From the NCBI GenBank assembly GCA_965218945.1, contig OZ244718.1, positions 2,621,700-2,685,699 of the forward strand: DNA of 64,000 nt. Reading direction: 5' to 3'. Source of the stretch: Dehalococcoidia bacterium. Its GTDB lineage: Bacteria; Chloroflexota; Dehalococcoidia; Lucifugimonadales; UBA2985. The position numbers were made by a program, and so were the translations under genes. Under the pieces are notes generated by a model, which had not been told where the DNA came from, made no database searches, and saw only the letters and a program-made list of their open reading frames with translations. This document shows positions 1-64,000 of this stretch, one piece after another; positions within the stretch are counted from its first letter, which is position 1; each line of letters begins with the position of its first letter.

Positions 1-1
1 G

Positions 2-3000
2 GCGACGACGGCGGCCGAGCCGACGACGTTCGCGGCGGCGGTGGGCGACGAGGAGGTCGTGCTGTCGTGGGACGCGCCGGATTCCGCTTCGGGCGTCACG
101 CGCCACGAGTACCAGTACAAGGAGGGGACCGGGGCCTACCAGGGCTGGGAGCAGATCGCCAACAGCGGGGTGGACGGCGCGAACGAGGCCGGCTTCACGG
201 TGACGGGCCTGACCAACGAGGTCCTCCACACCTTCCAGCTCCGCGCGGTGAACGCCCAGGGCGAGAGCACCGCGGCCGAGGCGGACGCGGTGACGCCGAC
301 GCCCGGCATCTGCGGCCGCACGGCGAAGATCCAGGAGGTGATCCTGGCCGAGCTCGCGGACGTCAGCGAGTGCGCGGCGGTGACCGTGGCCGACCTGGCG
401 TCGATCACGACGTTCGGGCTGAGCGCGCTCGGCACGTTCAACCAGGGGATCACCTCGCTCCAGGCGGGCGATTTCGCGGGGCTGACGGCGCTGACGCAAC
501 TTAACCTGAGTCAAAACCAGCTCACGACGCTGCCCGAGGGGATCTTCTCCGGCCTGACCGCGGTTGAGGGAATCAGCATGGAACAAAACCAGCTGACGGC
601 GCTGCCCGAGGGGATGTTCGCGGGGCTTCCAAATCTGACATTGATCCTATTGACGGGTAACAGTCTCACCGCCATCCCGCCCCGGGCGTTCGCCGGCCTG
701 ACGGGGCTAACAAACATCAGTCTGGGCCTTAACGATCTGACTGCCCTGCCCGCCGGGCTGTTCACCGACCTGACGACGCTGGAAAACATCAGTCTGGCCG
801 ATAACGACCTGACTGCCCTGCCGGCCGGGGTGTTCTCGGGCCTGACGGTGCTGGATACTCTCTATCTGGGCGGAAACGAATTGAGTTCGCTCGACGCCGG
901 GGTGTTCTCCGGCCTGACGTCGCTGGAGCGCCTCGAACTGGATCGCAACGACCTGAGTTCGCTCCCCGCCGGGGTGTTCTCCGGCTTGGCGGCGTTGACA
1001 CGCCTCAATCTGGACGACAACGATCTGAGTTCGCTCCCCGACGGCCTGCTCTCCGGCCTGACGGGGCTGACACGGCTCCAGCTGTTCGACAACCCCAACT
1101 CCGGCGATACGCTGGCGCTGACCGTGACGGTGGAGAAGTTCGGGACCGACCAGGCGCGGGCGAAGGTGCTGGCGGGGGCGCCGTTCGCGGTGAACTTCAC
1201 GGCGACGGTGGTGAACGGTTCGCTCCCGACGGGCGTCACGAAGCTTGCCGTGGCGGCGGGCTCGGTGGAGGGCACGGCGGTCACCGTGACCCGCACGTCC
1301 GGGACGATGGCGGCGGTGACGGTGGACATCGACCTGACCACCCAGCCGACCCTGCCCGAGTTCCACAGTGGCTACGAGTTCGTGAAGGCGACCTCGGGCC
1401 TGCCGGCGGAGATCCTGCCGGACACCAGGGGCCCCCAGAATTTCACCGCCAAGCCGGGCGACGGGCAGGCCGTGCTGTCGTGGACCGCGCCGGCGTCGGG
1501 TTCCGGCGTGACGAAACACCAGTACCGCCAGAAGGAGGGGACCGGGAGCTATCCCGCGAACTGGACTGACATCCCCAACAGCGCGGAGGGCGAGGCGAAC
1601 GAGGACGGCTACACGGTGCCGGGCCTCACCAACGAGACGGTATACACCTTCGAGCTCAAGCGGTTCGTCGGCACGACCGAGAGCGCGACGGCGGAGTCGA
1701 ACGCGGTGACGCCGACGCCCGGCATCTGCGACCGCACGCAGCAGGTGCAGGACGGCATCCTGGCCGGGCTCGCGGACGTCAGCGACTGCGCGGCGGTGAC
1801 CGTCGCCGACCTGGAGAGTTTCACGGCCTCCCTGGAGTTTGCGGGTGAGGACATCGCGTCGCTGAAGTCGGGCGACTTCGCGGGGCTGTCGAACCTGGAT
1901 GTCCTGGAACTTTCCAGAAACACCTTCACCACGCTTCCCGCGAACGTGTTCTCCGGCCTGACGTCGCTGACAAGCCTGAAGGTGTCAAACGGCGAGCTGA
2001 GTTCGATCGACGCCCGGGCGTTCTCCGGGCTAACGGCGCTGGAAGTACTCAAACTGGATACCAACGACCTGGATTCGCTCCCCGGGACCGTGTTCTCCGG
2101 TCTGACGACGCTGATAACCCTCGAGCTGAACGGTAACGACCTGGCCTCGCTTCCCGGGACCGTGTTCAATGGCCTGTCGGCGCTGCATACTCTTCATCTG
2201 CAGAGCAACGATCTGGAAACGCTCCCCGCCGGGCTGTTCTCCGGCCTGTCGGCGCTGTCAACCCTCACACTGGCCGATAACGATCTGACTGCGATCCCCG
2301 CCCAGGTGTTCTCCGGCCTGTCGGCGCTGGAAATCCTCAATCTGAGCGACAACGACCTGAACTCGCTCGACGCCGGGGTGTTCTCCGGCCTGAGCAATCT
2401 GCGATCCCTGTCGCTGCGAAACAACCAACTGAGTGCGCTCCCCGACGGGCTGTTCTCCGGCCTAACGGCGCTGACTGGTCTCAATCTGAGCGACAACACC
2501 ACCAACCCCATGCCGCTCACGGTGACGGTGGAGAAGTTCGGGACCGACCAGGCGCGGGCGAAGGTGCTCGCGGGGGCGCCGTTCGCGGTGGAGTTCACGG
2601 CGACGGTGGTGAACGGTTCGCTCCCGACGGGCGTCACGAAGCTTGCCGTGGCGAAGGGCTCGGCGGAGGGCACGGCGGTCACCGTGACCCGCACGACCGG
2701 GACGATGGAGGCGGTGACGGTGGACATCGACCTGAGCACCCAGCCGTCCCTGCCCGACAAGCACGAGGGCTACACCTTCGCCCGGGCCTCGGACCTGCCG
2801 GCGGAAATCCTGCCGGCGGAGGCGTCGCTGGAGCCGCCGACCGGCCTCAGCGCCACGCCCGGCGACCGGCTGGCGGTTCTCACCTGGACCCCGCCGGCGT
2901 CGGATTCGGGCTTCACGCGCCACCAGTACCGCTACGGGACGGACGGAGACTTCGTGGACTGGACGGATATCCCCGACAGCGGGCCGGGCGAAGCGAACGG

Positions 3001-6000
3001 GTCGCGGTACACGGTGACGGGGCTCGACAACGCGGTTGAGTACAGCTTCGAGCTGCGCGCGCGGGACGCGGGCGCCGGTAGGAGCCACGCGGCGACGGTG
3101 GCGGTGACGCCGGAGGGTCCGCCGCGGATCCTCTCGGTCGAGGTGACCTCGGTTCCGGTCCTGGACAACGAGACCACCTACGGCGCGGGCGAGGAGGTCG
3201 ATATCTCGGTGACCTTCGACCAGCCGGTGGTGGTCGAGGGCGCCCCGCAGCTCGTGCTCGACGTGGACGGATCGCGCCTGGCGGAGTACCACGAGGGCAG
3301 CGGCAGCAACACGCTGGTGTTCGCCTACGTGGTGACGGAGAGCGACCGAGATACCGACGGCGTCTCGGTCGGCGACAACGCGCTCCGGCTGGACGGCGGC
3401 GACGTCATCCGCAACGGCGCGGGCGACGCCGCCGAGCTGGACCACGAGGGGCTGGGCCAGCAGTCCGGCCACATGGTGGACGGCGGGCGGCGGGCTGGCG
3501 TGCACGATCACGGCGAGTTCACCCACTCGCATTCGCATTCCAGGCAACAGTATCCCGAGCACACGCACGAGGGCCACGAGCACCCCGACGAGGCCAACGA
3601 CCACAAGCGCCGGCCCGGGACGCACGTGCACCACGCGCAGGAGGACCTGAATGCGGAAATCTCCGGCGGCCCCGACCTGCGCGGGCACGACAATGTCGAG
3701 CACACGCACCTCTGCTATGACCTGAAACCCTCGTGCAACCAGGGCGACCTCTACAGCGAGCGGGGCGACGAGCTGGGGCTGCCGATCGAGGTGACCCATT
3801 CCCACGAGCACTCCGAGCCGGGCCACCGCTTCGACTGGCGGGCGTTCTTCGAGGGAGGCGGGTCCGGCGCGACGGTGTCGGTGGCGGACGCGGTGGCGGT
3901 GCGAGGCGAGGGCCGCACGCTGGACTTCGAGGTGAGCCTGGAGCCGGCGGTGGCGTTCGCGGTGCGGGTGGACTACGCGACGGTGGACGGCACGGCGACC
4001 GCGGGCGAGGACTACCGGGAGACGTCGGGCGTGCTGGAGATCCCGCCCGGGCAGACGCGCGGGACGGTGTCGGTGCGGATGCCGGCGGACGGGCCGGGGG
4101 ACGGCCCGGAACTGTTCGAACTGACGCTGGGCTCCGCCACGGCGACGACGGTGGCGGACGGCGAGGCGACGGGCACGATCCTGACGCCGGGGCCGTCGAC
4201 GCCGCCGGTGATCGAGAGGATCGCGGTGGCCTCGACGCCGCGGCTGAGCTCGGACGGCAACTGGAAGGACACCTACGGCGAGGGCGAGAACATCCGCATC
4301 GAGGTGACCTTCGACCAGCCGGTGGTGGTGGTGGGCGACCCGACGTTCGCGCTCGAGGTGGGCGACCCGTGCGAGTCGGTGTGCGAGGCCGACTACGAGT
4401 CGGGGAGCGGCGCGGACACGCTGGTGTTCGCGTACCTGGTGCTGGAGGTCGACGTCGACCGCAACGGCGTCGCGATCCGCGGCAACCCGATCGAGGTGGT
4501 GCTCGGCGACAGCATCCGCAACGCGGCGGGCCAGGAGGCGGACCTTTCCTCCAAGGGGAAGGGCACGCAGCACAACCACAGGGTGAACGGGTCGCGGTCG
4601 GCGGCGGCGCACCTGTCGGTGGCGAACGCCGAGGCGCGCGAGGCCGACGGCGAGATGACGTTCACGGTGCGCCTGGAACCGCACGGGCTGGGCATCGTGA
4701 CGGTCAACTACGCGACGAGCGACGGCTCGGCGCGGGCGGGCGAGGACTACACGGAGACGGGCGGCAGGCTGAGGTTCAATTCGCTGGAGACGGAGCGGAC
4801 GGTGACGGTGCCGATCACGGACGACACCGAGCCGGACGACGGCGAGACGTTCACGCTTACGCTGTCGAACCCGGACGGCGCGAAGATCAGGGCCGGCGAC
4901 GGCGAGGCCACGGGCACGATCCACAACAGCGAGCCGCAGGAGGCGCTGACGGCGTCCTTCGAGGACGTGCCGGCGGCGCACGACGGCGCCGCGTTCCGGT
5001 TCCGGGTGGCGTTCAGCGAGGACATCGGCATCAGCTTCCAGGCGCTGCGCGAGGACGCGTTCGCGGTGACGAACGGGCGGATCACGGACGGGGTGCCGGT
5101 GGACGACCGGCGGGACCTGTTCGATATGACGCTGGAGCCGGACGGCGACGGCGACGTGGCGGTCACGCTTGAGGCGGACCGCGACTGCGCGGAGTCCGGG
5201 GCGATCTGCACGAAGGGCGAGCCGCAGCGGCGGCTGACGACCACGGTGTCGGCGATGGTGGCCGGCCCGGACGGCGCGGCAAACGCCCCGGCCACGGGCG
5301 CGCCGGCCATCGCGGGCAGGCTCCGGGTGGGGGAGATCCTTTCCGCCCTGACCTCGGGCATCGCCGACGAGGACGGGCTGGAGGAGGCGGAGTTCGCCCA
5401 CCAGTGGCTCCGCGGGGACGCGGACATCGCCGGCGCCACCGGCTACAGATACACCCTGGCCGATAGCGACGAGGGCAGGACCATCAGGGTAAGGGTGACC
5501 TTCACCGACGACGCGGGCAACGAGGAGTCGCTGACCAGCGCACCCACGGAGCCGGTGTTGGAGGAGCCGGTGTTTGGGGACGGCCCGCCGGGAGCGCCGC
5601 GCAACCTCACCGTCACCGCCGGAGACCAGGAGGTCACCCTGTCCTGGGAGCCGCCCGACGACAACGGCAACGCGCCCGCGACGAGATACCGCATCGAGTG
5701 GAGGATAGACGGCAAGGACTACAAAAAGGGGCATTGGGGCCCATCGGGAGAGACTACCTATACGAAGACCGACCTGGCCAATGGAGTGAAGTACATCTTC
5801 CGGGTAAAGGCCGAGAACGGCAACGGCAACAGCTACGGACCATACGGACCGGCCTCTGAGGAGGTGAGCGCCACCCCTACGTCCGGCTCGGCGGTGGACC
5901 TGGGCACGCCGGTGCTGTCGAACACGAAGACCCTGCATCACGGCATGGTGAAGCTGGACTGGGAGGACGTAGAGGACGCCGGTTGGTATGTAGTCCAGTA

Positions 6001-7804
6001 CTACCACGTCAAAGGTGGGGAGTGGCTGGACCTGCCCGCCGCCGGAGTGGACATCGCGTTCCACGGTTCGAGCGCGGTGGTGAGCAACCTGCATGGGCTC
6101 TCGTGGCTGAGGGTTCGAGCGATGAGCTGTGCCGGAGAATCGGAGTGGTCGCAGATCGAGGAGTTGTACGGGACCAACGCATCGGACTGGGAGGGCGTGC
6201 CCGTGCCGGAGGTGGAGGAGGGCGACGAGATCGAGCCATGCCCCGTGATCCTGGGCACGCCGGTGCTTTCGAACACGGAGACCCTGCATCACGGCATGGT
6301 GCAGCTGGACTGGCAGGACATTGAGGACGCCGGTTGGTACGTGGTCCAGTACTACCACGCCAAAGGTGGGGAGTGGTTGGATCTGCCCGCCGAGGGAGTG
6401 GACATCGCGTTCCACGGGTCAAGCGCGGTGGTGAGCAACCTGCATGGGCTCTCGTGGCTGAGGGTTCGAGCGATGAGCTGTGCAGGAGCATCGGAGTGGT
6501 CGCAGATCGAGGAGTTGTACGGGACCAATGCATCGGACTGGGAGGGCGTGCCCGTACCGGAGGTGGCGGAGGGCGACGAGATCGAGCCGTGCTCCGAAGA
6601 CGCGGACACATCTGACAACACACCAGCCACCGGAGTTCCCACGATCAGCGGGACCGCCCAAGTCGGAGAGACCCTGACGGCGAACACGTCTGGGGTCGCC
6701 GACGCCGACGGCCTAACGAACGCCACCCACAGATACCAGTGGCTTGCGGACGACGCTGCAATCGCGGGCGCTACCGGCTCGACCTACACCCTTGCCGATA
6801 GCGAAGAGGGCAAGGCCATCACGGTGCAGGTGAGCTTCACCGACGACGCGGGCAACAATGAGACGCTGACCAGCACGGCCACGGACGCAGTGGCGGCAGC
6901 GCCCACGCCCAACAGTCCGGCCACCGGCGCGCCCACCATCAGCGGGACGGCCCAGGTGGGCGAAACGCTCACGGTGGACACGTCGGGGATCGCCGACGCC
7001 GACGGGCTTAGCAACGTCCAGTACGAGTACCAGTGGCTGGCCGACGATACCGAAATCGCGGGGGCTACAGGCTCCACATACACCGTGGCCGCCGCTGACG
7101 AAGGCAAGGCCATCAAGGTCCGAGTCACCTTCACCGACGACGCGGGCAACGAGGAAACGCTGACCAGCGCAGCGACGGCAGCCGTGGCCGGTGCGCAACC
7201 CACGGAGCCGCCCGCCAGGCCCACGGGCCTCTCGGCCACGGCGTCCCACGACTCGGTGACCCTCACCTGGGAAGACCCCGGCGACGACACCATCACCGGC
7301 TACGTGATCCTGCGGCGCGTCCGCGTGAACAATACCGGGGGCGACTTCAGTGAACTGGTGGCGGACACGGGCACAGCGGCGACCACCTACACCGACGACA
7401 CGGTGGCTGCCGGCACCACTTACACCTACCGTATCAAGGCCATCAACGGGGCCGGAACGAGTGAACGCTCGCGCTGGTTCCACATCGACACTCCGGCAGC
7501 GCCCGTACCCGATAAGCCCACGGGCTTGTCCGCCACGGCGTCCCACGACTCGGTGACCCTCACCTGGGAAGACCCCGGCGACGATAGCATCACCGGCTAC
7601 GTGATCCTGCGGCGCCTCCGCTACGACGACCCCTCGGGCCACTTCGATGAGTTGGTGGCGGACACGGGGACGGCGGCGACCACGTACACCGACGATACGG
7701 CAAAGGCCAACACTCACTATACCTACCGGATCAAGGCCATCAGCGGGGCCGGGGTGAGCGAGCGTTCCCGCTGGTTCCACATCCAGACCCAGGAGGCCCC
7801 GTAG
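2..7804 (+). CDS. Giant secreted/surface multi-domain protein, 5'-truncated by the window edge (FN3, two LRR blocks, Ig-like, His-rich, two Calx-beta, four ~95-aa beta repeats, duplicated C-terminal FN3)
   Basis: The reading frame is open from position 2, with no stop upstream of the GVDE... residues at 41. FN3-like 'VLSWxAPxxxSGVTxHxYxxKEG...Y.F.LRA' units recur. There are two blocks of ~24-aa 'LxxLxLxxNxLtxLPxGxFxGL' leucine-rich repeats. Two 'DYxxxxGxLxFxxGxTxxTVxV' Calx-beta-like units are present. Stop is TAG at 7802-7804. Confidence 0.8.
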   Translation, partial: ATTAAEPTTFAAAVGDEEVVLSWDAPDSASGVTRHEYQYKEGTGAYQGWEQIANSGVDGANEAGFTVTGLTNEVLHTFQLRAVNAQGESTAAEADAVTPTPGICGRTAKIQEVILAELADVSECAAVTVADLASITTFGLSALGTFNQGITSLQAGDFAGLTALTQLNLSQNQLTTLPEGIFSGLTAVEGISMEQNQLTALPEGMFAGLPNLTLILLTGNSLTAIPPRAFAGLTGLTNISLGLNDLTALPAGLFTDLTTLENISLADNDLTALPAGVFSGLTVLDTLYLGGNELSSLDAGVFSGLTSLERLELDRNDLSSLPAGVFSGLAALTRLNLDDNDLSSLPDGLLSGLTGLTRLQLFDNPNSGDTLALTVTVEKFGTDQARAKVLAGAPFAVNFTATVVNGSLPTGVTKLAVAAGSVEGTAVTVTRTSGTMAAVTVDIDLTTQPTLPEFHSGYEFVKATSGLPAEILPDTRGPQNFTAKPGDGQAVLSWTAPASGSGVTKHQYRQKEGTGSYPANWTDIPNSAEGEANEDGYTVPGLTNETVYTFELKRFVGTTESATAESNAVTPTPGICDRTQQVQDGILAGLADVSDCAAVTVADLESFTASLEFAGEDIASLKSGDFAGLSNLDVLELSRNTFTTLPANVFSGLTSLTSLKVSNGELSSIDARAFSGLTALEVLKLDTNDLDSLPGTVFSGLTTLITLELNGNDLASLPGTVFNGLSALHTLHLQSNDLETLPAGLFSGLSALSTLTLADNDLTAIPAQVFSGLSALEILNLSDNDLNSLDAGVFSGLSNLRSLSLRNNQLSALPDGLFSGLTALTGLNLSDNTTNPMPLTVTVEKFGTDQARAKVLAGAPFAVEFTATVVNGSLPTGVTKLAVAKGSAEGTAVTVTRTTGTMEAVTVDIDLSTQPSLPDKHEGYTFARASDLPAEILPAEASLEPPTGLSATPGDRLAVLTWTPPASDSGFTRHQYRYGTDGDFVDWTDIPDSGPGEANGSRYTVTGLDNAVEYSFELRARDAGAGRSHAATVAVTPEGPPRILSVEVTSVPVLDNETTYGAGEEVDISVTFDQPVVVEGAPQLVLDVDGSRLAEYHEGSGSNTLVFAYVVTESDRDTDGVSVGDNALRLDGGDVIRNGAGDAAELDHEGLGQQSGHMVDGGRRAGVHDHGEFTHSHSHSRQQYPEHTHEGHEHPDEANDHKRRPGTHVHHAQEDLNAEISGGPDLRGHDNVEHTHLCYDLKPSCNQGDLYSERGDELGLPIEVTHSHEHSEPGHRFDWRAFFEGGGSGATVSVADAVAVRGEGRTLDFEVSLEPAVAFAVRVDYATVDGTATAGEDYRETSGVLEIPPGQTRGTVSVRMPADGPGDGPELFELTLGSATATTVADGEATGTILTPGPSTPPVIERIAVASTPRLSSDGNWKDTYGEGENIRIEVTFDQPVVVVGDPTFALEVGDPCESVCEADYESGSGADTLVFAYLVLEVDVDRNGVAIRGNPIEVVLGDSIRNAAGQEADLSSKGKGTQHNHRVNGSRSAAAHLSVANAEAREADGEMTFTVRLEPHGLGIVTVNYATSDGSARAGEDYTETGGRLRFNSLETERTVTVPITDDTEPDDGETFTLTLSNPDGAKIRAGDGEATGTIHNSEPQEALTASFEDVPAAHDGAAFRFRVAFSEDIGISFQALREDAFAVTNGRITDGVPVDDRRDLFDMTLEPDGDGDVAVTLEADRDCAESGAICTKGEPQRRLTTTVSAMVAGPDGAANAPATGAPAIAGRLRVGEILSALTSGIADEDGLEEAEFAHQWLRGDADIAGATGYRYTLADSDEGRTIRVRVTFTDDAGNEESLTSAPTEPVLEEPVFGDGPPGAPRNLTVTAGDQEVTLSWEPPDDNGNAPATRYRIEWRIDGKDYKKGHWGPSGETTYTKTDLANGVKYIFRVKAENGNGNSYGPYGPASEEVSATPTSGSAVDLGTPVLSNTKTLHHGMVKLDWEDVEDAGWYVVQYYHVKGGEWLDLPAAGVDIAFHGSSAVVSNLHGLSWLRVRAMSCAGESEWSQIEELYGTNASDWEGVPVPEVEEGDEIEPCPVILGTPVLSNTETLHHGMVQLDWQDIEDAGWYVVQYYHAKGGEWLDLPAEGVDIAFHGSSAVVSNLHGLSWLRVRAMSCAGASEWSQIEELYGTNASDWEGVPVPEVAEGDEIEPCSEDADTSDNTPATGVPTISGTAQVGETLTANTSGVADADGLTNATHRYQWLADDAAIAGATGSTYTLADSEEGKAITVQVSFTDDAGNNETLTSTATDAVAAAPTPNSPATGAPTISGTAQVGETLTVDTSGIADADGLSNVQYEYQWLADDTEIAGATGSTYTVAAADEGKAIKVRVTFTDDAGNEETLTSAATAAVAGAQPTEPPARPTGLSATASHDSVTLTWEDPGDDTITGYVILRRVRVNNTGGDFSELVADTGTAATTYTDDTVAAGTTYTYRIKAINGAGTSERSRWFHIDTPAAPVPDKPTGLSATASHDSVTLTWEDPGDDSITGYVILRRLRYDDPSGHFDELVADTGTAATTYTDDTAKANTHYTYRIKAISGAGVSERSRWFHIQTQEAP
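5900..6601 (+). repeat. Near-identical tandem duplication (2 x 351 bp, 117 aa each) inside the giant CDS
   Basis: 5900-6250 and 6251-6601 both start 'ctgggcacgccggtgct'. They encode 'LGTPVLSNTxTLHHGMVxLDWxDxEDAGWYVVQYYH...' with only scattered substitutions. Confidence 0.85.
7220..7801 (+). repeat. Near-identical tandem duplication (2 x ~297 bp) of the C-terminal FN3 domain of the giant CDS
   Basis: Both units begin 'cccacgggc..tc.gccacggcgtcccacgactcggtgaccctcacctgggaagaccccggcgacga', at 7220 and 7517. Confidence 0.85.
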
Positions 7805-7942
7805 CAGGTATCGAGGACTGCGAAGGCGAGGGAGCCATCGGCACGAGCGACGGCAGAAAGCTGTCCAACGAGTTGGCGCCGACCGTCAGCGGTCCGGGCC
7901 GGTAGAGGGCAACGGAAAAAGGCCGCACACATGTGTGAAGCT

Positions 7943-7988
7943 GGGGAGGCCGCCGGAGCCTTTGGACAAGCCGAGCGGCGGCCTCCCC
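7943..7988 (+). terminator. Perfect 13-bp stem hairpin downstream of the giant CDS
   Basis: GGGGAGGCCGCCG (7943-7955) pairs with CGGCGGCCTCCCC (7976-7988). No U-tract follows. The same stem sequence recurs at 12902-12937. Confidence 0.4.
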
Positions 7989-8116
7989 CAGGGCTACGGG
8001 TTGGACTGGCTGTGGGCGCTTGCGCTCCGCACACCGTCCTGTAAGGGGATTGCGGACGGCCCGGACATCGCAGTTGGAGGAGATTGCAGCCGTCCTGCGG
8101 AAGGACCGGCGATTCC

Positions 8117-8362
8117 ATGCCGAGACAGCGCATACACCACACCAGAGAGACCTACGACTTCCCCGACGACTTCCCTGAGCGGCTGAAGCGGTTCAAGGAG
8201 GAGTCGGGCCTGACGTGGGCGGAGCTGAATCGGCGTCTCGGCACCCATCCCTACACCATGAGGCGCTGGAGGGATAAGGTGGTTCGGCCCAGCACGCGGC
8301 ACATGATAGCGCTGCTGAAGCTGGCGAACTCGCTGGACCTCGGCCACATATTCACCGAATAG
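8117..8362 (+). CDS. Small helix-turn-helix protein, paralog of 36943-37269
   Basis: ATG at 8117 inside ORF 8084-8362. 'FPDDFPERLKRFKEESGLTWAELNRRLGTHPYTMRRWR' aligns with 'LPDDFGQRLERLKEASGLSWRGFAKALGVDPKQLRLWR' of the second copy. Confidence 0.6.
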   Translation: MPRQRIHHTRETYDFPDDFPERLKRFKEESGLTWAELNRRLGTHPYTMRRWRDKVVRPSTRHMIALLKLANSLDLGHIFTE

Positions 8363-8435
8363 GGAGGCGGCGCCTCGGCGATGGCCTGCGATCCCCAGGG
8401 GCTTAAACGCAAAAAGGGCTGCATACATGGACGTG

Positions 8436-8472
8436 CGGAGGGAGGACACTTAGATTCTGTGTCCTCCCTCCG
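8436..8472. terminator. Perfect 14-bp stem hairpin between convergent genes
   Basis: CGGAGGGAGGACAC, loop ttagattct, then GTGTCCTCCCTCCG. It lies between the stops of 8117-8362 (+) and 8513-8995 (-). Confidence 0.4.
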
Positions 8473-8512
8473 TGACTTGCGCTCTAGCGTCCCGCGCCGA
8501 CCAGTGCGGACC

Positions 8513-8995
8513 TTAGAACAACCTCAACGACTCAGGCTCCTGCTGGTCTGCCTCTCCCTCGGTGGCCTCGGCCTGGGCCGCACCTTGCGAACGCCGTGGC
8601 TGACGCCTGACCGGGGAAGCGGGTCTCGCGTGCGCCGGATGCTTGGGTTCGTCCTCCCACCTGGCTCTTGCCCTTTCGACCACCGCCGGGACCTCCTGGG
8701 TCAGCCCGGATAGGTCAGGGTCATCGAAGGACTCGATGTGCGGGTCCGCCGAGGGCTGTTGCACCCCGATGGTGGCCCGGACTCCCTTGATGGACACCAC
8801 GACCTTCAGGTCCTCAGGCCCATCGATCTGCTCCTCGCCGTCCTCAGCGCCCTGAGGGTCCTGTTCGATCTCCTCGTTGTCTTTCAGTTCGTCGGCAACC
8901 GCAGCGGCTGCGTCGTCCGCCGCGTCGCCGAAGAGACTCTCGTCTGCGCTCGGGGCATCCGAGCGGGTTGCTTCCGTTCCAGTTTCGTCAGGCAT
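8513..8995 (-). CDS. Acidic hypothetical protein, last gene of the minus-strand block
   Basis: 160-aa ORF with D/E-rich termini and a central 'LKVVVSIKGVRATIGVQQP' segment. I recognise no family. Confidence 0.5.
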   Translation of the reverse strand: MPDETGTEATRSDAPSADESLFGDAADDAAAAVADELKDNEEIEQDPQGAEDGEEQIDGPEDLKVVVSIKGVRATIGVQQPSADPHIESFDDPDLSGLTQEVPAVVERARARWEDEPKHPAHARPASPVRRQPRRSQGAAQAEATEGEADQQEPESLRLF

Positions 8996-9047
8996 GGTTT
9001 CTCCTCTCCTTTGCTTCTTCTCTGACGGGGTCTCTATGCGCCGTTCA

Positions 9048-9420
9048 CTAGGCCGCTGTCCATCGCGACTGTCTCCTGATCTCGCCGAGGGTCTGCGGCT
9101 CCCAGTACAGGTCGCGCTCCACGGCGGGAACCTTTCCGAACACGGTTACTTCCGCCATCTCCGTGAGGTCGAAGTAGCCCAGTTCAGTCTCGAACCCTTC
9201 GACGAGGCCGAAGCACAGTCCGGTCTCGGGGTCCCACTCGGTGATGTACCAGCGCCAGCCGTTGTAGGGGGAGAACAGCTTCACCCTGGCAACGACGGCG
9301 TCGGGGTCGTCCGCGCCGTCATTGGCGTACAGGGGCGGGATCGTGTCGGCGAGCTCCTTGGTCATCAGCTTGTGTCCGCGGCGCTCGCTGTGGTTGTCCT
9401 TCCAGGTCGTGGTGGTCATC
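9048..9420 (-). CDS. DUF2958-family protein (common ICE/plasmid accessory protein)
   Basis: An internal ATG at 9420 gives 'MTTTTWKDN...IPPLYANDG...VKLFSPYNGWRWYITEWDPETGLCFGLVEGFETELGYFDLTEM...VERDLYWEP'. This matches the DUF2958 pattern I remember (LY..., FF.P...WtWY.tE, fGlV.G.e.ElGYfsl.EL). The upstream part of ORF 9048-9878 looks off-frame. Confidence 0.8.
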
Positions 9421-9475
9421 GCGTTTCCTTTCTCTTCAAGCATTGGTTTTCTGCTTGTTCCTTCTCTGATTGCGT

Positions 9476-10294
9476 CTACGTTCGCCAGGTCCCCGGCTCG
9501 GAGCCGGACGGCGCCACCCGCGCCACCGCCTCCGGGGTGGCGTAGGTCGGGGTGACAGAGCCCTGCTCCATGTCCAGGTAGAGGCCCATGAAGGGGCAGG
9601 AGCCCGCCACCATGCGGCGGACCACCTGTAAGACCAGCGACGCCATCATCTGGTTGATGGTGGGGTCCTGGTCGGTGAGGTCGAGGGCTGCCGCGCAGTC
9701 CACGTCCGGCGACCTGGTCGACACCGCCGTCAGCAGGTCGGGGCGCTGCACCGTGGGCGCGGGGAGCAGGTAGCAGGTCTCGTCGACGAAGGCGGGTTCG
9801 TCCCCAAAGTCCCGGTCGGCGACGTTCCCGACCAGGACCTGCCCCCAGTTGGTGTCGTTGCCCGCGTCGATGAGCCACCGGCGCGGGTCGCCCGGCAGGG
9901 ACTCGGCCATCGCCCTGCGTGCGGCGGCGTTGTCGGCGCAGCCGATGAGGAGGGAGTTCCCGTAGGAGGGAAGGCCGGGGTAGCGGCCCCCATCTGGGCG
10001 GGAGTCCTCCTCCCGGAAGGCGTAGACCGAGTAGCCGACGGGTCGCCGGTAGGCCCTGGCCAGCCGGTCGGCGAGGGCCTGGCTCTTGAAGTGCCCCACG
10101 TCCTCGGCGTAGAAGTTCTGGCGCAGCAGGTTGTGGGGCTCCACCCGGTCATGGTCGACCAGGACGATGGTGGCCTCCCGCCCCTGGAAGAGGCGGCAGA
10201 GGCCCTCGGCCACGAAGCCGCCGGTCCCGCCGCAGCCGACCACGGTGATCCAGGGATTGTCCAGCAGGAACGCGTTGTCCAGGTAGTAGGGCAT
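9476..10294 (-). CDS. ThiF/MoeB/E1-like adenylyltransferase (PRTRC ThiF-type)
   Basis: Rossmann motif 'VVGCGGTGGFVAEGL', then 'LVDHDRVEPHNLLRQNF'. The start is 2 nt after the JAB stop (TGAAAATG), with AAGGAGG upstream. Confidence 0.9.
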   Translation of the reverse strand: MPYYLDNAFLLDNPWITVVGCGGTGGFVAEGLCRLFQGREATIVLVDHDRVEPHNLLRQNFYAEDVGHFKSQALADRLARAYRRPVGYSVYAFREEDSRPDGGRYPGLPSYGNSLLIGCADNAAARRAMAESLPGDPRRWLIDAGNDTNWGQVLVGNVADRDFGDEPAFVDETCYLLPAPTVQRPDLLTAVSTRSPDVDCAAALDLTDQDPTINQMMASLVLQVVRRMVAGSCPFMGLYLDMEQGSVTPTYATPEAVARVAPSGSEPGTWRT

Positions 10295-10296
10295 TT

Positions 10297-10914
10297 TCAG
10301 GTTACCTCCTTGTCGTTGAAGTTGGTGTTGCGGGTCGGGTTAGGGCCGGAGAACACCTGCGGCCACTCCACCGGGGCGAAGTGGCCGTAGACCCCGACCC
10401 GGAGACGCAGCTCGGGCCGAAAGTCATCGAGGCGTCCGACGACCCCGTAGATGCGGAAGCCCTGCTCGTCCCGGTCGTCGGTGGCCGAGAAGAAGGCGCG
10501 GGAGCTTCCGTGGGAGTGGAACTCGGCGACCACGCCGGCAGGGGGCCGGTAGGTGAGGGACGCCGCGGTCCCAACCTGCGCGGGCGCCACCAGCCGGTAG
10601 GCGCGCCCGTCCCAGCGCACTGCGAAGAGCCGCTCGGTGTCCGGGGCGTCCTGGAACCAGCGCATCCCCTTCTCGAAGAGGCGCGCCGGGATGGGGCCGT
10701 TGGGCAGCGCCACCTTTTCGTCAACGGGAGCGAGCCCCCGCACCTCGCCGGGGGCCACCATTACCCGCGCCACCAGGTCAGCGCTCTGGGACTGGACGTA
10801 GACGCCCCCTGATCCCAGAACGTAGTCGTAGCCGATTCCCTGGACTCCGGCGAGTCCGGCGGGGTGGTTAACCAGGTAGCCCACCGGCCCCGGCGCCCCG
10901 CTAGCGGTAGCCAC
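10297..10914 (-). CDS. JAB/MPN (JAMM) metallopeptidase (PRTRC protein A-like)
   Basis: Intact JAMM motif 'EFHSHGSSRAFFSATDD' (HxHx7SxxD). I chose the GTG at 10914, which overlaps the upstream stop by 14 nt. The longest ORF extends to 10995. Confidence 0.8.
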   Translation of the reverse strand: MATASGAPGPVGYLVNHPAGLAGVQGIGYDYVLGSGGVYVQSQSADLVARVMVAPGEVRGLAPVDEKVALPNGPIPARLFEKGMRWFQDAPDTERLFAVRWDGRAYRLVAPAQVGTAASLTYRPPAGVVAEFHSHGSSRAFFSATDDRDEQGFRIYGVVGRLDDFRPELRLRVGVYGHFAPVEWPQVFSGPNPTRNTNFNDKEVT

Positions 10915-11605
10915 GTCTCCCCTCGGAGACCGCCATCGCCTGGCCCACCGTGCATTGGGGAACAAGGTCTTCAATCGGGTATGCAGTCTGTCCATCTAGC
11001 TCCTCCCATAGCGCTTGCAGGTTGTCGGGGTGCCTCTTCGAGCGGTCCCGGGTGTCTCCGGTAAGCGAGAAGAATGACCGGAAGAAGGACTCAGGCATCA
11101 GCCCAACCTCCTCGGGGAACCGGTGGCTTCCGGGGCAGACCCTCCCGTCTCTGAAGACGTTGAAGGCCGGGGCCCGGAAGAGGTGCTGCTCTGGGTCGGT
11201 CGGTCGGCCCGTTGCTGCGTAGACCCAGGGCGTTCGGCCCGGCGAGCAGACGAAGACCAACCCCGGCATGGGAAGCCGGAGCCGGGCGGGTGGCTTGAAC
11301 GCCTCCCGTTGCAGGGCCACCGACCACACCTGCGGCGGCCGCCACAGGGCCACCACCTGCCCGGTCTCGCCCTGGTTCCACCAGAGGGCGTCCTGGGGCA
11401 GCAGCCCCGAGGAGGACCCCAGGTGCTGGGTGAACACGTTGGCGATGGCGTCCGCCGAGACGGTCCTGACCCAGTTTGAGTCGTTCTCAAAGCCCCGAAG
11501 CAGGATGGTCTCCTTGTACACCTCCAGCTGCATCTGGATCTCGTCCTTTGCCGCATCCGCCGGACCCGGCAGGGACCATTCGGTCTTTTCGGCATCACTC
11601 GTCAT
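10901..11605 (-). CDS. E2/UBC-like protein (PRTRC protein B-like)
   Basis: 234 aa with a candidate catalytic-Cys segment 'FNVFRDGRVCPGSHRFP'. It sits between the F-position gene and JAB, as in PRTRC cassettes. The assignment rests on position and motif recall, not on a search. Confidence 0.65.
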   Translation of the reverse strand: MTSDAEKTEWSLPGPADAAKDEIQMQLEVYKETILLRGFENDSNWVRTVSADAIANVFTQHLGSSSGLLPQDALWWNQGETGQVVALWRPPQVWSVALQREAFKPPARLRLPMPGLVFVCSPGRTPWVYAATGRPTDPEQHLFRAPAFNVFRDGRVCPGSHRFPEEVGLMPESFFRSFFSLTGDTRDRSKRHPDNLQALWEELDGQTAYPIEDLVPQCTVGQAMAVSEGRRGYR

Positions 11606-12434
11606 CGTTTACCTCCTTTTCGTGATTGGGGAGCCGCTCCAGCGTGAAGTCCAGCATCTCGGCGAAGCGGCCGGGAAGGTCCTCCTCCAGCCAGTCGGCC
11701 AACCGGGTCACCGAGTCGATGAGGGCGCTGGCCTCGCGCCACTCCTCCGTGCCCGCATCGATGACCTCCTCCTCCCAGGGGTCGGAGAAGCCGTCGTAGT
11801 TCCCGTCCTCATAGCAGGCATCCAGGAAGAAGTTGCCCGTCTCGGCAAAGACCCAGGAGCAGGCCTGCGCCGCCCCCTCGAACCGGGTCTCCTTGAGCGC
11901 GTCGGTGAGGTCGTCCAGGGGTATGCCCCCCTGGGGAATTCTCTCCAATGTCTCCTGCGGGATGCGTTCGGCGGCCGACTCCAGCCAGGCCACCCGCAGC
12001 CCGTCGGGTCCGTCGTGGTAGGTGTCGGCGGGCTTGGCCAAGAGGACGAGGGACGAGATCCCCTCGCGGTAGCCGTCCCACATCTCGTGGAGGCCGTCGT
12101 AGCCGAAGCCCATCAGGTCAAAGGGGATGCCCTGCCTCAGCCAGGTCCAGGGAGGTTGGTCCCCCTCCTCCTCCGTCCAGAACTCGATGAACGGGGCGTA
12201 GAGGGGGAAGTGCCGCTCTCCGAAGAGCTGGCCGAACCGTTCCACCCTCGTGCGTATGTCTGGGGCCGCCAGCGCCGCATCCGCCTCCTGGGGAAAGAGG
12301 CGGCGCGCCAGCCCCGCGAACCATGCGTAGTCGTCGGCGTATCCGACCAGCGTGACCAGCTCCCGCAGCGACGGCGGACGCCGCAGGAGCAGTCCCGCCA
12401 GCCCGCTCAGTTGCGGCGGGGCCGCAGCTGCCAT
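11595..12434 (-). CDS. Hypothetical acidic protein in the PRTRC protein F position
   Basis: 279-aa ORF overlapping both neighbours (11 nt and 28 nt). No motif recognised. Confidence 0.55.
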   Translation of the reverse strand: MAAAAPPQLSGLAGLLLRRPPSLRELVTLVGYADDYAWFAGLARRLFPQEADAALAAPDIRTRVERFGQLFGERHFPLYAPFIEFWTEEEGDQPPWTWLRQGIPFDLMGFGYDGLHEMWDGYREGISSLVLLAKPADTYHDGPDGLRVAWLESAAERIPQETLERIPQGGIPLDDLTDALKETRFEGAAQACSWVFAETGNFFLDACYEDGNYDGFSDPWEEEVIDAGTEEWREASALIDSVTRLADWLEEDLPGRFAEMLDFTLERLPNHEKEVNDDE

Positions 12435-12637
12435 CGCAGCGCCTCCAGTAGCCGCCCCGTGGAGGCGGCGTAGTCCTGGGCCTGGAAGCAGGCCATCTCC
12501 ACCTCACCCTGCCGGGCGGCCGCGGCGTCCAGGTCGAAGGAGCCGTCGGGCCGTGTGAGCTCCGCCGTGAGCTCAAGGATTCTCAGGTCTGCCGGCGGCG
12601 TTGCCGCCATCAGACCGGCAAAGGTCCGGTTGTCCAT
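12407..12637 (-). CDS. Small hypothetical protein (76 aa)
   Basis: The ORF starts 12 nt downstream of the Ubl stop, on the same strand, and its composition is coding-like. Confidence 0.4.
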   Translation of the reverse strand: MDNRTFAGLMAATPPADLRILELTAELTRPDGSFDLDAAAARQGEVEMACFQAQDYAASTGRLLEALRWQLRPRRN

Positions 12638-12649
12638 CGGATGCCTCCT

Positions 12650-12856
12650 CTAGTTCCAGGCGTGGGGGAAGGCGCCCTTGGTGCCCACCCGCCGCTGGAA
12701 CTCGTAGATGGTGTCGTCGCCCCGCGTGGTCTCCTTGACCGAGGCGTTGGCGATCTCCCCGTAGAAGTCGCTCAGCGTTGCCTTCACCTGGTCGACGCTC
12801 ATCTGGGGGTCCGGGTCGGGGAACTCTCTGTCGTCGTATACGAATACTCTTGCCAT
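12650..12856 (-). CDS. Ubiquitin-like beta-grasp protein (PRTRC protein C-like)
   Basis: ATG at 12856 with GAAAAGGAG upstream. 'MARVFVYDDREFPDPDPQMSVDQVKATLSDFYGEIANASVKETTRGDDTIYEFQRRVGTKGAFPHAWN'. It matches the remembered PRTRC-C pattern (F.Y.g..lpDPdP.ms.e.Vk..y...yp.i..A........y.F.r.vGtKG). Confidence 0.8.
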   Translation of the reverse strand: MARVFVYDDREFPDPDPQMSVDQVKATLSDFYGEIANASVKETTRGDDTIYEFQRRVGTKGAFPHAWN

Positions 12857-12950
12857 CGTTCTTCTCCTTTTCTTGCTTCGCGCTGTTTCGTTGCCACCTG
12901 CGGGGAGGCCGCCGCTCGATTTGGCGACGGCCTCCCCGTGTCCGTGCGGT

Positions 12951-15263
12951 CTAGCGTCCCGCGCCGACCGGCTCCTCATTTCCCTCCCGCTCCATGCTCA
13001 TCGCCCACTCGAACATCGAGAGGGTCGCGGGCTGCGACTTGCCCTTCCGACCGTTGGTCTTGACCGGCTCCTCGGCCATGAACTCCGTCCAGGAGAAGAG
13101 CGACTGGTGCCCCTCCTCCGACCCACCGTCGCGGTGGCCGTTGCCCCCGTATCCGGTACGGGGCAGGCCGTTACCGTTAACATCGACGGCCTCCGGCTCG
13201 ACCCCGTGTCGAGCACTGGGCAGGCTCTCGACCACCTTCCATCCGTCGTCCACCAGCAGCTCTTCGGCGCTGGCCTCGGCGTCCCTGGCCTGGGTGAACG
13301 CCGCCTCCACCGAATCTTGGTCATCGTCCTCTCCGCTGACGATCCTCCGGGCCAGGGCCAGCATCAGGTCGTCCCCGTCGTCTCCGTAGGCCGCCAGTCC
13401 GTCCTCCGGCAGCTCCCCCTCGACTGCCAGCGAGCTCTGCAGCTTCTTCGCCACCAGCTTTAGGGCGTCGGCCTGCAGGGTGTTCCGGTAGGCCATGAAC
13501 ACCACCTTCACCGGGCGGGTCTGCCCGATGCGCCACGACCGCCGCGACGCCTGCCGCATGACGTAGACCGAGTAATCCGTCTCGAACCAGCAGAGGGTCG
13601 GGAAGTCGATGAGGTCGAGGCCGGTCTGCACCAGCCTGGGGTGGCAGATCATCACGTCGATGCCCTGCTTGACCTTCTCCGCCACCCACGCCTCTCTCTT
13701 CTCCGGGGCCACCGCCTCGGCCTTCATCACTGCCACCCGGAAGCCGTGCCGGCTGAGCATGTCCTCCATCCTCCCCGTGATGTCCCTGGTCCCCGTGTGG
13801 GTGGCGTAGACCAGCACCCTTCGGCCCTCCATCCGCTCGGCGGCCACCAGGTCCACCAGGGCCTTCTCCTTTGGGTAGAGCTTCTCCTCGGACAGGGACG
13901 GAATCTGGACGATGATGTCGCCCGTCCGGGGGTCGAAGACCGTCTCCCCCCTGGTGCAGCCCTCGGGGTAGGCCAGGAGCGTCTGCAGGTAGGTCGCCAG
14001 CAGTCGCTTGGAGCCGGCCTTCAGCGCTTCCGCCAGCTTCTTTCTGAGCTCCTCGTACACGGTGTTGTAGGCGCTGCGCTGGGAGTAGCCCGTCGCGTCC
14101 TCCTCCGAGTCCATCGAGGACAGGAGGATCTGCTCGTCGTAGCCGGGCAGTCCCGACGCCACGTCCGAGAGACGCAGGAACACCGTGTTGCCGATGATGT
14201 GAAACAGGGCGCTGGGCACGAGGCCGGGCCGCTCCCTGACCACCCTGCGGAATTTGCGCCGGCGGCTGATGCGCCCGTCCTCCACCGCGTCGTCGTCCTT
14301 GCCGACGGTGACCTCCTCGAAGCCGTACCGCTGTATCCAGCGATGCTCCTCGGAGCGCCCGAACTCCGTCCTGATCTCCGGCGAGAACCGGTAGAGCAGG
14401 TGGAACAGCGTGCTCGAATACCCTCCCATCAGGGTTCCCGACAGGCTGAGGGACTTGCCGCAGGCGTCGGCGAGGACCCCTGCGGCGATGCCCTGGGCCG
14501 AGCCTCGGCCCTTGTACTCATGGACCTCGTCGCCAATGAGCAGGTCGAAGAAGCCCTTCATCCGGTTCTTCACGTAGTCGGCCAACGGGTAGCGGGCAGG
14601 GCCGGACCTGTCGGCCTGCCACAGAGGACCGCCGCAGTCGGCGCAGGTGTGCTTGCGGCGGTTCAGGTCGGCGTCCGTCAGTGGCACGCCGTCCCTGTCC
14701 ACGATCTGCGCCGTGCAGCCGGGGCAGCAGGGGACCCGGAAGGGCTCCCCCGTCTCCTCGCCCCGCAGCAGCCTGCCCCTGGAGACGGCCCACCGCTGGT
14801 TGACGGCGGGCATCCAGCGGTAGGACAGCTTCGCCTTCTCCCGCGACATGACGGCGAAGAGGGGGCCGGGGCCCGTGGAGAGACGGAGCCGCTCCAGGTC
14901 GGTGATGGATCTGACGATGACGGCGCGGGCGCCGGGCGCCGTCATCTCCACCTCCCGCTTCCACTTGGGCACGAGATGCGGCGGCCCCAGCACGAGGACC
15001 CGCTTGAAGCCCGCCATGTGCGCTGCGGCTACGGCGATGAAGGTCTTGCCCGTTCCCATCTCGCCGACGACGGTGGTGCCCCGGTGGACCTCGAGGGAGA
15101 GGGCCGCGCCCCTGATGGCGTCGGCCTGCGCCCCCAGGGGCTTGCGGAGCAGGCGGGGGAGCCTGCGGCCGTTCTCCGAGGGCCGGTAGAGGGGCGGGTA
15201 GGACTCCACCACTCTTCTGGCGATGGCGTCCCTGAACGTGTCGATGAACTCTCCGAGGTTCAT
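12951..15263 (-). CDS. SNF2-family helicase with an internal zinc ribbon
   Basis: ATG at 15263. Motif I is 'GEMGTGKT', motif II is 'IGDEVHEYKG', and the zinc ribbon is 'CCPGC...CADCGG'. A C-terminal helicase lobe reads 'VLVYATHTG...LVQTGLDL'. The N-terminal 132 aa of the long ORF look off-frame. Confidence 0.9.
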   Translation of the reverse strand: MNLGEFIDTFRDAIARRVVESYPPLYRPSENGRRLPRLLRKPLGAQADAIRGAALSLEVHRGTTVVGEMGTGKTFIAVAAAHMAGFKRVLVLGPPHLVPKWKREVEMTAPGARAVIVRSITDLERLRLSTGPGPLFAVMSREKAKLSYRWMPAVNQRWAVSRGRLLRGEETGEPFRVPCCPGCTAQIVDRDGVPLTDADLNRRKHTCADCGGPLWQADRSGPARYPLADYVKNRMKGFFDLLIGDEVHEYKGRGSAQGIAAGVLADACGKSLSLSGTLMGGYSSTLFHLLYRFSPEIRTEFGRSEEHRWIQRYGFEEVTVGKDDDAVEDGRISRRRKFRRVVRERPGLVPSALFHIIGNTVFLRLSDVASGLPGYDEQILLSSMDSEEDATGYSQRSAYNTVYEELRKKLAEALKAGSKRLLATYLQTLLAYPEGCTRGETVFDPRTGDIIVQIPSLSEEKLYPKEKALVDLVAAERMEGRRVLVYATHTGTRDITGRMEDMLSRHGFRVAVMKAEAVAPEKREAWVAEKVKQGIDVMICHPRLVQTGLDLIDFPTLCWFETDYSVYVMRQASRRSWRIGQTRPVKVVFMAYRNTLQADALKLVAKKLQSSLAVEGELPEDGLAAYGDDGDDLMLALARRIVSGEDDDQDSVEAAFTQARDAEASAEELLVDDGWKVVESLPSARHGVEPEAVDVNGNGLPRTGYGGNGHRDGGSEEGHQSLFSWTEFMAEEPVKTNGRKGKSQPATLSMFEWAMSMEREGNEEPVGAGR
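13144..13167 (-). repeat. Palindromic element copy a (CCTGCCCCGTACCGGATACGGGGG)
   Basis: 7-bp stem CCCCGTA/TACGGGG with a 5-nt loop. It lies in the C-terminal tail of the SNF2 helicase and is read as 'GLPRTGYGG'. Confidence 0.6.
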
Positions 15264-15442
15264 GTGAGTCGTCCTCCTTTTCCGTGGTGGGCCGGAGAAC
15301 GACGCCGGGAGCCGGGCGCACCACGCCCCCTGGCGGGGACGTTTCCGGTGCGACAAGCTCCTGGAAACGTCCCCAGGCTGTGGTTGAACGTGCGAGGGTC
15401 CCGCCGCAGACGGGCCTCGTGATGCGGCTCGGTGTGAGCCGT

Positions 15443-15652
15443 CTATGCGGCTTTCAGGGCCTCCCTGCGGGCGGCTTGTTCCGCCTTTGCCTCGTCGTAG
15501 CAGCGTCCGCTGAGGTGGTATGTCTTCACCGGGGAGGAGACGGCCCTGCCGTTCATGTCCAGGTCCACCGAGGCGGTCTGCATGGCGGGTTCGCCGGGAG
15601 CGATGGGCTGCCCGCACCGGGCGCAGGCGTCGAGGGTCATGGTCGTCTGCAT
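15443..15652 (-). CDS. Small Cys-containing protein (69 aa)
   Basis: 'LDACARCGQPI...HLSGRCYDEAK'. The 3' end plus downstream hairpin duplicate those of the methyltransferase gene. Confidence 0.45.
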   Translation of the reverse strand: MQTTMTLDACARCGQPIAPGEPAMQTASVDLDMNGRAVSSPVKTYHLSGRCYDEAKAEQAARREALKAA

Positions 15653-15767
15653 GTCTCAACCTCTCTTTCCTTCGTGGGGTGTTGGTTTTCCGTCCGAGCG
15701 GAGCGAGGCCCCGCGGGTTCCCGGTAGAGGGAAGGCGGGGCCTTGTGTGCGGCTCAGTGCGAGCCGT

Positions 15768-16805
15768 CTATGCTGCGATGTCGGTGATCTCGCCGCCGTA
15801 CAGGTCCAGGGCGACGACGGTGGTCGTGAGCTTCTCCCGGTGGACCTCCTTCTCCGGGGAGTCCTCCACCATGACCATCTCCTTCGAGGTCCTCCCCTTG
15901 ACCAGGATGCGCCGCCCGTCCGCTTCCAGGACGAGGTTGTCGAGGAAGCCCGCCGACACCAGCATCGCCATGTGGCCCCTTCTGAGGGGCATCAGTGGAC
16001 GGGTGCGGGTGTCCCTCGCGGGCCAGAGTGTGTCGGTGACCTCAGCGCTGGTCCACAATCCCGACCGCCGCGCCTCGGCAGCAGCAGCGACGGGATCGAC
16101 GGTGCGGGTGGTGAAGAGGATGTCCCCGCTGGGCGTGGTCTCCGGGCTGTAGTCCGTGTAGGGGTGGGAGCGCAGCGGCTCCGGCTCCCCCACCGCCCAC
16201 TCCAGCACCATGCGCTCGGCGTGGGCGTCGGGAACGGGATCGGCCTTCCGGTAGGCCAAGAGCGCCACCTGGTCGAATACCTGCCGCTCCGGGTCGGGGA
16301 AGGCCCAGCATCGCATATACCCGTAGTGGGTGGACAGGTAGCGGGCCGAGACCGCCAGGCGCTGCCTGGGAACGATGAAGACCAGCAGGCCGCCATCGGC
16401 CAAGTAGCGGGTCGTGTGCGTCAGGAAGGCGTGCTCCGTCCGCTTGTCCTCCGAGTCGTAATCGTAGGGCGGATTGAGCAAGAGCAGCCCGAAGGCCCCG
16501 TTCGCTATCGACGTGGCGAAGAGGTCCGAGGCCAGGGCGTGGTCGAGCCGCTCCTCCGCCTCCTGCGCCCGGTCCCGGTGCAGCTCGACGCCGTAGGTCT
16601 CGATGGGGATGGCGTTGGGCCTGTCCAGCCGCTGGGCCAGCTGCGCCAGCGCCTCTCCGGCCCCGCAGCACGGGTCGAGGATGCGCAGCGTGTTCCGGCC
16701 CCGGTTGTAGTAGCCGGAGGGGGTGTTAATCAGCTCCGCGATCAGGTCGACGACCCTGGGCGGTGTGGGGTAGAATCCGCCCTTTGCCTGTGCAGCGAGT
16801 CTCAT
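15768..16805 (-). CDS. SAM-dependent N6-adenine DNA methyltransferase
   Basis: Motif I is 'ILDPCCGAGE' and motif IV is 'LLLNPPYD'. The start overlaps the upstream stop (ATGA). Confidence 0.85.
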   Translation of the reverse strand: MRLAAQAKGGFYPTPPRVVDLIAELINTPSGYYNRGRNTLRILDPCCGAGEALAQLAQRLDRPNAIPIETYGVELHRDRAQEAEERLDHALASDLFATSIANGAFGLLLLNPPYDYDSEDKRTEHAFLTHTTRYLADGGLLVFIVPRQRLAVSARYLSTHYGYMRCWAFPDPERQVFDQVALLAYRKADPVPDAHAERMVLEWAVGEPEPLRSHPYTDYSPETTPSGDILFTTRTVDPVAAAAEARRSGLWTSAEVTDTLWPARDTRTRPLMPLRRGHMAMLVSAGFLDNLVLEADGRRILVKGRTSKEMVMVEDSPEKEVHREKLTTTVVALDLYGGEITDIAA

Positions 16806-17239
16806 GTCGATTCTCCTTTCAACTGAGTGTCGTCCGTCGTCTTCAGGCCCACCACCTCGCCTGTGCCCAGGGTCCGCTGGTAGCAGAGAACCTGGGGAGC
16901 GCCCATCTCCAGGGCGCAGGCCGTGCAGAAGGCCGTGACTATCTCCGCCTCCCTGGACACCGTCATGCGCCTAACCGGCATCTTGCCGCCGTCCGGCCTC
17001 CGGTGCGTGTAGAGCATCACCGAGGTGTCGGCGACCTCGTCGGGCGTGGCCGGCCTGTAGAAGTGGGGCTGGCCCGAGGTCGACAGGTGCGTTGTGTTGT
17101 CGTGGGGGCAGAAGGGGCAGAGCCTGCCCCGTACTAGATACGGGGTCTTCCCGTCGGGGGAGAACCTCTGCCACGCCCTGAAGTTCCGGGCCCGCCTGCG
17201 CCTGTTGCCCCGCCTGGGCCGGTTCAGCATCCTATCCAT
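16802..17239 (-). CDS. Small basic zinc-ribbon protein
   Basis: ATG at 17239 overlaps the upstream stop (ATGGATAG). The Cys pairs are 'CPFCPHD' and 'FCTAC'. It contains palindromic element copy b in-frame. Confidence 0.5.
   Translation of the reverse strand: MDRMLNRPRRGNRRRRARNFRAWQRFSPDGKTPYLVRGRLCPFCPHDNTTHLSTSGQPHFYRPATPDEVADTSVMLYTHRRPDGGKMPVRRMTVSREAEIVTAFCTACALEMGAPQVLCYQRTLGTGEVVGLKTTDDTQLKGEST
17123..17145 (+). repeat. Palindromic element copy b (CCTGCCCCGTACTAGATACGGGG)
   Basis: It lies inside CDS 16802-17239, antisense to the gene, and is read as 'KTPYLVRGR'. Confidence 0.6.
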
Positions 17240-17885
17240 CGCTCTCCTCCTCCCTGGGCAGGGTGAGCCGGCCCGAAGCCACCGCCAGGGAGAGGTCCTC
17301 CCTGAGCGTCTTCCCGTCTGGGCTGCACCGGTAGGCCGTGATGCCCACCGACTGGAGGGGGACTGTCTCCCCCGTGTCCAGTCCCCGTTGCCAGAGCCAC
17401 TCCGCCCAGGAGCCGTGCAGGGGCAGCGGGCTGCGATTGTCGAGGAAGCGGTGGTGCAGCGCGGGCGCTTCCTCCCCCGCCTGCGCCAGCAGCAGGAAGC
17501 TGTCCCGCTCGAATCCGTACTCGGCGGTCTTGGTGTATACGAGCGCGTGCCAGCCGCCGGAGACCGGCAACCGGGCGATCTTGGTCGTCCACGTTCCGAT
17601 AGTCTCGTGGGGAACGACGCACCGCTTGTAAGCGCCCGAGAGGGCCATGCCGTCCGCGCCCTCGATGATGTGGGCAACGTCCGGCGGCTGCTTGAGCAGG
17701 GATGCCCAAATCGCCTTGAGCGCCGTCTGGGAGCCGACCATCGAGACGAACCAGAGGCCGTCCGTCTCCTCGTCGCGGGCGAAGGCGTCGGCGGTTGCCG
17801 AGAAGCCCCCGGCGCTAATGGTGTACAGAACTTGCCCCGTACTCGATACGGGGGCTTCGGGGTCCATTGTGTGAGTCGCGAGCAT
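17232..17885 (-). CDS. Hypothetical protein (217 aa)
   Basis: Coding-like composition, translationally coupled to the next gene. It contains palindromic element copy c near its N-terminus. Confidence 0.5.
   Translation of the reverse strand: MLATHTMDPEAPVSSTGQVLYTISAGGFSATADAFARDEETDGLWFVSMVGSQTALKAIWASLLKQPPDVAHIIEGADGMALSGAYKRCVVPHETIGTWTTKIARLPVSGGWHALVYTKTAEYGFERDSFLLLAQAGEEAPALHHRFLDNRSPLPLHGSWAEWLWQRGLDTGETVPLQSVGITAYRCSPDGKTLREDLSLAVASGRLTLPREEESDG
17831..17854 (+). repeat. Palindromic element copy c (CTTGCCCCGTACTCGATACGGGGG)
   Basis: It lies inside CDS 17232-17885 and is read as 'APVSSTGQV'. Confidence 0.6.
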
Positions 17886-17999
17886 TGCGACCTCCTTGCG
17901 TGTGAGTTGGGAACGATGCGCGGGGAGCGCTCCCCGGCGTGAGAGCCCGACGGCGTGCGCCGTCCGGTCGTGGAGCGCCCGTCCCGTAGAGGAGGCGGG

Positions 18000-18509
18000 T
18001 CAGGGCATCAGCCCCCGTTCCTTGAGGCTGACGAACCGCTCGCCGCCGATGACCACGTGATCCAGCAGCTCGATGTCCAGCAATTTGCCCGCCTGGACCA
18101 GATCGCGGGTGAGGGCCGCGTCCTCGGGGCTAGGCGTCGGGTCCTGGCTGGGATGGTTGTGGCTGATAATGATGCTGGGGACGGCCTCGATGACCGCCGG
18201 GCGGAAGACCTCGGCATTCCTCACGATGGCCGAGGACACGTTGCCCTGGTAGATGACCCGCTGACCCACAACCTGGTTCCTGGCGTTGAGAAGCAGCACC
18301 CGCATCTGCTCCTGGGCCAGGGGAGCCATCTCCGGCCCCAGCAGCCTGCGCACGTCGTCGGGGCAGGAGATGACGGGTAGGTCTTCCGTGGGGCGCTCCG
18401 GGTGGAACTCCACGTCGTAGCGCGCCGCCAGCTCTCCCAGCAGGTTCAGGTTGCTGCGAAGCGCCTCAAGCAGCGCGGCGTCCTTGGTGGTGGTCTTCTT
18501 CATGGTCAT
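18000..18509 (-). CDS. radC: RadC-family JAB-domain protein
   Basis: 'IISHNHPSQDPTPSPEDAALTRDL...LLDHVVIG' is the canonical RadC JAMM motif. AAGGAGG lies 5 nt upstream of the ATG. Confidence 0.9.
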   Translation of the reverse strand: MTMKKTTTKDAALLEALRSNLNLLGELAARYDVEFHPERPTEDLPVISCPDDVRRLLGPEMAPLAQEQMRVLLLNARNQVVGQRVIYQGNVSSAIVRNAEVFRPAVIEAVPSIIISHNHPSQDPTPSPEDAALTRDLVQAGKLLDIELLDHVVIGGERFVSLKERGLMP

Positions 18510-18615
18510 GTCGGCCTCCTTCGCTATCGGTTGGAACAGAGGCGGGGCCGCCCCTGTGGAGGGAAGCGGCCCCGTGGGTGCGCCCTCGGGAAGGCGTCGC
18601 TATGGGGTTGTGGGA

Positions 18616-18993
18616 CTAGAAGGGAGAGGCGTCGTCCGCCTGACCGTCGTCGCCGTCGTCCTGCCCGCCGTTGCGGGAGTCGAGGAAGACGACCTCGGAG
18701 GCGTGAATCTCGGTGCGGTACCGTCGCTGTCCGTCGTCCCCCTCCCAGCTGTTCTGCACCAGACGTCCGGCCACGTACACCCGCTGGCCCTTGCCGACGT
18801 ACTGGTTCACCGCCTCGGCGGTCTTGCCCCAGACGACGATGCTGTGCCAGTCTGCCTCGGTCTCCCCGTCCTGGCGGCGGCGGTCGGTGGCCAGCCGCAG
18901 CTGAACGACGGCGGTGCCGTTCGGGGTGTACTTCATCTCGGGATCCGTGCCGACCCTGCCCAAGAGCTCTACCTTGTTGATGGTGCGTGCCAT
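18616..18993 (-). CDS. ssb: Single-stranded DNA-binding protein
   Basis: 'INKVELLGRVGTDPEMKYTPNGTAVVQLRLAT...WHSIVVWGKTAE...GKGQRVYVAGRL', with an acidic tail ending 'DDASPF'. Confidence 0.92.
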   Translation of the reverse strand: MARTINKVELLGRVGTDPEMKYTPNGTAVVQLRLATDRRRQDGETEADWHSIVVWGKTAEAVNQYVGKGQRVYVAGRLVQNSWEGDDGQRRYRTEIHASEVVFLDSRNGGQDDGDDGQADDASPF

Positions 18994-19108
18994 TTCGGTT
19001 CCTCCTTAATGTTCTGGCGCTGGCCTTGCCGCGCCCGGTTGAATGAGAGCGGGGCCGTCCCCTGTAGAAGAGGATGACGGCCCCGTCCAGCGTTCCCTAT
19101 GGGAGCGT

Positions 19109-20272
19109 CTAGCTGACCCGCAGGTACTCCGACTCGCTCTCGGTGACGATCTCGGCCCGGACGTCCGGGGCGAGCAGGTTGTTGAGCCGCTTGTAGTCCA
19201 CCGAGTAGCGGCGGGACTTCACCATGCCCACGGAGCGGGTCTTCTCCCGCCCTTCGAGTTTCGCCTTGTCCACGCCCTGCTGGCCCAGCCAGGCCCGGAG
19301 CCTCTCCACCACCCACCGCTTCTCGTCCTCGAACTCGCGGATGGTGTCCTGGATCTCCTCGTACTCGTGGAGGGCATTGCGCGCCTCCTCGTCGGTCACC
19401 GGCGCCGCGGGCTCGGCGGCGTCTGCGGGTTCCCCCTCGCCTTCGGCCTCCGCCGCCGTCCCAGGCAGGCAGACCGCCAGGAAGGGGCAGGACCGGCACT
19501 GCCAGCTGTCTGCGGAGAAGTCCCGCTCCGGCAGGGCGTCGGGGTCTGGCCCGTGCCGGACATGGTGGGCGGCGAGCTCCCCCAGCCACTCGCAGGCCCG
19601 CTCCAGGGCCTGTCCCAGCCGCTCGGCGGGGATGACCTCGTAGTCCCAAACCCTGTTGCCCGTGTCCAGGGTGGCGATGGCGGCGTCCCGCAGGTCGCCG
19701 TAGGTCCCCACCGTGTAGAGGGCTGCCTGGGCAACCGACGCCGGGTGGCTGCGCTCCGCGCCCAGGGCGCGCCACCGTTTGAACGCCTCCGGTCCCCTGG
19801 TCTTGACCTCGACGACCATCTCGTCGCCGTGGGCGGGAGCGGGGTCCTCCCCGAATAGGAACGTCTGCGCCGTGGATTCCGGGGCGGCGGCCTCGCCCAG
19901 GGGCTGGGGCATCCGGCCCGTGGCGTCGGGGTGTCCCGTCACCACCAGGGCCTGCCCCGTACCCGATGCCGGGTTCGGGCCGATGCGCACCGAGACCGCC
20001 TGCGGGTCCCGGGGGTCGGCGGGATTCACCCGCCACCCCGCCCGCTCCATCGCCCGCAGGACGACGGGTTCGAGGGCGTTGCCCGCCTCCATAGCCGTGA
20101 GCGACTCCTCGGTCGGCGGGTTGGTGGGTCCGTGGCCGGTCGCCGCGTACCAGAGAGCTCGGCGGCATCCCAGGGCAGCCGAGGCCCGTATTTCGAGCTG
20201 CCCGTCCTCGCCGAAGCGGGCGTTGGGACGGGAGTAGACTTCCGCCCTGTTGTGGTCAATCGTCGTCGTCAT
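19109..20272 (-). CDS. PD-(D/E)XK nuclease of the Cas4/RecB type with a 4-Cys cluster
   Basis: ATG at 20272. An N-terminal Cys ('LGCRRALWY'), 'VVEVKTR', and C-terminal 'WQCRSCPFLAVC' are present. Palindromic element copy d lies mid-gene. Confidence 0.8.
   Translation of the reverse strand: MTTTIDHNRAEVYSRPNARFGEDGQLEIRASAALGCRRALWYAATGHGPTNPPTEESLTAMEAGNALEPVVLRAMERAGWRVNPADPRDPQAVSVRIGPNPASGTGQALVVTGHPDATGRMPQPLGEAAAPESTAQTFLFGEDPAPAHGDEMVVEVKTRGPEAFKRWRALGAERSHPASVAQAALYTVGTYGDLRDAAIATLDTGNRVWDYEVIPAERLGQALERACEWLGELAAHHVRHGPDPDALPERDFSADSWQCRSCPFLAVCLPGTAAEAEGEGEPADAAEPAAPVTDEEARNALHEYEEIQDTIREFEDEKRWVVERLRAWLGQQGVDKAKLEGREKTRSVGMVKSRRYSVDYKRLNNLLAPDVRAEIVTESESEYLRVS
19951..19973 (+). repeat. 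Palindromic element copy d, degenerate (CCTGCCCCGTACCCGATGCCGGG)
   Basis: It lies inside the Cas4-like nuclease CDS and is read as 'PASGTGQAL'. The right arm is mutated. Confidence 0.45.
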
Positions 20273-20385
20273 GTCGCTATCCTCCTTTGTCCTTTGTCCT
20301 GCAAATGTCCTGTAAATGGGAAGCGGGGCCGCCCCCGTTGGAGACAGCCCCGCTCGATTCCACGCTCTCGATTGTCGGCAGCCGT

Positions 20386-20787
20386 TCATGCGGCCTTCGC
20401 TTCCACCGCCTGCGCCGCCTCTCGCTCCTCCGTGGCCTTCAGGTGCGCCTTGAGGACGTGCGCTATCCCGTCGCCGAGGCCGAGGACCGCCACGCTCCTG
20501 CCGTCGGGCATCCGGTTGAAGAAGGGCTGCATCTCCTGAATCCCCCGGCACTGGTCGATGATTTCCTCGACCGGCGTACCTCTCCGCAGGTGCAGGGAGA
20601 TCAGCCGGCAGGCCAGCTCGGTGACGCCGTGCTGGAAGCTGCCTCCCTTGCCCAGCCAGCCGAAGACCTCGAAGGGCTCGCCGTCCTCGTCCGTCGAGAC
20701 GGTCACGTAGAGGTTGCCGAACTCCGTCTGGAGCTTGGTCGTCGTGCTGGGCAGGCTGCGGGGCCTGGGCCGTGTCGTCGCGGTCAT
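20386..20787 (-). CDS. Stand-alone TSCPD-like domain protein lacking the family cysteines
   Basis: ATG at 20787 (ATGA overlap). 'FGNLYVTVSTDEDGEPFEVFGWLGKGGSFQHG..ELACRLISLHLRRGTPVEEIIDQCRGI' resembles the RNR C-terminal TSCPD domain. Confidence 0.65.
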   Translation of the reverse strand: MTATTRPRPRSLPSTTTKLQTEFGNLYVTVSTDEDGEPFEVFGWLGKGGSFQHGVTELACRLISLHLRRGTPVEEIIDQCRGIQEMQPFFNRMPDGRSVAVLGLGDGIAHVLKAHLKATEEREAAQAVEAKAA

Positions 20788-21290
20788 GGCCTGCCCCCTT
20801 CCGCCCGGCAGAGCGGGAGCGTCCGGCTGCACTCGACGGCCTCCAGCCTCCCGTAGGCCCGCGCCATCCCGGCGTCGCCCACGAAGGACTCGGCCTCGAC
20901 GCGGGTGTCGAACCGCTCGAAGGTGTCCGTCCCGTAACCTCCCCAGTGGGCGACGGCGTGGTAGTGTAGGCCGGGCGAGCAGCTGCGGAGGTATGGGAGC
21001 GCCGGAGCGTACCGGTCGAAGTAGCCCGCGACCTTGAGGGCCATCTCCCGCTCCCCCTCGTCGCCCAGTCCCAGAAGCGTCCTGACGATGGGCTCCTCGC
21101 AGTCCTCCTCGGCGAAGGTCGGGGTCAGCATTGCGTCCCGGACGCAGCCGGGCAGCGAGTTCCACCGCTCCCGGCTGAGCTTCAGCCCGCCGTGGCTGGC
21201 GGTGGACACCCGCCAGACGCCCTCGGCCAGTTCCTCGATGTCCTGGGGAGGCCCCCAGGGCGTGTGCATCGTCGTTGTCATGGTTGTCAT
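20784..21290 (-). CDS. Conserved-looking hypothetical protein ('TPWG...STASHGGLKL')
   Basis: 168-aa ORF with GGAGG upstream. I remember an N-terminal motif of this kind from plasmid/ICE proteins of unknown function. Confidence 0.55.
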   Translation of the reverse strand: MTTMTTTMHTPWGPPQDIEELAEGVWRVSTASHGGLKLSRERWNSLPGCVRDAMLTPTFAEEDCEEPIVRTLLGLGDEGEREMALKVAGYFDRYAPALPYLRSCSPGLHYHAVAHWGGYGTDTFERFDTRVEAESFVGDAGMARAYGRLEAVECSRTLPLCRAEGGRP

Positions 21291-21383
21291 GGCTCGTAAC
21301 CTCCTTGTCCTGTAAATGGAGAGCGGGGTCGTCTCTTTCGGGGCGGCCCCGCTCGATTCCGAACCCGGCGATGGACCGGCCGG

Positions 21384-22166
21384 CTAGGCCGCCTTCGCCT
21401 GCTGCGCCTCTTTCGCCTCCTGGAGCTTATTGGCGGCGGCCTCCACCAGGGGAACCAGCTCCGCGGCCGTCAGGTCGTCGAGGTCCTTGCCCGTCCGGTC
21501 CGTGACGGCGCTCCGCACCTTGTCCTCGTCGAGGCCCTGCTCGGCGGCGATCTCGATGAGCCGCTTGCGCAGCGCCTTGGCCTGTGCGGGAGCGCGCTGG
21601 GGGCGGGAGGCACCGCCGTTTCTGGCCGTCTGCCTGGCGGCGGTCTGCTGGGCCTTGGGCTCCTCCTCCGGCTGGTCGCCGTAGAAGCCGTTGCCGAACT
21701 GGACGCCGAAGCTCCTGAGCGCCCGCTTCATGCCGTCCGTCACGGAGCCCTTGATGGCGGTCTCGTGACCCTCGGCGTTGTCCTCGGCCACGGCGTTGAA
21801 CCCGATGTCGGTGCGGGGCGGCGCGCCGGGGACGGTGACCCGCACCGGGGCGCTGTAGAACTGGATGCGCTTCACCTCGCCGGTCTTCGTATCGACGTTC
21901 TCGATCTCCCGCAGGGTCGCGTCGCCTGCCAGCTCGTAGCCCCAGCCGCCGAAGCCGAATATCCGGTTGGCCTGGTCGATGACGACGTGGCCCTCCAGGT
22001 AGTCATAGGTGCGCCCGGCGCGGCCCTTGCGCTGGGAGACCAGCGCGGGGTCGAGGGGTTGCCCCAGGGCGTCCGTGACGGCTGGCGATAGCCCGTCCCA
22101 GAGCAGCTCGTGCGTCGCGTCAAGCGCGGCGTCGTGTCCGTTGTTGTGTCCGTTCCTGTTCACCAT
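21384..22166 (-). CDS. Rad52/Rad22-type single-strand annealing protein
   Basis: 'YDYLEGHVVIDQANRIFGFGGWGYE...VRVTV...TDIGF......KGSVTDGMKRALRSFG.QFGN'. Confidence 0.85.
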   Translation of the reverse strand: MVNRNGHNNGHDAALDATHELLWDGLSPAVTDALGQPLDPALVSQRKGRAGRTYDYLEGHVVIDQANRIFGFGGWGYELAGDATLREIENVDTKTGEVKRIQFYSAPVRVTVPGAPPRTDIGFNAVAEDNAEGHETAIKGSVTDGMKRALRSFGVQFGNGFYGDQPEEEPKAQQTAARQTARNGGASRPQRAPAQAKALRKRLIEIAAEQGLDEDKVRSAVTDRTGKDLDDLTAAELVPLVEAAANKLQEAKEAQQAKAA

Positions 22167-22343
22167 GTCTGTCTCCTTCTTTGTGGTGTGTTCCTGTAGC
22201 GAATGGCCGGTGCGGTTTCCCTCTATGGGAAGCCGTGGGCGGGCGGAGCCCGTCGCGCATTGGGCATAGAACCTCCTGTGCGGTGATAGTGGGGAAGGGT
22301 GAATGGCGGGCGAGGGAGCCCGCCGACGAGCGGCGGGGAGCCG

Positions 22344-23399
22344 CTAGCGGGCGGAGCGGGCCGCCCGGTCAAGCAGGCGCAGGAGGAGGGCACGCCCCCG
22401 GGGATGCGCCGCAAGCTCGCCCACGTCGCCGACGCCCTGGGGTAGGGTGACGGCAGCGGCCCGGCGTCCAAGCAAGCCCGCAAGCCGCTCGGTGGCCTCA
22501 AGGCCAGCGTCGTCGTTGTCGAAGGCGAGGAAGACGCGGGGGCAGCCCCGCAGGCCCTCCGCCACCTTGTCGACTCCCTGGGTGCCCAGTGCTGCGACTG
22601 CGAGGAGTCCCCAGCCTGCAAGGGCAAGCCAGTCGAAGACCCCCTCCGCCAAGACCACCCAGGGAGGCGCAACCCCAAGACGCCCAAGCCCCAGCGCCGG
22701 CTTGGGGCCGGGCAACGCCTGGAACCGGGGCGTCCGGTCGGGGTCTATGGCCCGGCCCACGAGCCAGCGGACGAGGCCGCCGGAGAGGTCGGGCACGACC
22801 ACCGTCCCGGCGAACCGCTCTGTGCCCTGGGCCATGAACAGCCCGGAGTCCCTGAGACGCTTCTTGGAGAAGCCCTGGGACTCCAGGGCCTGCCGCAGCC
22901 CGCTGCCCGGCGCGTAGCCGAGGCCCAGGCGGGCGGCGGCGGCGGGGCCGACGCCCCGGGAGGCCAGGTACTCCTGAGCCTCGGATTCGAGACGCAGTTG
23001 TCCGGCGTAGAAGCGCGCCGCCACCGTCAGCAGGTTGGGGTCGCGGGGTGGCAGCGCCGCGGCCTCCGGAGGTTGCCGCGGGTCGGCTGGACGGTTGGCG
23101 GCCTTGGGCGCAAGACCTGGGCCGCCGTCCAGCCGCGCGATGGCTTCGGGGAGCGTCAGGTCCTCCATGCGCCGCACGAAGTCCAGCACGTCACCTCCCT
23201 CGCCGCACCCGAAGCAGTAGAACCGCTCCGTATCGCCGTACACCGTGAAGCTGCCCTCCGCCTCGTCGTGGAAGGGGCAGACGCCCTGTCGGACCCTGCC
23301 TCTTCCCTTGAGCCGCACGCCCGCCGCCTCCACCGTGTCTCCCAGGGGGTGCCGGGACTTCAGCGCGTCCAGGTCCACCTGGTCGCCGGCCGCTAGCAT
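22344..23399 (-). CDS. DnaG-like primase (CHC2 zinc finger plus Toprim)
   Basis: 'GVCPFHDEAEGSFTVYGDTERFYCFGCGEGGDVLDFV' is the CHC2 finger. Toprim-like 'VVLAEGVFDWL' and 'FLAFDNDDAG' follow. Confidence 0.85.
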   Translation of the reverse strand: MLAAGDQVDLDALKSRHPLGDTVEAAGVRLKGRGRVRQGVCPFHDEAEGSFTVYGDTERFYCFGCGEGGDVLDFVRRMEDLTLPEAIARLDGGPGLAPKAANRPADPRQPPEAAALPPRDPNLLTVAARFYAGQLRLESEAQEYLASRGVGPAAAARLGLGYAPGSGLRQALESQGFSKKRLRDSGLFMAQGTERFAGTVVVPDLSGGLVRWLVGRAIDPDRTPRFQALPGPKPALGLGRLGVAPPWVVLAEGVFDWLALAGWGLLAVAALGTQGVDKVAEGLRGCPRVFLAFDNDDAGLEATERLAGLLGRRAAAVTLPQGVGDVGELAAHPRGRALLLRLLDRAARSAR

Positions 23400-23851
23400 G
23401 ACGGGCGTCCATCGAGAGGTCTAAGACCCCGCAGGCTCCGGCGAGACAGGACCATGCCCGTCTGCCAGCGCATCCCCAGCGTCGCCACCACCTCCAGGAC
23501 GTCGTCCCTTCGCCTCAGGAGCACGGCCGCACGCCCCGCTCCCTGGGAGTAGAGCAGAGCGTTGCAGCCACGGAATCGCCGCCTTGCTATGTCCAGCCAC
23601 TCGGAGTAGGCCCAGCGCACCTCGCCGCTGGTGGCATCCGTCGCATCCAGCATTGCCAGGGTCCGCAGCGCACCGTCCAGGTCGCCGGCCTGCCGTCTCT
23701 TTCGTGCCTCGTGAACGGCCTTTGCAACGTGTCGAATCCCGGCCTTGCGGATGTGCAGGCACTCCAATACCCTGTCCACCAGCTCCTCCAGGTGTCGGTC
23801 GTGGCCGCCTTCCTGCGCCGGTGTTTCGTTGCTCGCTGCCAGTGTGGTCAT
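23393..23851 (-). CDS. Hypothetical protein, first gene of the long minus-strand block
   Basis: 152-aa ORF with AAGGAGG upstream of the ATG at 23851. It overlaps the primase start by 7 nt. Confidence 0.5.
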   Translation of the reverse strand: MTTLAASNETPAQEGGHDRHLEELVDRVLECLHIRKAGIRHVAKAVHEARKRRQAGDLDGALRTLAMLDATDATSGEVRWAYSEWLDIARRRFRGCNALLYSQGAGRAAVLLRRRDDVLEVVATLGMRWQTGMVLSRRSLRGLRPLDGRPSC

Positions 23852-24288
23852 CGTGTCCTCCTTGCCAATCTATGTATGGTGGTGTCCGATTTTCCGGTAG
23901 TCCGCCTTGTGGGTTTCTGTCCTTTCGTGAAGTTGCACCTCCTTGTCAAATTACTTATCGCCAGAAGCCGGCATCGCTTGGCAGGGGCATGTAGCCGGTG
24001 ATCTCGAGACGCGCGCGCCTCTCCCTCGGTGGGATGCCGGACAGTGAATGGAGAGTGCAGGCAAGAGGGTGGCGAATCGAGGGGTAATGGACGCAGCTCG
24101 GCCCAGTATCATCCAGGGACTATGGGGTTTGGGGAGCTGCGAGACGTGAGGCGGCCAGCCTGCTTCTCAGTCGCAGACCGGCGCGTGTTGGAGCTGCGGC
24201 CTAGTGATTCCCAGCCATGCCGCAGGCATGTCGAAGCGGCCGGGGCGACAGAGCCGCTCCGACCGACTGTTGAGGACGAAACGCAAAG

Positions 24289-24313
24289 CCTGCCCCGTAC
24301 TCGATACGGGGGG
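24289..24313 (+). repeat. Palindromic element copy e (CCTGCCCCGTACTCGATACGGGGGG)
   Basis: Intergenic, about 30 bp left of the iteron array. Confidence 0.6.
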
Positions 24314-24340
24314 CGCTCCGTTCCCGATGTCCAGCGGATG

Positions 24341-24530
24341 GAGCGATCAACCCCAACCGCCAGATCGGTGTCCAGCGACTGAAGCGATCAACGCCAACTC
24401 GCCGGACGGGCGCCGGACGGGTGAAGGACCAACGTCAAACTTCAACCGCCGGACTGGGCCAAGGACGAAGGATCAATGTCAACTCCGTCGATTCGGCCCG
24501 CGCTGGTTGCGAAGGACCAACGTCAAACTC
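24341..24530 (+). repeat. Five iteron-like direct repeats, GA(T/C)CAA(C/T)(G/C)(T/C)CAA(A)C
   Basis: Cores start at 24345, 24386, 24427, 24471 and 24515, giving spacings of 41, 41, 44 and 44 bp. Units 3 and 5 are identical over 'gaaggaccaacgtcaaact'. A tandem 'gccggacgg' x2 lies at 24401-24420. Confidence 0.6.
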
Positions 24531-24743
24531 CGCATCGCCAGCATTCCCTCGTGGGCGACCATTCGATCTGACCCGTGCAACAGGGATCACGCACCCAGGT
24601 TTCTATGGTCGGAAACCTTGGAAAAAGCCTAATAGCGCACCCATTATTGCCGCGCCCGCAAACCACGGGTGAGGGCCTACAGCCCCCCTCCGGAATATTG
24701 CCGCCAAAGTGTTCACAACTAAGCCGGCGCACTCCCGGCCCAT

Positions 24744-25586
24744 CTACCGCCGCCACAGGCCGAGGGTCAGGACGCTCCTGGCCCACCGCAGCAGCTCCTG
24801 CCGCTTCAGCGCTCTCCGCGTGTCGGAGAGCGCTGTCCTGCGCCAGTTGACCTGCCCGCTCCGGTCGAGGCCACGCAGCGGCTGCTTCTCCGGCGGCAGC
24901 GTCATCCCGTGCTCCTCCAGGAGCGCCAGTTCCACCACCAAGAGCCGCTCCCGGGCCGCCAGCCACTCAAGACCCTTCCCGTCGTTGGGGTGTGCGTCCT
25001 TCAGCTCCCGCCACTCGATGATCAGCGGCCACGCCTCGCCGAATATCTCCTCGTCGTCCGGGGCCGGCTCCCGCGTCGCCAGGTCGTGGTGCTCCCGCCG
25101 CATCGACGGCTTCGACGGGGGCTTCCTGCCCTGACCCGACGCACTCCTCTCTGAGCCGTCCGCTTCCGTCTGCGCAGGACCGGCGCCGGCATGACCGGCC
25201 CCGGTCCCCTGGGGGTCGTCACGACGCAGGGCCGCGACCTCGCCCTCGATGGCCGACAGCCGCCTGCGCGCCTCCTTGCCCAGCGTCTCCACCTCGCCCG
25301 CCACGCCCTCGACCCGCTCTTCGAGTTGCTCGTTACGCTGGCGCTGCCGCTCCGCTGCGGAGCCGACGCCCTCCTGCAACGCCCGCTCCAGGGCCTGGCG
25401 CACCCGCCGCGTCAGCTGCCCGGTCTTCGCGCTCTCGGTCACCGTCGCCTGGTCTATATCCAGCACCCGCGCGGCGCCCTTGTACCCCTTCTCCCGCACC
25501 AGCTCTTGCAGCAGCGTCATGAGCCGCATGTGGTAGATGTTCTCCACGTCCTTGCTGTCTTCGATGCCGTGTTCGGTGGTTTTCAT
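24744..25586 (-). CDS. Hypothetical coiled-coil protein with a possible N-terminal HTH
   Basis: ATG at 25586 with GGAGGAAA upstream. 'GYKGAARVLDIDQATVTESAKTGQLT' is followed by heptad-like 'ERQRQRNEQLEERVEGVAGEVETLGKEARRRL'. Confidence 0.55.
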   Translation of the reverse strand: MKTTEHGIEDSKDVENIYHMRLMTLLQELVREKGYKGAARVLDIDQATVTESAKTGQLTRRVRQALERALQEGVGSAAERQRQRNEQLEERVEGVAGEVETLGKEARRRLSAIEGEVAALRRDDPQGTGAGHAGAGPAQTEADGSERSASGQGRKPPSKPSMRREHHDLATREPAPDDEEIFGEAWPLIIEWRELKDAHPNDGKGLEWLAARERLLVVELALLEEHGMTLPPEKQPLRGLDRSGQVNWRRTALSDTRRALKRQELLRWARSVLTLGLWRR

Positions 25587-25932
25587 GGAATTTCCTCCTT
25601 CATAAAACTTGCCCTCAGACTCGGCCCAGTCTTGGCCTCGTTGTAGCCCCCGCCGTTTCCCCGCGTCACGCGCCGGCACGTCCCCCGCTCTTCACGCCGT
25701 GTTTTCCAACGCACCCGCTGCTTTCACGCCGCGTTCGCACCCCGACATCCCACGGGTTTTCTCGATTCAGTCCGGAACGCACTCTTTCAACCAAGTGTTC
25801 ACTGGTTACCTCCTGTAGGGGGGTGATTTACGCCTGTTCCAGCTTGCCAATGACCCGATTTGCGCCTTCCCGACAAAACTCAATCTCCTGTACACCCCCA
25901 ATACTGCACGAAAGAAGCCGTCGAAAAGAGGG

Positions 25933-25968
25933 TCTATAACAGGGCGCAGGTGTGCGCCCCGTTATAGA
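25933..25968. promoter_or_regulatory. 16-bp inverted repeat (1 mismatch, 4-nt loop) upstream of the T4SS operon, a candidate operator or oriT hairpin
   Basis: TCTATAACAGGGCGCA, ggtg, then TGCGCCCCGTTATAGA. It is flanked by direct 'agagggtc' repeats, about 90 bp upstream of the ATG at 26057. Confidence 0.4.
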
Positions 25969-26056
25969 GGGTCTTTTCCCGTGTTCGGTTTGTTCAGACT
26001 CTTTGGCGAGCGTTGCGGTCCCACGAACCGCAGCAGACCGCAGAGAGGTGAACGAG

Positions 26057-26667
26057 ATGGCGCTGAAATCGACACTCCGGTCCGCCAGGCGGCTATTGCC
26101 ACTGGCGTCTGCGCTGCTCCTGGCGGCGCTTATGGCAATCCCCGCAAGCAACCTTGCCCTGGCACAGGCCCCGCCGGACGCGATAGTCCTGGTCAACGTC
26201 GACCGGGATTTCGTGGAACGCAAGAAGGGCGGCGAGTTCGTCGCCCGTCCCGTCTTCGACCGAGAGATCGAGAGTCTCTTCTACGCCGTCCGCGACGCCG
26301 ACACCGGCGACTGGATAAGCGCCATGTACCGGGGCAGGGCGGAGAGAAGAAGCTCAGCGACGGCTGGGAGTACTCGTGGGAGTACCCGGCCCTGGCCGAG
26401 CAGCCCGACCTCGACCCCGACCGGGCCTACCTGCTGGTGATGCTGGCGGAAGCCGTCAGCGGTGAGAGGGGGGACTTCTACGCCGTCATCCCCTTCCACG
26501 AGCCTGGCCGCATCTGGGACAAGATTCTGTCCGCCCTCAGCCCCGGACGCTGGGCGCGGGCCTTCGCCGGCTGGGTCATCGAGGGCGTCCACGGGTCACT
26601 GTGCGGCGTGGTGGAGCGGGCGTCGGGCGAGGACGCCGACAACTGCCGGGGAGGTAGCCGTCCATGA
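26057..26667 (+). pseudogene. Signal-peptide protein at the head of the T4SS operon, apparently frameshifted near 26320-26345
   Basis: Frame 2 gives 'MALKSTLRSARRLLPLASALLLAALMAIPASNLALAQA...DWISAMYRG', then decays into R/S/T/P-rich text. Frame 1 becomes coding-like from 'GGEKKLSDGWEYSWEYPALAEQ...' and ends in an ATGA overlap with the next gene. Confidence 0.5.
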
Positions 26668-27632
26668 GTGACATACTCACCGGAACCCCTCCCGAACTCA
26701 CGTACGCCAACGACCTGGTGCGCCAGGCGTGGCTGGCCGTCTGGGCCATCACCTCCGGCGCGCTGGTGGTCATCCTGGGCTGGATGGGGCTGAACCTCGT
26801 CGTGGCCGATCACCTGGGCCGCCAGCAGGCGGGATGGCGGGAGATGGTCCCCCGCCTGTTCCTCGGGCTGGTGGCCGCCGCCTCATCCCTGTGGTGGTGC
26901 GCCCTTGTCATCGACGTGGCCGACGCCGTGTCCGGCTTCATCGCCGCATCACTGGGCGTCACCCCCGGAGACCTGCTGCGCTCGACCCTGGGCACACTCC
27001 TGACGGCGGTGCTGGCGGGGAGCGAGGGCATGGGCCTGCTGCTGGCCCTGCTCTACCTGGTATACGGCTTCTTCGTCCTCTACGTCCTGGTGCAGATGAT
27101 CCTGCGCCTTGCCCTCATCGACATCCTGCTGGCCCTGGCCCCGATTGCGCTGGGGCTGTGGATTCTGCCCCACACGGCGGGCTGGGGACGCCAGTGGCTC
27201 AAGCTCTTCATGACAACCGTGTTCCAGCAGGCGATCCAACTCATCGCGCTTGCGCTGGGTTTCGGGTTCCTCAACCAGTTCGCGTCGATTGCAGCCTTCG
27301 AGCCAGTGCAGGACCTGGTCTGGAAGCTGCTCATGTCCCTGTCCTTTGTCTACATGGCGACCAGGGTGCCCTCGATGATGGGCAACCAGGGGACTTTCGA
27401 CGCCTGGCTGCACACCCTCTACTTCGGAATGAACCTGCCCGGCTCGATGGTGCGGTCCGCCCGGACCATCGGGTTGATCGCCGGCGGAGCCGCCGGGGGT
27501 CCCGGGGGGATGGCGGTGGGGGCGATGGCCGCCGGAGCGGGCCTGTCGGCTGCGGCGAGCGGCATACGCTCGATGGCGGACATGGCGACCTCCTCCGGCG
27601 GGGGCGGCGCGCCCAGGAGCAGCGGCGAATAA
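26664..27632 (+). CDS. TrbL/VirB6-like polytopic T4SS membrane protein
   Basis: Multiple TM helices. The central part reads 'LALIDILLALAPIALGLWILPHTAGWGRQWLKLFMTTVFQQAIQLIALALG', followed by a Gly/Ala-rich tail. Confidence 0.8.
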   Translation: MSDILTGTPPELTYANDLVRQAWLAVWAITSGALVVILGWMGLNLVVADHLGRQQAGWREMVPRLFLGLVAAASSLWWCALVIDVADAVSGFIAASLGVTPGDLLRSTLGTLLTAVLAGSEGMGLLLALLYLVYGFFVLYVLVQMILRLALIDILLALAPIALGLWILPHTAGWGRQWLKLFMTTVFQQAIQLIALALGFGFLNQFASIAAFEPVQDLVWKLLMSLSFVYMATRVPSMMGNQGTFDAWLHTLYFGMNLPGSMVRSARTIGLIAGGAAGGPGGMAVGAMAAGAGLSAAASGIRSMADMATSSGGGGAPRSSGE

Positions 27633-27765
27633 CGACTACCAACGGCGCGACGAGACTCACGCCAACGGCGACGCAAAGGAGGTGGAGCGATGTATCACTA
27701 GGCAGACGCAATGGAACGAAATATGACGAACGGGACACTCTGAAGACAGAGAGGAGAGAGAACGA

Positions 27766-28062
27766 ATGGAAGACCTGACACAGACCATATCGAACCTGGT
27801 GGGAATCCTGCTGGGCATCGTCGGTGTCGTTGGCGTGGGCTTCTTCATCTACGGCGCGTACCTGTACCTCACGGCCAGCGGCGCGCCGCACCAGATGGAG
27901 CGCGGCAAGAGCGCAATGATGACCGCCCTGGCGGGCATCGTGCTGGCCCTGGTCGCCTACGGCGTCGTCGAGCTGGTGATGAACGCGGTGGTGAACCCGG
28001 CGGCGGACGTCAAGCTGCCCGACCCGGCCACCCCAACCCCAACCCCCACGCCAGACAACTAG
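27766..28062 (+). CDS. TrbC/VirB2-like pilin candidate 1
   Basis: 98 aa with two hydrophobic helices separated by 'TASGAPHQMERGKS', and a TPTPTPTP tail. GAGAGAACGA lies upstream. Confidence 0.6.
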   Translation: MEDLTQTISNLVGILLGIVGVVGVGFFIYGAYLYLTASGAPHQMERGKSAMMTALAGIVLALVAYGVVELVMNAVVNPAADVKLPDPATPTPTPTPDN

Positions 28063-28088
28063 GCGGACGAAGAAGGGAGGAACGAGAC

Positions 28089-29804
28089 ATGAGAGAACAC
28101 GAAGTGCCGACCCACGTGCAGGCCGAGGACAAGGTCCTGCTGGGGTTCACGTTTCCACAGATCGTGGCGGTGACTGCGGTGTGCGCCATCTCCTACGGCG
28201 TCTACCGCTACGCCCCCGTCGGCCCCTCCGAGGTGCGGATCGCGCTGGCCGTCGTCCTGGGCCTCGCCGGGGTCGCGATGATCGTGGGGCAGATCGGGGG
28301 TCGGCGGCTGCCTCTGGTGGCCGCGGACCTGCTGAAGTACCGGCTGGGGGCGAGGCTCTACGCCGGGCCTCCGTCCCAACTGGTGCGGAGCGAACCGCCG
28401 GCGCCGGTGCAGCCCGCCCGGAGCGGCCGAGGCCCACTGCGGCTGGTGGCGAGCAGCGCCCGGCGCGGCCTCCGCAGGCTGCGCAGGAAGCGCCTCAGGG
28501 ACGGGGAGCGCCGCAATGGGCGGATGCCCTTCCGTCCCAACGGCTGGTTCGGCAAGGGCCGAAAGCGCAAGGGTCACAACCACAAGGCCGAGACGCAGGA
28601 GGTCAGGAACCGGAAGTCCCGGAAGGGCTGGTTTCAAATCGTGGCCCTGGTCGTCCTCGCGGCGGTCGTAACGGTCCCCCAGGCGGCCCTGGCGGACGGT
28701 CACGAGGGCGGAGGCTGGAGTTCCGACGAGATCGAGTTCCAGCCTCCACAGCCGGTCGGTGGGCGGCGGCTCTACATCGAGGGGTTGTCAGTAACCGGCG
28801 ACCGGGCCAAGGTGACCCTGCGGGCCGCCACCGCCCTGGACGTCCGGGTGCGGGCCTTCGGCGGACAGACGGGGAGCGCCCTCCGATATTGGGGAGATAC
28901 CAGCCTGGACGAGGGGGAGCGCATCGACTACGACCTGCCCCTGGAGGGCGAAAGGCCGTCCCTCACTCTCTCCTGGGAGGACGCGCTGGGGCAGGCCGGA
29001 GCGGTAACCATCAAGGGCGAACAGATACCGTACCCGCTTCCAGCAATCGACGGGGAGCTTTGCGACCTGCGGGTCGTCTCCCTGGGCTGGACGCCGGGAG
29101 CCGTCAGCGGCGTCATCGAGTCCGAGTGCGTTACGCACACCGAGCACCCGGTGGAGCTTCAGATGGTGGCGGGACACGCCAGCGTCACAGAGACGTCCCT
29201 GATGGACGCCCAGGTGACGGCGGTCACGGGAACCGTCGCCGCCGCGACCGGCGCATCCCATGCAAGCGTCGCCCTCGTCCCCGATGGAGAGACCCGCTTC
29301 CGGCTTCCCATAGGGGATGGTCAGGCGATTCACGCCATGAGCGTGGACGTGAGTCTTGAGGCGTCCCTGAGCATCTCCATCTCACCGCTGACGCAGTTGA
29401 CCCACCACCCGGAGCGGGTGGAGCAGGTCACCAGGACCGTGCATCTCCATCGCCCGGGGGACAGCGACTACGACAGCGAGACGGCGACGGCCACCTGTTA
29501 CGACGGCACCGAATCGTCCGCCACCGCGACGGCCCACGCCTACGTCCCCAGCGCCACCATCGCCAAGCAGGTCACGGTGGACGTCCTGCACAAGGAGCAC
29601 GTCAAGGCCGAGACGGTGGAGCGGTCGCCCATCACGAGGACCAGGGGCGAAACGATGTCTCTGGCGTCCGGCGTGGGCAGCGACGACCCCTTCGAGGCCC
29701 TGGTCCTGCCCCAGCCAGAGCTGGAGGAGCCGCCCGCCGATCAGGAGCCCGCCGACGGCCTGCGCCGCTGGTTCGAGTCCCTGGGCTGGGAGTGGCCCTG
29801 GTGA
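28089..29804 (+). CDS. PrgI/VirB3-like N-terminal module fused to a large extracytoplasmic domain
   Basis: 'VQAEDKVLLGFTFPQIVAVTAVCAISYGVY' is followed by a second TM, a highly basic linker, a third TM and ~370 aa of beta-rich sequence. Confidence 0.65.
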   Translation: MREHEVPTHVQAEDKVLLGFTFPQIVAVTAVCAISYGVYRYAPVGPSEVRIALAVVLGLAGVAMIVGQIGGRRLPLVAADLLKYRLGARLYAGPPSQLVRSEPPAPVQPARSGRGPLRLVASSARRGLRRLRRKRLRDGERRNGRMPFRPNGWFGKGRKRKGHNHKAETQEVRNRKSRKGWFQIVALVVLAAVVTVPQAALADGHEGGGWSSDEIEFQPPQPVGGRRLYIEGLSVTGDRAKVTLRAATALDVRVRAFGGQTGSALRYWGDTSLDEGERIDYDLPLEGERPSLTLSWEDALGQAGAVTIKGEQIPYPLPAIDGELCDLRVVSLGWTPGAVSGVIESECVTHTEHPVELQMVAGHASVTETSLMDAQVTAVTGTVAAATGASHASVALVPDGETRFRLPIGDGQAIHAMSVDVSLEASLSISISPLTQLTHHPERVEQVTRTVHLHRPGDSDYDSETATATCYDGTESSATATAHAYVPSATIAKQVTVDVLHKEHVKAETVERSPITRTRGETMSLASGVGSDDPFEALVLPQPELEEPPADQEPADGLRRWFESLGWEWPW

Positions 29805-30118
29805 GGCCCGCGATTGCGGTCACCCTGCTGGCCGGGGCTGCGCTGGCGACCACCGGCGCGGCCCCGGCGGAGGAGCAGGAGATGCTCCACCAGTTCGACC
29901 GCGTGCTCACGGCGATGGTCTACGCCGCCGCCGGCCTCTGCCTGTTCGCCATCGTCTGGGCCGGTTTCATCCTCATGGCCGAGGGGAGCGAGGAGCGCGG
30001 CGGGGGCAGGGCAAGGACCGCCGTCGTCATGGCGGTGGTCGGCCTCGTCCTCGCGCTGTCGGCCAAGGGCGTGGCCGCGCTGCTCAGCAGCGGTCTCCTG
30101 GACTTCCCAACCCCCTAG
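29792..30118 (+). CDS. TrbC/VirB2-like pilin candidate 2
   Basis: GTG start overlapping the upstream stop. It has a signal-like N-terminus and two TM helices ('AAAGLCLFAIVWAGFILM', 'AVVMAVVGLVLALSA'). Confidence 0.6.
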   Translation: MALVRPAIAVTLLAGAALATTGAAPAEEQEMLHQFDRVLTAMVYAAAGLCLFAIVWAGFILMAEGSEERGGGRARTAVVMAVVGLVLALSAKGVAALLSSGLLDFPTP

Positions 30119-30137
30119 AGAAAAGGAATCTACCGAA

Positions 30138-32414
30138 TTGAAGAAGCTGCTTGAACGAATCACAAGACGCGGAGGGGAGACCCCGCCAATTGAGTCCGTC
30201 GCCCCGCAGGAGATGCCGGAGGGCCAACTCCCCACGGAGCCAGCACCCGGTGGAACGACGGAGGCCCCTCCCAAGATCCCGCCGGAGCTGCCCCTGTTCT
30301 TCATGCTGTCGCACCTGGACGAGGACGGGCCGGTGCGCCTGGACGGGGTGAAGCTGGGGGTGTGCGAGGTGATGGGCCTGGAGCTGGACGAGCCCAAACT
30401 GGGGGCCTTCGCCGGTGCCCTCAACGCCCTGGACTTCCCGGCGCAGCTGCTCATACGGCAGCACCCGCCTCGCCTGAGACGCCTGCGAGACGACCTTCGG
30501 GAGGCCCAGCCGAAGGACCTGCCCCCGCAGACGAGGGCCGCCGCCGAGTCCCTCGGGCGTCTGCTGACCGACCTGGAGGCCCGCGACGGCATCCTCGACC
30601 GGCGCTTCTACGCCGTGTGCGAGTTCGGCCGCATCGACGACCTACGGGGCCTGCTGGCTAGGGCCGGGCTCTCCGTCCACCCGCTGAAGGGCAGGCAACT
30701 CCGCATGTTCCTGGCGGCAGCCGCCCTGGGCGGCTCACCCACAGAGTTCGACGAGGAGAGTCCCACCGAGGTGGCGGTTGGCCGCCGCGACATCCGCGTC
30801 GGCGGTACCCTCGTTCGTTCGCTCCACCTGGGTAAATGGCCCCGGTCGCTGGCCCCGGGCTTCCTGCAAAGCCTCATGTCTGCGGGCGCGCCGATGGACC
30901 TGTCCGTCCACCTGGGGCCGATACCGGCGGAGCAGGCGGCGAGGACGCTGGAGTGGCAGAAGGTGCGCTTCGAGTCGGCCCAGTCCCTCTCCTTCAAGCG
31001 GGGGCGCACCATGTCCCCCGAGGCGGAGATCGCCCTGGAGGACATCACTCGCCTGCGAGACGAGGTGCAGAGGGGCAGGGAGAGGCTGTTTCACGCCTCC
31101 CTGTCCGTGACGCTCCATGCCAGGGACGAGGCTGCCCTCAAGGAAATGACCCAGCGGGCGAAGGCCCACTTCGCCGCCACCCTGGGCAAGCTGGACGACC
31201 TGGCCTTCCGCCAGAGGGAGGGCCTCTTGTCCACCCTGCCCCTGGCCCTGAACGCCGTGGCCGAGTGGCGCAGCCTGGACACCTCCAGCATCGCCCGGCT
31301 CTTCCCCTTCTCGCCGCCGGACCTGGACACCCGTTCCGGCACCCTCTACGGCATCGACATGCGGGCCTGCTCCCCGGTGGTCTACGACCCCTGGGACGGG
31401 ACGCACCTGAATGCGAACACGGCGGTGCTGGCCCGCTCCGGCTCAGGCAAGAGCTTCGCCACCAAGCTGGGGGTACTGCGCGGCATCACCCGCGGCGTCA
31501 CCGCCTACGTCATCGACCCCGAGGGCGAGTACGCGGACATGGCACGCGCGGCGGGTGGACGCGTGCTGTCCCCCGGCGTCCCCGGCGAGGGTATGAACCC
31601 CTTTGTCATCGAGCGGGGCGACTCCGAGGAGATGCTCCAGCGTATCGGCAGCCTGAGACGGCTCATCGAGGTGATGGTGGGGGAGAGCCTCGGCGCGGAG
31701 CGCAGGGCGTCCCTCGATCACGCCCTGGCGGGCTACTACGCCCAGCCCCGCGAGCGCACCGGCTTCCGCGATTTCTACAAGTATCTGCAAGAGGACGAGG
31801 CGGGCGACCCCGGTCTCGCCCGGCTTCTGAGGCCCTTCGCCACCGGCAGCCTGAGACACCTGCTGTCCGACGATGGCGACGACCTTCTGTCCAACGAGGC
31901 CCTGATCACCGTCTTCGACCTGCGGCTGCTGGAACCGGAGCTTCGCCCCGCAGCCGCGATGGTCTGCACCGAGACGGTGTGGTCCGCCGCCGCCCAGGAC
32001 CCCAAGCCGAGGCTGCTGGTGGTGGACGAGGTGTGGTCGATCATGCAGCACCCCGAGGGAGCGGCCTTCATGGTCAGCATGGCGAAGCGGGCCAGGAAGC
32101 ACCGCTTGGGCCTCCAATTCATAACTCAAGACGTCCAGGACCTGCTCAGCGAGGACTCCTCCCGCGCCATCACCGGGCACTCCGGTAGGGCGCTCCTGCA
32201 GAACGCAGCCTTCAAGCTGCTCTTGCAGCAGGACGCTGCCGCCATAAGCGCCGTGGGTGACGCCTTCGACCTTCCCGTCGAGCTTCAGCGATGGCTGCTG
32301 TCCTGCCCCCGGGGAGACGGCTTGTTGCTGGCGCGGGGCAACCGCTTCCCCGTTCGCATTGAGGCCACCCCGGAGGAGATGGAGGTCATCGAGTGGAGGC
32401 CCGGACGCCACTAG
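30138..32414 (+). CDS. VirB4/TrsE-family conjugative ATPase
   Basis: TTG at 30138 is preceded by AAAAGGAA. Walker A is 'LARSGSGKSF', Walker B is 'RLLVVDEVWSIM', followed by 'FITQDVQDLL'. Confidence 0.9.
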   Translation: MKKLLERITRRGGETPPIESVAPQEMPEGQLPTEPAPGGTTEAPPKIPPELPLFFMLSHLDEDGPVRLDGVKLGVCEVMGLELDEPKLGAFAGALNALDFPAQLLIRQHPPRLRRLRDDLREAQPKDLPPQTRAAAESLGRLLTDLEARDGILDRRFYAVCEFGRIDDLRGLLARAGLSVHPLKGRQLRMFLAAAALGGSPTEFDEESPTEVAVGRRDIRVGGTLVRSLHLGKWPRSLAPGFLQSLMSAGAPMDLSVHLGPIPAEQAARTLEWQKVRFESAQSLSFKRGRTMSPEAEIALEDITRLRDEVQRGRERLFHASLSVTLHARDEAALKEMTQRAKAHFAATLGKLDDLAFRQREGLLSTLPLALNAVAEWRSLDTSSIARLFPFSPPDLDTRSGTLYGIDMRACSPVVYDPWDGTHLNANTAVLARSGSGKSFATKLGVLRGITRGVTAYVIDPEGEYADMARAAGGRVLSPGVPGEGMNPFVIERGDSEEMLQRIGSLRRLIEVMVGESLGAERRASLDHALAGYYAQPRERTGFRDFYKYLQEDEAGDPGLARLLRPFATGSLRHLLSDDGDDLLSNEALITVFDLRLLEPELRPAAAMVCTETVWSAAAQDPKPRLLVVDEVWSIMQHPEGAAFMVSMAKRARKHRLGLQFITQDVQDLLSEDSSRAITGHSGRALLQNAAFKLLLQQDAAAISAVGDAFDLPVELQRWLLSCPRGDGLLLARGNRFPVRIEATPEEMEVIEWRPGRH

Positions 32415-32431
32415 AGAAAGGACTATCAAAT

Positions 32432-34012
32432 ATGAAGCTGAATCCGAAGAACATCCTGTTTGGAGACGACACCGAGAAGAAGCCCGTCCTGCTGGCGGTG
32501 ACGCCGCCGAGGACCGGCGAGCGCACCCTGCTGGGCGTCGAGAACCTCCTCCAGTCCATCGCTGTCCCGGAGCCCTTTTCCCTGGAGCTGGCCGGGGACA
32601 TGGACGGCGTCACTCTCATGGCCCGCTGCCTCGACGACCAGGTGGTGCGCAGTCAGGTCTCCGCCCACTACCCCCAGGCCCGCATCCAGAAGGTTGACCC
32701 CGAGGACGACCCGCTGAGGCCCGCAGAGGGAAAAAACGCCTGGTCTGTCACCCTGCGGGCCGACGGACCGGAGTACGTCCCCCTGCGCACCTTCCGGGAC
32801 GACGACCTGCTCGACCCCGGCTCCGACCCCTTGATAGCCCTGATGGGCGCGCTCTCGGCCCTCTACGAGGGAGAGCGTGTGGTGGCGCGCTTGATGCTGC
32901 GCTCCCTCGGCCCCGACTGGTCGCAGCCCCATCTCGAGAAGGCACACAGGAGGCCGGGCATGGAGCCGAGGGATCCCGCATACACCTATCAGACCAAGCC
33001 CCTCCAGATGGACGGCATCACGATGGCCGTCCTCGGCCTGGGCGCGCTTGCGGCCCTGAAGGGCTACCTGTGGGTGCAGGACGGGGAGATATGGAAGACG
33101 GCGCTCCTGGGGACGGGCGCGGTCCTGGGACTGGCCGTCGGAGGCTGGGCATGGCGCCGCTGGAAGAAGGCCCGCAACCCCGTCGAGGACCCGCTGCTCA
33201 TCAGGGAGAAGGTCTCACGCATCGCATTCGAAGCGGAGCTACAGGTCACGGCGATCCTGCCCCCGGACACGATGCCACACCGGGCCGGGGAGCTCCTCGG
33301 CAAGCTCACCGCCGCCTACCGGCACTTCGACAACCCCGCAGGAGCGCGGTTCAAGGTGGGGAGGGTGAAGCCCACCGAACCCGAACCGTCGCTGCTCCAC
33401 CCCGCAGGCCCGGGGATCTTCGGGAGGCGCAGCGTCCTGGGCGTCCGCGAGGTCGCCTCCCTGTGGCACCCGCCCGGCGCGGGCGACGAGACGCCCCTGG
33501 TGGAGCGGTCCGGCGCACGGGCGCTCAGCCCATCGGCCAAGGGCGTCCGGGGAGGCGCGCTGGTCGGCGACACCACCGCCGGGGCGAAGAGGGAGATCCG
33601 ATTCCCCGAAGACCTGCTCAGGCGTCACCACCTCTATGTGGCGCGCACGCGGATGGGCAAGTCCACTCTCATGCACCATCTTGTCACGCACAAGATGCGG
33701 GAGAAGGCCGAGGGAAGGGACAACGACGCCATCGTCGTCGTCGATCCCCACACCGACCTGGTGGCCGACATCCTCGAACAGGTCCCGGAGTCCCTCGTCA
33801 ACCGCGTGCGGCTCATAGACCTGTCCGACGAGTCCCGCTCCCCCGGCATCAACCTGCTTGACACCCGCGTCTTCGCCGACCGCGACCGCACCGCCGACTC
33901 GGTGGTGCGCGTGGCGCGGGGACTCTGGGAACAGTGGGGGCCGCGGATGCAGTCCATCCTCGAACAGACCGTCAAGACCCTCCACGAGGCCAACGAGCAG
34001 GTGGAGGCGTAG
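32432..34012 (+). CDS. Type IV coupling protein, N-terminal portion (TM helices plus Walker A), ending at an in-frame TAG
   Basis: ATG at 32432. TM pair is 'ITMAVLGLGALAALKGYLWV' and 'ALLGTGAVLGLAVGGWAW'. Walker A is 'ARTRMGKSTLM'. TAG at 34010-34012. Confidence 0.8.
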   Translation: MKLNPKNILFGDDTEKKPVLLAVTPPRTGERTLLGVENLLQSIAVPEPFSLELAGDMDGVTLMARCLDDQVVRSQVSAHYPQARIQKVDPEDDPLRPAEGKNAWSVTLRADGPEYVPLRTFRDDDLLDPGSDPLIALMGALSALYEGERVVARLMLRSLGPDWSQPHLEKAHRRPGMEPRDPAYTYQTKPLQMDGITMAVLGLGALAALKGYLWVQDGEIWKTALLGTGAVLGLAVGGWAWRRWKKARNPVEDPLLIREKVSRIAFEAELQVTAILPPDTMPHRAGELLGKLTAAYRHFDNPAGARFKVGRVKPTEPEPSLLHPAGPGIFGRRSVLGVREVASLWHPPGAGDETPLVERSGARALSPSAKGVRGGALVGDTTAGAKREIRFPEDLLRRHHLYVARTRMGKSTLMHHLVTHKMREKAEGRDNDAIVVVDPHTDLVADILEQVPESLVNRVRLIDLSDESRSPGINLLDTRVFADRDRTADSVVRVARGLWEQWGPRMQSILEQTVKTLHEANEQVEA

Positions 34013-34072
34013 CAGCAGTACACCATCCTCGACGGGCTGAAGCTCCTGTCGGACGATAACTTCCGCAAGGAC

Positions 34073-35011
34073 GTGCTGAAGAAGGTCTCCGACCCCTATC
34101 TCCTGGAGTGGTGGGAAAGGGACTTCGGCAGGTGGCACGCCCAGTACAAGGCCGAGGCCCTCGCCCCCGTCCAGACCCGCCTCTCCTACTACGCGTCCTC
34201 AAAGCGGGCAAGGGCCATTCTCGGACAGCGCCGCTCCACCATCGACATGCGCCGCACCATCCTGGACGGAGGCGTCCTGCTGGTCTCCACCTCCCAGGGG
34301 ACAGTGGGCAGAGATGTGGCCGCCCTGGTGGGCGCGTCGATGCTCAACCTCGTCGACGCCGTGATCCGGGAGCAGGGGAGTCTCCCCTTGAACAGACGGC
34401 GCGGTGCGCTGGTCGTCGTCGACGAGATGCAGTCGATGCCCGGCGTGGACTACGAGTCGATGCTCTCGGAGCTGGGCAAGTTCGGGGCGTCGTTCGTGCT
34501 CGCGACCCAAAGCCTCGCCAAGCTGGACGACCTCTCCCGCACCATGCGAGACACCCTGCTCGCCAACGTCGGCTGTCTCGCCGTCTTCCAGGTGGCGGGG
34601 TCCGACGCCCGTCAACTGGTGTGGGAGCTGGGCAAGGAGCGGGTGACCGAGGACGACATCACGTCGCTGCCCGTGCACCACTGCTACGTCCGCGCCACCG
34701 TGGGTAAGGAGCGGCTGCCCGCCTTCTCGATGATGGTGCGCAAGCCGGAGGATGGAGACCAGAAGACGGCCTCCCGCATCCGCGAGGCGGCAATTGCCTA
34801 CACGGTCTCGGCCCGCCAGGCCGACTACGCCGACGCCGACGGACACCGGAAGGTGGACGACTACCGCAAGGGCGTCGAGGACATCGAAACCGCCAGGCAG
34901 GAGGGCCGGCCGGAGGCTGAACCGGACCCGGAGCGGAGGAAGCAGACCAGCAAGCGGAGACCGGACGCCGCCGGGTCCGGAGGGGACGAGGCAGAGGAGG
35001 CCGTGGAATGA
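34073..35011 (+). CDS. Type IV coupling protein, C-terminal portion (Walker B), in the same frame as 32432-34012
   Basis: Walker B is 'ALVVVDEMQSM', followed by 'FVLATQSLAKLD'. The frame stays open from 34013 ('QQYTILDGLKLLSDDNFRKDV...'). Confidence 0.8.
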   Translation: MLKKVSDPYLLEWWERDFGRWHAQYKAEALAPVQTRLSYYASSKRARAILGQRRSTIDMRRTILDGGVLLVSTSQGTVGRDVAALVGASMLNLVDAVIREQGSLPLNRRRGALVVVDEMQSMPGVDYESMLSELGKFGASFVLATQSLAKLDDLSRTMRDTLLANVGCLAVFQVAGSDARQLVWELGKERVTEDDITSLPVHHCYVRATVGKERLPAFSMMVRKPEDGDQKTASRIREAAIAYTVSARQADYADADGHRKVDDYRKGVEDIETARQEGRPEAEPDPERRKQTSKRRPDAAGSGGDEAEEAVE

Positions 35012-36660
35012 AACCCGCAGGATGTGAGGCCGACCTGCTCGGCGCCCTGGCGTCGATGCCCTTCCTCGACCGGCTGGAGATGGTCGCCGTCTGTGGCTGG
35101 TCGAGGGGCGCGGTCTACGAGGCCATGGCGAGCCTGGAGTCCGGCGGGTTCTGCGCCTCCGTGCCCCACGCCGTAGACCCGCTTCCCCCGGCGCGGAGGT
35201 TCCATCTCACCGCCGCAGGGCTGCGCAGGCTTGCGGGAGAGGAGGGCGTCGCCCTCGACGAGCTGGTGCGCTCCCATCCGGTCTCCGCCCAGTGGCGGCG
35301 CATCCTGATGGACCGTCTCGACCCGCTCGCCTCCGTCTACCGCGTCGCCTCCTCCCTCTCCAACGTCGCCTACCCCATCCGGTTCCGCTGGTACCGGGCC
35401 ATGCCGTTGGACGCCGCCATGACGCTGCCGGACGGCAGGACCGTCGGGATCATCAGGCAGGGACGCACCGCCGACAGGTCGGGCTTCTCCAAGCGGCTCT
35501 GGCGGCTGCGCGACCTGCCGCTCCCCGGAACGCTCCTCATCCTCATGGCCGACGATGTGCGCCTCAGGCACGCCCGCAGACTCCTCTCGACCACCGACGT
35601 GCCGGCCCTGCTCACCCTGGAACGCGAGGCGGTCCTGGCCGGAGCGGGCGACCGGATATGGAGCCCCGTCAAGGTCTCCGCCGCCATCGACCTGCGCTAC
35701 GAGCTCGACCGGGCGGCCCCCATGGGCGAGCTGCCGCGGGAGCCGGAAGCAGAGCGGGCCGACCTCCCCGCCGATCTCCCCGACAGGTGGGCGGCGTTGG
35801 ACATATCCGATCATATGCTGCCCGTCATCCTCAAGTCCGCGGAGAAGCGCGCCCTCGACCTTATCTCGGACTGGCCCTGGATCGCACTCAAGGAGATGGC
35901 CGGAATGATGGGCGTCTCGCCCCAGAGGGCCTCCCAGCTCGTCAACCCCCTCGAAGGCTTCGGCCTCGTGAGCCGCCCCCGCGACGCGGGCGGGCGCATC
36001 GTCCTCACGGATCGGGGGTTAACACACCTGGCCCGTAGGGATCGCACGTCCGTCGGAGTGGCAAAGCGGCGGTGGAGCGTCGCCCTGGAATACGCCGAGG
36101 CCCCTCTGGAGTGGCGCAACCTTTCCGGCAGGAGGACGCGGCAGCTGCTGAGGAATCTCGATCACACCTCCGCCGTCCACGGCTTCCTGGCCGCGCTGTC
36201 GGTGCAGGCCCCCCTCTTGGGGTGGGAGATCGCCCAGCTCGACCCGCCCAGAAGGGCGTCCCGCTACTTCAGGCACGACGGCGGCATGCGCGCCGTCAGC
36301 CCCGACGCCTTCGGCGTCCTCACCAGGGGCGACACACGCTGGCCCTTCTTTCTGGAGTGGGAGCGAAGGGCCGTGCGGCCCTCAACCATGTCGGACCGCC
36401 TCGCCCCCTATCTGCGCTACTTCTCATCGCACAGGCCCACCGACGACCACGGCGTCCGGCCCGCCGTACTTGTCGTCTTTGACGACGACATCGCGGCAAC
36501 CCACTTCCTGCGCGTGGCGCGGGAGGAGATGAGGGAGGCGGGCGGGACGGTTCCCCTGTGGGTCTCCCACCGGGAGGCCATAGACGCCCTGGGGCCGCTG
36601 GGACGCGCCTGGCGCACTCCCACCGACTGGGAATCGCCCCAGGCCCTGCCGCCTCAATGA
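35008..36660 (+). CDS. Replication-relaxation (Replic_Relax) family protein, the candidate relaxase
   Basis: Winged-helix-like segments are followed by 'VSPDAFGVLTRGDTRWPFFLEWERRAVRP'. A degenerate first copy reads 'TLPDGRTVGIIRQGRTADRSGF'. ATGA overlap with the coupling-protein stop. Confidence 0.7.
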   Translation: MKPAGCEADLLGALASMPFLDRLEMVAVCGWSRGAVYEAMASLESGGFCASVPHAVDPLPPARRFHLTAAGLRRLAGEEGVALDELVRSHPVSAQWRRILMDRLDPLASVYRVASSLSNVAYPIRFRWYRAMPLDAAMTLPDGRTVGIIRQGRTADRSGFSKRLWRLRDLPLPGTLLILMADDVRLRHARRLLSTTDVPALLTLEREAVLAGAGDRIWSPVKVSAAIDLRYELDRAAPMGELPREPEAERADLPADLPDRWAALDISDHMLPVILKSAEKRALDLISDWPWIALKEMAGMMGVSPQRASQLVNPLEGFGLVSRPRDAGGRIVLTDRGLTHLARRDRTSVGVAKRRWSVALEYAEAPLEWRNLSGRRTRQLLRNLDHTSAVHGFLAALSVQAPLLGWEIAQLDPPRRASRYFRHDGGMRAVSPDAFGVLTRGDTRWPFFLEWERRAVRPSTMSDRLAPYLRYFSSHRPTDDHGVRPAVLVVFDDDIAATHFLRVAREEMREAGGTVPLWVSHREAIDALGPLGRAWRTPTDWESPQALPPQ

Positions 36661-36962
36661 ATGACTGGAAATGGAACGCCATGAGTTCGGAAAATATATA
36701 CAAGAAGAAAGGACACCGGAGGCGCAGAGGACGGGGAGTTGTCCGGCTCAACACGGCGGCCCTCTGGAAGCGGCTCACGACGCTGAACCGCTCCCAGAAC
36801 TGGCTCGCCAGGGAGACCGGGGTCAGCCCGGGGTACATGTCGATGCTGGTCAACGGGGAGCGCTCGCCCTCCGGACGCATCCGCCGCCGGATGCAAGTGG
36901 TCCTCGGCGTAGACGACTTCGACCAGCTTTTTACAATGGAGGATGGACATGAACAACCCTGA
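36657..36962 (+). CDS. XRE-family HTH transcriptional regulator
   Basis: 'LTTLNRSQNWLARETGVSPGYMSMLVNGERSPS'. The ATG at 36657 overlaps the upstream stop (ATGA). An alternative ATG lies at 36681. Confidence 0.7.
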   Translation: MNDWKWNAMSSENIYKKKGHRRRRGRGVVRLNTAALWKRLTTLNRSQNWLARETGVSPGYMSMLVNGERSPSGRIRRRMQVVLGVDDFDQLFTMEDGHEQP

Positions 36963-37269
36963 CGTTTCGTCCCGTTTCAACGGGCTTCACATCACTGGAG
37001 AGGAAGGCGCGCAGATCATACAGAGCGGCGTCCTGCCCGATGACTTCGGTCAGCGCCTCGAACGCCTCAAGGAGGCCAGCGGCCTCAGCTGGCGCGGATT
37101 CGCCAAGGCGCTCGGCGTGGACCCCAAGCAGCTGCGCCTCTGGCGCAAGAACGGCGTCGAGCCCTGCGGCGGAGCCATGCTCTCCATCTGCCGCTTCGCA
37201 GCCCGGTTGCCCGGCGGCCTGGAGATCCTCATCGGCGAGGGATTCCAGATGACCTTCTTCAAGCGCTGA
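36943..37269 (+). CDS. Small HTH protein, paralog of 8117-8362
   Basis: 'LPDDFGQRLERLKEASGLSWRGFAKALGVDPKQLRLWRKNGVEP'. Confidence 0.6.
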   Translation: MDMNNPDVSSRFNGLHITGEEGAQIIQSGVLPDDFGQRLERLKEASGLSWRGFAKALGVDPKQLRLWRKNGVEPCGGAMLSICRFAARLPGGLEILIGEGFQMTFFKR

Positions 37270-37459
37270 CCGGAACGCCCCGCCAGCGCGCAGGCGCAAC
37301 GGCGGCATGGCGGGGCATGAGTCGGCATGAAAGACGTCGGCGCCCGCCCATTCCGTCGGCGCCGGCTGTGAACTCACAGACCTAATGCGATATGGCGTCG
37401 GCTTGGCCGGTCGCTCTAACCAGGCAATATTCGAGGTCCCAAGAGAAAGGAGCGTCAGG

Positions 37460-37684
37460 ATGAACCAAAGGCTACTGCGTCGTCAAGAAGTGGAGGAGTT
37501 GACTGGATTGAGCCGCGCCTCGATCTACAGGCTTATCTCAGAGGGAGAGTTCCCGCGGCCCGTCCGGGTCAGCGCCACAGGCGTCAGGTGGAGGTCAAGC
37601 GACATCTCCGCATGGATACAGTCCCGGCCGTTGTCGACCAGCGAACTTGGCTCAGCCGCCGCCCCCTGGGTACCGCCTGATTGA
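37460..37684 (+). CDS. AlpA-family excisionase / DNA-binding protein
   Basis: ATG at 37460 with AAAGGAG upstream. 'LLRRQEVEELTGLSRASIYRLISEGEFPRPVRVSATGVRWRSSDISAWI'. Confidence 0.8.
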   Translation: MNQRLLRRQEVEELTGLSRASIYRLISEGEFPRPVRVSATGVRWRSSDISAWIQSRPLSTSELGSAAAPWVPPD

Positions 37685-37694
37685 TGCTTCGCGG

Positions 37695-38834
37695 CTAGGT
37701 TGTAAGGTAGTCCGCCCACTGCTGCATCAGCGCACGTCTCCGCACGAAAAGGTCGGACCTTGCGTACGCCTGCTCGACACTGCCTCCGAGCTGGTGGGCT
37801 AGGGCCGCCTCCGCAACCGCCCAGGGCGCGTCCGTCTGCTCCATTGCCCATGTCCTGAAGGATGTCCTGAAACCGTGCACCGTCGCTCGCTCCGCGAGAC
37901 CGGTCGCACGGAGTATCTTCGTCAGCGTCATGTCGCTCAGCATCCGGCCGCGGAGCAGGGGCGAGGGGAAGCATAGCCCCGACCCGTCTTCCAGACCCCG
38001 GGCCAGCATCAACACTCCCAGCGCCTGCTCGCTCAGGGGAACCCGGTGCTCTTCGCCCGCCTTCATGCGGGAGCCGGGTATCGTCCACGTCGCGCCCTCC
38101 ATATCAATCTCATCCCAGGTGGCGCCCCTCGCCTCACCGGAGCGCGCCGCCGTGAAGACCAGGAAGGCCAGGCAGAGCTTCGAAGCGGGTGAGGTCTGGG
38201 ACTCATCAACGGTCCTGAGCGCCGCGCCCACCTCATCGTAGGGGAGCGCCCTGAGATGCGCCTTCACCTTGGGCATCGACGGCAGGGCCCCGTCTATGGC
38301 CTCACCAGCAGGGTTGCTCTCAATGAGCTCGTTGGCCATGGCCCACCTGAATATGGTTCGCATCCTCTGGCGGACGCGCCGTGCTGTCTCGGGGCGTGTC
38401 GACCATATCGGTGTAAGGACCGACAACAGGTCTGAGCGCCTTATGGTGTCGATGGGTTTGTTCCCGATCCTGGGGAAGGCGTGGCGCTGCAGCGTCTGGA
38501 TCCACGCAGCCGCGTGGCTCCCGTTGCGCCAGCGGGGCCTGTTAGCCTCGTGCACGGCGCGGGCGGCCTCCCTGAATGTAGGCATCGCCGGCCTGTGTTT
38601 CTCCGCCACCGGGTCCTTTCCATTCTCAACCGCCTCGCGGTTGTCCAGGGCGCGCTTCCTGGCCTGGGCCAGGGACACCGTGGGATACCCGCCCAAGCCT
38701 ATGTCCCGCCGCAGGCCGCCTATGACTATCCTCTGCACCCAGCTCTTGCTGCCTGTCTTGGTGATGAAGAGGTGCAGGCCGTCCCCGTTCGAGTGGCGGC
38801 CCGGTTTGCGTAGAGCCTTCACCTCTGTTGCCAT
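37695..38834 (-). CDS. int: P4-type tyrosine integrase
   Basis: N-terminal arm-binding 'GDGLHLFITKTGSKSWVQRIVIGGLRRDIGLGGYPTVSLAQARKRA'. Catalytic residues appear in 'TAARSGEA', 'HGFRTSFRTW' and 'ALAH....VEQAYARSD'. Probable start is 'MATEVKAL' at 38834. Confidence 0.92.
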   Translation of the reverse strand: MATEVKALRKPGRHSNGDGLHLFITKTGSKSWVQRIVIGGLRRDIGLGGYPTVSLAQARKRALDNREAVENGKDPVAEKHRPAMPTFREAARAVHEANRPRWRNGSHAAAWIQTLQRHAFPRIGNKPIDTIRRSDLLSVLTPIWSTRPETARRVRQRMRTIFRWAMANELIESNPAGEAIDGALPSMPKVKAHLRALPYDEVGAALRTVDESQTSPASKLCLAFLVFTAARSGEARGATWDEIDMEGATWTIPGSRMKAGEEHRVPLSEQALGVLMLARGLEDGSGLCFPSPLLRGRMLSDMTLTKILRATGLAERATVHGFRTSFRTWAMEQTDAPWAVAEAALAHQLGGSVEQAYARSDLFVRRRALMQQWADYLTT

Positions 38835-39038
38835 TAGCTTCACGCCCAGTGACCTCCTCAATCTTTTACCACACAAATTACCACATTGTTGGCGAGACAA
38901 CAAGGGCTTTTGGGGGTAAGCGAGGGAGGCCGAATTCAGCCAAGTTAAGCCTTGTGTACACCTAACCTAGCTATGAAACAGAGGCATATTGAGACGTGTG
39001 CTGACCGATGGAGAATGGAGGAGACGGGGAGGGGAAAG

Positions 39039-39111
39039 TGGAGATAGGGGGACTCGAACCCCCAACCTCGGCGTTGCGAACGCCGCGCTCTCCCTGTTGA
39101 GCTATATCCCC
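39039..39111 (-). tRNA. tRNA-Ala (anticodon CGC)
   Basis: Hand-folded cloverleaf. Acceptor is GGGGATA/TATCTCC with the G3:U70 alanine identity pair. D arm is GCTC-AACAGGGA-GAGC. Anticodon arm is CGGCG-TTCGCAA-CGCCG. T arm is GGGGG-TTCGAGT-CCCCC. Discriminator is A and no CCA is encoded. Confidence 0.9.
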
Positions 39112-39321
39112 TCGTTCAGACAGACGCGGACGAGCCGCGCCACTGGATTGTAGCAGTGGTCTTCCTGGACTTCAACTACGCGTTGCCTTCAGTGGCGTAT
39201 GTGCAATAGCGAAAGGCGCAGCGTTATTGCCGTTGACTCTGAGTCTCAATATAATAGGCTACGGGAAGCACCATTACGGAGTGGTTCGGCTGCCCGAGAG
39301 GGCCGGCCTACCGGAGGCGTC

Positions 39322-40110
39322 TTGACGAATACAGCGCCAATTCTTGAGACCCGCGACGTAGTGAAGGACTTTGGAGGTCTGCGAGCCGTGGACCACTGCT
39401 CCCTCCAGGTCATGCCCGGCAACATAACCGGGCTCATCGGCCCCAACGGGGCGGGCAAGACGACACTTTTCAACCTGATTTCCGGCGCAATATCCCCCAC
39501 CAGCGGCCAGATACTCTTTGGTGGCCGGCGCATCGACGGTATGAGCATGCACGAGACCTTCGGTCTCGGCCTAATGCGCACCTTTCAAATCCCCAGAGAG
39601 ATGAAGCGCATGACGGTGCTGGAGAACCTCATGCTGGTCCCCGCGCCGCAGGTCGGAGAGCGGATCTGGGCGCCGTGGTTGATGCCCTGGCGGGTGTCCC
39701 GGGAGGAGCGTCGCATAGAAGCCCAGGCGATGGAGGCGCTGGAGCTGCTCAGCCTGACCCACCTGGCCGACGAGTACGCCGGCAACCTGTCCGGTGGTCA
39801 GAAGAAACTGCTGGAGCTGGCCCGAACGCTGATGGCCGAACCAAAGATGGTGCTGCTGGACGAGCCGGGAGCCGGGGTCAATCGAACGCTGCTCAGGAGC
39901 ATATCGGCCAACATCCTCCTGGCCAGCGTGGAGCGCAATATCACCTTCGTAATCATTGAGCACGATATGAGGTTCGTCATGGCCATGTGCGATCCCATTA
40001 TAGTCATGGCCAACGGCGCCGTGATCGCCCAGGGGACACCGCACCAGGTGCAGCAGGACCCGGAGGTCCTGGAAGCCTACTTGGGAGGTGCCGTCGGTGG
40101 TATTGCTTGA
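39322..40110 (+). CDS. livG: Branched-chain amino acid ABC transporter ATP-binding protein
   Basis: 'LETRDVVKDFGGLRAVDHCSLQV..GNITGLIGPNGAGKTTLFNLISG', 'LSGGQKKLLELAR' and 'LLDEPGAGV'. TTG at 39322 has GGAGG 5 nt upstream. The longest ORF starts at 39199. Confidence 0.88.
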   Translation: MTNTAPILETRDVVKDFGGLRAVDHCSLQVMPGNITGLIGPNGAGKTTLFNLISGAISPTSGQILFGGRRIDGMSMHETFGLGLMRTFQIPREMKRMTVLENLMLVPAPQVGERIWAPWLMPWRVSREERRIEAQAMEALELLSLTHLADEYAGNLSGGQKKLLELARTLMAEPKMVLLDEPGAGVNRTLLRSISANILLASVERNITFVIIEHDMRFVMAMCDPIIVMANGAVIAQGTPHQVQQDPEVLEAYLGGAVGGIA

Positions 40111-40801
40111 GGCGTCCGACATAGTGGCGGGATACGGCCAGACGGAGATACTGCACAGCGTATCCGTAACCGTCGACGCCGGAGAGATGGTCACAATAAT
40201 CGGGCCTAACGGCTGCGGAAAGTCGACACTTATGAAGGCCATTGTAGGACTTGTGCGGGTCAGGTCTGGAAGCGTGAAGTTCCAGGGCGCGGAAATATCC
40301 GGCGACCCACCGGAGCGGATAGTGCGGACTCGGCTGTGCTATGTCCCGCAGTCCAACAACGTGTTCCCCAATCTGAGCATACGGGAGAACCTTGAGATGG
40401 GCGCCTTCATCCGCAGCGACGACTATCGCGGCCGCATCGAAGAGATGTACGAGCTGTTCCCGGACCTGGCGCGGCAGCCGGGTCGGAAGGCCGGAACGCT
40501 CTCCGGCGGTCAGCGCCAGATGCTGGCGATTGGCCGCGCCATGATGCTCGACCCCATACTGCTGCTACTAGACGAGCCCTCTGCAGGACTGTCCCCGGCA
40601 ATGATGGGCATCGTATTTCAGCGTATTCGCGAGGTCAACCAGTCCGGAGTGGCGATGCTGCTGGTGGAGCAGAACGCCAGGGACGCGCTGCAAATGTCGG
40701 ACAGGGGTTACATCCTGGTCGCCGGTGAGAACCGGCTGGAGGACACCGGCAAGGACCTGTTGAGCAACCCGGAGGTGGCCAGCCTCTATCTTGGAGGATG
40801 A
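40088..40801 (+). CDS. livF: Branched-chain amino acid ABC transporter ATP-binding protein
   Basis: 'GEMVTIIGPNGCGKSTLMKAI', 'LSGGQRQMLAIGRA', 'LLLDEPSAGLSP' and the tail 'NPEVASLYLGG'. Confidence 0.88.
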   Translation: MPSVVLLEASDIVAGYGQTEILHSVSVTVDAGEMVTIIGPNGCGKSTLMKAIVGLVRVRSGSVKFQGAEISGDPPERIVRTRLCYVPQSNNVFPNLSIRENLEMGAFIRSDDYRGRIEEMYELFPDLARQPGRKAGTLSGGQRQMLAIGRAMMLDPILLLLDEPSAGLSPAMMGIVFQRIREVNQSGVAMLLVEQNARDALQMSDRGYILVAGENRLEDTGKDLLSNPEVASLYLGG

Positions 40802-40828
40802 GCAGAACCCGCTTTGGATTGACCGGAT

Positions 40829-41851
40829 ATGACTGCCATACAGAACACTGCAAGACGAATCGGCCAATCGTGGACGCCCATGTATACCACTATTGCGATA
40901 GTGGCCGCAGCGCTGTTTATCGGACTCCTCCCGGGCGTGAAGATGAACCTGGTGGTCAACGGCATATTCCTGGGAGCGATTATCGCTCTGGGCGCCATCG
41001 GCCTTACACTGGTCTACGGCATCCTGAACTTCGCCAACATAGCACACGGCGATTACATGACTATGGGCGCTTATGTTGCGCTGTTCATAGTCGGCAGTAT
41101 TCTGCCCCAGGTGGGTATAGAGGGCAAAGGCCTGGGACCTTTCACCTTCGGATACCCTATGCTCATTGCCCTGCCCATAGCCGTGGCCGCCGTAGCTGCG
41201 CTGGCTGTAGTCCTGGACATAGCCATTTATCGCCGGCTTCGAGAGCGGGGAGTCAACAACGTGGTGCTGGCAATGGCGTCCCTGGGCCTGGCCATTGCCC
41301 TGAGGGGACTGGTACAGATCATCTGGAGCGGCGACGTACAGCGCTATCCCCGGGAGACCAGGAAGTTCTATCAACTGGCTATGGACGTGCGCGTACCCCC
41401 GGATGCCATCTTCATCACGATAGTGACCGTCATCCTGGTGGTGGCCGTCTACCTGGTACTGAACCGCACCAAGATAGGAAAGGCCATGCGGGCCACCGCG
41501 GACAACCCGAGCCTGGCCCTCGTAAGCGGCATAGATACACAGCGCGTTATATGGTCAACCTGGATCATAGGCGCTGTGCTGGCAGCGACTGCCGGGATAC
41601 TCCTGGCAGTGTTTCAGGCGCAGCTGCTACCCGCTATGGGGTGGAGCTTCCTGATTCCGCTGTTCGCCGCCGTCATCCTGGGGGGCATAGGCAACCCCTA
41701 CGGAGCGCTGGTTGGGGCATTTATCATCGGAGTGTCCTCGGAGGTCTCGACCCAGTGGATCAACCCCAGCTACAAGCCCGCGGTGGCCTTCGCCATTATG
41801 ACGGCGGTGCTGCTGGTGAGGCCCAGGGGCATATTCGGAGGCGGCAGGTGA
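40829..41851 (+). CDS. livH: Branched-chain amino acid ABC transporter permease
   Basis: Polytopic. 'LTLVYGILNFANIAHGDYMTMGAY' and 'GGIGNPYGALVGAFIIG' are typical LivH motifs. Confidence 0.85.
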   Translation: MTAIQNTARRIGQSWTPMYTTIAIVAAALFIGLLPGVKMNLVVNGIFLGAIIALGAIGLTLVYGILNFANIAHGDYMTMGAYVALFIVGSILPQVGIEGKGLGPFTFGYPMLIALPIAVAAVAALAVVLDIAIYRRLRERGVNNVVLAMASLGLAIALRGLVQIIWSGDVQRYPRETRKFYQLAMDVRVPPDAIFITIVTVILVVAVYLVLNRTKIGKAMRATADNPSLALVSGIDTQRVIWSTWIIGAVLAATAGILLAVFQAQLLPAMGWSFLIPLFAAVILGGIGNPYGALVGAFIIGVSSEVSTQWINPSYKPAVAFAIMTAVLLVRPRGIFGGGR

Positions 41852-41903
41852 GCATCGCCATAGGTTGGAAACGCCCCGGCTCCTTGCCGGAGGGACGCGA
41901 GTC

Positions 41904-42896
41904 ATGGACATAGCGGGCATAGCCGACTACTTTGTGGGCTTTCTGGTCATGGCGGGTATCTACGCCGTGTTCAGCCTTGGGCTAAACGTCCATTGGGGAT
42001 ACACCGGCCTGTTCAACATTGGCATAGCCGGTTTCTTCGCGCTTGGAGCGTACACGGCGGCGCTTATGACAACCCAACCTCCCGACCCCACCCTGTTCGA
42101 AGACTTCAAGTTCGGAGGCAACTGGTCGGAAATCGCGTTCCTGGACCTGGGAATCGACCTGTGGTTCTTCCTGGGCCTGGGGGCCGCGGCGGCGGTTTGC
42201 GGGGTTATCGCACTGGTAATTGGCTACATCACCCTGCGACTCCAGGATGACTATCTTGCTATCGCAACCCTGGGCATCGCGGAGTCGGTCCGCCTCTTCT
42301 TCCTGAACGAGAAGTGGGTGGCAAACGGCTCCAAGGGGCTTTACAGGATACCCCAGTTCCTGGGCGATTGGGTATCGCCCGAACACTACGACTACCTGTA
42401 CGTGGTTGTGGTGCTGGTGGTCCTGGCCGTCCTTTTCCTGTCAGTAGAGCAGGTGGTCAAGTCTCCCTGGGGGCGGGTGCTGCGTGCGATAAGAGAGGAT
42501 GAGGTGGCAGCCGAGGCCAGCGGCAAGAATGTGTTCAAGTTCAAGCTTCAGGCGTTCATCTTTGGAGCGATAATCATGGGTATTGGAGGAGCGCTGTTTG
42601 CACACAACATACGCTTCCTCGCGCCCTTGACCTTCGATCCGCTGCTGGCGACCTTCGTCATATGGGCTATGCTGATGGTGGGCGGCGCGGGCAACAACAA
42701 GGGCGCCGTACTGGGAGCCTTCGTAGTCTGGGGTATCTGGACGGGCACTCAGTTTCTGCCCGGCGTCTTCTCCGACCCCAACGTCCGCTTCTTCATGATA
42801 GGCGTACTGATAGTCGCTGTGATCATGGCTCGCCCCAGCGGCATCCTGGGAGAGGAGCGCCGGATAGCGAGAGCGGCGACACCGGAGGAAATTTAG
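41904..42896 (+). CDS. livM: Branched-chain amino acid ABC transporter permease
   Basis: 'LNVHWGYTGLFNIGIAGFFALGAYTAA', 'DDYLAIATLGIAE' and 'VGGAGNNKGAVLGAF'. ATG at 41904. Confidence 0.85.
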   Translation: MDIAGIADYFVGFLVMAGIYAVFSLGLNVHWGYTGLFNIGIAGFFALGAYTAALMTTQPPDPTLFEDFKFGGNWSEIAFLDLGIDLWFFLGLGAAAAVCGVIALVIGYITLRLQDDYLAIATLGIAESVRLFFLNEKWVANGSKGLYRIPQFLGDWVSPEHYDYLYVVVVLVVLAVLFLSVEQVVKSPWGRVLRAIREDEVAAEASGKNVFKFKLQAFIFGAIIMGIGGALFAHNIRFLAPLTFDPLLATFVIWAMLMVGGAGNNKGAVLGAFVVWGIWTGTQFLPGVFSDPNVRFFMIGVLIVAVIMARPSGILGEERRIARAATPEEI

Positions 42897-43099
42897 TAGC
42901 CAGCGGGTTGGGATGCGCCTTCGTAGTTGTTTTCATTGCCATCTGCGCGAATCTCAAGGTTGGTTGAGGCCATTCTTATCAAGATTTGGCTTGACAACGG
43001 TAGTGTCCGGCATCATCATTGGGCCACACCAAAGAAGATCCCATCTATGTCTACAACGCAAGGATAGCGCCCCGATTCCAGTAGAGAGAAGGCCCACCA

Positions 43100-43300
43100 A
43101 TGTCAAGCATTGAGAACATTCAGCAGGCTATCCTAAACCTGTCCCAGTCAGACTACATTCAACTAAGACTATGGCTGAGCGAACTGGATTGGGAGGAGTG
43201 GGATCGGGAGATTGAAGCTGATTCGGCTGACGGAAAGTTGGAATTCCTGGTAGCGGAGGCAACGGAGGCCAAACAGCGAGGCACACTGGAAACGCTCTAG
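43100..43300 (+). CDS. Small antitoxin-like protein (addiction-module component type)
   Basis: 66-aa acidic helical ORF. A truncated RelE/ParE-like reading frame follows immediately. Confidence 0.5.
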   Translation: MSSIENIQQAILNLSQSDYIQLRLWLSELDWEEWDREIEADSADGKLEFLVAEATEAKQRGTLETL

Positions 43301-43401
43301 TGCATAGGACAACCCCCGGATTCTGGTCTCATTTTGACCGTCTCCCGGAACATATTCAGAGGACTGCTAGACGGAACTTCGAGCGGCTGGTGGTCTGACG
43401 T
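43300..43401 (+). pseudogene. Truncated RelE/ParE-family toxin remnant (33 codons)
   Basis: GTG overlaps the antitoxin stop. 'VHRTTPGFWSHFDRLPEHIQRTARRNFERLVV*' matches the N-terminal 'F...f..LP..iq..a...f..L' of this toxin family and then stops. Confidence 0.4.
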
Positions 43402-43496
43402 GAGTAAGCCGCCGAAACCCTGCGGGGTCTTGGCGGCTTACTCTATCTAATTACTTCTCAAACCAAGCAGATAACCCCCTGGGAACGGTGATTCCG

Positions 43497-44894
43497 CTAC
43501 GGAAGCTCGAACCTGCCGGTGGATATGATCTCCCCGTCCTTGACCTGCCAGACCTCGATGTAGCCGACAACGTCTCCGTTCTCGTCGAAGTCCACAGTGC
43601 CGGCTGCGCCTTCGTAGTTGATGTCCTCGCCGGCGGCAATGAGCTCCAGGGCCTTGATTATGCCTGCAATACCGGGGCCTACCACCTCTCCGGGGGGATT
43701 GGCGACTGAGCGCAGGGCGTCTCTGATGGCAGTGGAATCGGTGGTTGTGCCCGCCTTGGCAGCCGCCAGAGCAATCAGAACGGTTGCGTCGTAGGTCTCA
43801 GATGTGAACGGGTGCTGCACCTCTTCTCCGTAGGTCGCGTCGTAGGCGCTCTGGAACGCCTGGAGAGCAGGGCTGTCCGGCGCTCCCTGGGCGGTGCCCA
43901 AAGTCCCATCGAGAGCCGCCCAGCCGACTACTTCCATCATTTCGGGCGACTTGGTCGCATCCACGAACAGGAACTTGTCGGCGTAGCCACCCTCCAGGGA
44001 CTCCCGGAGGTATATCTCCGCCTGGCCGGGGTAGCTTATGGCGATGAGAACGTCCGGATCTCCCTCAGTGGCCTTCTCCAGCTCGGAGGTGAAAGTCGGT
44101 TGGGTCTCCTCATGCGCCACCTTGGCGGTTACCGTACCGCCAAGGGAATTGAATGTCTCCTCGAACTGGGCGGTCAGGCCGTCGCCGTAGGCGTTGTTGA
44201 TGTACATGATCCCGACTGTCGAGTAGCCCTGCTCCTGGGCAACCCGCGCCAGCACCACTCCCTGGGCGGCGTCTGATACGGCAGTGCGGAAGAGGAAGTC
44301 GTTGTCCTCAAGCACCGTAATGGCGGGGGACGTGGAAGCGCCGGTTACCTGGAGGACCCCCTGCGGGATCGTGACTGATTCAGCCACTGCGAGGGTCACG
44401 CCGCTTGCCAACGACCCCACTATCGCTACCACCCCGTCGATGCTCACAAGCGCTCGGGCGGCGTCGACTCCTTGCACCGGGTTCACGCCGGTGTCCTTCT
44501 CAATAACCTCGATCTGAGCGCCGTATATGCCTCCGGCATCGTTGATGTGCTTGGCAGCCAGGTTGACCGCGTTGAGGTGTGTTTCGCCGAAGTAGGAGAG
44601 GGAGCCCGTGAAGGCGTTTAGATGCCCAATAACCAGCGGGTCCGTCAACATCATGGCCGTCGGGTCCATCATGGCCTCGGTCGCCGTGGGATCCGGCATC
44701 GTGGCCCCAGTAGCCGTGGGATCCGGCATCATGGCCTCGGTAGCCGTGGGATCCGGCATCATGGCCTCGGTAGCCGGACTGGTGGCGGTGGGGTCTTCCT
44801 CACCATTGCACGCCATAGCGACCATCAGCATGGTGACAACCAAAACGGCGATGAGTTTCCTAGAGGCAATACTGGAATTCAAATGCTTCAACAT
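43497..44894 (-). CDS. Branched-chain amino acid ABC transporter substrate-binding lipoprotein
   Basis: ATG at 44894, 5 nt after AGGAGG. The lipobox is 'LMVAMAC'. A periplasmic-binding fold follows ('IGHLNAFTGSLSYFGE...AAKHINDAGGIYGAQIEVIEKDTG'). Confidence 0.85.
   Translation of the reverse strand: MLKHLNSSIASRKLIAVLVVTMLMVAMACNGEEDPTATSPATEAMMPDPTATEAMMPDPTATGATMPDPTATEAMMDPTAMMLTDPLVIGHLNAFTGSLSYFGETHLNAVNLAAKHINDAGGIYGAQIEVIEKDTGVNPVQGVDAARALVSIDGVVAIVGSLASGVTLAVAESVTIPQGVLQVTGASTSPAITVLEDNDFLFRTAVSDAAQGVVLARVAQEQGYSTVGIMYINNAYGDGLTAQFEETFNSLGGTVTAKVAHEETQPTFTSELEKATEGDPDVLIAISYPGQAEIYLRESLEGGYADKFLFVDATKSPEMMEVVGWAALDGTLGTAQGAPDSPALQAFQSAYDATYGEEVQHPFTSETYDATVLIALAAAKAGTTTDSTAIRDALRSVANPPGEVVGPGIAGIIKALELIAAGEDINYEGAAGTVDFDENGDVVGYIEVWQVKDGEIISTGRFELP
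44671..44776 (-). repeat. 3.5 x 30-bp tandem repeat encoding (MPDPTATEAM)n in the lipoprotein linker
   Basis: The units 44671-44700, 44701-44730 and 44731-44760, plus a partial unit to 44776, are nearly identical. Confidence 0.85.
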
Positions 44895-45357
44895 TGTTAC
44901 CTCCTGAGACACATTTCACCAACTTCACACGATACGCGATGAAATTCCACATCGTATTATAGCACTGCGTCCTTTAATCGTACACATTCTTACGAGGCGC
45001 TACGGCACATAAGCGTGGCAGCGCTGTGAGGAATGTTTACGGTGGGTCCGTCTACTTTACTCAGGATTGCTCGTCGAACAATATGAACAGGCGCGACAAC
45101 GGTTAGCTTCGCCGACATACGCCATAGATGCTTCGCTTTGCTCGTCATGACATTGATGCCGCGGCCCCGACTCCCCCCTTGGACGTCTTGGGCGTGAGCG
45201 GGTTATCGTGCAAACTGCTTTCCAGCCACCCGCACTGCCTCGCGTTACGAGTCTGGCGTTGGTCTAGTTCGCGCGTGCTATACTTATCATGTATAAGTGT
45301 CCATATTTGGGCCTGATAGTATCGGTTCTCCCCGGAGGAGGCGGAAGGAGTGTCTAT

Positions 45358-46407
45358 ATGGGTATCCAATGGTGGCTGCGCCTGGTGGGGCTGCCGCTTG
45401 CCGGGCTGGGTGGATGGGTGTTGGGATTGTGGGTTGGGGCGTCGGTGGACGAGCAGGCTCCCGTTCCGTGGGGCCTGGGAGGAATGCTGACCGGAGGCGT
45501 CATCGGTCTGGCTGTAACTCCCTATCTTGTTCTCACGCCAATCCGATGGACTCGCAGGGTCTTCATCGATATGAGCTTCAGCACGCTGGTGTCGGGAACT
45601 CTGGGCCTGGTAGTGGGTCTGGTTGTAGCAGCGCTTATTTCGGCAAGTCTCTCCAAACTGCCCGGCTGGCCCGGTGTGGCCGCTCCCATTGGCCTGAGCG
45701 TCATTCTCGGCTCCCTGGGCATGGTGGTCATGCTATTGCGTGAGCGCGACCTTGCCCCGATTCTCCAGGACCGCTCCCGCCGGGGTGGCCAGGCCGGACG
45801 ATTCAGCGCCAACGGGCGCGTCCTGATGGACACCAGCGCCATAATCGACGGCAGGATAGCAGACATCAGCAAGACGGGCTTCGTGAATGGCACAATGGTC
45901 ATCCCCAGGTTTGTCCTGGATGAGCTGCGACACATCGCAGATTCCAGCGACTCACTCAGGCGCACCCGCGGACGCAGGGGCTTGGAGATGCTAAACAAGC
46001 TGCGAAACGAGACGGACGTGCCCATCCAGGTCCTGGACGAGGACATCAGCGAGGTCTCGGAGGTGGACGGCAAGTTGGTGGTTATGGCCAAAAACCTCCG
46101 GGCGCCTATACTTACCACCGACTACAACCTGAACCGCGTCGCCGAGTTACAGGGTGTAAAGGTGCTCAACATCAATGAGCTGGCCAACGCCCTCAAGCCT
46201 GTGGTGATTCCGGGCGAGGAGATGATGGTGAGGGTTATCCAGGAAGGGAGAGAGACTGGTCAGGGAGTCGCCTTCCTGGACGATGGCACTATGGTGGTGA
46301 TAGAGGGCGGCAAGAAGTTCATCAACTCCCACCTGGACGTATCCATAACCAGGGTGCTCCAGACGGCTGCGGGTCGCATCATCTTTGCCCAGCCCAGCGC
46401 GACCTAG
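45358..46407 (+). CDS. yacL: Membrane-anchored PIN plus TRAM domain protein (YacL-like)
   Basis: Four N-terminal TM helices. The PIN domain shows 'VLMDTSAIIDGRI' and 'LTTDYNLNRVAELQGVKVLNINELA'. The TRAM domain shows 'VIQEGRETGQGVAFLDDGTMVVIEGG'. Confidence 0.85.
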   Translation: MGIQWWLRLVGLPLAGLGGWVLGLWVGASVDEQAPVPWGLGGMLTGGVIGLAVTPYLVLTPIRWTRRVFIDMSFSTLVSGTLGLVVGLVVAALISASLSKLPGWPGVAAPIGLSVILGSLGMVVMLLRERDLAPILQDRSRRGGQAGRFSANGRVLMDTSAIIDGRIADISKTGFVNGTMVIPRFVLDELRHIADSSDSLRRTRGRRGLEMLNKLRNETDVPIQVLDEDISEVSEVDGKLVVMAKNLRAPILTTDYNLNRVAELQGVKVLNINELANALKPVVIPGEEMMVRVIQEGRETGQGVAFLDDGTMVVIEGGKKFINSHLDVSITRVLQTAAGRIIFAQPSAT

Positions 46408-46416
46408 GGTGCAGCC

Positions 46417-47130
46417 GTGAGCCCAGACCCTTTGCCGGAGGGCGGACAGGAGCCCGGATCGAGTGTCGTCATTGTCGCTGCCGGCGTAAGCCGGCGAATG
46501 GTGGACGTGGACAAGGTATTCGCGCCGCTTCTGGGGAAGCCCCTCATTGCTCACACCGTCGCGCCCTTCGAGGATTGTCCGCAGGTGGGGGAGATTGTCC
46601 TGGTGCTGCATCGGGACAACCTGGAGCGGGGCCGCCGGTTGGTTGAGGTGGAAGGGTGGCGGAAGGTGAGCCAGGTGTGTCCCGGAGGCGAAAGACGGCA
46701 GGATTCGGTCAAGGCGGGGTTGGACAGCCTGTCGCCCTGCCGGTGGGTCATGGTGCACGATGGGGCGAGGCCCTGCGTAACGCAGGACACACTCCGGCGA
46801 TGCATACAGGAAGCGGAGCACACCGGGGCCGCCATACCAACCGTGCCCGTCAACGACACCGTGAAGAAGGTGGACGCGGAGGGAATCGTAGTCAGCACGG
46901 TCCCGAGGGAGGAACTGCGGGCGGTCCAGACACCCCAGGTCTTCCGATACGACCTTCTCCGGAAGGCGTACCAGGGCGATCTGGACGAGGTTACAGACGA
47001 CGCCTCTCTGGTGGAGAAGCTGGGGCATGAGGTTAGGGTGTTCGACGGGTCTCCCGACAACATCAAGATAACCACGCAAATCGACCTGCTGCTGGCCGAG
47101 GCTATCCTTCGCAACCGGGCCGGTCGGTAG
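46417..47130 (+). CDS. ispD: 2-C-methyl-D-erythritol 4-phosphate cytidylyltransferase
   Basis: 'VVIVAAGVSRRM..DKVFAPLLGKPLIAHT', 'VHDGARPCV' and 'VNDTVKKV'. Confidence 0.9.
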   Translation: MSPDPLPEGGQEPGSSVVIVAAGVSRRMVDVDKVFAPLLGKPLIAHTVAPFEDCPQVGEIVLVLHRDNLERGRRLVEVEGWRKVSQVCPGGERRQDSVKAGLDSLSPCRWVMVHDGARPCVTQDTLRRCIQEAEHTGAAIPTVPVNDTVKKVDAEGIVVSTVPREELRAVQTPQVFRYDLLRKAYQGDLDEVTDDASLVEKLGHEVRVFDGSPDNIKITTQIDLLLAEAILRNRAGR

Positions 47131-47143
47131 CTGGGGAGCGTTC

Positions 47144-47626
47144 ATGGCAGTCCGCGCCGGCATAGGGTACGATGTTCACAAGCTGGAGCCGGGCATCCCG
47201 CTATGGCTTGGAGGCGTCCGCGTGGAGTTCGAGGCGGGTCTGGCGGGACATAGCGATGGGGATGTCCTGGTGCACGCGCTGGTCGATGCCATGCTCGGAG
47301 CAGCGGGGTTGGGAGACATCGGCACATACTTCCCGTCATCCGATCCGCAGTATCGCGGCGCGCCCAGCCTCATGTTTTTGAGAGAAGTCGCCGATCTACT
47401 GGAGCGGCAAGGGTGGCAGGCGGTAAACCTGGATGCTACAATAGTCGCCGAACGCCCAAGGCTGGCTCCTTACGTACAGAGTATGCGCGAAAAGATTGCC
47501 GAATCAACGGGGCTGTCCCCGTTACAAGTGAATATAAAGTGCACCACCTCCGACGGTCTGGGGTTTCCGGGCCGTGGCGAGGGCATTGGGGCATTGGCCA
47601 TCGCCACCGTTGAGGCGAACGGATGA
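47144..47626 (+). CDS. ispF: 2-C-methyl-D-erythritol 2,4-cyclodiphosphate synthase
   Basis: 'GIGYDVHKL', 'GHSDGDVLVHALVDAMLGAAGLGDIGTYFP' and 'KCTTSDGLGF'. Confidence 0.92.
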   Translation: MAVRAGIGYDVHKLEPGIPLWLGGVRVEFEAGLAGHSDGDVLVHALVDAMLGAAGLGDIGTYFPSSDPQYRGAPSLMFLREVADLLERQGWQAVNLDATIVAERPRLAPYVQSMREKIAESTGLSPLQVNIKCTTSDGLGFPGRGEGIGALAIATVEANG

Positions 47627-49005
47627 GGCTGTACGACACCCTCTCCGGCGAAAAGCGCGATTTCGCTCCCCTTGGGGAGAAGGTGAGCATGTACGTATGC
47701 GGCCCCAACCTGTACGGCCCGTGCCACATAGGTCACGCCCTGTCCTACATCGTTTTTGACGTGCTGCGCCGCTACCTGGAACACCGGGACTACAAGGTCC
47801 ATCACGTACAGAACTTCACTGACATCGAAGACCGCATCATTGAGGTGTCCCAGAGAGACGACCTAAGCATAAGTGAGCTGGCGGAGCGCTACATCCAGCG
47901 CTTTCACCAGGAGATGGACGCCCTGGGCATCATGCGCGCCCACGACTACCCGCGAGCGACGGACTACATCGACCGCATGATAGAGATAGTCCAGCGCCTC
48001 ATTTCCAACGGGCACGCGTACGCCCTCGACGGAGACGTCTACTTCCGCGTCCGCGCCTTCGAGTCGTACGGGCAGCTCTCCAGACGTCCCCTGGATGAGA
48101 TGATGTCCGGCACGCGCGTAGAAGTAGACGAGCGCAAGGAAGACCCCATGGACTTCGCTCTGTGGAAATCGTCCAAAGACGGGGAGCCGGCCTGGCCCAG
48201 TCCCTGGGGTGCTGGACGCCCCGGCTGGCACATAGAGTGTTCGGCCATGTCCCTGAGCCTGTTGGGAGACCACGTCGACATACACGGCGGCGGTCAGGAC
48301 GTCATATTCCCGCACCACGAGAACGAGATAGCCCAGTCGGAGGTGTACACCGGGAAGGCTCCCTTCGTCCGCTTCTGGGTTCACAACGGCCTTCTGCGTC
48401 TCCAGGAGGGAGACGAGGAGAAGATGACCCGCCACCGGGGGAACATTGTCAGCTGCCAGCAGATACTGGAGCAGTACAATCCCGACGCCATACGCCTTTT
48501 CCTGCTCTCATCCCACTACAGAAGCCCCATCACGTACACCGACGATGGCATTGCCTCCGCCGAAAGGGCTCTTGAGCGCCTGACCAATGCCCTTCGCGTT
48601 GCTCCATCGGACGCTGCGAATGCGTCGATGGATGCGGCCCCTTTCCGGGACCGCTTCCGCGCCGCAATGGACGACGACCTGAACACGCCCCAGGCCATAG
48701 CCACCCTCTTCGATATGGCGCGAGAGATAAACCGCGACCGGGAGACGGGCATGGACGTAGGAGAGGCGCAGGAGGCGCTGCGGGAGATGGCCTCCGTATT
48801 GGGGCTGTCTCTGGAAGAGCGCCACAGTTCAGGAGGCGCCGAGGTCGACGCCTTCGTCGACCTTCTGGTGGAGACCCGCTCCCAGTTGCGCGCCGAGCGA
48901 AACTGGAAGCAGGCGGACGCCATTCGGGACCGCCTGGAGGAGTTGGGAGTGGTGATGGAGGACTCCTCCGCAGGTACGCAGTGGCGGTTCAGAGGCCCTC
49001 AGTGA
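47623..49005 (+). CDS. cysS: Cysteine--tRNA ligase
   Basis: 'MYVCGPNLYGPCHIGHALSY', 'GWHIECSAM', 'DIHGGGQDVIFPHHENEIAQSE'. ATGA overlap with ispF. Confidence 0.92.
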   Translation: MRLYDTLSGEKRDFAPLGEKVSMYVCGPNLYGPCHIGHALSYIVFDVLRRYLEHRDYKVHHVQNFTDIEDRIIEVSQRDDLSISELAERYIQRFHQEMDALGIMRAHDYPRATDYIDRMIEIVQRLISNGHAYALDGDVYFRVRAFESYGQLSRRPLDEMMSGTRVEVDERKEDPMDFALWKSSKDGEPAWPSPWGAGRPGWHIECSAMSLSLLGDHVDIHGGGQDVIFPHHENEIAQSEVYTGKAPFVRFWVHNGLLRLQEGDEEKMTRHRGNIVSCQQILEQYNPDAIRLFLLSSHYRSPITYTDDGIASAERALERLTNALRVAPSDAANASMDAAPFRDRFRAAMDDDLNTPQAIATLFDMAREINRDRETGMDVGEAQEALREMASVLGLSLEERHSSGGAEVDAFVDLLVETRSQLRAERNWKQADAIRDRLEELGVVMEDSSAGTQWRFRGPQ

Positions 49006-49044
49006 TTCACCTACGACCTCGGCTTGAATCGTAAGGAGTCTGCG

Positions 49045-50460
49045 GTGATATTGCAGTCTGTTGAGGCAGACCTCAAGCGCATCGTTGGGCCGGAGAACGT
49101 ACTCCTGGACGAGCCTTCCATAGCGGCCTACTCGATGGACGCCTTTGGCCGCTGGCGGGGCGAGCCGCTGGACTCCAACGCGCCACGAGTGTTCGCGGCG
49201 GTGCGCCCCGGCTCCACAGAAGAGGTCGCGGAGATTGTCAGCCTGGCCTGTCTGGAGAGCATACCCATCGTGCCATACGGCGGCGGCACGGGCGTAGCCG
49301 GCGCGGTGACTCCCCTCAGGGGTGGCATAGCCGTGGACCTGAAGCGGATGAACCGCATCCTGGAGATAAGCCCGGAAGACAGGACGGCGACCGTAGAGGC
49401 GGGCGTAATCCTTGGAGACCTGAACGATGCCCTCGGCAGAGAGGGCTTCATGCTGGGACACGATCCTTACAGCGTACCCATAGCCACTATTGGCGGCGCC
49501 ATATCCACAAACGGCGTGGGTTACAGGGCCGCCAAGTACGGCTCAATGGGTGAGCAGGTGCTGGGCCTGGAAGTGGTCCTTCCCAACGGAGAGACGCTCC
49601 GCACCAAGGCCGTGCCCAAGATGTCCGCAGGTCCTTCGCTTCACCCGCTGTTCATAGGAGCGGAGGGCGTTCTGGGCGTCATAACCAGGGCCACCCTCAG
49701 AGTCTTCCGCCTTCCCGAGACCCGCGTCTTCAAGTCCTTCACGTTCCCTGAGTTCGAGGACGGGTTCCATGCAATGCTGGAGATGTTCTCCCTGGGACTG
49801 AGGCCCGCCCTAATCGACGTCAGCGAAGAGCCTCTCTATTCGGCCGATGGCGCCGAAGAGTCGTCCACGGTGTTGATGTACCTGGTCTTTGAGGGGTACG
49901 CAGAGGAGGTGGAGGCCCAGGTTGCCAGGACGCTGAAGGTGTGCCTGGCCTCAGAGGGCAAGGACGTTGGCCCGGAGCCGGCTCAGCGATACTGGGACAC
50001 CCGCCACGACTCCGCCTACAGCTACAAGGAGAGGTTCCTGTCCGGCAAGCCTGTGGAACGATCCACGCGGGGCTGGCCCAGGACTACCGACTACCCCCAC
50101 GTCGCCCTTCCCGCATCCAGGGTGCTGGAGTACCGGCGCCACTGCCGAGAGCTGGCAGCTGAGCGCGGCCTGCACGTGAGGGAGTACTCGCTTTGGACGC
50201 AGCCGGAACTCTTCTCGATGATCCTGGTGGACGTAGCGATGGAGGAGAGGGGCGAACCTGGGCAGCTGGCCCGAACGTCGGACGAGGCGCTTTCTCTGGC
50301 GCAGGACATGGGCGGCTCAATGGAGTACGTCCACGGTGTTGGCATAAAGCTGGTCCACCTGGCGCCCCGTGAGTTGGGAAGCGGCCTGGAAGCGCTGCGC
50401 AGCATAAAGTCGGCTCTGGATCCCAACAACATTATGAACCCGGGCAAGCTGGGTCTTTAG
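49045..50460 (+). CDS. FAD-linked oxidase (GlcD / alkyl-DHAP synthase-like)
   Basis: 'VRPGSTEEVAEIVSLACLESIPIVPYGGGTGVAG' and the C-terminal 'HGVGIKL...LRSIKSALDPNNIMNPGKL'. GTG at 49045 lies 6 nt after AAGGAG. The ORF opens at 49024. Confidence 0.85.
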   Translation: MILQSVEADLKRIVGPENVLLDEPSIAAYSMDAFGRWRGEPLDSNAPRVFAAVRPGSTEEVAEIVSLACLESIPIVPYGGGTGVAGAVTPLRGGIAVDLKRMNRILEISPEDRTATVEAGVILGDLNDALGREGFMLGHDPYSVPIATIGGAISTNGVGYRAAKYGSMGEQVLGLEVVLPNGETLRTKAVPKMSAGPSLHPLFIGAEGVLGVITRATLRVFRLPETRVFKSFTFPEFEDGFHAMLEMFSLGLRPALIDVSEEPLYSADGAEESSTVLMYLVFEGYAEEVEAQVARTLKVCLASEGKDVGPEPAQRYWDTRHDSAYSYKERFLSGKPVERSTRGWPRTTDYPHVALPASRVLEYRRHCRELAAERGLHVREYSLWTQPELFSMILVDVAMEERGEPGQLARTSDEALSLAQDMGGSMEYVHGVGIKLVHLAPRELGSGLEALRSIKSALDPNNIMNPGKLGL

Positions 50461-50469
50461 GAGGTCTGG

Positions 50470-50682
50470 ATGGGATCGACAGCCCTGCGGACGGCGGTGT
50501 TCCTCATCATCGCGGTGGGGCTCATCCTGGGTGGAATACTGATATACAAGTTCTTCCTGAACATCTTCGAGATCTACGAAGTGCCTCTGCTGATAAGGCT
50601 TGCCGTAGTCGCCGGCGGCCTTGGGTTCGTGGTAATCCTCTTTTACGTTCTCTGGGAGAAGTTGCGCAATATGAAAGGGTAG
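50470..50682 (+). CDS. Small two-TM membrane protein
   Basis: 70-aa ORF starting 10 nt after the oxidase stop, with two hydrophobic helices. Confidence 0.5.
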   Translation: MGSTALRTAVFLIIAVGLILGGILIYKFFLNIFEIYEVPLLIRLAVVAGGLGFVVILFYVLWEKLRNMKG

Positions 50683-50702
50683 CAGTTCGAAGATAGAGAC
50701 TG

Positions 50703-50798
50703 ATGATAATTGTGACTACGGATGAGATAGAGGGCGTTCAGATAACCAGGGTGGCGGGGCTGGTGCGCGGGACGGCGGTGGTCGTGGATCAGGACTAG
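50703..50798 (+). pseudogene. YbjQ/UPF0145-like remnant (31 codons)
   Basis: 'MIIVTTDEIEGVQITRVAGLVRGTAVVVDQD*' resembles the N-terminus ('MIVTTT..i.G..i...lG.V.G') joined to the C-terminal 'GTAVVV' of this ~105-aa family. Confidence 0.35.
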
Positions 50799-50998
50799 CC
50801 GCTTCCCACTCAAGCTGGGGCTGCAGGAGGCGTCGATGGGCGATGTAGCCTTGAAAGTGGTCTTGAGAACGGTCTACTTTCTAATAGTGTCGGCACTCCT
50901 ACTATTGCCTGCCATAGTACTACTAAGCCTTCTATTCGGGCGCGACTAGCCGTACTTGCCATTAACGGCGCCTTAAAGCAGTATCACCCTCCAGCTGC

Positions 50999-51832
50999 TC
51001 ATCGCCGCAGCTCCACAATCACCTCGTCGCCCACTTCGACCCCAAGCTCCCGCGCCGCGTTGCCATTCCTGACCGCCAACTCAAGGCTCCCGTGGCTCCC
51101 GACGATAGCCAGGGTGTCCGGCCCTTCCTGATACGACCTGCTTATGCCGCGTATACGGCGTCCCTTCACCAGCGCCTCCACGTTCCTCTTCAGGAGCGGT
51201 TCCCCGTCTATGGTCGTTATCAGGTTCCCGTACCCGTCAACGTGGACTACGTGGCCGGCTATGCCGCTCCCGCGCTCCTCCGGATGAGGGATGCACAGGC
51301 ATATCATGGACTCCAGCCGCGCTCCAACTTCTGCTGGCGGTATGCCCAGGGACAGATGCGCCGCCGCGGGCGCAAAGACGTCCCGGCCGTGGAAGGTGTC
51401 GCTTAGGGGCGACAGCCGGAGGCTCTTGTTGGAAAGCTCGTAGGCGGCGTATCCTTCCGGTATGGACACGTCTGCAGGCTCACCGAACCCCTTGCCGCTG
51501 ACGGCCGTTTGATACTCGGCGCTCTCCCTGATTGCGTAGGTCAGGAGCCCGTTGTCCGGGGCCAGGAAACGGCCATCCGGCGAGGTCAGCAGAATGGCTC
51601 GCCTCGATGTCCCCACGCCCGGGTCCACTACAGCTGCGTGGATGGTGTCTTGTGGGAAGAAGCGGTAGGCAGACCCCAGGACATAAGCGCCCTCGAGTAC
51701 GTTCTGAGGGGCTATGTGGTGGGAGATGTCAACGAAGGCGGCGTGTGGGTTGATGCGCAGAGCGACTGCCTTCATCTCGGCGACGTATGGGTCGCGCGTG
51801 CCGAAGTCGGTGGTAAGGGTAATCAACGGCAA
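50999..51832 (-). CDS. SAM hydroxide adenosyltransferase family protein (DUF62)
   Basis: 'ITLTTDFGTRDPYVAEMKAV...FVDISHHIAPQNV' and 'VVDPGVGT.RR'. TTG start. Confidence 0.85.
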   Translation of the reverse strand: MPLITLTTDFGTRDPYVAEMKAVALRINPHAAFVDISHHIAPQNVLEGAYVLGSAYRFFPQDTIHAAVVDPGVGTSRRAILLTSPDGRFLAPDNGLLTYAIRESAEYQTAVSGKGFGEPADVSIPEGYAAYELSNKSLRLSPLSDTFHGRDVFAPAAAHLSLGIPPAEVGARLESMICLCIPHPEERGSGIAGHVVHVDGYGNLITTIDGEPLLKRNVEALVKGRRIRGISRSYQEGPDTLAIVGSHGSLELAVRNGNAARELGVEVGDEVIVELRR

Positions 51833-51863
51833 TCCGCCTCTACAAACGCAAGGGCCGGAGTGG

Positions 51864-52082
51864 TCAGAAGGGACCTACGACGCTCACAATGGCAATCAGA
51901 GTGAATACGACGGCCAGGGTGATGGTGAGCTGGAACAGCGTCTTCTCAATCCCGCGGCGTGTACGGAAAGACGCTTGCGCAGCACCGAAGAAGCCCGAAC
52001 CCTGTCCCCTCACCTGCATGAGGATGACTACTATGAGAAGGACGGACACCATTATCATAGCTATCTGGAAAAAGGACTCCAC
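51864..52082 (-). CDS. secG: Preprotein translocase subunit SecG
   Basis: 72 aa. 'VLLIVVILMQVRGQGSGFFG' is followed by a second TM helix. The GTG start overlaps the gatB stop by 1 nt. Confidence 0.85.
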   Translation of the reverse strand: MESFFQIAMIMVSVLLIVVILMQVRGQGSGFFGAAQASFRTRRGIEKTLFQLTITLAVVFTLIAIVSVVGPF

Positions 52083-53575
52083 TATCCACCCCCTATGGAC
52101 GCCAGCTTCTCCTGAAGCATTTCATTGACCAGCGCGGGGCTGGCGCGGCCCCTGGTCTCCTTCATCACCTGTCCCACCAGGAATTTCAGGGCGGTCTCCT
52201 TGCCCCCCAGGTAGTCCTGCACCGCCTGGTCATTCCTGTCCAGGACATCGGCGACTGTCCCGTCCAGCTGGCCGGCGTCGCTTATCTGGGTCAGGCCCTG
52301 CTCTTCGGCTATCGCCTGAGCCTGCTTGCCGGACTTGAACATCTCCTCAAGGACCGTCTTGGCCGCAGGCCCGCTGATGGCTCCCGCTTCGACCAGGTCC
52401 GTGAACTCTCGCAGTAGGCCAGGCGTGATCCTGGAGGCGTCCAGGTCCGCGCCGGAGGCGTTCACTAGGCCCATCAGATCGCCCAGCATCCAGTTGCTGA
52501 CGATCTTGGACTTGGAGGCCAGGACATCTGGCTGCGTCTCCTTCGCCTTCACGCACTCCTCGAAGAAGTCCGCTGTGGCCTTGGATGCGGTGAGCTGCGA
52601 GGCGTCGTTCACAGGCAGCCCGTACATGGAGATGAACCTGTCCCGACGCGCTGCCGGCAACTCCGGCAGTCGCGCCCTGATCTCCTCCACCCGCTCTCTG
52701 CTGATGGTGAGAGGAGGCAGGTCAGGCTCCGGGAAGTAACGGTAGTCGTGGGCAAATTCCTTGGTCCGCTGGGAGTAGGTGACGCCACGGTCTTCCACCC
52801 ATCCCCTGGTCTCCTGCACCACCCGGCCGCCCTCCTCAACCAACTTTATCTGCCTCTCCTCCTCGTACTGGAGGGCGCGGTAGACGGCCCGCAGACTGTT
52901 CATGTTCTTCACCTCCACCTTGGAGAAGAGCTCGGTGCTGCCGACCGGTCTGATGCTGATGTTTGCGTCGCACCGGAAGCTGCCGTCCTCCATGTTGCCC
53001 GTGGAGACGCCCAGGTACTGGAGAATGGCCCTCAGGTTCAGCAGGTACTGCCGGGCCTCCTCCGGAGAGTGCATGTCCGGCTCGCTCACCGTCTCCATCA
53101 GCGGCGACCCGGAGCGGTTAACGTCGACAAGGCTGTAGTCGTCGCCATTGGTCGCCTGGTGATGGTGCAGCTTCGCCACGTCCTCCTCCAGGTGGACCCT
53201 CGTTATCTGCACTTGCCTCTGCACCCCGTCCACCTCGATGTTGAGCCATCCGCCATTGGCGATAGGCTCGTCGTACTGGGAAATCTGGTAGCCCTTCATC
53301 AGGTCCGGATAGGGGTAGTTCTTGCGATGGAACTGGGTGTTCTCGGAAATTTCGGAGTTCAGAGCAAGCCCCGTCATAATGACGTACTCGACGGCTCTGC
53401 TGTTGATGACCGGAAGGGTCCCGGGCATCCCCAGGCACACTGGGCAGACCACGGTGTTGGGGTCAGCCTGGATGTAGTCCGAGGGACAGGAGCAGAACAT
53501 CTTGCTCCTGGTCAGGAGCTGCGCGTGCACTTCCAAGCCGATAACGACTTCGTATTTCCTGTTGGTTTCAACCAT
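52082..53575 (-). CDS. gatB: Asp/Glu-tRNA amidotransferase subunit B
   Basis: 'YEVVIGLEVHAQL.TRSKMFCSC', 'VCPVCLGMPGTLPV', 'RCDANISIRP' and the C-terminal 'GKETALKFLVGQVMKETRGRASP'. Confidence 0.93.
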   Translation of the reverse strand: MVETNRKYEVVIGLEVHAQLLTRSKMFCSCPSDYIQADPNTVVCPVCLGMPGTLPVINSRAVEYVIMTGLALNSEISENTQFHRKNYPYPDLMKGYQISQYDEPIANGGWLNIEVDGVQRQVQITRVHLEEDVAKLHHHQATNGDDYSLVDVNRSGSPLMETVSEPDMHSPEEARQYLLNLRAILQYLGVSTGNMEDGSFRCDANISIRPVGSTELFSKVEVKNMNSLRAVYRALQYEEERQIKLVEEGGRVVQETRGWVEDRGVTYSQRTKEFAHDYRYFPEPDLPPLTISRERVEEIRARLPELPAARRDRFISMYGLPVNDASQLTASKATADFFEECVKAKETQPDVLASKSKIVSNWMLGDLMGLVNASGADLDASRITPGLLREFTDLVEAGAISGPAAKTVLEEMFKSGKQAQAIAEEQGLTQISDAGQLDGTVADVLDRNDQAVQDYLGGKETALKFLVGQVMKETRGRASPALVNEMLQEKLASIGGG

Positions 53576-53756
53576 AGATTTAGAACACTCCGATGTGACT
53601 GTGACTTAGCGGTTAGTATAGCAAAGCGGGATTGGGGCTACAAGGAACGCGGCCTTGATGGATGCTCATGCGCGGAGGGTGGTCGCTCCGCACCTCCCCT
53701 GGATGCCCGTTTGCACGGGCATGACGTGGTAAAGGGATACATCACTCCCGAGAAAG

Positions 53757-53779
53757 CCCACCCCGTACCTGATACGGGG
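53757..53779 (+). repeat. Palindromic element copy f (CCCACCCCGTACCTGATACGGGG) in host DNA
   Basis: It lies in the gatB/GNAT divergent intergenic region, outside the island. Confidence 0.55.
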
Positions 53780-54044
53780 TCGGGAGTCCATTCTTTCTCC
53801 TTTGGGCTTGCCTCTTGTGCGATTTATAGATAGGGTTATGTAGGATGTCGACCCTATTAGGGTCAGATAGATGTCGGACACCAGCAAGAGAGATGAAAGG
53901 GAGGTATGCTGGTGTCAAGGTGAGCGTATATGGAGCCATACTGCCGGAAGCGGCGAGATTGGCACGGCTCCCATCGCCGCTCCTCCGACTGACAAGTGTT
54001 GAAGCGGGTTGGCCTCTACAGGGCAAGAGCTCGGAGGATAGTAG

Positions 54045-54524
54045 ATGAATTGGCAAATTCGATCATTTGATGATAAAGACCTCACCGAAATAGTCGAAGT
54101 ATCGTTGCTGGCCTGGGAACCGGTTTTCGTTTCTTTCAAGCAAATACTTGGGCCCGAAATCTATTCCTTCCTCTACCCTAATTGGCGTCAGAGTCAAAAG
54201 GAAGGAGTGGAAGCCTTTTGCAAAGATCGGGAGAAAGTTAGCGTTCTGGTTGCTGAGCTAGGCGGAAGAGTTGTCGGGTTTCTGGCATATCAGGTCAGAG
54301 GCCAAACTGGGGAAGTGGAGTTACTGGCAGTCCATCCCGACTACCAGGGTCTAGGCATCGGCACGGAATTGAACAACAGGGCTCTGGAGGAAATGAAAGC
54401 CGCCGGGGTTGTGATGGTTGAGGTAGGAACTGGGGGCGATGAATCCCACGCACCCGCCCGAAGATCATATGAGAAAGCGGGTTACACTGCCTTACCGTTG
54501 GTTCGGTATTACAAGCGCCTCTAG
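54045..54524 (+). CDS. GNAT-family N-acetyltransferase
   Basis: 'LAVHPDYQGLGIGTELNNRALEEMKAAG' is the acetyl-CoA binding motif. Confidence 0.85.
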   Translation: MNWQIRSFDDKDLTEIVEVSLLAWEPVFVSFKQILGPEIYSFLYPNWRQSQKEGVEAFCKDREKVSVLVAELGGRVVGFLAYQVRGQTGEVELLAVHPDYQGLGIGTELNNRALEEMKAAGVVMVEVGTGGDESHAPARRSYEKAGYTALPLVRYYKRL

Positions 54525-54740
54525 GCAATGCTGAACGAGCTGTGGGACCTGTAACCCTGTATTTAGAAACAGGTGTGCATTGCACCGGGCCTCTATTAAG
54601 CGCTCCCGACCCCAAGAGTTGATGGGATTTACCGAGAACCGGCTGGCGTGACCTAGGTTTTGCATTCCCCATCGGCTGCACCTCAGCCCTACCTTGCCAG
54701 TTTGCGCGCTTGCGGGTAGACTAGCTACTTGGATGTAGCT

Positions 54741-56492
54741 ATGACCACCTTAGACCACAACCACGACTTGCATTCCCTCCGCGAGCGTATGCGACACTCC
54801 GCCGCCCACGTGATGGCGGACGCCGTTCTCCAACTGTTCCCGGACGCCAAGCTGGGCATCGGCCCTTCCACAGATGACGGCTTCTACTACGACTTCGAGG
54901 TGTCCCGCGCCTTCACACCGGAAGATCTGGAGGCCATCGAGGAGCGCATCAGTGAGACCATCGCCGGTGACCTTCCATTTGTGTACGAGGAGATAAGCCT
55001 GGCCGACGCCAAGGCTATGTTCTCCGACCAGACCTACAAGCTGGAGATTATCGACGAGCTCCCGCCGGACGAGATCATCAGCGTCTACCGCCACGGCGAC
55101 TTCGTGGACCTGTGCCGTGGCCCTCACGTGAACTCCACAGCGCAGATAAGCGCTTGCAAGCTCCTGAACATCGCCGGCGCATACTGGCGCGGCGACGAGA
55201 AACGGCCTATGCTGCAACGCATCTACGGCACGGCCTTCGAGACCGGCGATGCCCTGGAGGAGTACCTGGAGCGTCTTGAGGAGGCGCAGCGCCGCGACCA
55301 TCGCAGGCTAGCGCGGGAGCTGGACCTGCTTTCGTTCCACGAGGAGTACGGCCCCGGGCTCGTCTACTGGCATCCCAAGGGAGGCCGGGTGCGGTCGATC
55401 ATCGAAGACTTCTGGCGCCGTGAGCACTACCGCGCCGGCTACGACCTGGTCTATTCGCCACACGTCGGGAAGTCGACCATATGGGAGACCAGCGGCCATC
55501 TGGATTTCTACGCCGAGAACATGTACTCCCCCATGGACGTGGACGGCCAGGACTATTATGTCAAGCCGATGAACTGCCCCTTCCACGTCCAGATCTACAA
55601 GAGCTCCCTCAGGAGCTACCGGGAGCTTCCCATGCGCCTGGGAGAGCTGGGCACGGTCTACCGCTACGAGCGCTCCGGCGTCCTGCACGGCCTGCTGCGC
55701 GTGCGGGGCTTCACCCAGGACGACGCCCACATCTTCTGCCGCCCCGGCCAGGTGGAGGATGAGATTGGCCGGTGCGTGGACTTCATGCAGTTCTTCCTGC
55801 GCTCATTCGGGTTCCAGGACTTTCACGTCTACCTGTCCACCCGGAACGAAGGCGGGAAGTTCGCAGGCTCCCTGGAGGACTGGGATATGGCGACCGGGAC
55901 GCTGCGAGACGTGATACAGTCCCGCGGCCTGCCCTATGACGTGGATGAGGGAGGAGCCGTGTTCTACGGCCCAAAGATAGACGTGAAGATGGTGGATGCC
56001 CTGGGGCGCGAGTGGCAATGCACTACCATCCAGTTTGACTTCAACCTGCCGGAGCGCTTTGACGTGACCTATATCGGAGAGGACGGCAATGAGCATCGCC
56101 CATACGTGGTGCATCGCGCCCTCCTGGGTTCCATAGAGCGCTTCTTCGGCGTGCTGATCGAGCACTACGCCGGCGCTTTCCCCACCTGGCTCGCCCCAGT
56201 TCAGGCGGTGGTCATACCCATAGCGGACCGTCACCTGGATTTCGCTCAAGGGGTATCGGACAGGCTTAGGGAGGGCGACATTCGCGTGGACGTGGACGGC
56301 CGCTCTGAGCGAATGAACGCCAAGATACGCCAAGCCCAGCTGAACAAGGTGCCCTTCATGCTCATCGTGGGCGACAAGGAGATCGACTCCGACTCCGTGT
56401 CGGTGCGCCTGCGGGACGGCCAGGACCTCGGCCCCAAGCCCGTCAGCGAAGTGATGGGTCTTATACAGGAGGCGGTGGACTCAAGAGTGTGA
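54741..56492 (+). CDS. thrS: Threonine--tRNA ligase, short form without an N-terminal TGS domain
   Basis: 'HSAAHVMADAV' (editing-domain His pair) occurs about 20 aa from the start. Also present are 'DLCRGPHV', 'FHEEYGPGLVYWHPKG', 'RGFTQDDAHIFC' and 'VVHRALLGSIERF'. Confidence 0.9.
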   Translation: MTTLDHNHDLHSLRERMRHSAAHVMADAVLQLFPDAKLGIGPSTDDGFYYDFEVSRAFTPEDLEAIEERISETIAGDLPFVYEEISLADAKAMFSDQTYKLEIIDELPPDEIISVYRHGDFVDLCRGPHVNSTAQISACKLLNIAGAYWRGDEKRPMLQRIYGTAFETGDALEEYLERLEEAQRRDHRRLARELDLLSFHEEYGPGLVYWHPKGGRVRSIIEDFWRREHYRAGYDLVYSPHVGKSTIWETSGHLDFYAENMYSPMDVDGQDYYVKPMNCPFHVQIYKSSLRSYRELPMRLGELGTVYRYERSGVLHGLLRVRGFTQDDAHIFCRPGQVEDEIGRCVDFMQFFLRSFGFQDFHVYLSTRNEGGKFAGSLEDWDMATGTLRDVIQSRGLPYDVDEGGAVFYGPKIDVKMVDALGREWQCTTIQFDFNLPERFDVTYIGEDGNEHRPYVVHRALLGSIERFFGVLIEHYAGAFPTWLAPVQAVVIPIADRHLDFAQGVSDRLREGDIRVDVDGRSERMNAKIRQAQLNKVPFMLIVGDKEIDSDSVSVRLRDGQDLGPKPVSEVMGLIQEAVDSRV

Positions 56493-56529
56493 GGGAATCT
56501 GGCTCGACTCTGAACCTGAAGAGTTACAT

Positions 56530-57150
56530 GTGTCCAAACTCGTCATACTAGCGGCTGCGACTCTACTACTGCTTGTAGTAGCCTGCTCACAGCCAGCAGT
56601 CAACATCTCGGAAGTACATTGTCAATCAGAAGACATTGCCCAAATTGCAGATGGCTATGTGATTATAGACACCGTCGGTCCAGAACTCCGGGATTCTGAT
56701 TCAAGAGGTTGGCGGGAGTCGCTCAGCACCGAATGGGCTGACCTTCCAGACGGTTTCCAGCTCAACATACACTGCTTAACGGTCGTCTACGACAGCACTG
56801 AGAACGCCCGGCTGGCGCTTAATTCCTCTACTGCCATACAAAATGTATGGCCAAAAGGGGAATTGGAGTTATTGGCGCAGCTACCGGTTCTCCCGCCAAC
56901 CATTGGCGAAGAATCTATAGCCTTCAAGATAGAAGCTGGAAGACGCTGGGGTACCGAGGTACACCGCAACTACGCTACGACCACAGTTATGTTTAACCGG
57001 GAGAATGTTGTGGTTATGGTCACTTCGGGCGTTAACTGTCTCGCCATTACCTCATTGGCCTGTGATTACTTGGTGAACAGGCTTAGTGTCGATGTGCCTG
57101 CCAACATTGCTAGTCGTATAGATCGGCGCATCCTTGCAGAACTGGGGTAG
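56530..57150 (+). CDS. Hypothetical lipoprotein
   Basis: GTG start. The lipobox is 'LLLLVVACSQP'. Confidence 0.6.
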   Translation: MSKLVILAAATLLLLVVACSQPAVNISEVHCQSEDIAQIADGYVIIDTVGPELRDSDSRGWRESLSTEWADLPDGFQLNIHCLTVVYDSTENARLALNSSTAIQNVWPKGELELLAQLPVLPPTIGEESIAFKIEAGRRWGTEVHRNYATTTVMFNRENVVVMVTSGVNCLAITSLACDYLVNRLSVDVPANIASRIDRRILAELG

Positions 57151-57329
57151 GTAAAGCCACCTCGCCTTGCGCAATAGGGCTCGTCAAAAGACGCCCCGCT
57201 CATCCTGAGACGGTTCACCAGCGCCATCGTGCATCATAGATTCCTGCTTCCGCAGGAATGGCGGAACGGGCGTGGCTATCCTTCCCGCTCATATGGTTCG
57301 CCAAGCTCACCATGAGCGCGTTGGATATA

Positions 57330-57596
57330 TCAGTTCTGGGGTACTTCTACGGGGGGAAGCATCTCCTCCAGCATTCGCTGGAGGGCCATGGAGTGACTGC
57401 AGAAGCCGTGACCTGGGAAGAAGGTGCAGGTGCATGTCAGGTTGCCATCGCTGTATTCCACCTTGTGGTCGTCGTTCTCGCCACGGAAGGTGACCACGAA
57501 GCTGCTGAAGGTAACCCGGCCTTTCTCTTCGGCGTATCTCTTGGCCTTCTCTATCTTGCCGATCACGCTTGAGTACATATATGCTCCTTCGAACAA
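57330..57596 (-). CDS. Small SWIM zinc-finger protein
   Basis: 'CTCTFFPGHGFCSHSMAL' fits CxCxnCxH. Confidence 0.65.
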   Translation of the reverse strand: MFEGAYMYSSVIGKIEKAKRYAEEKGRVTFSSFVVTFRGENDDHKVEYSDGNLTCTCTFFPGHGFCSHSMALQRMLEEMLPPVEVPQN

Positions 57597-57743
57597 TTAG
57601 GTATGATGTACTTTTATTTTATTCCCTGGGGCTTTCAAGGTCAATGAGTTGCACTGCGCAGTAGCGTGGTTTTGACCCCTCTCCTTGGTTGACACAGGGC
57701 AGCCCTCGGATATATTTTTATGCGAGGTTGACAAGTTCGTTGG

Positions 57744-59099
57744 ATGTGGCAGCCTTACGCATCCTCGCCCCAAAAACTATCTAAACCAGGTCTTGGGAAG
57801 GAAGGTCCAGAGTTGCAGGAGAGCAGACCAAGGATCTTCTATGGCTGGTGGATTGTTCTCGCCGCATTCCTGCTTCTGACCTTCAGCAGCATGACCGGCT
57901 CCTACGGCCTCAGCCTGTTCTACAAGCGCCTCACCGACCACTTTGACTGGGGCCGCACGGCCCTGGCGGGGGCCATCTCCCTCTCCAGGCTGGAGGCCGG
58001 GTTCCTGGGTGGAATAGAGGGGTTCCTGGTCGACAAGTTTGGGCCGCGAATCATGATTCTGCTGGGCGTCACCCTGACCAGCATCGGCATGATACTCCTG
58101 TCCCGCATCAACACCCTGCTGGCCTTCTACGTCATATTCATCATATTGGTGACTGGGGGACGGAGCCTCAGCTCCATGATCGCCATTGACACCACGGTGG
58201 CCAACTGGTTCATCCGGCGACGAGGCACCGCCTTCGGACTGCTGCGGTCTGCGGTGGCGGTCGGAGCGGCCGGAGTGATAGTGGTTGCGTGGTTCATCGA
58301 CATGTACGGCTGGAGAACGGCCTTCGTTGTCACGGGCATAGGCACGCTTCTCGTCGGTGTGCCCACGGCCCTTGTGATGCGCCACAGGCCGGAGCAGTAC
58401 GGAATGCTCCCGGACGGCGAAACGAGGGAGACGGAGCGCGGCCAGCCCCTGGACATCCGCGGCGGGTCTGAGGAGGCGACCGACGTAGCCGAGCCGGAAG
58501 CGGAGAAGGAGCCGGACATCGGCATGACTGTGATGGAGGCCCTGAAGACCAAGCCCTTCTGGGCCCTGTCCTTCGGCTTCTCTATACGGCTCCTTGTCAC
58601 CGGGGCCGCGACGCTGCACGCCATCCCACTGGTGGAGGACCTGGGGTACTCCCAGACCACTGCCGCCGCCGTTCTTGGCTCTATGGGAATGGTCAGCATT
58701 ATCGGAAGGCTGGGCGGCGGTTTCCTTAACGACGCCCTGGGCACCAAGATAGTAGCCGTCGGAAGCGTATGCTCCCTCGCTATCTCCTGCCTTGTCATCG
58801 CCTACGCCCAGAACCTCTGGCACATAATTCTGTTCGTGGCCCTGTACGCCCCATCCTACGGCTGCTCCGCGGCCACTATGCCGGCCATCAAGGCCGACTA
58901 CTTCGGTCGAAAGTCATACGGCACTATCCTGGGCCTCTCAGGGATGGTGCAGATGGCCGGATCCATGCTCGGCCCCGTCTACGCCGCATACGTGTACGAC
59001 GTCTCGGGCAGCTATCGATTAGCGTTCCTGAGCTTTGCGGTGCTGCTCATTATCTCAGCAGCGCTCTTCGCATCCCTGCAACGTCCCCGGTACAGGTGA
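57744..59099 (+). CDS. MFS transporter
   Basis: About 12 TM helices with a central acidic loop. The start is uncertain: ATG at 57744, or TTG at 57813 preceded by GGAAGGAAGG. Confidence 0.8.
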   Translation: MWQPYASSPQKLSKPGLGKEGPELQESRPRIFYGWWIVLAAFLLLTFSSMTGSYGLSLFYKRLTDHFDWGRTALAGAISLSRLEAGFLGGIEGFLVDKFGPRIMILLGVTLTSIGMILLSRINTLLAFYVIFIILVTGGRSLSSMIAIDTTVANWFIRRRGTAFGLLRSAVAVGAAGVIVVAWFIDMYGWRTAFVVTGIGTLLVGVPTALVMRHRPEQYGMLPDGETRETERGQPLDIRGGSEEATDVAEPEAEKEPDIGMTVMEALKTKPFWALSFGFSIRLLVTGAATLHAIPLVEDLGYSQTTAAAVLGSMGMVSIIGRLGGGFLNDALGTKIVAVGSVCSLAISCLVIAYAQNLWHIILFVALYAPSYGCSAATMPAIKADYFGRKSYGTILGLSGMVQMAGSMLGPVYAAYVYDVSGSYRLAFLSFAVLLIISAALFASLQRPRYR

Positions 59100-59165
59100 G
59101 TTGGCCTCCGCGGAAATTGATGTATAATACGGGCAGAGCAACGGCTGGATGAAGAGGGAATTGAT

Positions 59166-59543
59166 ATGGGTATTTTTCGTAAGAATGTAGTGGTGAGGGG
59201 AAGAAGCGAATCGGCCGTGGATATAGTTCCCGCTTTGGTAGATACAGGGGCTACCTATTCTATGCTTCCAAGCAGTTTGATGAGTGAGATGGGTGTAGAG
59301 GCAAGTAAGTATGACACGTTCACTCTAGCGGACGGCCGCAAGCAGCGGTTTCCTACCGGGGAAGTACGTCTTGGGGTCTGGTTCGAGAGGGATGGCTGGA
59401 ACTCCTTTGTAGAGCGTTATAGTCCTGTCATCTTCGGTCCGGATGATTGCTTTTTACTGGGGGCAATCACTCTTCAGATATTTGGGTTGATTGCCGACAC
59501 AACTAACCATAAAGTGATCCCCGCGCCAGAGATGACCTTATAA
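59166..59543 (+). CDS. Retropepsin-like (clan AA) aspartyl protease
   Basis: 'ALVDTGATYSMLP' contains the catalytic D-T-G. The size, 125 aa, is typical. Confidence 0.75.
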   Translation: MGIFRKNVVVRGRSESAVDIVPALVDTGATYSMLPSSLMSEMGVEASKYDTFTLADGRKQRFPTGEVRLGVWFERDGWNSFVERYSPVIFGPDDCFLLGAITLQIFGLIADTTNHKVIPAPEMTL

Positions 59544-59658
59544 AGGCGGTTAGTTGCGTCGGGAAAAGAAGGAGAGGGTCTGAGTCCTCTCCCCCGGCTG
59601 GAATGATATGTAATTCCCTGAGATAACCCCAGGCTGCTTTCCTGAAGGAGGCGTTCAG

Positions 59659-60381
59659 ATGCCCGTCATATCGCCGCAAGACCGCCAGACCCTGGAGGAG
59701 CGCTTTCGGAAGGAGCTCAAGAGGAAAATCACCCTGCGGCTCTTCACTTCCCAGTTAGCCGGACAGCTGTTTGTTCCGGGGAGGGAGTGCCCCACCTGCC
59801 CCCAGACCCAGCAGATTCTGGAGGAATTGACCTCCCTCTCCCCGCTGCTTGAGCTGGAGACCGTCGATTACTACAGCCAGGGCCAGACGGCGCGGGAGAG
59901 CGGCGTGGAGCGCATCCCCGCCATAGTGGTGACCAGGGGCGAAAACACCGGCGTCAAGTACTACGGAATGCCGTCGGGCTACGAGTTCGTCACCATCATC
60001 GAAAGCGCAATCGAGCTGTCCAAGCCCAGGACCTCTCTGAGCGCCGACACTCGGAAGAAGCTGCAACTGGTGGACGAGGACGTCCACATCCAGGTGTTCG
60101 TGACACCCACCTGACCCCACTGCCCCTCGGTGGCCCGTGTGGCCCAGATGATGGCGATGGAGAACGACCACATCAAGACGGACGTGGTGGAGGTGCAGGA
60201 GTTCCCTCAGATAGCCCAGAGGTACCGTGTCATGGGAGTGCCCAAGACCGTCATCAACGAGACCACCCAGTTCATCGGCGCAGTCCCGGAGGAGACCTTC
60301 ATAGGCAAGGTGCTGGAGGCCATTGGCAAGGCGGAGGCAGCCCCCGACTCTGAGGACCCAGCGCCGTCCACGTCAATCTAG
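59659..60381 (+). CDS. Two-domain glutaredoxin-like protein-disulfide oxidoreductase with an in-frame TGA (Sec candidate) at 60112-60114
   Basis: ORFs 59659-60114 and 60130-60381 are in the same frame. The first unit has 'ECPTCPQT'. The second reads 'IQVFVTPT-TGA-PHCPSVARVAQMMAMEN...FPQIAQRYRVMGVPKTVIN', so the TGA sits where the family has the first Cys of 'TPTCPxCP'. Confidence 0.65.
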
Positions 60382-60390
60382 GGCGCGGGG

Positions 60391-61191
60391 TTATATGGGA
60401 GCCTCAATCTCCACCGGCTCATTGAAGCCGGAGAAGGTGAATGTCACGGTAATGGCAAATCTGGTCCCTTCGGGTATGACGACGTTGGGGAAGCCAAATT
60501 CGTATTCGCCATCGGAAGTCCGTTCCTGAACATTTCTGGACTGTCGCACCAGATAGTCGTCTTTCCCTATCCAGACCTCGGCCCACTCTGCAAGCTCTGC
60601 TCTGCGGATACTCTCAACCCATGCTCTTAGAGACTCTATCGTTTCCAAGTCGGTTGCCTCTTCCAACTGCTCCAAGGCGCTGTCGAGCGTTCTGTTGTGG
60701 TCTACCCTGTAGCGCCAACACTCGACGCCGTCTATGGATTCGCTGGGAAGCTCCCTCACTTCTTCGACTGCGGCACTGATGAAGACATCCAAATAACTCG
60801 ATAACTCCCAGGCAGCCGGTCCCGGCCAATCCTCCGGGAGTTCTCTCATTCGCCATTCAGACTCGTCCTGTCGCCTTTCGTACGTCTTTCTACCGATGAT
60901 TATGGATTCTGTGACATCCGTCCCGTACGTGCTTGTGCCTTTCCAACGGTCCGGGGCGAGGAAATCACCCTCTGCCAGGGGTGAGGGACTGATGTCTCCC
61001 ATCCCCTCAGCGGAGACTACGTATGACAGGGCGCGATGGAACGAAGAAACCTCTTCGCTGGTGTTTGCGGCCTGCGCTCTCTCCAGCACCTGCTGAATCG
61101 CCGGTTCCCCGGTGTATCCGCAGCCCGCAAGAGCCAAAATCAGTAGCAACAGGACGGCCGCAACGACTGAAGGGTATCGGTCTACACTCAT
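60391..61191 (-). CDS. Hypothetical lipoprotein
   Basis: The lipobox is 'LILALAGCGYTG'. No family recognised. Confidence 0.6.
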   Translation of the reverse strand: MSVDRYPSVVAAVLLLLILALAGCGYTGEPAIQQVLERAQAANTSEEVSSFHRALSYVVSAEGMGDISPSPLAEGDFLAPDRWKGTSTYGTDVTESIIIGRKTYERRQDESEWRMRELPEDWPGPAAWELSSYLDVFISAAVEEVRELPSESIDGVECWRYRVDHNRTLDSALEQLEEATDLETIESLRAWVESIRRAELAEWAEVWIGKDDYLVRQSRNVQERTSDGEYEFGFPNVVIPEGTRFAITVTFTFSGFNEPVEIEAPI

Positions 61192-61239
61192 GGTAAGTTT
61201 GTCGAACCATATGAGCAGCGGGAAGAGTGGCCCAACGTC

Positions 61240-62344
61240 CTACCCCTCTTTCCCCACTGTACCCAGGAGGTACGCCTGAATCAGTGGGTCCAGCTCGCCG
61301 TCCAGCACCGCGCCCGGGTCCGATGTCTCGTAGCCGGTGCGGTGGTCCTTCACCATCTTGTAGGGGTGCAGGACGTAGCTCCTTATCTGGCTGCCCCACT
61401 CCGCCGAGACGTGCTCGCCCTTCAGCCTGGCCTGCTCCTCCGCTCGCCGCTTCATCTCCAGCTCCATCAGCCGGGCGCGCAGAACCTTCATGGCGAACTC
61501 CTTGTTCTGGAACTGGGAACGCTCGTTCTGACAGGTCACCACAACGCCCGACGGCAGGTGGGTTATACGCACGGCCGTGGCGTTCTTCTGCACCGCCTGC
61601 CCACCGTGGCCGCTGGCCCGGTAAACGTCGATGCGCAGGTCGTCCGTGTTGATGGTGACATCGACCCGCTCCTCCGCCTCCGGCAGCACCTCCACAAGGG
61701 CAAATGACGTGTGCCTCATGTGAGCGGAGTCGAAGGGCGACAGGCGCACTAGCCGGTGGGTCCCACCCTCGGCCTTCAGGTAGCCATAGGCGTGCTTGCC
61801 CTCCACGCTGATGACGGCGCTCTTGACCCCCGCCTCGTCTCCCGGCGACATGTCCAGGATTTCGCTCTTGTAGCGACGGCGCTCCGTCCACCGCAGGTAC
61901 ATCCGCATGAGCATCTGGGCCCAGTCCTGGGACTCGGTCCCGCCCGCGCCTGCGTGGATGGCCAGGATTGCGTTGCGGGTGTCGTACTCGCCGGAGAGTG
62001 TGAGCTGGAATTCCCTGTCCTTCAGCTCCTCGGAAATGGCCTCCAGCTCTGCGAACAGGGATTCCTCCAGGCTCGTATCGTCCTCCTCCAGCGCCAGCGC
62101 GATCAGGTCGCAGGCCGATGAAGCGCGGCTTTCGAAGTCTCTCCACGTTTCCACCACGTCCTTGATATCCGCCAGGCGAATCATATGCGGCTGGGTGGCC
62201 TGTGGGTCGTCCCAAAACTCCGGTCGACCGGCCCGGGCCTCAAGCTGTTTTATCTCTACCTCTTTGCCGGGTACGTCAAAGACGCTCCAGAAGCTGAGCT
62301 ATCCTCTCCCTAAGGTCTTCTGCGCGTCCTCTGAGTTCCTGCAT
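61240..62344 (-). CDS. prfB: Peptide chain release factor 2, with a programmed +1 frameshift
   Basis: Frame 0 reads ATG(62344) 'MQELRGRAEDLRERIAQLLERL' then CTT TGA C. The +1 frame continues 'DVPGKEVEIKQLEARAGRPEFWDDPQ...'. The SPF ('RLSPFDS') and GGQ ('ASGHGGQAV') motifs are present. Confidence 0.92.
62275..62290 (-). promoter_or_regulatory. prfB +1 frameshift site (GGAGCG-tCTT-TGA-C)
   Basis: On the minus strand CTT is 62281-62279, TGA is 62278-62276 and C is 62275. A Shine-Dalgarno-like GGAG lies a few nt upstream. Confidence 0.85.
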
Positions 62345-62398
62345 TGCGTTACACCTTTCTTGTCATCTAAAGCGGCAACCCCGTCAAGAGCGCCGATG

Positions 62399-63121
62399 TC
62401 ATGAGAGCCGGCCCGCAGCGGCCAGGTGGGCCAATCGCGTAGGCTCCGGTATACGATACCCCTTGCAGCAGGCCAGCGTCCACTCTATAGCGCTCCCCAG
62501 GCTGATCTTGTGGCCCACGGAGACGTATACGGGCCTGACCGATTTCCTGGTGCGGACTGCGGCGCCCACCACTTCTCCCTTGTCCACCAGGTGAACGTAC
62601 GCCCCGGCGTCGGAGTCCAGATCATCGTCCGGCCGTCCCCTGAGGATCGACTTGGCGCACCCGATGGAAGGCGTGTCGGTCAGAAGCCCCAGATGGCAAG
62701 CTATGCCAAACCGCCTGGGGTGTGCAAGGCCCTGCCCGTCGACGAGAATGACGTCCGGGGCAGTCTCCAATCGCTCCAACGCTCCCAGGACGAGGGGGGA
62801 CTCCCGAAAGGAGAGCAGCCCGGGCACATACGGGAAGCCGGGCTTTCCCCTGTACACCTTGACCTCGACCGTCCTGAGATCCGGCAGCTCCAGGAGAACT
62901 ACGGCCGCGGCTGCGATGCCGTCGGCGTCCGGCGGGGATATGTCCACTCCCGCCACGTAGCGCGGCGGGGCCTCAAAGCCGTCTTCCGCGCTCACCCTGG
63001 AGGCCAGGTCGCGCTGGATCTCTACGGCCTCCCGCGCTTCTACGTCCCAGGAATGCAAAACCAGACTCTTCACGAAGCCGATTATAGCAAATCCGCAGCG
63101 CTCTAATGGGCAGAGATTCAT
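62399..63121 (-). CDS. nfi: Endonuclease V
   Basis: 'VAGVDIS', 'PYVPGLLSFRE', 'ILVDGQGLAHPRRFGIACHLGL' and 'IGCAKS'. The true start may be the GTG near 63073. Confidence 0.85.
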   Translation of the reverse strand: MNLCPLERCGFAIIGFVKSLVLHSWDVEAREAVEIQRDLASRVSAEDGFEAPPRYVAGVDISPPDADGIAAAAVVLLELPDLRTVEVKVYRGKPGFPYVPGLLSFRESPLVLGALERLETAPDVILVDGQGLAHPRRFGIACHLGLLTDTPSIGCAKSILRGRPDDDLDSDAGAYVHLVDKGEVVGAAVRTRKSVRPVYVSVGHKISLGSAIEWTLACCKGYRIPEPTRLAHLAAAGRLS

Positions 63122-63287
63122 TGCTTACCCCAAGCCCGCCTGTGGAAGTGGGCAAGCGGAAGGCGCGCGAGCGAGTTACCACTCCGGGTATTCTTATGGA
63201 GTATTCTCTGGCACAATAGGTGTTGATATGCCTCGTTCAAACGCTGCCCCAGCAAGTCGGAAGACCAGCGCGGATGGTAGAGGAGCC

Positions 63288-63704
63288 ATGAGAAAAAAGA
63301 TATGGCTTATCTCAGGGGCGGTCTTGGGGCTCCTGGCCGGAGTTGTCCTCACGTACCTGGTGATGAACACGTATGACCGGCTGACCCATCCCGGCGAAGG
63401 TGACGTGGCCGCCCCTCTGCGCAGCTATCTTGAGGCGGCAGCCCTGGGCAACGACAGCCTGGCCTACGATCAGCTTTACCAGGGCCCCGGCAGGCAGGGC
63501 CCCCTATACAGCCAAGGTGTGTCCTCCGACCCTGAGCTGTATTTTGGCTATGCGGATTTGGAGATTGACTATAGCTTCAACGGCGAAGAGGACGGCTATA
63601 TTCAGGGGAGCATAAGATACCATAACGGGTCCAGCAGGCCCGTCAGCGCAATCGTGCGGAGGGGCGAGTCCGGCTGGGGGGTGTATCGCCTGTGGTTCGA
63701 ATAG
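63288..63704 (+). CDS. Membrane-anchored hypothetical protein
   Basis: 'MRKKIWLISGAVLGLLAGVVLTYLV' is an N-terminal anchor. The ORF opens at 63228. Confidence 0.55.
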   Translation: MRKKIWLISGAVLGLLAGVVLTYLVMNTYDRLTHPGEGDVAAPLRSYLEAAALGNDSLAYDQLYQGPGRQGPLYSQGVSSDPELYFGYADLEIDYSFNGEEDGYIQGSIRYHNGSSRPVSAIVRRGESGWGVYRLWFE

Positions 63705-63723
63705 GCCCCAAAACGCAGGGCGG

Positions 63724-64000
63724 CTATAGAGCCTGGCCGGCTTGGGGGCTTGGAAAGATGAAGTGGGGCATCTCCTCCAGCATCAGTTGGTCGTGGTTCT
63801 GGCAAATGAGAATAAAGAGCTTGTCTACCAGGATTACCCCCACCCCTTCTACGTCCATGAGGCTCTTAATGGCCCGTGTCAAGGGTCCCAACACCAGGGT
63901 GTTGCCGTTCAGGATGTCGGTCGCCAGATAGAGCCTGCCCTGCACATCATCTGCCCTGAGTTGGCCAAGCAGGCTGCTGAGCTCGTCCAGGCCGCTCTGG
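63724..64000 (-). CDS. Hypothetical protein, 5'-truncated by the window edge
   Basis: The minus-strand frame is open from the window end ('QSGLDELSSLLGQLRADDVQGRLYLATD...') to the stop at 63724. Confidence 0.45.
   Translation of the reverse strand, partial: QSGLDELSSLLGQLRADDVQGRLYLATDILNGNTLVLGPLTRAIKSLMDVEGVGVILVDKLFILICQNHDQLMLEEMPHFIFPSPQAGQAL

What the first reader, a model, noticed from the sequence alone, without database searches (positions are those of the whole stretch)
9476..12856. Complete ubiquitin-like conjugation cassette (Ubl, E2-like, JAB, E1) in PRTRC gene order, without ParB, inside a monoderm-type ICE
Seven tightly packed or overlapping genes lie on the minus strand, in this order:
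- A 68-aa beta-grasp Ubl.
- A 76-aa ORF.
- A 279-aa acidic protein.
- An E2-like protein with 'FRDGRVCPGSH'.
- A JAB peptidase with an intact JAMM motif 'HSHGSSRAFFSATD'.
- A ThiF/E1 adenylyltransferase with 'GCGGTGG'.

The order C-(x)-F-B-A-ThiF is that of the PRTRC cassette (ParB-Related, ThiF-Related Cassette). That family has no established function and is mostly known from proteobacterial plasmids and ICEs.

Three things differ here:
- No ParB gene is present anywhere in the window.
- The carrier element has a PrgI/VirB4/Replic_Relax-type transfer apparatus.
- The host flank (yacL-ispD-ispF-cysS synteny, candidate selenoprotein) does not look proteobacterial.

Biochemically the parts list equals that of Bil-type Ubl-E1-E2-JAB antiphage systems. 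However, the cassette is co-oriented with ssb, radC, an orphan methyltransferase, an SNF2 helicase and a primase. That neighbourhood resembles an ICE establishment or anti-defence (leading-region-like) module. An element-encoded protein-conjugation system acting during transfer or establishment would be a new function.
Basis: partly seen in the sequence, partly recalled or inferred. Interest (0 to 1): 0.85.

Follow-up and report, generated by a model that had tools for sequence, protein, structure and literature searches.

The report
ParB-less ubiquitin-like conjugation cassette in ICE
A mobile DNA element in an uncultured Chloroflexota (Dehalococcoidia) bacterium carries an intact ubiquitin-like tagging kit of a type known since 2006 whose function is still unknown. 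This version and its cyanobacterial plasmid relatives suggest that the kit acts on DNA replication rather than on phages.

Summary
Window 9476-12856 (minus strand) encodes Ubl (PRTRC_C/Prok_Ub), a 76-aa ORF, a 279-aa all-alpha protein, an E2 (Prok-E2_D), a JAB peptidase and a ThiF-type E1, all with intact catalytic motifs. Gene order matches PRTRC, and no ParB was found.

The kind is already known: it is row "6d" of Iyer et al. 2006, also called PRTRC. ParB-less relatives with the same order are common on cyanobacterial plasmids.

The host is Dehalococcoidia. The cassette sits in the conserved backbone of an ICE family found in about 57 species-level genomes, with up to 4 copies per genome. 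All cassette genes are under purifying selection.

New leads:
- The Ubl is a precursor. '...GTKG' is invariant and is followed by a 2-10 aa hypervariable tail. In several cyanobacteria the Ubl is fused to the small X protein.
- The 279-aa protein belongs to a large family with a confident fold that has no PDB match. It has no detectable link to PRTRC_F.
- An acidic partner protein ends in a conserved TLRLF. Its cyanobacterial counterparts end in QLSLF, QLTLF or QISLF, which resemble the beta-clamp-binding motif, and dnaN is often adjacent.

Verdict: a new variant of a known but uncharacterised system. A replication-linked role is inferred, not shown.

The parts
12650..12856 (-). Ubl precursor, 68 aa. 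The mature end is predicted at Gly61 (codon 12674-12676). A 7-aa tail AFPHAWN (12653-12673) follows.
   Evidence: PRTRC_C scores above its cutoff and Prok_Ub scores 58.5 bits. '...YEFQRRVGTKG' is near-invariant in 78 related loci (3 single-residue variants within GTKG), and the tail after it varies in sequence and in length, 2-10 aa. Canonical PRTRC_C proteins stop exactly at KG.
12407..12637 (-). x76, a small protein of 76 aa. It is positionally equivalent to the small 'X' ORF or domain that follows the Ubl in other cassettes.
   Evidence: Conserved in 78 of 80 loci at a median 85.5% identity, with dN/dS 0.32. It has its own start, and its frame relative to the Ubl differs among loci, so there is no readthrough. 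An ORF of 68-84 aa holds the same position in Pseudanabaena, Planktothrix, Ralstonia, Sulfuricystis and Pseudomonas-type plasmids. In six cyanobacterial plasmid types that position is fused to the Ubl. Sequence homology is only weakly supported (hhalign E=0.012).
11595..12434 (-). F279, a 279-aa acidic all-alpha protein in the position of PRTRC protein F. Role unknown; it may be an adaptor, an E3-like factor or a substrate.
   Evidence: Its family has 515 clusters at 50% identity. The AF2 model has pLDDT 90.7 and pTM 0.85. Foldseek finds nothing significant in PDB or BFVD (best E 1.9 and 1.8). hhalign gives 95.6% to the Chlorohelix and 86.9% to the Anabaena protein in the same position, but 0.1% to Aromatoleum PRTRC_F. 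None of 64 family members hit any NCBIfam model.
10901..11605 (-). E2-like conjugating enzyme, 234 aa. Catalytic Cys157 is at codon 11135-11137 and Asn149 at 11159-11161.
   Evidence: Prok-E2_D E=1.2e-18. P114, P146, N149, G154, C157 and G159 are invariant across 48 sequences down to 18% identity. The motif APxxNx4GxxC matches the E2 HPN...C motif with His replaced, as described for row 6d. The AF2 model is of moderate confidence (pLDDT 74) and Foldseek gives no significant hit.
10297..10995 (-). JAB/JAMM metallopeptidase, 232 aa. The JAMM motif is at 10477-10518 and Glu121 at 10633-10635. It is the predicted Ubl-processing and deconjugating enzyme.
   Evidence: Prok-JAB scores 26.9 bits, and PRTRC_A is the best NCBIfam hit. 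E121, H160, H162, S170 and D173 are invariant.
9476..10294 (-). ThiF/MoeB-type E1 adenylyltransferase, 272 aa. GCGGTGG is at 10217-10237. The candidate catalytic Cys200 is at 9695-9697.
   Evidence: ThiF Pfam hit, and PRTRC_ThiF is the best NCBIfam hit. The nearest solved structures are E. coli ThiF (2e-10), UBA6, SAE2, MccB, Cap2 and BubCD, and only the Rossmann half matches.
9048..9443 (-). DUF2958 protein, the next gene in the same operon.
   Evidence: PF11171 E=1.8e-9. Syntenic in 76 of 80 loci.
8513..8995 (-). acid160, an acidic 160-aa protein and the last gene of the operon. It has a conserved C-terminal ...(Q/E)(T/A/S)LRLF. It resembles PRTRC protein E and the cyanobacterial E' proteins in architecture only. 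It is a candidate sliding-clamp-binding partner.
   Evidence: About 74 of 76 related loci end in LRLF, and one more ends in LKLF. Cyanobacterial E' proteins directly upstream of the Ubl end in QLSLF, QLTLF, QISLF, QITLF or QMTLL. Homology to these proteins or to PRTRC_E is not statistically supported.
12951..23420 (-). Co-oriented upstream block of the same ICE backbone: SNF2-like helicase, DUF6094 methyltransferase, unknown, RadC, SSB, unknown 671 aa, Rad52, DnaG-type primase.
   Evidence: Pfam hits. Synteny with the cassette across related loci.
26658..39111 (.). Transfer and integration module of the carrier ICE: TrbL/VirB6, PrgI-like, VirB4, T4CP and Replic_Relax relaxase on the + strand, then the tyrosine integrase (37695-38966, -) and tRNA-Ala(cgc) (39038-39111, -), which marks the right end.
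   Evidence: GC drops from about 0.68 to about 0.60 near 38-39 kb.

Best explanation
The cassette is a working ubiquitin-like protein-conjugation cascade. It belongs to the conserved backbone of an integrative conjugative element (ICE) of Dehalococcoidia. It most likely acts on proteins of DNA replication or processing while the element replicates or establishes itself, rather than defending against phages.

Proposed mechanism:
1. The 68-aa pre-Ubl is trimmed by the JAB peptidase after Gly61. This is inferred from the sharp conservation boundary and from Ubl-X fusions in relatives.
2. The ThiF-type E1 adenylates Gly61 and probably forms a thioester on Cys200. This is inferred from invariant residues.
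3. The Ubl passes to Cys157 of the E2. Also inferred.
4. The Ubl is transferred to lysines of unknown targets. F279 and x76 may act as specificity factors, regulators or first substrates. This step is speculative.
5. JAB also reverses the modification. Inferred.

The last operon gene, acid160, carries a conserved C-terminal (T/A/S)LRLF. Its cyanobacterial counterparts carry canonical QL[ST]LF. I propose that this motif docks the system onto the beta sliding clamp.

What is shown: gene content, intact motifs, purifying selection, backbone synteny, the precursor architecture and the motif conservation. Everything biochemical is inferred.
For: - Family assignments and motifs.
- All genes are conserved and under purifying selection in 75-80 of 80 loci from about 57 genomes. 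They are always flanked by the same SNF2/MTase/RadC/SSB side and the same DUF2958/acid160 side.
- The Ubl GTKG is near-invariant and the tail after it is hypervariable. Canonical PRTRC_C proteins end at KG. Ubl-X is fused in Anabaena, Sphaerospermopsis, Brasilonema, Leptolyngbya, Nostoc-type and Chondrocystis plasmids.
- C-terminal motif: LRLF in about 74 of 76 loci. Motifs of the Q[LIM][ST]L[FL] type occur at the extreme C-terminus of E' in six distinct cyanobacterial plasmid types, while the preceding linker varies.
- dnaN lies within about 12 kb of the cassette in Anabaena, Sphaerospermopsis, Brasilonema, pQBR103-type and Sulfuricystis plasmids. In Sulfuricystis it is directly upstream of PRTRC E.
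- Other recurrent neighbours are SSB, primase, prim-pol, DEAD, RecG and UvrD helicases, ExoI, Gp157, Rad52, AlkB and Fpg.
- The clamp-binding consensus QL[SD]LF comes from my own knowledge (Dalrymple et al. 2001). It was not retrieved here.
Against: - There is no experimental evidence for any member of this operon family. Forty-three papers mention PRTRC, and none of the 30 listed is a functional study of the cassette.
- Homology of acid160 to the cyanobacterial E' proteins or to PRTRC_E is not statistically supported.
- The window motif TLRLF deviates from the consensus: there is no Gln at position 1 of the pentapeptide, and Arg sits at position 3.
- Proteobacterial PRTRC_E tails are not canonical (ALNF, LASLL, AELF, PLVG).
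- dnaN is absent near most cassettes, including this one.
- All loci were selected through the E2, so ICE relatives that lack the cassette could not be sought.
- The UBC fold of the E2 was not confirmed by structure search.
- The targets are unknown.
Confidence: 0.42

Rival explanations
1. Anti-defence or establishment function. The element-encoded Ubl is conjugated to recipient defence proteins, such as restriction or other immune effectors, or to element proteins. This would inactivate, relocalise or degrade them soon after transfer, alongside the orphan methyltransferase and SSB.
For: - The cassette is co-oriented in one long block with SSB, RadC, DUF6094 MTase, SNF2 helicase, Rad52 and primase. 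That gene set resembles plasmid leading regions.
- A perfect 16-bp inverted repeat at 25933-25968 lies between this block and the T4SS/relaxase block. If it is oriT, the block would be on the leading side.
Against: - The position and polarity of oriT are unknown.
- The cassette lies 13-16 kb from the candidate oriT.
- Many relatives sit on non-mobilizable plasmids next to replication genes.
- No known anti-defence family matched.
- This reading does not explain the clamp-type motif or the dnaN linkage.
Confidence: 0.17
2. Bil-like immunity cargo. The Ubl is conjugated to proteins of an invading phage or of a competing mobile element to block its propagation, which protects the host cell and the ICE.
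For: [quoted passage not shown]
- ICEs often carry defence genes.
- The neighbouring SNF2 and MTase give weak PADLOC hits: DpdE and ZorD (E 1e-8 to 1e-10) and mad2.
- The Anabaena copy lies next to a type III-B CRISPR module.
Against: - No PADLOC model matches the Ubl, E2, JAB, F279 or x76. The E1 matches only CBASS E1-E2 models, over about 70 Rossmann residues.
- The cassette occupies a fixed backbone position with constant neighbours. Its divergence is backbone-like (median dS 0.32-0.38, against 0.50-0.55 for the two flanking backbone genes), not that of a variable hotspot.
- Across phyla its neighbours are replication and recombination genes, not defence islands.
- The Pseudomonas-type cassettes lack JAB.
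Confidence: 0.15
3. Addiction or maintenance module. The opposing conjugation (E1+E2) and deconjugation (JAB) activities on a cellular target make loss of the element deleterious. Iyer et al. 2006 raised this idea.
For: - Iyer et al. speculate along these lines.
- The system is restricted to plasmids and ICEs.
- Several ICE copies persist per genome.
Against: - There is no differential-stability pair and no toxin-like component.
- Pseudomonas-type cassettes lack the JAB 'antidote'.
- Canonical TA genes occur separately nearby on some plasmids.
Confidence: 0.07
4. Not a protein-conjugation system. The E1 and Ubl act as a ThiS/MoaD-like carrier pair, for sulfur or for biosynthesis of another small molecule. 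Alternatively the cassette is inert.
For: - The nearest solved relative of the E1 is E. coli ThiF.
- The E2 fold was not confirmed by structure search.
Against: - The E2 active-site motif, with its invariant Cys and Asn, and a complete JAMM peptidase are conserved across phyla.
- There are no sulfur-transfer or cofactor genes nearby.
- Purifying selection acts on all genes.
- The precursor and fusion architecture requires proteolytic release, as in protein modifiers.
Confidence: 0.04

Closest known systems
PRTRC (ParB-Related, ThiF-Related Cassette; NCBIfam/TIGRFAM TIGR03734-TIGR03742), e.g. Aromatoleum pEbN1, pQBR103, pWW53, Ralstonia pB1902
   Same: - The order C-(x)-F-B-A-ThiF is the same.
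- PRTRC_C scores above its cutoff. PRTRC_A, PRTRC_B and PRTRC_ThiF are the best NCBIfam hits.
- It is carried on mobile elements next to DNA-metabolism genes.
- Its function is likewise unknown.
   Different: - There is no ParB.
- A, B and ThiF score well below the curated cutoffs (59.5 against 101.8, 68 against 131, 100.9 against 144.75).
- The proteins in the F and E positions show no detectable similarity to PRTRC_F or PRTRC_E.
- The E-like gene sits at the 3' end of the operon, not upstream of C.
- The Ubl has a C-terminal tail, whereas PRTRC_C ends at KG.
Operon type '6d' of Iyer, Burroughs & Aravind 2006 (PMC1779556): Ubl + JAB + E1 + E2 + novel alpha-helical protein
   Same: - The five-part composition is exactly the same.
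- The E2 lacks the classical HPN histidine.
- The partner is a rapidly diverging alpha-helical protein.
- Members are found on mobile elements. Anabaena was already listed.
   Different: - Chloroflexota were not listed.
- The 'absolutely conserved His C-terminal to the Cys' was not seen. His161 is clade-specific.
- The additional conserved partners (x76, DUF2958, acid160) and the precursor and fusion architecture were not described there.
ParB-less cassettes on cyanobacterial plasmids (Anabaena pANACY.02, Brasilonema, Leptolyngbya, Pseudanabaena, Nostoc, Planktothrix) and on the Chlorohelix (Chloroflexota) plasmid. Annotated only as 'prokaryotic E2 ligase family D / Mov34 / ThiF'.
   Same: - These are the closest relatives outside the ICE family.
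- They carry the same F279-family protein (hhalign 87-96%), a Ubl followed by X, then E2-JAB-E1, and no ParB.
- Their neighbours are replication and repair genes.
   Different: - E' lies directly upstream of the Ubl and ends in canonical QL[ST]LF.
- The Ubl is often fused to X.
- They are carried on MPF_T/MOBP plasmids of diderm cyanobacteria, not on a monoderm-type ICE.
- Sequence identity to the window proteins is only 23-34%.
Bil (bacterial ISG15-like) type I/II antiphage operons
   Same: They have separate Ubl, E2, JAB and E1 genes, and a JAB that can process and deconjugate. The predicted chemistry is the same.
   Different: - No HMM match and no match to solved structures for the Ubl, E2 or JAB.
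- There are extra conserved partners: F279, x76 and acid160.
- The context is an MGE backbone, not a defence island.
- No phage link is seen.
Bub ('6E'/DUF6527) operons and CBASS type II Cap2/Cap3
   Same: They are E1/E2/JAB-related bacterial conjugation machinery. The Rossmann half of the E1 is weakly similar to Cap2 (3e-8) and BubCD (1e-5).
   Different: - There is no DUF6527 protease.
- There are no E1-E2 or JAB-E1 fusions.
- There is no CD-NTase substrate.
Eukaryotic ubiquitin/Ubl precursors and PCNA ubiquitination/SUMOylation (analogy only)
   Same: The Ubl is made with a C-terminal tail, or as a fusion protein, that must be cleaved after the terminal Gly. A possible link to the sliding clamp comes from a clamp-binding-type motif.
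   Different: There is no evidence of homology of the pathway logic. The clamp link rests on a short motif plus gene neighbourhood.

Membership tests
PRTRC (NCBIfam TIGR03734-03742) | PRTRC-type ParB protein (TIGR03734) in the cassette | tested here: not met
   No ParB domain was found in any scanned window ORF. tblastn with Aromatoleum ParB, and an HMM built from two PRTRC ParBs run against six-frame ORFs of the window plus 80 related loci, gave nothing below E=0.2. The left end of the ICE is off-window, so a distant ParB cannot be fully excluded.
PRTRC (NCBIfam TIGR03734-03742) | Protein C (Ubl) scores above the curated cutoff | tested here: met
   TIGR03738 scores 50.0 bits against a cutoff of 45.95.
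PRTRC (NCBIfam TIGR03734-03742) | Proteins A, B and ThiF score above their curated cutoffs | tested here: not met
   A scores 59.5 against 101.8, B 68 against 131.45, and ThiF 100.9 against 144.75. Each is nevertheless the top NCBIfam hit.
PRTRC (NCBIfam TIGR03734-03742) | Proteins E and F present | tested here: not met
   There were no NCBIfam hits for F279, acid160 or x76, even at E<=10 for acid160 and x76. None of 64 F279-family members hit any NCBIfam model. hhalign of the F279 family against Aromatoleum PRTRC_F gives 0.1% probability.
PRTRC (NCBIfam TIGR03734-03742) | Gene order C-F-B-A-ThiF | tested here: met
   The window order is Ubl-x76-F279-E2-JAB-ThiF. pEbN1 reads E-C-F-B-A-ThiF, and Ralstonia and Sulfuricystis read E-C-x-F-B-A-ThiF.
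Iyer et al. 2006 operon type 6d | [quoted passage not shown] | tested here: met
   The F279 model is all-alpha with pLDDT 90.7.
Iyer et al. 2006 operon type 6d | E2 with a conserved Cys but lacking the classical HPN histidine | tested here: met
   The motif A145-P146-x-x-N149...C157 is present, and N149 and C157 are invariant in 48 sequences.
Iyer et al. 2006 operon type 6d | Absolutely conserved His C-terminal to the catalytic Cys | tested here: inconclusive
   The window has His161 (CPGSH). Chlorohelix, Anabaena, Deinococcus, Aromatoleum and pQBR103 have N, N, T, A and C at that column. Which histidine the authors meant could not be checked.
UBC/E2 superfamily | UBC fold | tested here: inconclusive
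   The Pfam Prok-E2_D match is E=1.2e-18. The AF2 topology alpha-(beta meander)-Cys loop-3 helices is compatible, but the model is of moderate quality (pLDDT 74.2). Foldseek finds no significant PDB hit; the best UEV-type hit is Tsg101 at E=1.2.
Ubiquitin-like beta-grasp modifiers | Beta-grasp domain ending in a conserved C-terminal Gly that is exposed or exposable | tested here: met
   Prok_Ub scores 58.5 bits. GTKG is near-invariant and is followed by a hypervariable tail, or by a fused X domain in relatives. The fold itself was not modelled.
JAMM/JAB metallopeptidases | Motif E...HxHx7Sx2D | tested here: met
   E121, H160, H162, S170 and D173 are invariant.
E1/ThiF/MoeB adenylyltransferases | GxGxxG nucleotide loop, Arg finger, Mg-binding Asp, crossover-loop Cys | tested here: met
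   G20, G22, G23, G25, R58, Q59, D121 and C200 are invariant. Assigning C200 as the catalytic residue is an inference.
Bil type I/II antiphage systems | Sequence membership of the Ubl, E2 and JAB in Bil families | tested here: not met
   No PADLOC hit for the Ubl, E2 or JAB. No hit to any solved chain. That PADLOC 2.0 contains Bil/ISG15-like models is my recollection and was not checked.
Bil type I/II antiphage systems | Protection against phage through Ubl conjugation to a virion protein | not testable with these tools
   This needs experiments.
Bub (6E/DUF6527) | DUF6527 serine protease plus fused Ubl-E2, JAB-E1 or E2-E1 proteins | tested here: not met
   All components are separate genes, and no DUF6527 hit was found. 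The family definition comes from PMC11601603.
Beta-clamp-binding proteins | Accessible QL[SD]LF-type motif that binds DnaN | tested here: inconclusive
   A motif-like C-terminus is conserved: (T/A/S)LRLF in the ICE family, and QLSLF, QLTLF, QISLF, QITLF or QMTLL in cyanobacterial E' proteins. Binding was not tested, and the consensus is cited from memory.

The most novel reading that the evidence does not exclude
The cassette would be a bacterial counterpart of clamp-centred ubiquitin/SUMO signalling. The acidic E-like protein docks on the beta sliding clamp through its C-terminal QLxLF-type motif. The Ubl, released from its precursor or from its X fusion by JAB, is then conjugated to the clamp or to clamp-bound replisome or repair proteins. 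In this way the mobile element would control its own replication or repair, or take over the host's, after excision or transfer.
Probability: 0.12. Interest if true: 0.9.

Novelty: new variant of a known kind. Interest (0 to 1): 0.55.

Why it matters
The 6d/PRTRC operon is one of the last bacterial E1-E2-JAB-Ubl families with no known function and no solved structure. Bil, Bub and CBASS Cap2/3 have all been resolved as conjugation systems.

This analysis does three things:
- It defines a ParB-less clade that spans cyanobacterial plasmids and a very successful ICE family of Dehalococcoidia.
- It shows that the modifier is made as a precursor or as a fusion protein.
- It gives a concrete and inexpensive hypothesis to test: clamp binding by the E-like partner, and replisome-linked targets.

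If the hypothesis is right, protein tagging at the replication clamp would not be a eukaryotic invention. Mobile elements would also gain a new kind of control over replication.

Tried and rejected
- **Stop-codon readthrough or selenocysteine joining the Ubl and x76.** Rejected. The two ORFs are in frame in the window, but across 78 loci the frame offset is 1 in 52, 0 in 20 and 2 in 6, all three stop codons are used, and x76 has its own start.
- **F279 = PRTRC_F.** No support. The Deinococcus protein in the same position also failed.
- **acid160 = PRTRC_E or cyanobacterial E'.** hhalign and NCBIfam results were not significant. I keep this only as a resemblance in architecture and motif.
- **x76 = cyanobacterial X.** The alignment is colinear but weak (E=0.012, probability 3.6%).
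- **Function of F279 from its fold.** The model is confident, but PDB and BFVD gave no hit.
- **UBC fold of the E2 by Foldseek.** Inconclusive.
- **Left att site.** There is no second copy of the tRNA-Ala 3' end in the window, so the ICE's left boundary is unknown.
- **Promoter and terminator scan of 7.8-26.7 kb.** Not above the shuffle expectation.
- **Rfam.** Only the tRNA was found.
- **Literature.** Searches on PRTRC, Prok-E2, leading-region anti-defence and clamp motif with Ubl found no functional study.
- **ICE relatives lacking the cassette.** This could not be tested.

Full report
**1. What is there**

The first ~38-39 kb of the window have GC 0.65-0.70. The remainder has GC about 0.55-0.63. 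GC3-based gene calling and ORF listing give a tightly packed minus-strand run across the reported interval. HMM searches assign these genes as follows:
- 12650-12856: a 68-aa Ubl. TIGR03738 PRTRC_C scores 50 bits, above its cutoff of 45.95. PF14454 Prok_Ub scores 58.5 bits.
- 12407-12637: a 76-aa ORF with no hit.
- 11595-12434: a 279-aa acidic protein with no hit.
- 10901-11605: an E2. PF14460 Prok-E2_D has E=1.2e-18. PRTRC_B scores 68 bits, below its cutoff.
- 10297-10995: a JAB peptidase. It hits PF14464, and PRTRC_A scores 59.5 bits, below its cutoff.
- 9476-10294: a ThiF-type E1. PRTRC_ThiF scores 100.9 bits, below its cutoff.

The operon continues with DUF2958 (9048-9443) and an acidic 160-aa protein (8513-8995).

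**2. Are the parts intact and real?**

I aligned the window proteins with homologues of only 18-36% identity from Chlorohelix, Anabaena, Deinococcus, Aromatoleum and Pseudomonas plasmids. The following residues are invariant:
- E2: P114, P146, N149, G154, C157, G159. This is an HPN-like 'AP..N' followed by the Cys.
- JAB: E121, H160, H162, S170, D173. This is the complete JAMM motif.
- E1: the GxGGxG loop, D47, N55, R58, Q59, K70, D121 and C200.

His161 of 'CPGSH' is not conserved outside the clade.

In 80 related loci the whole block is syntenic. It runs acid160-DUF2958-ThiF-JAB-E2-F279-x76-Ubl-SNF2-MTase-unknown-RadC-SSB. Median amino-acid identity ranges from 70% to 93%, and the Ubl is the most conserved gene. 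Every cassette gene, including the 76-aa ORF, has dN/dS between 0.22 and 0.42.

**3. Carrier and host**

Upstream on the same strand lie an SNF2-like helicase, a DUF6094 methyltransferase, RadC, SSB, a Rad52-family protein and a DnaG-type primase. On the plus strand lie TrbL/VirB6, a PrgI-like protein, VirB4, a coupling protein and a Replic_Relax relaxase. These are followed by a P4-type tyrosine integrase next to tRNA-Ala(cgc). No second copy of the tRNA 3' end occurs in the window, so the left end of the element is off-window.

The host CysS (47623-49005) is 100% identical to a protein on a 3.15-Mb contig. Its named relatives are Chloroflexota, Dehalococcoidia and SAR202. A scan of one genome per species found 236 loci that encode an E2 relative. 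The best 80, at 79-93% identity, are all in Dehalococcoidia or Chloroflexota MAGs, apart from one 8-kb contig binned as a gammaproteobacterium. They fall in about 57 genomes, with up to four copies per genome. The labels 'monoderm-type ICE' and 'non-proteobacterial host' are therefore correct.

**4. Comparison with what is known**

Canonical PRTRC on Aromatoleum pEbN1 reads ParB-E-C-F-B-A-ThiF. pQBR103-type and pWW53-type plasmids read ParB-E-C-(x)-F-B-ThiF and have no JAB. Ralstonia reads ParB-E-C-x-F-B-A-ThiF.

The operon type was described in 2006 as row '6d' of Iyer, Burroughs and Aravind: a Ubl, JAB, E1, E2 and 'novel alpha-helical protein'. It was already recorded there in beta- and delta-proteobacteria, Bacillus, Anabaena and Bacteroides (PMC1779556). 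The kind is thus not new, and it is not restricted to proteobacteria.

Forty-three papers mention PRTRC. None of the 30 listed is a functional study of the cassette. Bub operons correspond to '6E'/DUF6527, and Bil operons are the antiphage Ubl/E2/JAB/E1 systems (PMC11601603). The window proteins are not members of either family by sequence:
- PADLOC models matched nothing except the Rossmann segment of the E1, which hit CBASS E1-E2 models.
- Profile and sequence searches of all PDB chains found nothing for the E2, JAB or Ubl.
- For the E1 they found only generic relatives: ThiF 2e-10, UBA6, SAE2, MccB, Cap2 3e-8 and BubCD 1e-5.

**5. ParB**

None of the Pfam-scanned proteins of the element carries a ParB domain. 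tblastn with Aromatoleum ParB found nothing. An HMM of two PRTRC ParBs, run against all six-frame ORFs of the window and the 80 loci, gave nothing below E=0.2.

Absence of ParB is not peculiar to this element. None of the 13 cyanobacterial plasmid loci examined (about nine distinct types) has an annotated ParB next to the cassette: Anabaena, Sphaerospermopsis, Brasilonema, Stanieria, two Pseudanabaena, Leptolyngbya, three Nostoc, Aulosira, Chondrocystis and Planktothrix. The same holds for the Chlorohelix (Chloroflexota) plasmid and the betaproteobacterial Sulfuricystis plasmid.

**6. A distinct ParB-less clade**

The 279-aa protein has a large family of its own, with 515 clusters at 50% identity. 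None of 64 diverse members hits any NCBIfam model, including PRTRC_F. Profile comparison links the family to the proteins in the same position in Chlorohelix (95.6%) and Anabaena (86.9%). It does not link it to Aromatoleum PRTRC_F (0.1%) or to the Deinococcus protein (0.9%).

An AlphaFold model built on that alignment is confident (pLDDT 90.7, pTM 0.85) and all-alpha. It has no significant structural neighbour in the PDB or in BFVD. A 'TGNxxLD' signature and several aromatic and proline positions are conserved.

The E2 model is of moderate quality (pLDDT 74.2). Its topology is compatible with a UBC core preceded by a small beta unit, but Foldseek gives no significant hit. The fold test is therefore inconclusive, and the E2 assignment rests on the Pfam match and the active-site motif.

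**7. The Ubl is made as a precursor**

In 78 related loci the sequence '...YEFQRRVGTKG' is near-invariant; three loci have a single substitution within GTKG. Whatever follows differs in sequence and in length (2-10 residues). Canonical PRTRC_C proteins end exactly at KG.

In Anabaena, Sphaerospermopsis, Brasilonema, Leptolyngbya, the Nostoc/Aulosira type and Chondrocystis, the Ubl continues after KG into a domain of about 80 residues. In Pseudanabaena and Planktothrix that domain is a separate ORF of 83-84 aa in the position of x76. A small ORF of 68-75 aa also sits between C and F in Ralstonia, Sulfuricystis and Pseudomonas-type plasmids.

Readthrough between the Ubl and x76 is excluded, because their relative frame varies among loci. 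Sequence similarity between x76 and the cyanobacterial X is colinear but weak (E=0.012), so I treat the two as positional equivalents. The simplest reading is that a peptidase, presumably the cassette's JAB, must cut after Gly61 before activation. This parallels eukaryotic Ub/Ubl precursors.

**8. A lead to the replisome**

The last operon gene, acid160, ends in (Q/E)(T/A/S)LRLF in about 74 of 76 loci. The low-complexity linker before the motif varies.

In the cyanobacterial cassettes, the gene directly upstream of the Ubl has the same build: an acidic N-terminus, a small central domain and a low-complexity linker. These proteins end at the very C-terminus as follows:
- QLSLF in Brasilonema and Planktothrix.
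- QLTLF in Anabaena and Sphaerospermopsis.
- QISLF in four plasmids of the Nostoc/Aulosira type.
- QITLF in Leptolyngbya.
- QMTLL in two Pseudanabaena plasmids.
- Chondrocystis is the exception.

These match the bacterial beta-clamp-binding consensus QL[SD]LF. I cite that consensus from my own knowledge (Dalrymple et al. 2001).

Independently, dnaN lies within about 12 kb of the cassette in five plasmid types: Anabaena, Sphaerospermopsis, Brasilonema, pQBR103-type and Sulfuricystis. In Sulfuricystis it is directly upstream of PRTRC E. Other recurrent neighbours are SSB, primases, DEAD, RecG and UvrD helicases, ExoI, Gp157, AlkB and Fpg.

Caveats:
- Homology of acid160 to E' or to PRTRC_E is not statistically supported.
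- The window motif is a variant of the consensus.
- Proteobacterial PRTRC_E tails are not canonical.

**9. Interpretation**

What is shown:
- A complete, intact and selected Ubl/E1/E2/JAB set is present.
- It is fixed in the backbone of a highly successful Dehalococcoidia ICE family.
- It belongs to the 6d/PRTRC kind but to a ParB-less clade shared with cyanobacterial plasmids.

What is inferred:
- The Ubl is processed at Gly61, adenylated by the E1, passed as a thioester to Cys157 of the E2, conjugated to targets and removed again by JAB.

My preferred functional reading is that the module acts on element or host DNA-replication and DNA-processing proteins, possibly recruited to the sliding clamp by acid160. 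This rests on the backbone position, the cross-phylum neighbourhood and the C-terminal motif. I give it about 0.4. The data do not exclude any of them.

**10. Verdict**

The claimed distinctiveness is overstated, because ParB-less relatives outside proteobacteria were already on record. This is a new variant of a known, still uncharacterised system. Its value lies in the testable leads it provides: precursor processing, the novel-fold partner family and the clamp-binding-type motif. It is not a new category.

Noticed in passing
window 2-7804 (+), runs off the window start: A giant protein of at least 2600 aa with LRR, fibronectin-III and Calx-beta repeats has the ICE's GC content. Relatives (36-84% identity, variable segments) occupy the same place, just beyond acid160 and the HTH gene, in 40 of 80 related Dehalococcoidia loci. 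Eukaryote-like repeat proteins therefore look like cargo of this ICE family.
   Followed up: partly
window 17117-17145, 17825-17853, 24283-24311 (degenerate copy 19945-19973); L001-L080: A short palindromic element, TGCCCCGTAYnnGATACGGGG (7-bp stem), recurs within the minus-strand block. It is found in both orientations in 28 of 80 related loci at recurrent spots, including about 300 nt upstream of the Ubl gene in several. It is REP/MITE-like, and its function is unknown.
   Followed up: partly
window 25933-25968: A perfect 16-bp inverted repeat, TCTATAACGGGGCGCA-cacc-TGCGCCCTGTTATAGA, lies in the divergent intergenic region between the DNA-processing block and the T4SS/relaxase block. It is a candidate oriT or operator.
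   Followed up: no
L001-L080 (genome contigs): The ICE family is multi-copy. The 80 best loci fall in about 57 species-representative Dehalococcoidia/Chloroflexota genomes. Seventeen genomes hold 2-4 copies that differ by 5-20% at the protein level.
   Followed up: partly
L099 (Sulfuricystis pSTJ1) 5366-10995: This canonical-looking PRTRC cassette (E-C-x-F-B-A-ThiF) has no ParB. dnaN sits directly upstream of PRTRC E, and dnaG lies nearby.
   Followed up: no
L084, L100, L102-L105 (Pseudomonas pQBR103/pWW53-type plasmids): These PRTRC cassettes lack the JAB gene (protein A) altogether, and their F-position protein is much larger (424-488 aa). Deconjugation and processing are therefore dispensable there, which fits a Ubl that already ends at KG.
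   Followed up: no
L090 7-10 kb (Chlorohelix-like contig): An IS21-family element (Mu-transposase-type transposase gene plus istB) is inserted immediately upstream of the F-like gene, where the Ubl and E' genes would be expected. That copy is probably decayed.
   Followed up: no
window 12951-16970 (-): The SNF2-like helicase upstream of the Ubl contains a Cys-rich insertion (CCPGC...CADCG). It is paired with a DUF6094 methyltransferase. Both give weak PADLOC hits (DpdE/ZorD, mad2), and both are conserved with the cassette in the ICE family.
   Followed up: partly

Follow-up and report, generated by a model that had tools for sequence, protein, structure and literature searches.

The cassette described here encodes a ubiquitin-like protein (Ubl) whose reading frame continues for seven residues beyond the conserved GTKG motif of its family. 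This raises the question whether the 68-residue protein is a precursor from which the tail has to be removed, and whether the JAB/JAMM metallopeptidase encoded in the same cassette removes it. PRTRC and operon type 6d cassettes are common on plasmids, on integrative conjugative elements and, as found here, in jumbo phages. The answer bears on whether they constitute true conjugation systems and on what their targets are. The analysis started from a stretch of 64,000 nucleotides of a Dehalococcoidia chromosome, referred to as the window; the features discussed are collected in Table 1.

Table 1. Location of the Ubl gene, its parts and further features of the mobile element in the window.
Feature	Position	Strand	Basis or remark
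160-aa acidic protein	8513..8995	-	position of PRTRC protein E
DUF2958 protein	9048..9443 (start approximate)	-	PF11171 match
E1-like ThiF-family adenylyltransferase, 272 aa	9476..10294	-	PF00899, 48.8 bits
JAB/JAMM metallopeptidase, PRTRC_A-like; candidate processing enzyme	10297..10995	-	PF14464, 26.9 bits (cut-off 25)
E2-like protein, Prok-E2_D / PRTRC_B-like	10901..11605	-	PF14460, 67.9 bits (cut-off 25)
279-aa protein	11595..12434	-	same place as the 'novel alpha-helical protein' in type 6d operons
Gene X, 76 aa, conserved cassette member	12407..12637	-	ATG at 12635-12637, own Shine-Dalgarno sequence
Shine-Dalgarno sequence AGGAGG of gene X	12644-12649	-	directly after the Ubl TAG
Ubl stop codon TAG	12650..12652	-	abuts the Shine-Dalgarno sequence AGGAGG of gene X
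Tail AFPHAWN, seven codons (predicted propeptide)	12653..12673	-	outside the PF14454 and TIGR03738 models
GTKG, Ubl residues 58-61	12674-12685	-	ORF translation
Ubl body, residues 1-61, ending in RRVGTKG (predicted mature form)	12674..12856	-	PF14454 and TIGR03738
Ubl ORF, 68 aa	12650..12856	-	translation MARVFVYDDREFPDPDPQMSVDQVKATLSDFYGEIANASVKETTRGDDTIYEFQRRVGTKGAFPHAWN, then stop
RadC-like second JAB-domain protein	18000-18509		intact HNHPS motif, 5 kb from the cassette
Tyrosine integrase of the element	37695-38903		

The Ubl and its C-terminal tail

The Ubl gene is present in one copy in the window. Its translational start (MARVF) is backed by homologous proteins and by an AAGGAG motif located 8 nt upstream. 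The encoded protein matched the Prok_Ub family of Pfam (PF14454) with 58.5 bits at a cut-off of 25 and the PRTRC_C model of NCBIfam (TIGR03738) with 50.0 bits at a cut-off of 45.95. In the NCBIfam alignment Ubl residues 2–61 correspond to model positions 6–66 of 66, while the Pfam alignment ends with Ubl residue 59 at model position 64 of 64. Since neither model extends past Gly61, the tail of seven residues is located outside the family domain. The tail AFPHAWN, which the initial annotation had described, is thus confirmed by the ORF translation and by both family models. Gly58, Lys60 and Gly61 were invariant in three alignments (A1, A2 and A7).

A structural model of the Ubl was computed with AF2 (pLDDT 72). 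It contained strands at residues 3–7 and 10–13, a helix at residues 21–31 and further strands at residues 39–45 and 48–54. In the model this order of elements is that of a beta-grasp fold, and residues 58–68, for which pLDDT values below 50 were obtained, form a flexible arm resembling the C-terminus of ubiquitin. When the model was used as a query for Foldseek, the top matches were UBL domains, SUMO and ubiquitin, all of them with E-values above 0.1 and TM scores of about 0.5. A profile search of the PDB with the Ubl matched no solved structure.

The gene cassette and its enzymes

The genes of the cassette are encoded on the minus strand in the order Ubl, X, 279-aa protein, E2-like protein, JAB, ThiF-family E1, DUF2958 protein and 160-aa protein. 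The JAB protein may start at the GTG codon at position 10914. It scored 59.5 bits against TIGR03735, below the cut-off of 101.8. The residues E158, H160, H162, S170 and D173 of its E-x-H-x-H-x7-S-x2-D motif were invariant in 37 close and 3 distant homologues (24–58% identity). An AF2 model based on these 37 close sequences was of poor quality (pLDDT 54); with it, Foldseek detected Rpn11, CSN5 and Caldiarchaeum Rpn11 in the PDB as weak local matches amid noise (probability 0.4–0.66 over about 55 residues). A sequence search of the PDB with the JAB profile returned chance matches to nanobodies only.

The E2-like protein reached 68 bits with TIGR03737, for which the cut-off is 131.45. Its Cys157 was invariant, and His161 was found in three of four distant relatives. 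For the E1-like protein 100.9 bits were obtained with TIGR03736 (cut-off 144.75). With the Pfam domain models, in contrast to those of NCBIfam, the JAB, E2 and E1 proteins all exceeded the cut-offs. The GxGGxG loop, D121, C119 and C200 of this protein were invariant in distant relatives; its nearest solved relatives, all of them distant, are MccB, UBA5, Uba4 and BubCD. All three enzymes, JAB, E2 and E1, keep their catalytic residues unchanged. No sign of decay was seen in the cassette.

Gene X matched no family in Pfam, NCBIfam, PADLOC or PHROGs, and neither the 279-aa nor the 160-aa protein matched any in Pfam or NCBIfam. Homologues of the 279-aa protein occupy the same operon position in the related loci L084 (284 aa, E-value 7e-59) and L085 (308 aa, E-value 9e-23). 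The 160-aa protein was recovered by tblastn with the 148-aa protein encoded downstream of ThiF in L084 (E-value 3e-12). PADLOC and PHROGs returned no match for the Ubl, E2 or JAB proteins either; in PADLOC only the Rossmann segment of the E1 (residues about 10–82) was recognized, by the CBASS 'E1-E2' models.

An integrative conjugative element of about 31 kb in the Dehalococcoidia chromosome carries the cassette at one of its ends. On the upstream side of the Ubl gene, where the coordinates are higher, the element encodes an SNF2 helicase, a DUF6094 methyltransferase, the RadC-like protein, a TSCPD protein, Rad52 and a DnaG-type primase. TrbL/VirB6, a VirB4/TraC-like ATPase, a coupling protein and a relaxase are encoded further along. 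The element is flanked by the gene of a 2587-aa LRR/fn3 host protein and by that of an ABC transporter. All 80 related loci originated from MAGs of Dehalococcoidia, in which a chromosome often contained more than one copy.

Evolution of the tail among close relatives

The tail is not peculiar to the Ubl gene of the window. Residues following GTKG were found in every one of 120 close clusters of proteins (78% identity or more) and in 79 of the 80 related loci; in the remaining locus (L028) GTKG was not located by the script. A tail this regularly present is not a sequencing accident. Across about 200 close Dehalococcoidia relatives the tails comprised 4–10 or more residues. Among the 120 clusters a length of 7 residues (60 clusters) and of 10 residues (29 clusters) dominated; the others had tails of 4, 5, 6, 8 or 9 residues, with a few long read-throughs.

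Selection on the two parts of the protein was compared by the method of Nei and Gojobori using 61 unique coding sequences for 68-aa proteins. For Ubl residues 2–61 a dN/dS ratio of 0.13 was determined, whereas the ratio for tail residues 62–68 was 0.89. The GTKG motif showed no non-synonymous change at all (dN = 0). Positions 64, 65, 67 and 68, all within the tail, were the most variable of the whole protein. Within the clade, the Ala-Phe pair with which the tail begins is rather well conserved, which may reflect either the short divergence or a preference at P1' and P2', the first two positions after the putative cleavage site.

The position of the Ubl stop codon also varied. In the relatives it is found before, at or beyond the Shine-Dalgarno sequence of gene X, giving rise to tails of 4 to 10 residues, and the distance from the stop codon to the ATG of gene X is either 4 or 10–16 nt, most commonly 13 nt. 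Since the stop codon wanders around this Shine-Dalgarno sequence, the tail corresponds to a translated part of the spacer in front of gene X. Tails of fewer than 4 residues are missing from the clade; simple inheritance may account for this, the clade being young (pS 0.29). With its dN/dS ratio, shifting length and drifting stop codon, the tail appears to evolve in the manner of a discarded propeptide.

C-terminal states across the Prok_Ub/PRTRC-C family

A profile constructed from 39 diverse Ubl bodies recovered 1119 proteins. Among the 114 new best hits of this profile, 86 were 61-aa proteins ending with GTKG, and five of seven sampled plasmid genes annotated by NCBI as 'PRTRC system protein C' ended at G-x-K-G. 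Thus, the glycine often represents the true C-terminus. A free C-terminal glycine is what would be expected of the residue that an E1 adenylates. The two exceptions among the plasmid genes, from Caballeronia NK8 and Polaromonas JS666, carried 9 and 72 additional residues, respectively. The initial annotation had assumed that proteins of the PRTRC-C type end at or very near GTKG. This holds for the 86 profile hits and the five plasmid genes; as a universal rule it fails, given NK8, JS666, many further tails, fusions and tandem repeats.

By mapping domains on representatives of 50%-identity clusters, four C-terminal states were distinguished around the invariant motif: tail-less proteins, short tails of 1–12 residues, long extensions and tandem repeats. 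Such representatives over-sample long proteins, and some of the long extensions are frameshift artefacts, as in P0130 and P0002–P0005. The C-terminal state switches even between Ubl bodies that are 85–92% identical. Tail-less, capped, fused and polymeric genes arranged around one invariant G-T-K-G amount to a natural experiment that supports cleavage at the glycine.

The residue directly following the glycine (P1') was examined in 191 distinct junctions. Proline was absent from this position (0 of 191) and was present at P2'–P6' in 43 of 801 cases (5.4%). A naive binomial calculation gives a probability of about 3e-5 for this absence, the 191 junctions being phylogenetically non-independent. 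In 58% of them the P1' residue was small (A, G, S, T, V or C). The Gly-Pro bonds of ubiquitin fusions are known to resist deubiquitinases. By analogy, a Gly-Pro bond at this site may resist the JAMM peptidase of the cassette as well.

Ubl-X fusions and poly-Ubl genes

A profile of gene X matched the C-terminal extensions of 27 retrieved Ubl sequences (E < 1e-3), nearly all of which belong to separate 50%-identity clusters. It also matched a standalone 81-aa gene of locus L085. In L084 a Ubl-X fusion (positions 8001-8417 of that locus) is encoded within an operon that is otherwise identical to that of the window, and L077, a close relative, carries an in-frame Ubl-X fusion. The order of genes in L085 is a tail-less 61-aa Ubl, DUF2958 and a free-standing X. 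Among 77 relatives with long extensions, a Pfam scan named only DUF5679 and DUF6166, once each.

Twelve representatives were poly-Ubl proteins consisting of 3–7 units arranged head to tail. GTKG is found at each junction, the following unit often restarts with 'MAR', and the proteins end with a short cap, for example ...GTKGN. The poly-Ubl genes of L081 and L089, which are located on long contigs (229 kb in the case of L089), are part of cassettes that include ThiF; in L081 a Prok-E2_D protein and a JAB-containing protein were also recognized. Using tblastn, close relatives were detected in three Bacillus jumbo phages. Gene product gp211 of phage vB_BceM_WH1 consists of five Ubl units; its annotation reads 'virion structural protein'. 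Our literature search retrieved no paper on phage poly-Ubl and none that describes the set of capped, fused and polymeric precursors for Prok_Ub/PRTRC-C.

In the poly-Ubl and Ubl-X forms the glycine can be exposed only by cleavage. It is possible, and we propose it with some reservation, that the family repeats the three precursor architectures of eukaryotic ubiquitin, namely the capped monomer, the fusion to X and the capped polymer, and that a single cassette JAMM cutting after G-T-K-G resolves all of them. If so, the processing of precursors, including genes of the polyubiquitin type, would be no eukaryotic invention; mobile elements and phages would have relied on it from early on and repeatedly. 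Fusion would also mark X as a stoichiometric partner or as the first client of the Ubl. The precursor pattern of the whole family also bears on the evolution of ubiquitin gene architectures. The fusions and polymers are the more novel part of these results; for the single gene of the window the outcome is expected and will hardly surprise the specialist.

Comparison with known systems

The cassette corresponds in its gene order and in the C157 ... H161 arrangement of its E2 to operon type 6d (Iyer et al. 2006, Table 1), which combines a small Ubl with a conserved C-terminal Gly, a JAB protein, an E1 and an alpha-helical protein with an E2 in which a Cys is followed by a conserved His. For the JAB of this operon type both the processing and the removal of the Ubl were predicted (Iyer, Burroughs and Aravind 2006). 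The idea of JAB processing has hence been available for type 6d since 2006, and its principle has been proven in the Caldiarchaeum, Bil and Bub systems.

With the proteobacterial PRTRC systems of plasmids and integrative conjugative elements (TIGR03735–03742), which represent operon type 6d as well, the cassette shares the Ubl family, the gene order Ubl ... E2, JAB, ThiF and the setting on a mobile element. It differs from most annotated PRTRC protein C genes, which lack a tail. A ParB-related gene was detected neither in the window by tblastn with the ParB of L084 nor among the ORFs scanned in a non-exhaustive search. No NCBIfam match identified PRTRC protein D, E or F; the 279-aa and the 160-aa protein resemble them in position only. 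With A, B and ThiF proteins that fall short of the equivalog cut-offs and no ParB in these searches, the cassette is a diverged relative of PRTRC and not a strict member.

In Caldiarchaeum subterraneum, an Rpn11-like JAMM encoded next to ubiquitin removes a propeptide of 9 aa, without which step the E1 does not accept the protein (Hennell James et al. 2017, PMC5654768). The two systems resemble each other in the short propeptide beyond the reactive glycine (a predicted 7 aa here, 9 aa there) and in the location of the Ubl gene beside those of E1, E2 and JAMM. The Caldiarchaeum system is archaeal; its modifier is a true ubiquitin ending in Gly-Gly, and a RING E3 is included. In contrast, the window encodes a Prok_Ub protein with a G-T-K-G end and a family D E2, no E3 was recognized in it, and its processing step is a predicted one.

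In the Bil system BilC trims BilA, by which the C-terminal glycine is exposed, and also acts in deconjugation (Chambers et al., bioRxiv 10.1101/2023.09.26.559546). Bil and the window have in common that Ubl, E2, JAB and E1 are separate components. However, the anti-phage system Bil possesses an E1 of several domains (IAD-AAD-CYS), whereas the window has a minimal 272-aa ThiF-type E1 on a conjugative element. In type I Bub, BubCD cleaves BubAB right after a conserved glycine (Ye et al. 2024, PMC11601596). This release of a Ubl from a fusion protein parallels the Ubl-X fusions of the Prok_Ub family. The Ubl-E2 fusion of Bub, its JAB fused to E1, its Ser-using E2 and its DUF6527 protease were not seen in the window.

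Eukaryotic ubiquitin genes encode capped polyubiquitin and fusions of ubiquitin to ribosomal proteins. The capped monomer, the downstream fusion and the capped polymer are likewise found in the Prok_Ub family, which includes tail-less proteins in addition. The differences are that another Ubl family is concerned, that the peptidase is a JAMM enzyme, where eukaryotes mostly employ Cys deubiquitinases, and that processing is predicted here.

Proposed maturation pathway and alternative explanations

We consider it likely, judging from the genes and their conservation, that the 68-aa protein is a Ubl precursor which is trimmed by the JAB after Gly61 and activated by the E1, and that the conjugated Ubl is released again by the JAB. 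The removal of the tail by some protease seems likelier than the chain of steps as a whole, and its assignment to the JAB of the cassette is somewhat less certain. In this pathway a beta-grasp body (residues 1–54) would bear the flexible C-terminal arm RRVGTKG, and the seven residues following Gly61 would mask the carboxylate needed for adenylation by the E1. Cleavage of the Gly61-Ala62 bond by the JAMM peptidase would free AFPHAWN and lower the mass of the precursor by 823.4 Da. The E1 would then activate Gly61 and hand the Ubl over to a Cys of its own or to Cys157 of the E2 for conjugation to targets, which the JAB would probably also undo. The tail itself would have no sequence-specific role and would persist because processing renders it harmless; at most, it might tie the activation of the Ubl to the JAB. 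That the protein is a pro-Ubl in need of processing, as originally suggested, is supported by comparative evidence, namely the dN/dS ratios of tail and body (0.89 and 0.13), the proline-free P1' position and the existence of poly-Ubl and fusion genes. Our literature search yielded no experimental or mechanistic work on cleavage or conjugation in any PRTRC/6d system.

The same evolutionary pattern has to be weighed against the rather unlikely explanation that the tail is neutral and never removed, the Ubl acting non-covalently, for instance as an adaptor or by partnering the E1 or X, or the cassette being in decay. Neutral evolution is also what unprocessed junk would show, the literature search yielded no report of conjugation for any PRTRC system, and the A, B and ThiF proteins have diverged to below the curated cut-offs of NCBIfam. 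However, the Ubl body is under strong purifying selection with an absolutely conserved GTKG, neither the catalytic Cys nor the motifs for JAMM activity and adenylation show any variation, and proline is excluded at P1'. Poly-Ubl genes would make little sense if their products remained uncleaved, and an element that is widespread and present in multiple copies does not fit a decaying cassette.

Who performs the cleavage is a separate matter. The L085 cassette contains a JAB although its tail-less Ubl needs no processing; consequently, the presence of a JAB is no proof of a processing role. The trimming enzyme might instead be a host protease or carboxypeptidase, or the RadC-like JAB protein, which is encoded 5 kb away on the same element with its HNHPS motif intact, and the cassette JAB would then serve in deconjugation only. 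We regard this as improbable, since in all three characterized systems it is the cognate JAB/JAMM of the operon that trims. Moreover, poly-Ubl and Ubl-X genes of phages and plasmids are accompanied by the cassette JAB in very different hosts, which points to a self-contained system. Trimming by the cassette JAB is therefore our preferred assignment.

Finally, the tail could be an artefact of a wrong stop codon or a sequencing error, or the sign of a programmed readthrough or frameshift that yields a Ubl-X fusion. Gene X is indeed in frame in the window, where 12 nt separate the TAG from the ATG of X, and the close relative L077 has the in-frame fusion. Nevertheless, about 200 independent sequences keep a stop codon after 4–10 tail codons, and X possesses a Shine-Dalgarno sequence and an ATG of its own. 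This explanation is very improbable, and a Ubl-X fusion by readthrough or frameshifting was rejected because the distance from stop to ATG (4 or 10–16 nt) is not conserved in frame.

The two forms of the Ubl would differ in their C-terminal peptides, which are VGTKG for the predicted 61-aa form and VGTKGAFPHAWN for the 68-aa precursor.

Gene X and its fusion to the Ubl

Gene X is a conserved member of the cassette, and its product showed no match to any named family. In 27 retrieved relatives, nearly all of them belonging to separate 50%-identity clusters, X is fused in frame behind the GTKG of the Ubl. Such an in-frame fusion behind GTKG is likewise found in one close relative, L077. In the window and in L085, X is free-standing. 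The Ubl-X fusions constitute a Rosetta-stone link which joins the two proteins.

Positions of the described features (window positions unless a locus is named)
Feature	Position	Strand	Remarks
Integrative conjugative element	about 8000-38900		about 31 kb; bears the cassette
Tyrosine integrase of the element	37695-38903
2587-aa ORF bordering the element	41-7804	+	many LRR, fn3 and Calx-beta domains
Gene X	12407-12637	-	76 aa
JAB gene	10297-10995	-	start ambiguous
RadC-like JAB-superfamily protein	18000-18509	-	PF04002, E 9e-37; HNHPS motif intact
Poly-Ubl gene	L091 7001-7900		Bacillus phage vB_BceM_WH1, LC597490.1 178788-179687; annotated 'virion structural protein'
Poly-Ubl gene	L081 8001-8861
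Poly-Ubl gene	L089 7001-7876
Annotated PRTRC protein C	L092 5965-6405		146 aa; Polaromonas sp. JS666 plasmid 2

Poly-Ubl genes and unusual relatives

The poly-Ubl genes of L091, L081 and L089 encode five Prok_Ub units arranged head-to-tail with GTKG at every unit junction and a short cap at the C-terminus. Genes of this type are present in Bacillus jumbo phages with genome sizes between 217 and 234 kb. A ThiF E1 is encoded a few genes downstream, and in L081 a Prok-E2_D protein and a JAB-containing protein, both assigned by Pfam, lie between the poly-Ubl and the E1. A literature search for head-to-tail poly-Ubl genes of Bacillus jumbo phages yielded no paper.

In PRTRC protein C of Polaromonas sp. 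JS666 a further 72 residues, in part of low complexity, come after the Ubl domain, which ends at GTKG; the PRTRC protein C genes of five other plasmids are tail-less. In the retrieved protein P0170 (132 aa) Ubl residues 1-41 are joined to the C-terminal part of a homologue of the 160-aa protein. Either P0170 is a chimera created during assembly, or it represents a deletion variant from which X, E2, JAB and E1 have been lost.

JAB-superfamily proteins of the element

For the JAB gene, an ATG at 10995 would give 232 aa and a 95-nt overlap with the end of the E2 gene, and a GTG at 10914 would give 205 aa. Homologues have been called in both lengths (195-216 aa and 232-243 aa). The RadC-like protein is encoded on the same integrative conjugative element and is, in principle, a candidate alternative peptidase.

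The conjugative element and its spread

Besides this protein the element encodes an SNF2 helicase, a DUF6094 methyltransferase, TSCPD, Rad52, a DnaG-type primase, TrbL/VirB6, a VirB4/TraC-like ATPase, a coupling protein and a relaxase. The bordering 2587-aa ORF encodes a eukaryote-like repeat protein. Proteins of this kind are reported from symbiont genomes.

Every one of the 80 retrieved relatives (L001-L080) belongs to a Dehalococcoidia MAG, and a chromosome carries several copies (in OZ244741.1, no fewer than five). The Ubl cluster P0006 contains 1029 sequences. Within this lineage the element family has undergone strong proliferation.

What the first reader, a model, noticed from the sequence alone, without database searches (positions are those of the whole stretch)
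13144..24313. A 23-nt palindromic element (CCTGCCCCGTA-N5-TACGGGG) occurs five times in the island, four times in-frame inside different CDSs
**Copies.** They lie at 13144-13167 (minus orientation), 17123-17145, 17831-17854, 19951-19973 (degenerate) and 24289-24313. All share the core '(C/T)CTGCCCCGTAC(T/C)NGATACGGGG', a 7-bp stem with a 5-nt loop.

**Location.** Four copies lie inside unrelated protein-coding genes: the SNF2 tail, the zinc-ribbon protein, a hypothetical protein's N-terminus and the middle of the Cas4-like nuclease. There they are translated as short G/P/T-rich inserts (PRTGYGG, PYLVRGR, PVSSTGQ, PASGTGQ) in places likely to tolerate insertions. This resembles in-frame palindromic mini-elements such as Rickettsia RPEs, but much shorter.

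**Alternative explanations.** They could be a protein-binding site, or ssDNA hairpins (for example primase or ssi signals) on the transferred strand. The element encodes its own DnaG-like primase, and four of the five copies share one orientation.
Basis: seen in the sequence. Interest (0 to 1): 0.6.

Follow-up and report, generated by a model that had tools for sequence, protein, structure and literature searches.

The report
Tiny mobile hairpin inserted into genes
The repeated palindrome is a 24-base mobile DNA hairpin that drops cleanly, without disturbing the reading frame, into genes and into other repeat elements, and the same 24 bases turn up in bacteria from about nine phyla with no known enzyme to move them.

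Summary
The window has seven copies, not five: five intact and two degenerate. Six lie in an integrated conjugative element (ICE). One is chromosomal, between gatB and thrS.

The unit is exactly 24 nt, AGCCTGCCCCGTACNNGATACGGG, always followed by G. Alignments with related ICEs and with protein homologues show clean 24-nt (8-codon) presence/absence at seven independent sites. These include the Zn-ribbon, hypothetical and Cas4-like genes of the window and two primase sites in relatives. There is no target duplication. The empty site is usually (C/A)AG|G.

One syntenic ICE has no copy, so the motif is not an ICE operator, oriT or primase signal.

About two thirds are Dehalococcoidia/Chloroflexota. 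The rest include Syntrophaceae, Pseudoxanthomonas isolates, Nitrospira, Saprospiraceae and a CPR bacterium. Many copies sit inside the loops of CGTC-type REP hairpins or in-frame in transposases and housekeeping genes.

I read it as a REP/RPE-like selfish mini-element with a new 5' tag (AGCCTG), probably moved in trans as single-stranded DNA. That mechanism is inferred: no RAYT or IS200 gene is linked to it.

The parts
13146..13169 (-). 24-nt unit GGCCTGCCCCGTACCGGATACGGG, sense orientation, in frame in the C-terminal tail of the SNF2-like helicase (peptide GLPRTGYG)
   Evidence: The tail is a variable Asn/Gly-rich linker ahead of a conserved C-terminus. Relatives L116 and L119 carry units at other places in the same tail.
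13203..13226 (-). Degenerate 24-nt unit AGCCTGCCCAGTGCTCGACACGGG, same frame and 57 nt upstream in the SNF2 tail (SLPSARHG). Pair 7 changed on both sides, A-T to G-C.
   Evidence: L116 has an intact unit aligned at this place.
17121..17144 (+). 24-nt unit AGCCTGCCCCGTACTAGATACGGG, antisense to its host gene, in frame in the Zn-ribbon protein (PYLVRGRL between DGKT and CPFC)
   Evidence: Protein family alignment shows an exact 8-residue presence/absence. At this place L119 holds an exact 24-nt insert relative to L120: GAAGAC[...]CTGCCGC.
17829..17852 (+). 24-nt unit AACTTGCCCCGTACTCGATACGGG, antisense, in frame at codons 12-19 of a hypothetical protein (PVSSTGQV)
   Evidence: L001 has it at the same site. 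L063 lacks exactly 24 nt there (GAACAG|GGCTTC).
19949..19972 (+). Degenerate 24-nt unit GGCCTGCCCCGTACCCGATGCCGG, antisense, in frame in the Cas4-like (four-Cys, no Pfam hit) protein (PASGTGQA)
   Evidence: L063 lacks exactly 24 nt there (CTTCAG|GTTCGG).
24287..24310 (+). Intact 24-nt unit AGCCTGCCCCGTACTCGATACGGG in the spacer 23852-24743, which has lower G+C and no gene-like ORF
   Evidence: L119 has an independent copy, with different flanks, in the corresponding spacer. L120 has none.
53755..53778 (+). Chromosomal 24-nt unit AGCCCACCCCGTACCTGATACGGG in the gatB/thrS divergent spacer. It sits in the loop of a host hairpin, ACTCCCGA-GAA|G-TCGGGAGT (53744-53787).
   Evidence: Removing the unit leaves a perfect 8-bp hairpin with a GAAG loop (-8.1 kcal/mol).
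12951..15659 (-). Host gene: SNF2/ResIII-Helicase_C protein. The ORF is given as listed; the true start is probably internal.
16802..17239 (-). Host gene: Zn-ribbon protein of 145 aa, member of a conserved family (416 database hits)
17232..17885 (-). Host gene: hypothetical protein of 217 aa. The start at ATG 17885 is supported by conservation of MLAT.. in L001 and L063.
19109..20551 (-). Host gene: Cas4-like protein. The ORF is given as listed; the true start is probably internal.

Best explanation
The motif is a selfish, non-autonomous mobile DNA element of the REP/RPE kind. I call it an 'AGCCTG-tagged' palindromic repeat.

**What is shown.**
- The unit is exactly 24 nt, 5'-AGCCTG-CCCCGTA-CNNGA-TACGGG-3'. 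The G that follows it in the target completes a 7-bp stem.
- It appears or disappears as a clean 24-nt block with no target-site duplication. The empty site is usually (C/A)AG|G.
- It is 3n long and has no stop codon in any of the six frames for most loop variants. It therefore survives inside coding sequences as an 8-residue insert.
- It also nests in the loops of other repeat hairpins, including CGTC-type REPs.
- The ICE in this window is a host that has collected seven... more exactly six copies, and the chromosome beside it holds one. The motif is not a working part of the ICE.

**What is inferred.**
- The architecture is a conserved single-stranded 5' tag, then a hairpin whose stem covaries while the tag stays fixed, with seamless insertion at a very short target.
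- By analogy with REP/RAYT and IS200/IS605 elements, I think a trans-acting enzyme excises and inserts the unit as single-stranded DNA. An HUH/Y1-type transposase is the likeliest candidate.
- That enzyme has not been identified.
For: **Significance in the window.** Five perfect copies against 0.02 expected. Seven copies within 3 mismatches against none within 4 in the null.

**Clean 24-nt presence/absence at seven independent sites.**
- Primase site a, filled in L063.
- Primase site b, filled in L105.
- Cas4-like gene, filled in the window.
- Second copy in the SNF2 tail of L116.
- Hypothetical protein N-terminus.
- Zn-ribbon gene, L119 against L120 with near-identical flanks. At protein level the same holds across the family, including near-identical pairs that differ only by the 8 residues.
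- In-frame in IS5-family (RRLSK[SLPRTRYG]DYE), IS66 and IS630 transposases.

**Empty sites.** Deleting the 24 nt from filled sites gives sequences found elsewhere: 176 matches with 0-5 mismatches over 36 nt. They include orthologous coding sites and canonical REP hairpins. The junctions are mostly AG|G.

**Boundaries.** Positions -4 to -1 (AGCC) are 90-98% conserved in 137 unique copies, although the search pattern did not require them. Nothing is conserved beyond +20.

**Structure.** Stable single-stranded DNA hairpins. Nine compensatory pair changes among variant copies, at pairs 1, 6 and 7.

**Distribution.** The titles cover about nine phyla, cultured Pseudoxanthomonas isolates, and loci with G+C from 0.35 to 0.72.

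**Not an ICE function.** L120, syntenic and 87% identical to L119, has no copy.

**Precedent.** Intragenic in-frame REPs and REPs nested in other palindromes are documented (PMC3733652; PMC6006769).
Against: **No mobilising enzyme found.**
- 137 ORFs next to copies show no enriched Pfam family and no Y1_Tnp.
- That RAYT is flanked by its own GTAG REP, not by this unit.

**Defining REP features absent.** The unit has neither the GT[AG]G nor the CGTC tag.

**Unlike RAYT-linked REP families.** Each tnpA_REP gene is reported to pair with its own REP family, and some REP families are species-specific. This one is identical across phyla, which fits poorly with that co-evolving picture.

**Weak points in the single-strand model.**
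- The idea that the CCTG tail pairs with the CAGG target is my own. Copies with a CTTG tail use the same AG|G target, so tail-target covariation does not support it.
- Gain by insertion cannot be told from loss by precise excision at any single site.
- No transposition event has been observed.
Confidence: 0.72

Rival explanations
1. The motif is a cis-acting site of the ICE itself: an operator for an HTH repressor, or single-stranded hairpins (ssi or primase signals, oriT-like nic sites) on the transferred strand.
For: - Six of the seven copies lie in the ICE, in the operon that holds ssb, radC, a Rad52-like gene and a DnaG-like primase.
- GCCTG|C resembles the IncP-type nic core ATCCTG|C. That resemblance is from my own knowledge and is only a lead.
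- Four of the six share one orientation.
Against: - The syntenic ICE L120 has no copy in 20 kb.
- Related ICEs carry copies at different, non-homologous places.
- One window copy is chromosomal.
- Most copies in other genomes are in chromosomal REP arrays, transposases and housekeeping genes.
- The stem covaries. That would not be expected for a fixed double-stranded operator.
Confidence: 0.03
2. The unit is kept because it works as an RNA hairpin (terminator, mRNA stabiliser or binding site of a conserved RNA-binding protein). Its spread is secondary.
For: - Twelve G-T (G-U) wobble changes among variant stems.
- REPs are thought to act as RNA elements in some species (PMC3733652).
- The sequence is highly conserved across phyla.
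Against: - No orientation bias relative to transcription: 54 sense against 48 antisense.
- Both orientations and all six frames occur inside coding sequences.
- No U-tract follows the hairpin.
- No Rfam family matches at gathering threshold.
- This reading does not explain the exact 24-nt insertions.
Confidence: 0.1
3. It is a minimal DDE-type MITE, or a footprint left by excision of a larger transposon with AGCCTGCCCCGTA termini.
For: A few loci extend the palindrome to 12-15 bp. An example is L020, AGAGCTTGCCCCGTA..TACGGGGGCAGGCTCT.
Against: - No target-site duplication at any of the resolved junctions.
- The unit is asymmetric: 13 nt on the left against 6-7 nt on the right.
- No longer element with these termini was seen in about 0.95 Mb of loci.
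- 24 bp is too short for two double-stranded transposase binding sites. That is an inference.
Confidence: 0.05
4. It is a conserved protein motif, a chance similarity, or an assembly or adapter artefact of metagenome bins.
For: - Most hits are MAGs.
- Some Zn-ribbon homologues share the peptide at the same place.
Against: - Three different frames are used in this window, and six overall.
- Copies occur in cultured Pseudoxanthomonas isolates and in long-read complete chromosomes.
- Copies sit inside taxon-typical genes, such as a Saprospiraceae hybrid kinase at 35% G+C.
- Chance expectation for the 19-base pattern in 596 Gb is about 4 by my own calculation for even composition. More than 143 were observed.
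Confidence: 0.01

Closest known systems
REPs (repetitive extragenic palindromes), GTAG- and CGTC-tagged super-families (Di Nocera et al. 2013, PMC3733652)
   Same: - A 20-40 bp stem-loop with an unpaired tag at one end, a 6-9 bp stem and a 4-5 nt loop.
- Many dispersed copies.
- Subfamilies with complementary stem changes.
- Some units lie entirely inside ORFs, in frame.
- Some families are inserted in other small palindromes, for example T. roseum GTAG-23.
- The CGTC class also has no dedicated transposase.
   Different: - The tag is AGCCTG, not GT[AG]G or CGTC.
- The same 24 nt recurs unchanged in about nine phyla, whereas many REP families are confined to one or a few species.
- Here the unit is itself nested inside the loops of CGTC-type REPs.
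- The junctions are resolved to one or two bases: seamless, and preferring AG|G.
Rickettsia palindromic elements (RPE), especially the short RPE-4 and RPE-6
   Same: Palindromic selfish DNA inserted in frame in protein-coding genes, in places that tolerate extra residues.
   Different: - Unrelated sequence.
- RPE-1 is over 100 bp, and RPE-4 and RPE-6 are CGTC REPs.
- RPEs are confined to Rickettsia and relatives.
- This unit is 24 nt, occurs in free-living bacteria of many phyla, and sits on a conjugative element.
REPIN/RAYT (REPtron) systems
   Same: A hairpin plus a conserved 5' single-stranded tag is the substrate type of RAYT (TnpA_REP). These are non-autonomous elements presumed to be moved in trans by a single-copy gene.
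   Different: - No RAYT flanked by this unit was found.
- The only RAYT in the loci has its own GTAG REP.
- Units occur mostly as singlets, not as inverted doublets. Adjacent copies share orientation in 39 pairs against 12.
IS200/IS605 family (IS608, ISDra2) and their TnpA-less derivatives (PATEs)
   Same: - Seamless insertion without target duplication next to a very short specific target.
- Dependence on DNA hairpins.
- Precise 'empty' alleles.
- An expected preference for DNA that passes through a single-stranded stage.
   Different: - Those elements have two different subterminal hairpins and carry tnpA and/or tnpB, or are at least 100 nt long.
- Here one 24-nt hairpin is the whole element and no tnpA is linked to it.
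- The weak strand bias seen here puts the AGCCTG strand on the C-rich strand.
Bacterial MITEs (Correia/NEMIS, Nezha, RUP, ERIC)
   Same: Short, non-coding, multi-copy, sometimes intragenic.
   Different: MITEs are 70-300 bp with 15-30 bp terminal inverted repeats and target duplications. This unit is 24 nt and makes no duplication.

Membership tests
REP (repetitive extragenic palindrome), broad sense | Short (20-40 bp) stem-loop repeat present in many dispersed copies per genome | tested here: met
   - 24 nt, with a 7-bp stem and a 5-nt loop.
- Seven copies in 64 kb here.
- At least 15 copies each in two Dehalococcoidia MAGs within a truncated scan, including seven in one 8-kb stretch.
REP, GTAG or CGTC super-family | Unpaired GT[AG]G or CGTC tetranucleotide at one end of the stem-loop | tested here: not met
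   The unpaired 5' tag is AGCCTG in 90-98% of 137 unique copies. Neither strand has GTAG or CGTC at the foot of the stem.
REPtron (REP + RAYT) | A RAYT (Y1 HUH transposase) gene flanked by copies of the same REP | tested here: not met
   - No Y1_Tnp among 137 neighbouring ORFs.
- One RAYT in about 0.95 Mb of loci, flanked by a different GTAG REP.
- Whole genomes could not be searched, so a distant single-copy gene is not excluded.
RPE-like intragenic palindromic elements | Insertion inside functional ORFs that keeps the reading frame, shown by homologues lacking the insert | tested here: met
   Exact 24-nt or 8-residue indels in the Zn-ribbon, hypothetical, Cas4-like, primase (two sites), SNF2, IS5, IS66 and IS630 genes.
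RPE (Rickettsia) sequence families | Sequence similarity to RPE-1 to RPE-8 and restriction to Rickettsiales | not tested
   - No RPE sequence was compared directly.
- The literature places RPE-4 and RPE-6 in the CGTC class, whose tag this unit lacks.
- No Rickettsiales appear among the 118 loci.
IS200/IS605-type single-strand transposition | No target-site duplication; seamless junctions | tested here: met
   All resolved junctions are seamless.
IS200/IS605-type single-strand transposition | Insertion next to a specific tetra- or pentanucleotide that is recognised by pairing with a guide 5' of the hairpin foot | tested here: inconclusive
   - The target is biased to (C/A)AG|G, with +1 = G at nearly all sites.
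- CAGG is the complement of the CCTG tail.
- Copies with a CTTG tail use the same target, so there is no covariation.
IS200/IS605-type single-strand transposition | Two distinct subterminal hairpins and a tnpA (Y1) gene, or derivation from such an element | tested here: not met
   The whole unit is a single hairpin. No IS200-like TnpA was found in the loci.
IS200/IS605-type single-strand transposition | Orientation bias with respect to the replication fork (lagging-strand template) | tested here: inconclusive
   - The AGCCTG strand lies on the locally C-rich strand in 72 of 112 loci (binomial p = 0.003).
- There is no bias with respect to transcription.
- Loci are not independent, and local skew over 8 kb is a crude proxy.
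MITE (DDE-mobilised) | Terminal inverted repeats of 15-30 bp and a target-site duplication | tested here: not met
   The unit is asymmetric with arms of at most 7 bp, and there are no duplications.
Known structured RNA families (Rfam 15) | Match at gathering threshold | tested here: not met
   Only tRNAs and 23S rRNA were found in the window plus ten loci.

The most novel reading that the evidence does not exclude
The unit may be the smallest autonomous-looking substrate of DNA transposition yet seen. It is a single 24-nt hairpin that serves as both ends of the element. An enzyme family not yet linked to REPs would move it seamlessly as single-stranded DNA. The element or its enzyme would spread between phyla on conjugative elements such as the one in this window, which would explain why the 24 nt are identical from Chloroflexota to Bacteroidota and CPR bacteria. 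Being 3n long and open in all six frames would then be an adaptation that lets it colonise coding sequence.
Probability: 0.35. Interest if true: 0.8.

Novelty: new variant of a known kind. Interest (0 to 1): 0.62.

Why it matters
**For mobile-DNA biology.**
- REP-type repeats are abundant, but how they move is still largely inferred. The CGTC class has no known enzyme at all.
- This family offers unusually clean material:
  - an exactly defined 24-nt unit;
  - many filled and empty allele pairs;
  - a short target;
  - occurrence in cultured Pseudoxanthomonas.
- A biochemical search for the mobilising enzyme, and a test of single-strand transposition with a one-hairpin substrate, therefore become practical.

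**For evolution.** One identical sequence across about nine phyla raises the question of how a non-coding 24-mer is kept unchanged.

**For annotation.**
- The unit adds 8-residue G/P/T/R-rich inserts to real proteins, such as primase, ValRS and transposases.
- It also creates spurious ORFs.
- Genome annotators and protein-family builders would benefit from recognising it.

**For this window.** It removes a false lead. The palindromes are passengers, not control sites of the conjugative element.

Tried and rejected
- **Phage or plasmid identity of the island.** Megablast of 24 kb found nothing in the phage and plasmid collections.
- **Motif in annotated plasmids and phages.** blastn of a 31-mer gave one weak Niveispirillum plasmid hit and no phage hit.
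- **Motif in IMG/VR.** The scan found only two contigs. The unit is therefore not a plasmid or phage signature.
- **Rfam.** No family matched at gathering threshold.
- **Literature.** No paper in the library holds the motif or any of its six peptides. Two broader searches found only general REP literature.
- **Search for the enzyme.**
  - All-against-all clustering of 4083 ORFs from the loci: the largest family occurs in 8 of 118 loci.
  - Pfam on 137 neighbouring ORFs: no enrichment.
  - Regex and jackhmmer for RAYT and IS200 TnpA: one RAYT, with its own GTAG REP.
  - Inverted pairs of units flanking a small gene: none convincing.
- **Crossover models.** I worked by hand through serine-recombinase and IS110-like models that share a core dinucleotide. 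They predict junctions (xAG-CCTG.., ..GGG-AG-Gy) that differ from those observed, so I rejected them.
- **Two-base AG target duplication.** Rejected because AG is not repeated at the right end.
- **Guide-target pairing (CCTG with CAGG).** Kept only as speculation, since tail variants do not change the target.
- **T-loop or tRNA-like reading of the CTCGA loop.** Dropped because the two middle loop bases vary freely.
- **One Pfam call failed** on wrong coordinates. Two calls exceeded size limits.

Full report

Yes. CCCCGTA-N5-TACGGGG occurs five times without mismatch in the 64-kb window, at 13145, 17127, 17835, 24293 and 53761. Dinucleotide-preserving shuffles predict 0.02.

I then scanned with the extended consensus AGCCTGCCCCGTACNNGATACGGGG.
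- Exactly seven sites have 3 or fewer mismatches at the 23 specified positions.
- Twenty Markov-simulated windows gave none with 4 or fewer.

It missed two.
- A perfect copy at 53755-53778.
- A degenerate copy at 13203-13226 on the minus strand. It lies 57 nt from the 13146-13169 copy, in the same reading frame. Its stem pair 7 is changed on both sides, A-T to G-C.

As single-stranded DNA the intact copies fold into the 7-bp/5-nt hairpin at -7.6 to -9.6 kcal/mol.

**2. Context**

Bases 1 to about 39,000 (G+C 0.68) are an integrated conjugative element (ICE).
- Tyrosine integrase at 37695-38903, next to a tRNA at 39039-39111.
- VirB4/TraC-like, VirB6/TrbL-like and coupling-protein genes, and a Replic_Relax protein.
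- A long minus-strand operon (9476-25679). It holds a ThiF/JAB/E2/ubiquitin-like cassette, an SNF2-like helicase, a DUF6094 methyltransferase, RadC, SSB, a Rad52-like protein and a DnaG-like primase.

The remainder of the window (G+C about 0.60) is chromosome. It includes gatB (52082-53575) and thrS (54729-56492).

Six copies are in the ICE. The seventh is in the gatB/thrS spacer. The motif is therefore not confined to the island.

**3. What the unit is**

Five loci found through the motif (L001, L063, L085, L105, L116) and two found through a protein homologue (L119, L120) are related ICEs. They share 70-87% nucleotide identity with the window or with each other. Aligning them site by site gives clean 24-nt indels.

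| Site | Filled in | Empty in |
|---|---|---|
| Primase, site a | L063 | window, L105 |
| Primase, site b | L105 | window, L063 |
| Cas4-like gene | window | L063 (CTTCAG\|GTTCGG) |
| SNF2 tail, second copy | L116 | L001, window |
| Hypothetical protein N-terminus | window, L001 | L063 |
| Zn-ribbon gene | L119 (and window) | L120 |

- At the hypothetical protein site the proteins read MLATEYTLDPEA|LFTISAGG in L063 and MLATHTMDPEA[PVSSTGQV]LYTISAGG in the window.
- At the Zn-ribbon site the flanks of L119 and L120 are nearly identical: GAAGAC[CCCGTATCCAGTACGGGGCAGGCT]CTGCCGC. This fixes the unit as AGCCTGCCCCGTACNNGATACGGG inserted at CAG|GTC. A one-base slide to the left cannot be excluded.

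The Zn-ribbon ORF is a real protein family with 416 database relatives. Its alignment shows an exact 8-residue presence/absence between DGKT and the first Cys pair.
- Near-identical pairs differ only by the insert (P0022/P0083, P0033/P0091).
- One member has a second insert, PVSSTGQA, elsewhere in the protein.

No junction shows a target-site duplication. All seven window copies are followed by G and preceded by AG, AA or AC.

**4. Distribution**

I scanned one genome per species (GTDB) with TGCCCCGTACNNGATACGGGG.
- For even base composition I calculate about four chance matches in 596 Gb.
- By record title, about two thirds of the stretches are Dehalococcoidia or other Chloroflexota. Two such MAGs have many copies each, and one 8-kb stretch holds seven.
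- The rest are titled Syntrophaceae and other Desulfobacterota, Pseudoxanthomonas (including three cultured isolates), Methylococcales, Nitrosomonadales, Burkholderiales, Rhodospirillales, Nitrospira, Brocadiaceae, Saprospiraceae, Endomicrobiia, Entotheonella and a Portnoybacteria bin.
- Locus G+C ranges from 0.35 to 0.72.

The four bases upstream of the pattern (AGCC) are 90-98% conserved although the search did not require them. The two before them (AG) are 75-79% conserved. Nothing is conserved downstream.

The unit is essentially absent from annotated plasmids and phages, and rare in IMG/VR.

**5. Where it inserts**

I removed the 24 nt from each filled site and searched for the joined flanks. 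This gave 176 matches with 0-5 mismatches over 36 nt.

Many are canonical repeat hairpins.
- CCGTCATTCCCGCGAAG|GCGGGAACCCA. This has the CGTC tag, 8-bp stem, 4-nt loop and CCA tail that Di Nocera et al. describe for CGTC REPs.
- CCCTCTCCCTCAG|GGAGAGGG.
- GGGAGAGGGTTAG|GGTGAGGG.
- CTTCGACAGGCTCAG|GGCGAACGG.

The unit is thus often nested at the 3' edge of the loop of another repeat. The chromosomal copy in this window does the same in a local hairpin, ACTCCCGA-GAA|G-TCGGGAGT.

Other matches are orthologous coding sites (L012/L044/L112, L047/L059, L087/L114).

Pfam on ORFs that contain a unit finds real proteins.
- IS630-, IS5-, IS66- and DDE_5-type transposases.
- ValRS (in a Pseudoxanthomonas MAG), a UvrD-like helicase, PdxS and a hybrid kinase receiver domain.

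All six frames are open for most loop variants. They give LPRTxYG, CPVxDTG, APYxIRG, PVSSTGQ, PYxVRGR and RIxYGAG.

In the one frame where a CTTGA loop would create TGA, the coding copies I examined use CTGGA, CCGGA or CTCGA. Two IS5 copies with CTTGA are the exception, and there the transposase frame is interrupted.

**6. Structure versus sequence**

Among additional variant copies in the same loci:
- Stem pairs 6 and 7 switch to G-C on both sides several times (CCCCGGA..TCCGGGG, CCCCGTG..CACGGGG), and pair 1 switches once. That is nine compensatory changes in all.
- There are 12 wobble and 28 disruptive changes. The disruptive ones are presumably decaying copies.

A fixed single-stranded tag followed by a stem that covaries is the layout of REPs, with their GTAG or CGTC tags. 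It is also the layout of the hairpins recognised by HUH/Y1 enzymes.

**7. How it most likely works**

*Shown:*
- The unit is gained or lost as an exact 24-nt block.
- There is no duplication.
- The target is short and G-flanked.
- It enters coding and non-coding DNA, in many lineages.
- It is dispensable for the ICE, because L120 has none.

*Inferred:*
- It is moved in trans as single-stranded DNA by a hairpin-recognising nuclease-ligase, most plausibly an HUH/Y1 transposase of the RAYT/IS200 kind.
- Hairpin loops, and an ICE that is transferred as a single strand, would be exposed targets for such an enzyme.

*Weak or unsupported:*
- CAGG, the commonest empty site, is the complement of the CCTG tail. 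That would recall IS608 guide-target pairing, but copies with a CTTG tail use the same target.
- The AGCCTG strand lies on the locally C-rich strand in 72 of 112 loci (p = 0.003). There is no bias relative to transcription (54 against 48). This may be a replication-strand effect, but the loci are not independent.

*Against the HUH idea:*
- No Y1 gene is linked to the unit.
- The only RAYT in the loci has its own GTAG REP.

**8. Rivals**

| Rival | Why it is rejected or ranked low |
|---|---|
| ICE operator, ssi or oriT-like role | L120 has no copy; copies sit at non-homologous places in relatives; chromosomal and cross-phylum copies exist |
| RNA-level function | Does not explain exact insertion; no orientation bias; no Rfam match |
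| DDE-type MITE or excision footprint | No duplications; the unit is asymmetric |
| Protein motif, chance or artefact | Multiple frames used; present in isolates; sits inside taxon-typical genes |

**9. Comparison with what is known**

The closest class is REPs. They are 20-40 bp, carry an end tag, are sometimes intragenic and in frame, and are sometimes nested in other palindromes (PMC3733652; PMC6006769). The Rickettsia RPEs are the classic in-frame case.

This family differs in four ways.
- Its tag is different.
- The same sequence occurs in about nine phyla.
- It nests inside CGTC REPs.
- Its junctions are resolved and seamless.

It fails the defining GTAG/CGTC and REPtron tests. I therefore do not file it in those families, only in the broader REP-like kind.

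No paper in the searchable library contains the motif or its peptides.

**10. Verdict**

Its ICE-specific alternatives are wrong.
- It is a new variant of a known kind.
- Interest is moderately high. The unit is exactly defined, the phylogenetic spread is unexplained, and the mobilising enzyme is unknown.

Noticed in passing
window 1-39111: The island is an integrated conjugative element. It has a tyrosine integrase (37695-38903, -) beside a tRNA (39039-39111, -), VirB4-like (29814-32414), VirB6/TrbL-like (26664-27632), coupling-protein-like (34073-35011) and Replic_Relax (35008-36660) genes. It also carries a ThiF/JAB/E2/ubiquitin-like cassette (9476-12979, -). G+C drops from 0.68 to 0.60 at about 37-39 kb. 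The left end is not in the window.
   Followed up: partly
window 41-7804 (+): A 2587-residue ORF with LRR, fibronectin-III and Calx-beta repeats, so probably a surface protein. The relatives L119 and L120 have fn3-rich giant ORFs at the corresponding flank.
   Followed up: partly
window 16820-17256 versus L001 1226-1285: The whole Zn-ribbon gene (about 436 nt) is missing from the otherwise collinear ICE in L001, where 59 nt take its place. The gene is present in L119 and L120.
   Followed up: no
L003, L052, L074, L100 and other Dehalococcoidia loci: Dense arrays of CGTC-type REPs (CCGTCATTCCCGCGAAGGCGGGAACCCA) and of GGGAGAGGGTTAGGGTGAGGG-type and CTTCGACAGGCTCAGGGCGAACGG-type repeats, with and without the 24-nt unit nested in them. 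These arrays produce long spurious ORFs (for example SFPRKREPIPS repeats in L074).
   Followed up: partly
L081 2297-2943: A RAYT-like gene (HxH and YxxxNP motifs) flanked by inverted copies of a classic GTAG REP, GTAGGGGCGGTTCGCGAACCGCCCCTAC, with a further copy of that REP at 2572-2599, inside the span of the RAYT ORF. This is a textbook REPtron in a Dehalococcoidia MAG that also holds the AGCCTG unit 4.3 kb away.
   Followed up: partly
L088 (Nitrospira MAG), minus strand, rc position about 4702: One copy lacks the AGCC tag and is flanked by an 8-bp direct repeat: TTGACATT-TGCCCCGTACTTGATACGGGG-TTGACATT. It sits in AT-rich DNA just upstream of a gene start. It is the only case seen that looks like a target duplication.
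   Followed up: no
L107 (Methyloprofundus chromosome) 857-1040, 2665-2840, 3594-3788, 4755-4926: MITE-like long-hairpin repeats of about 180 nt. Three copies carry the 24-nt unit near their centre and one paralogue does not.
   Followed up: partly
P0038 (Zn-ribbon family): One homologue carries two 8-residue inserts from the same DNA unit in two different frames: PYPVRGRL after DGET, and PVSSTGQA after YQRN.
   Followed up: no
112 loci: The strand carrying AGCCTG is the locally C-rich strand in 72 of 112 loci (p = 0.003). Orientation relative to neighbouring or host genes is even (54 against 48). This is possibly a replication-strand bias, but it is confounded by shared repeat backbones.
   Followed up: partly
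L011 86-152, L007 about 5470-5660, L093 rc 882-930: Tandem forms of the unit. L011 has two copies with a 46-nt period and identical spacers. L007 has composite REP-plus-unit arrays. L093 has two units joined head to tail (..ACGGGGCCTGCCCC..).
   Followed up: no
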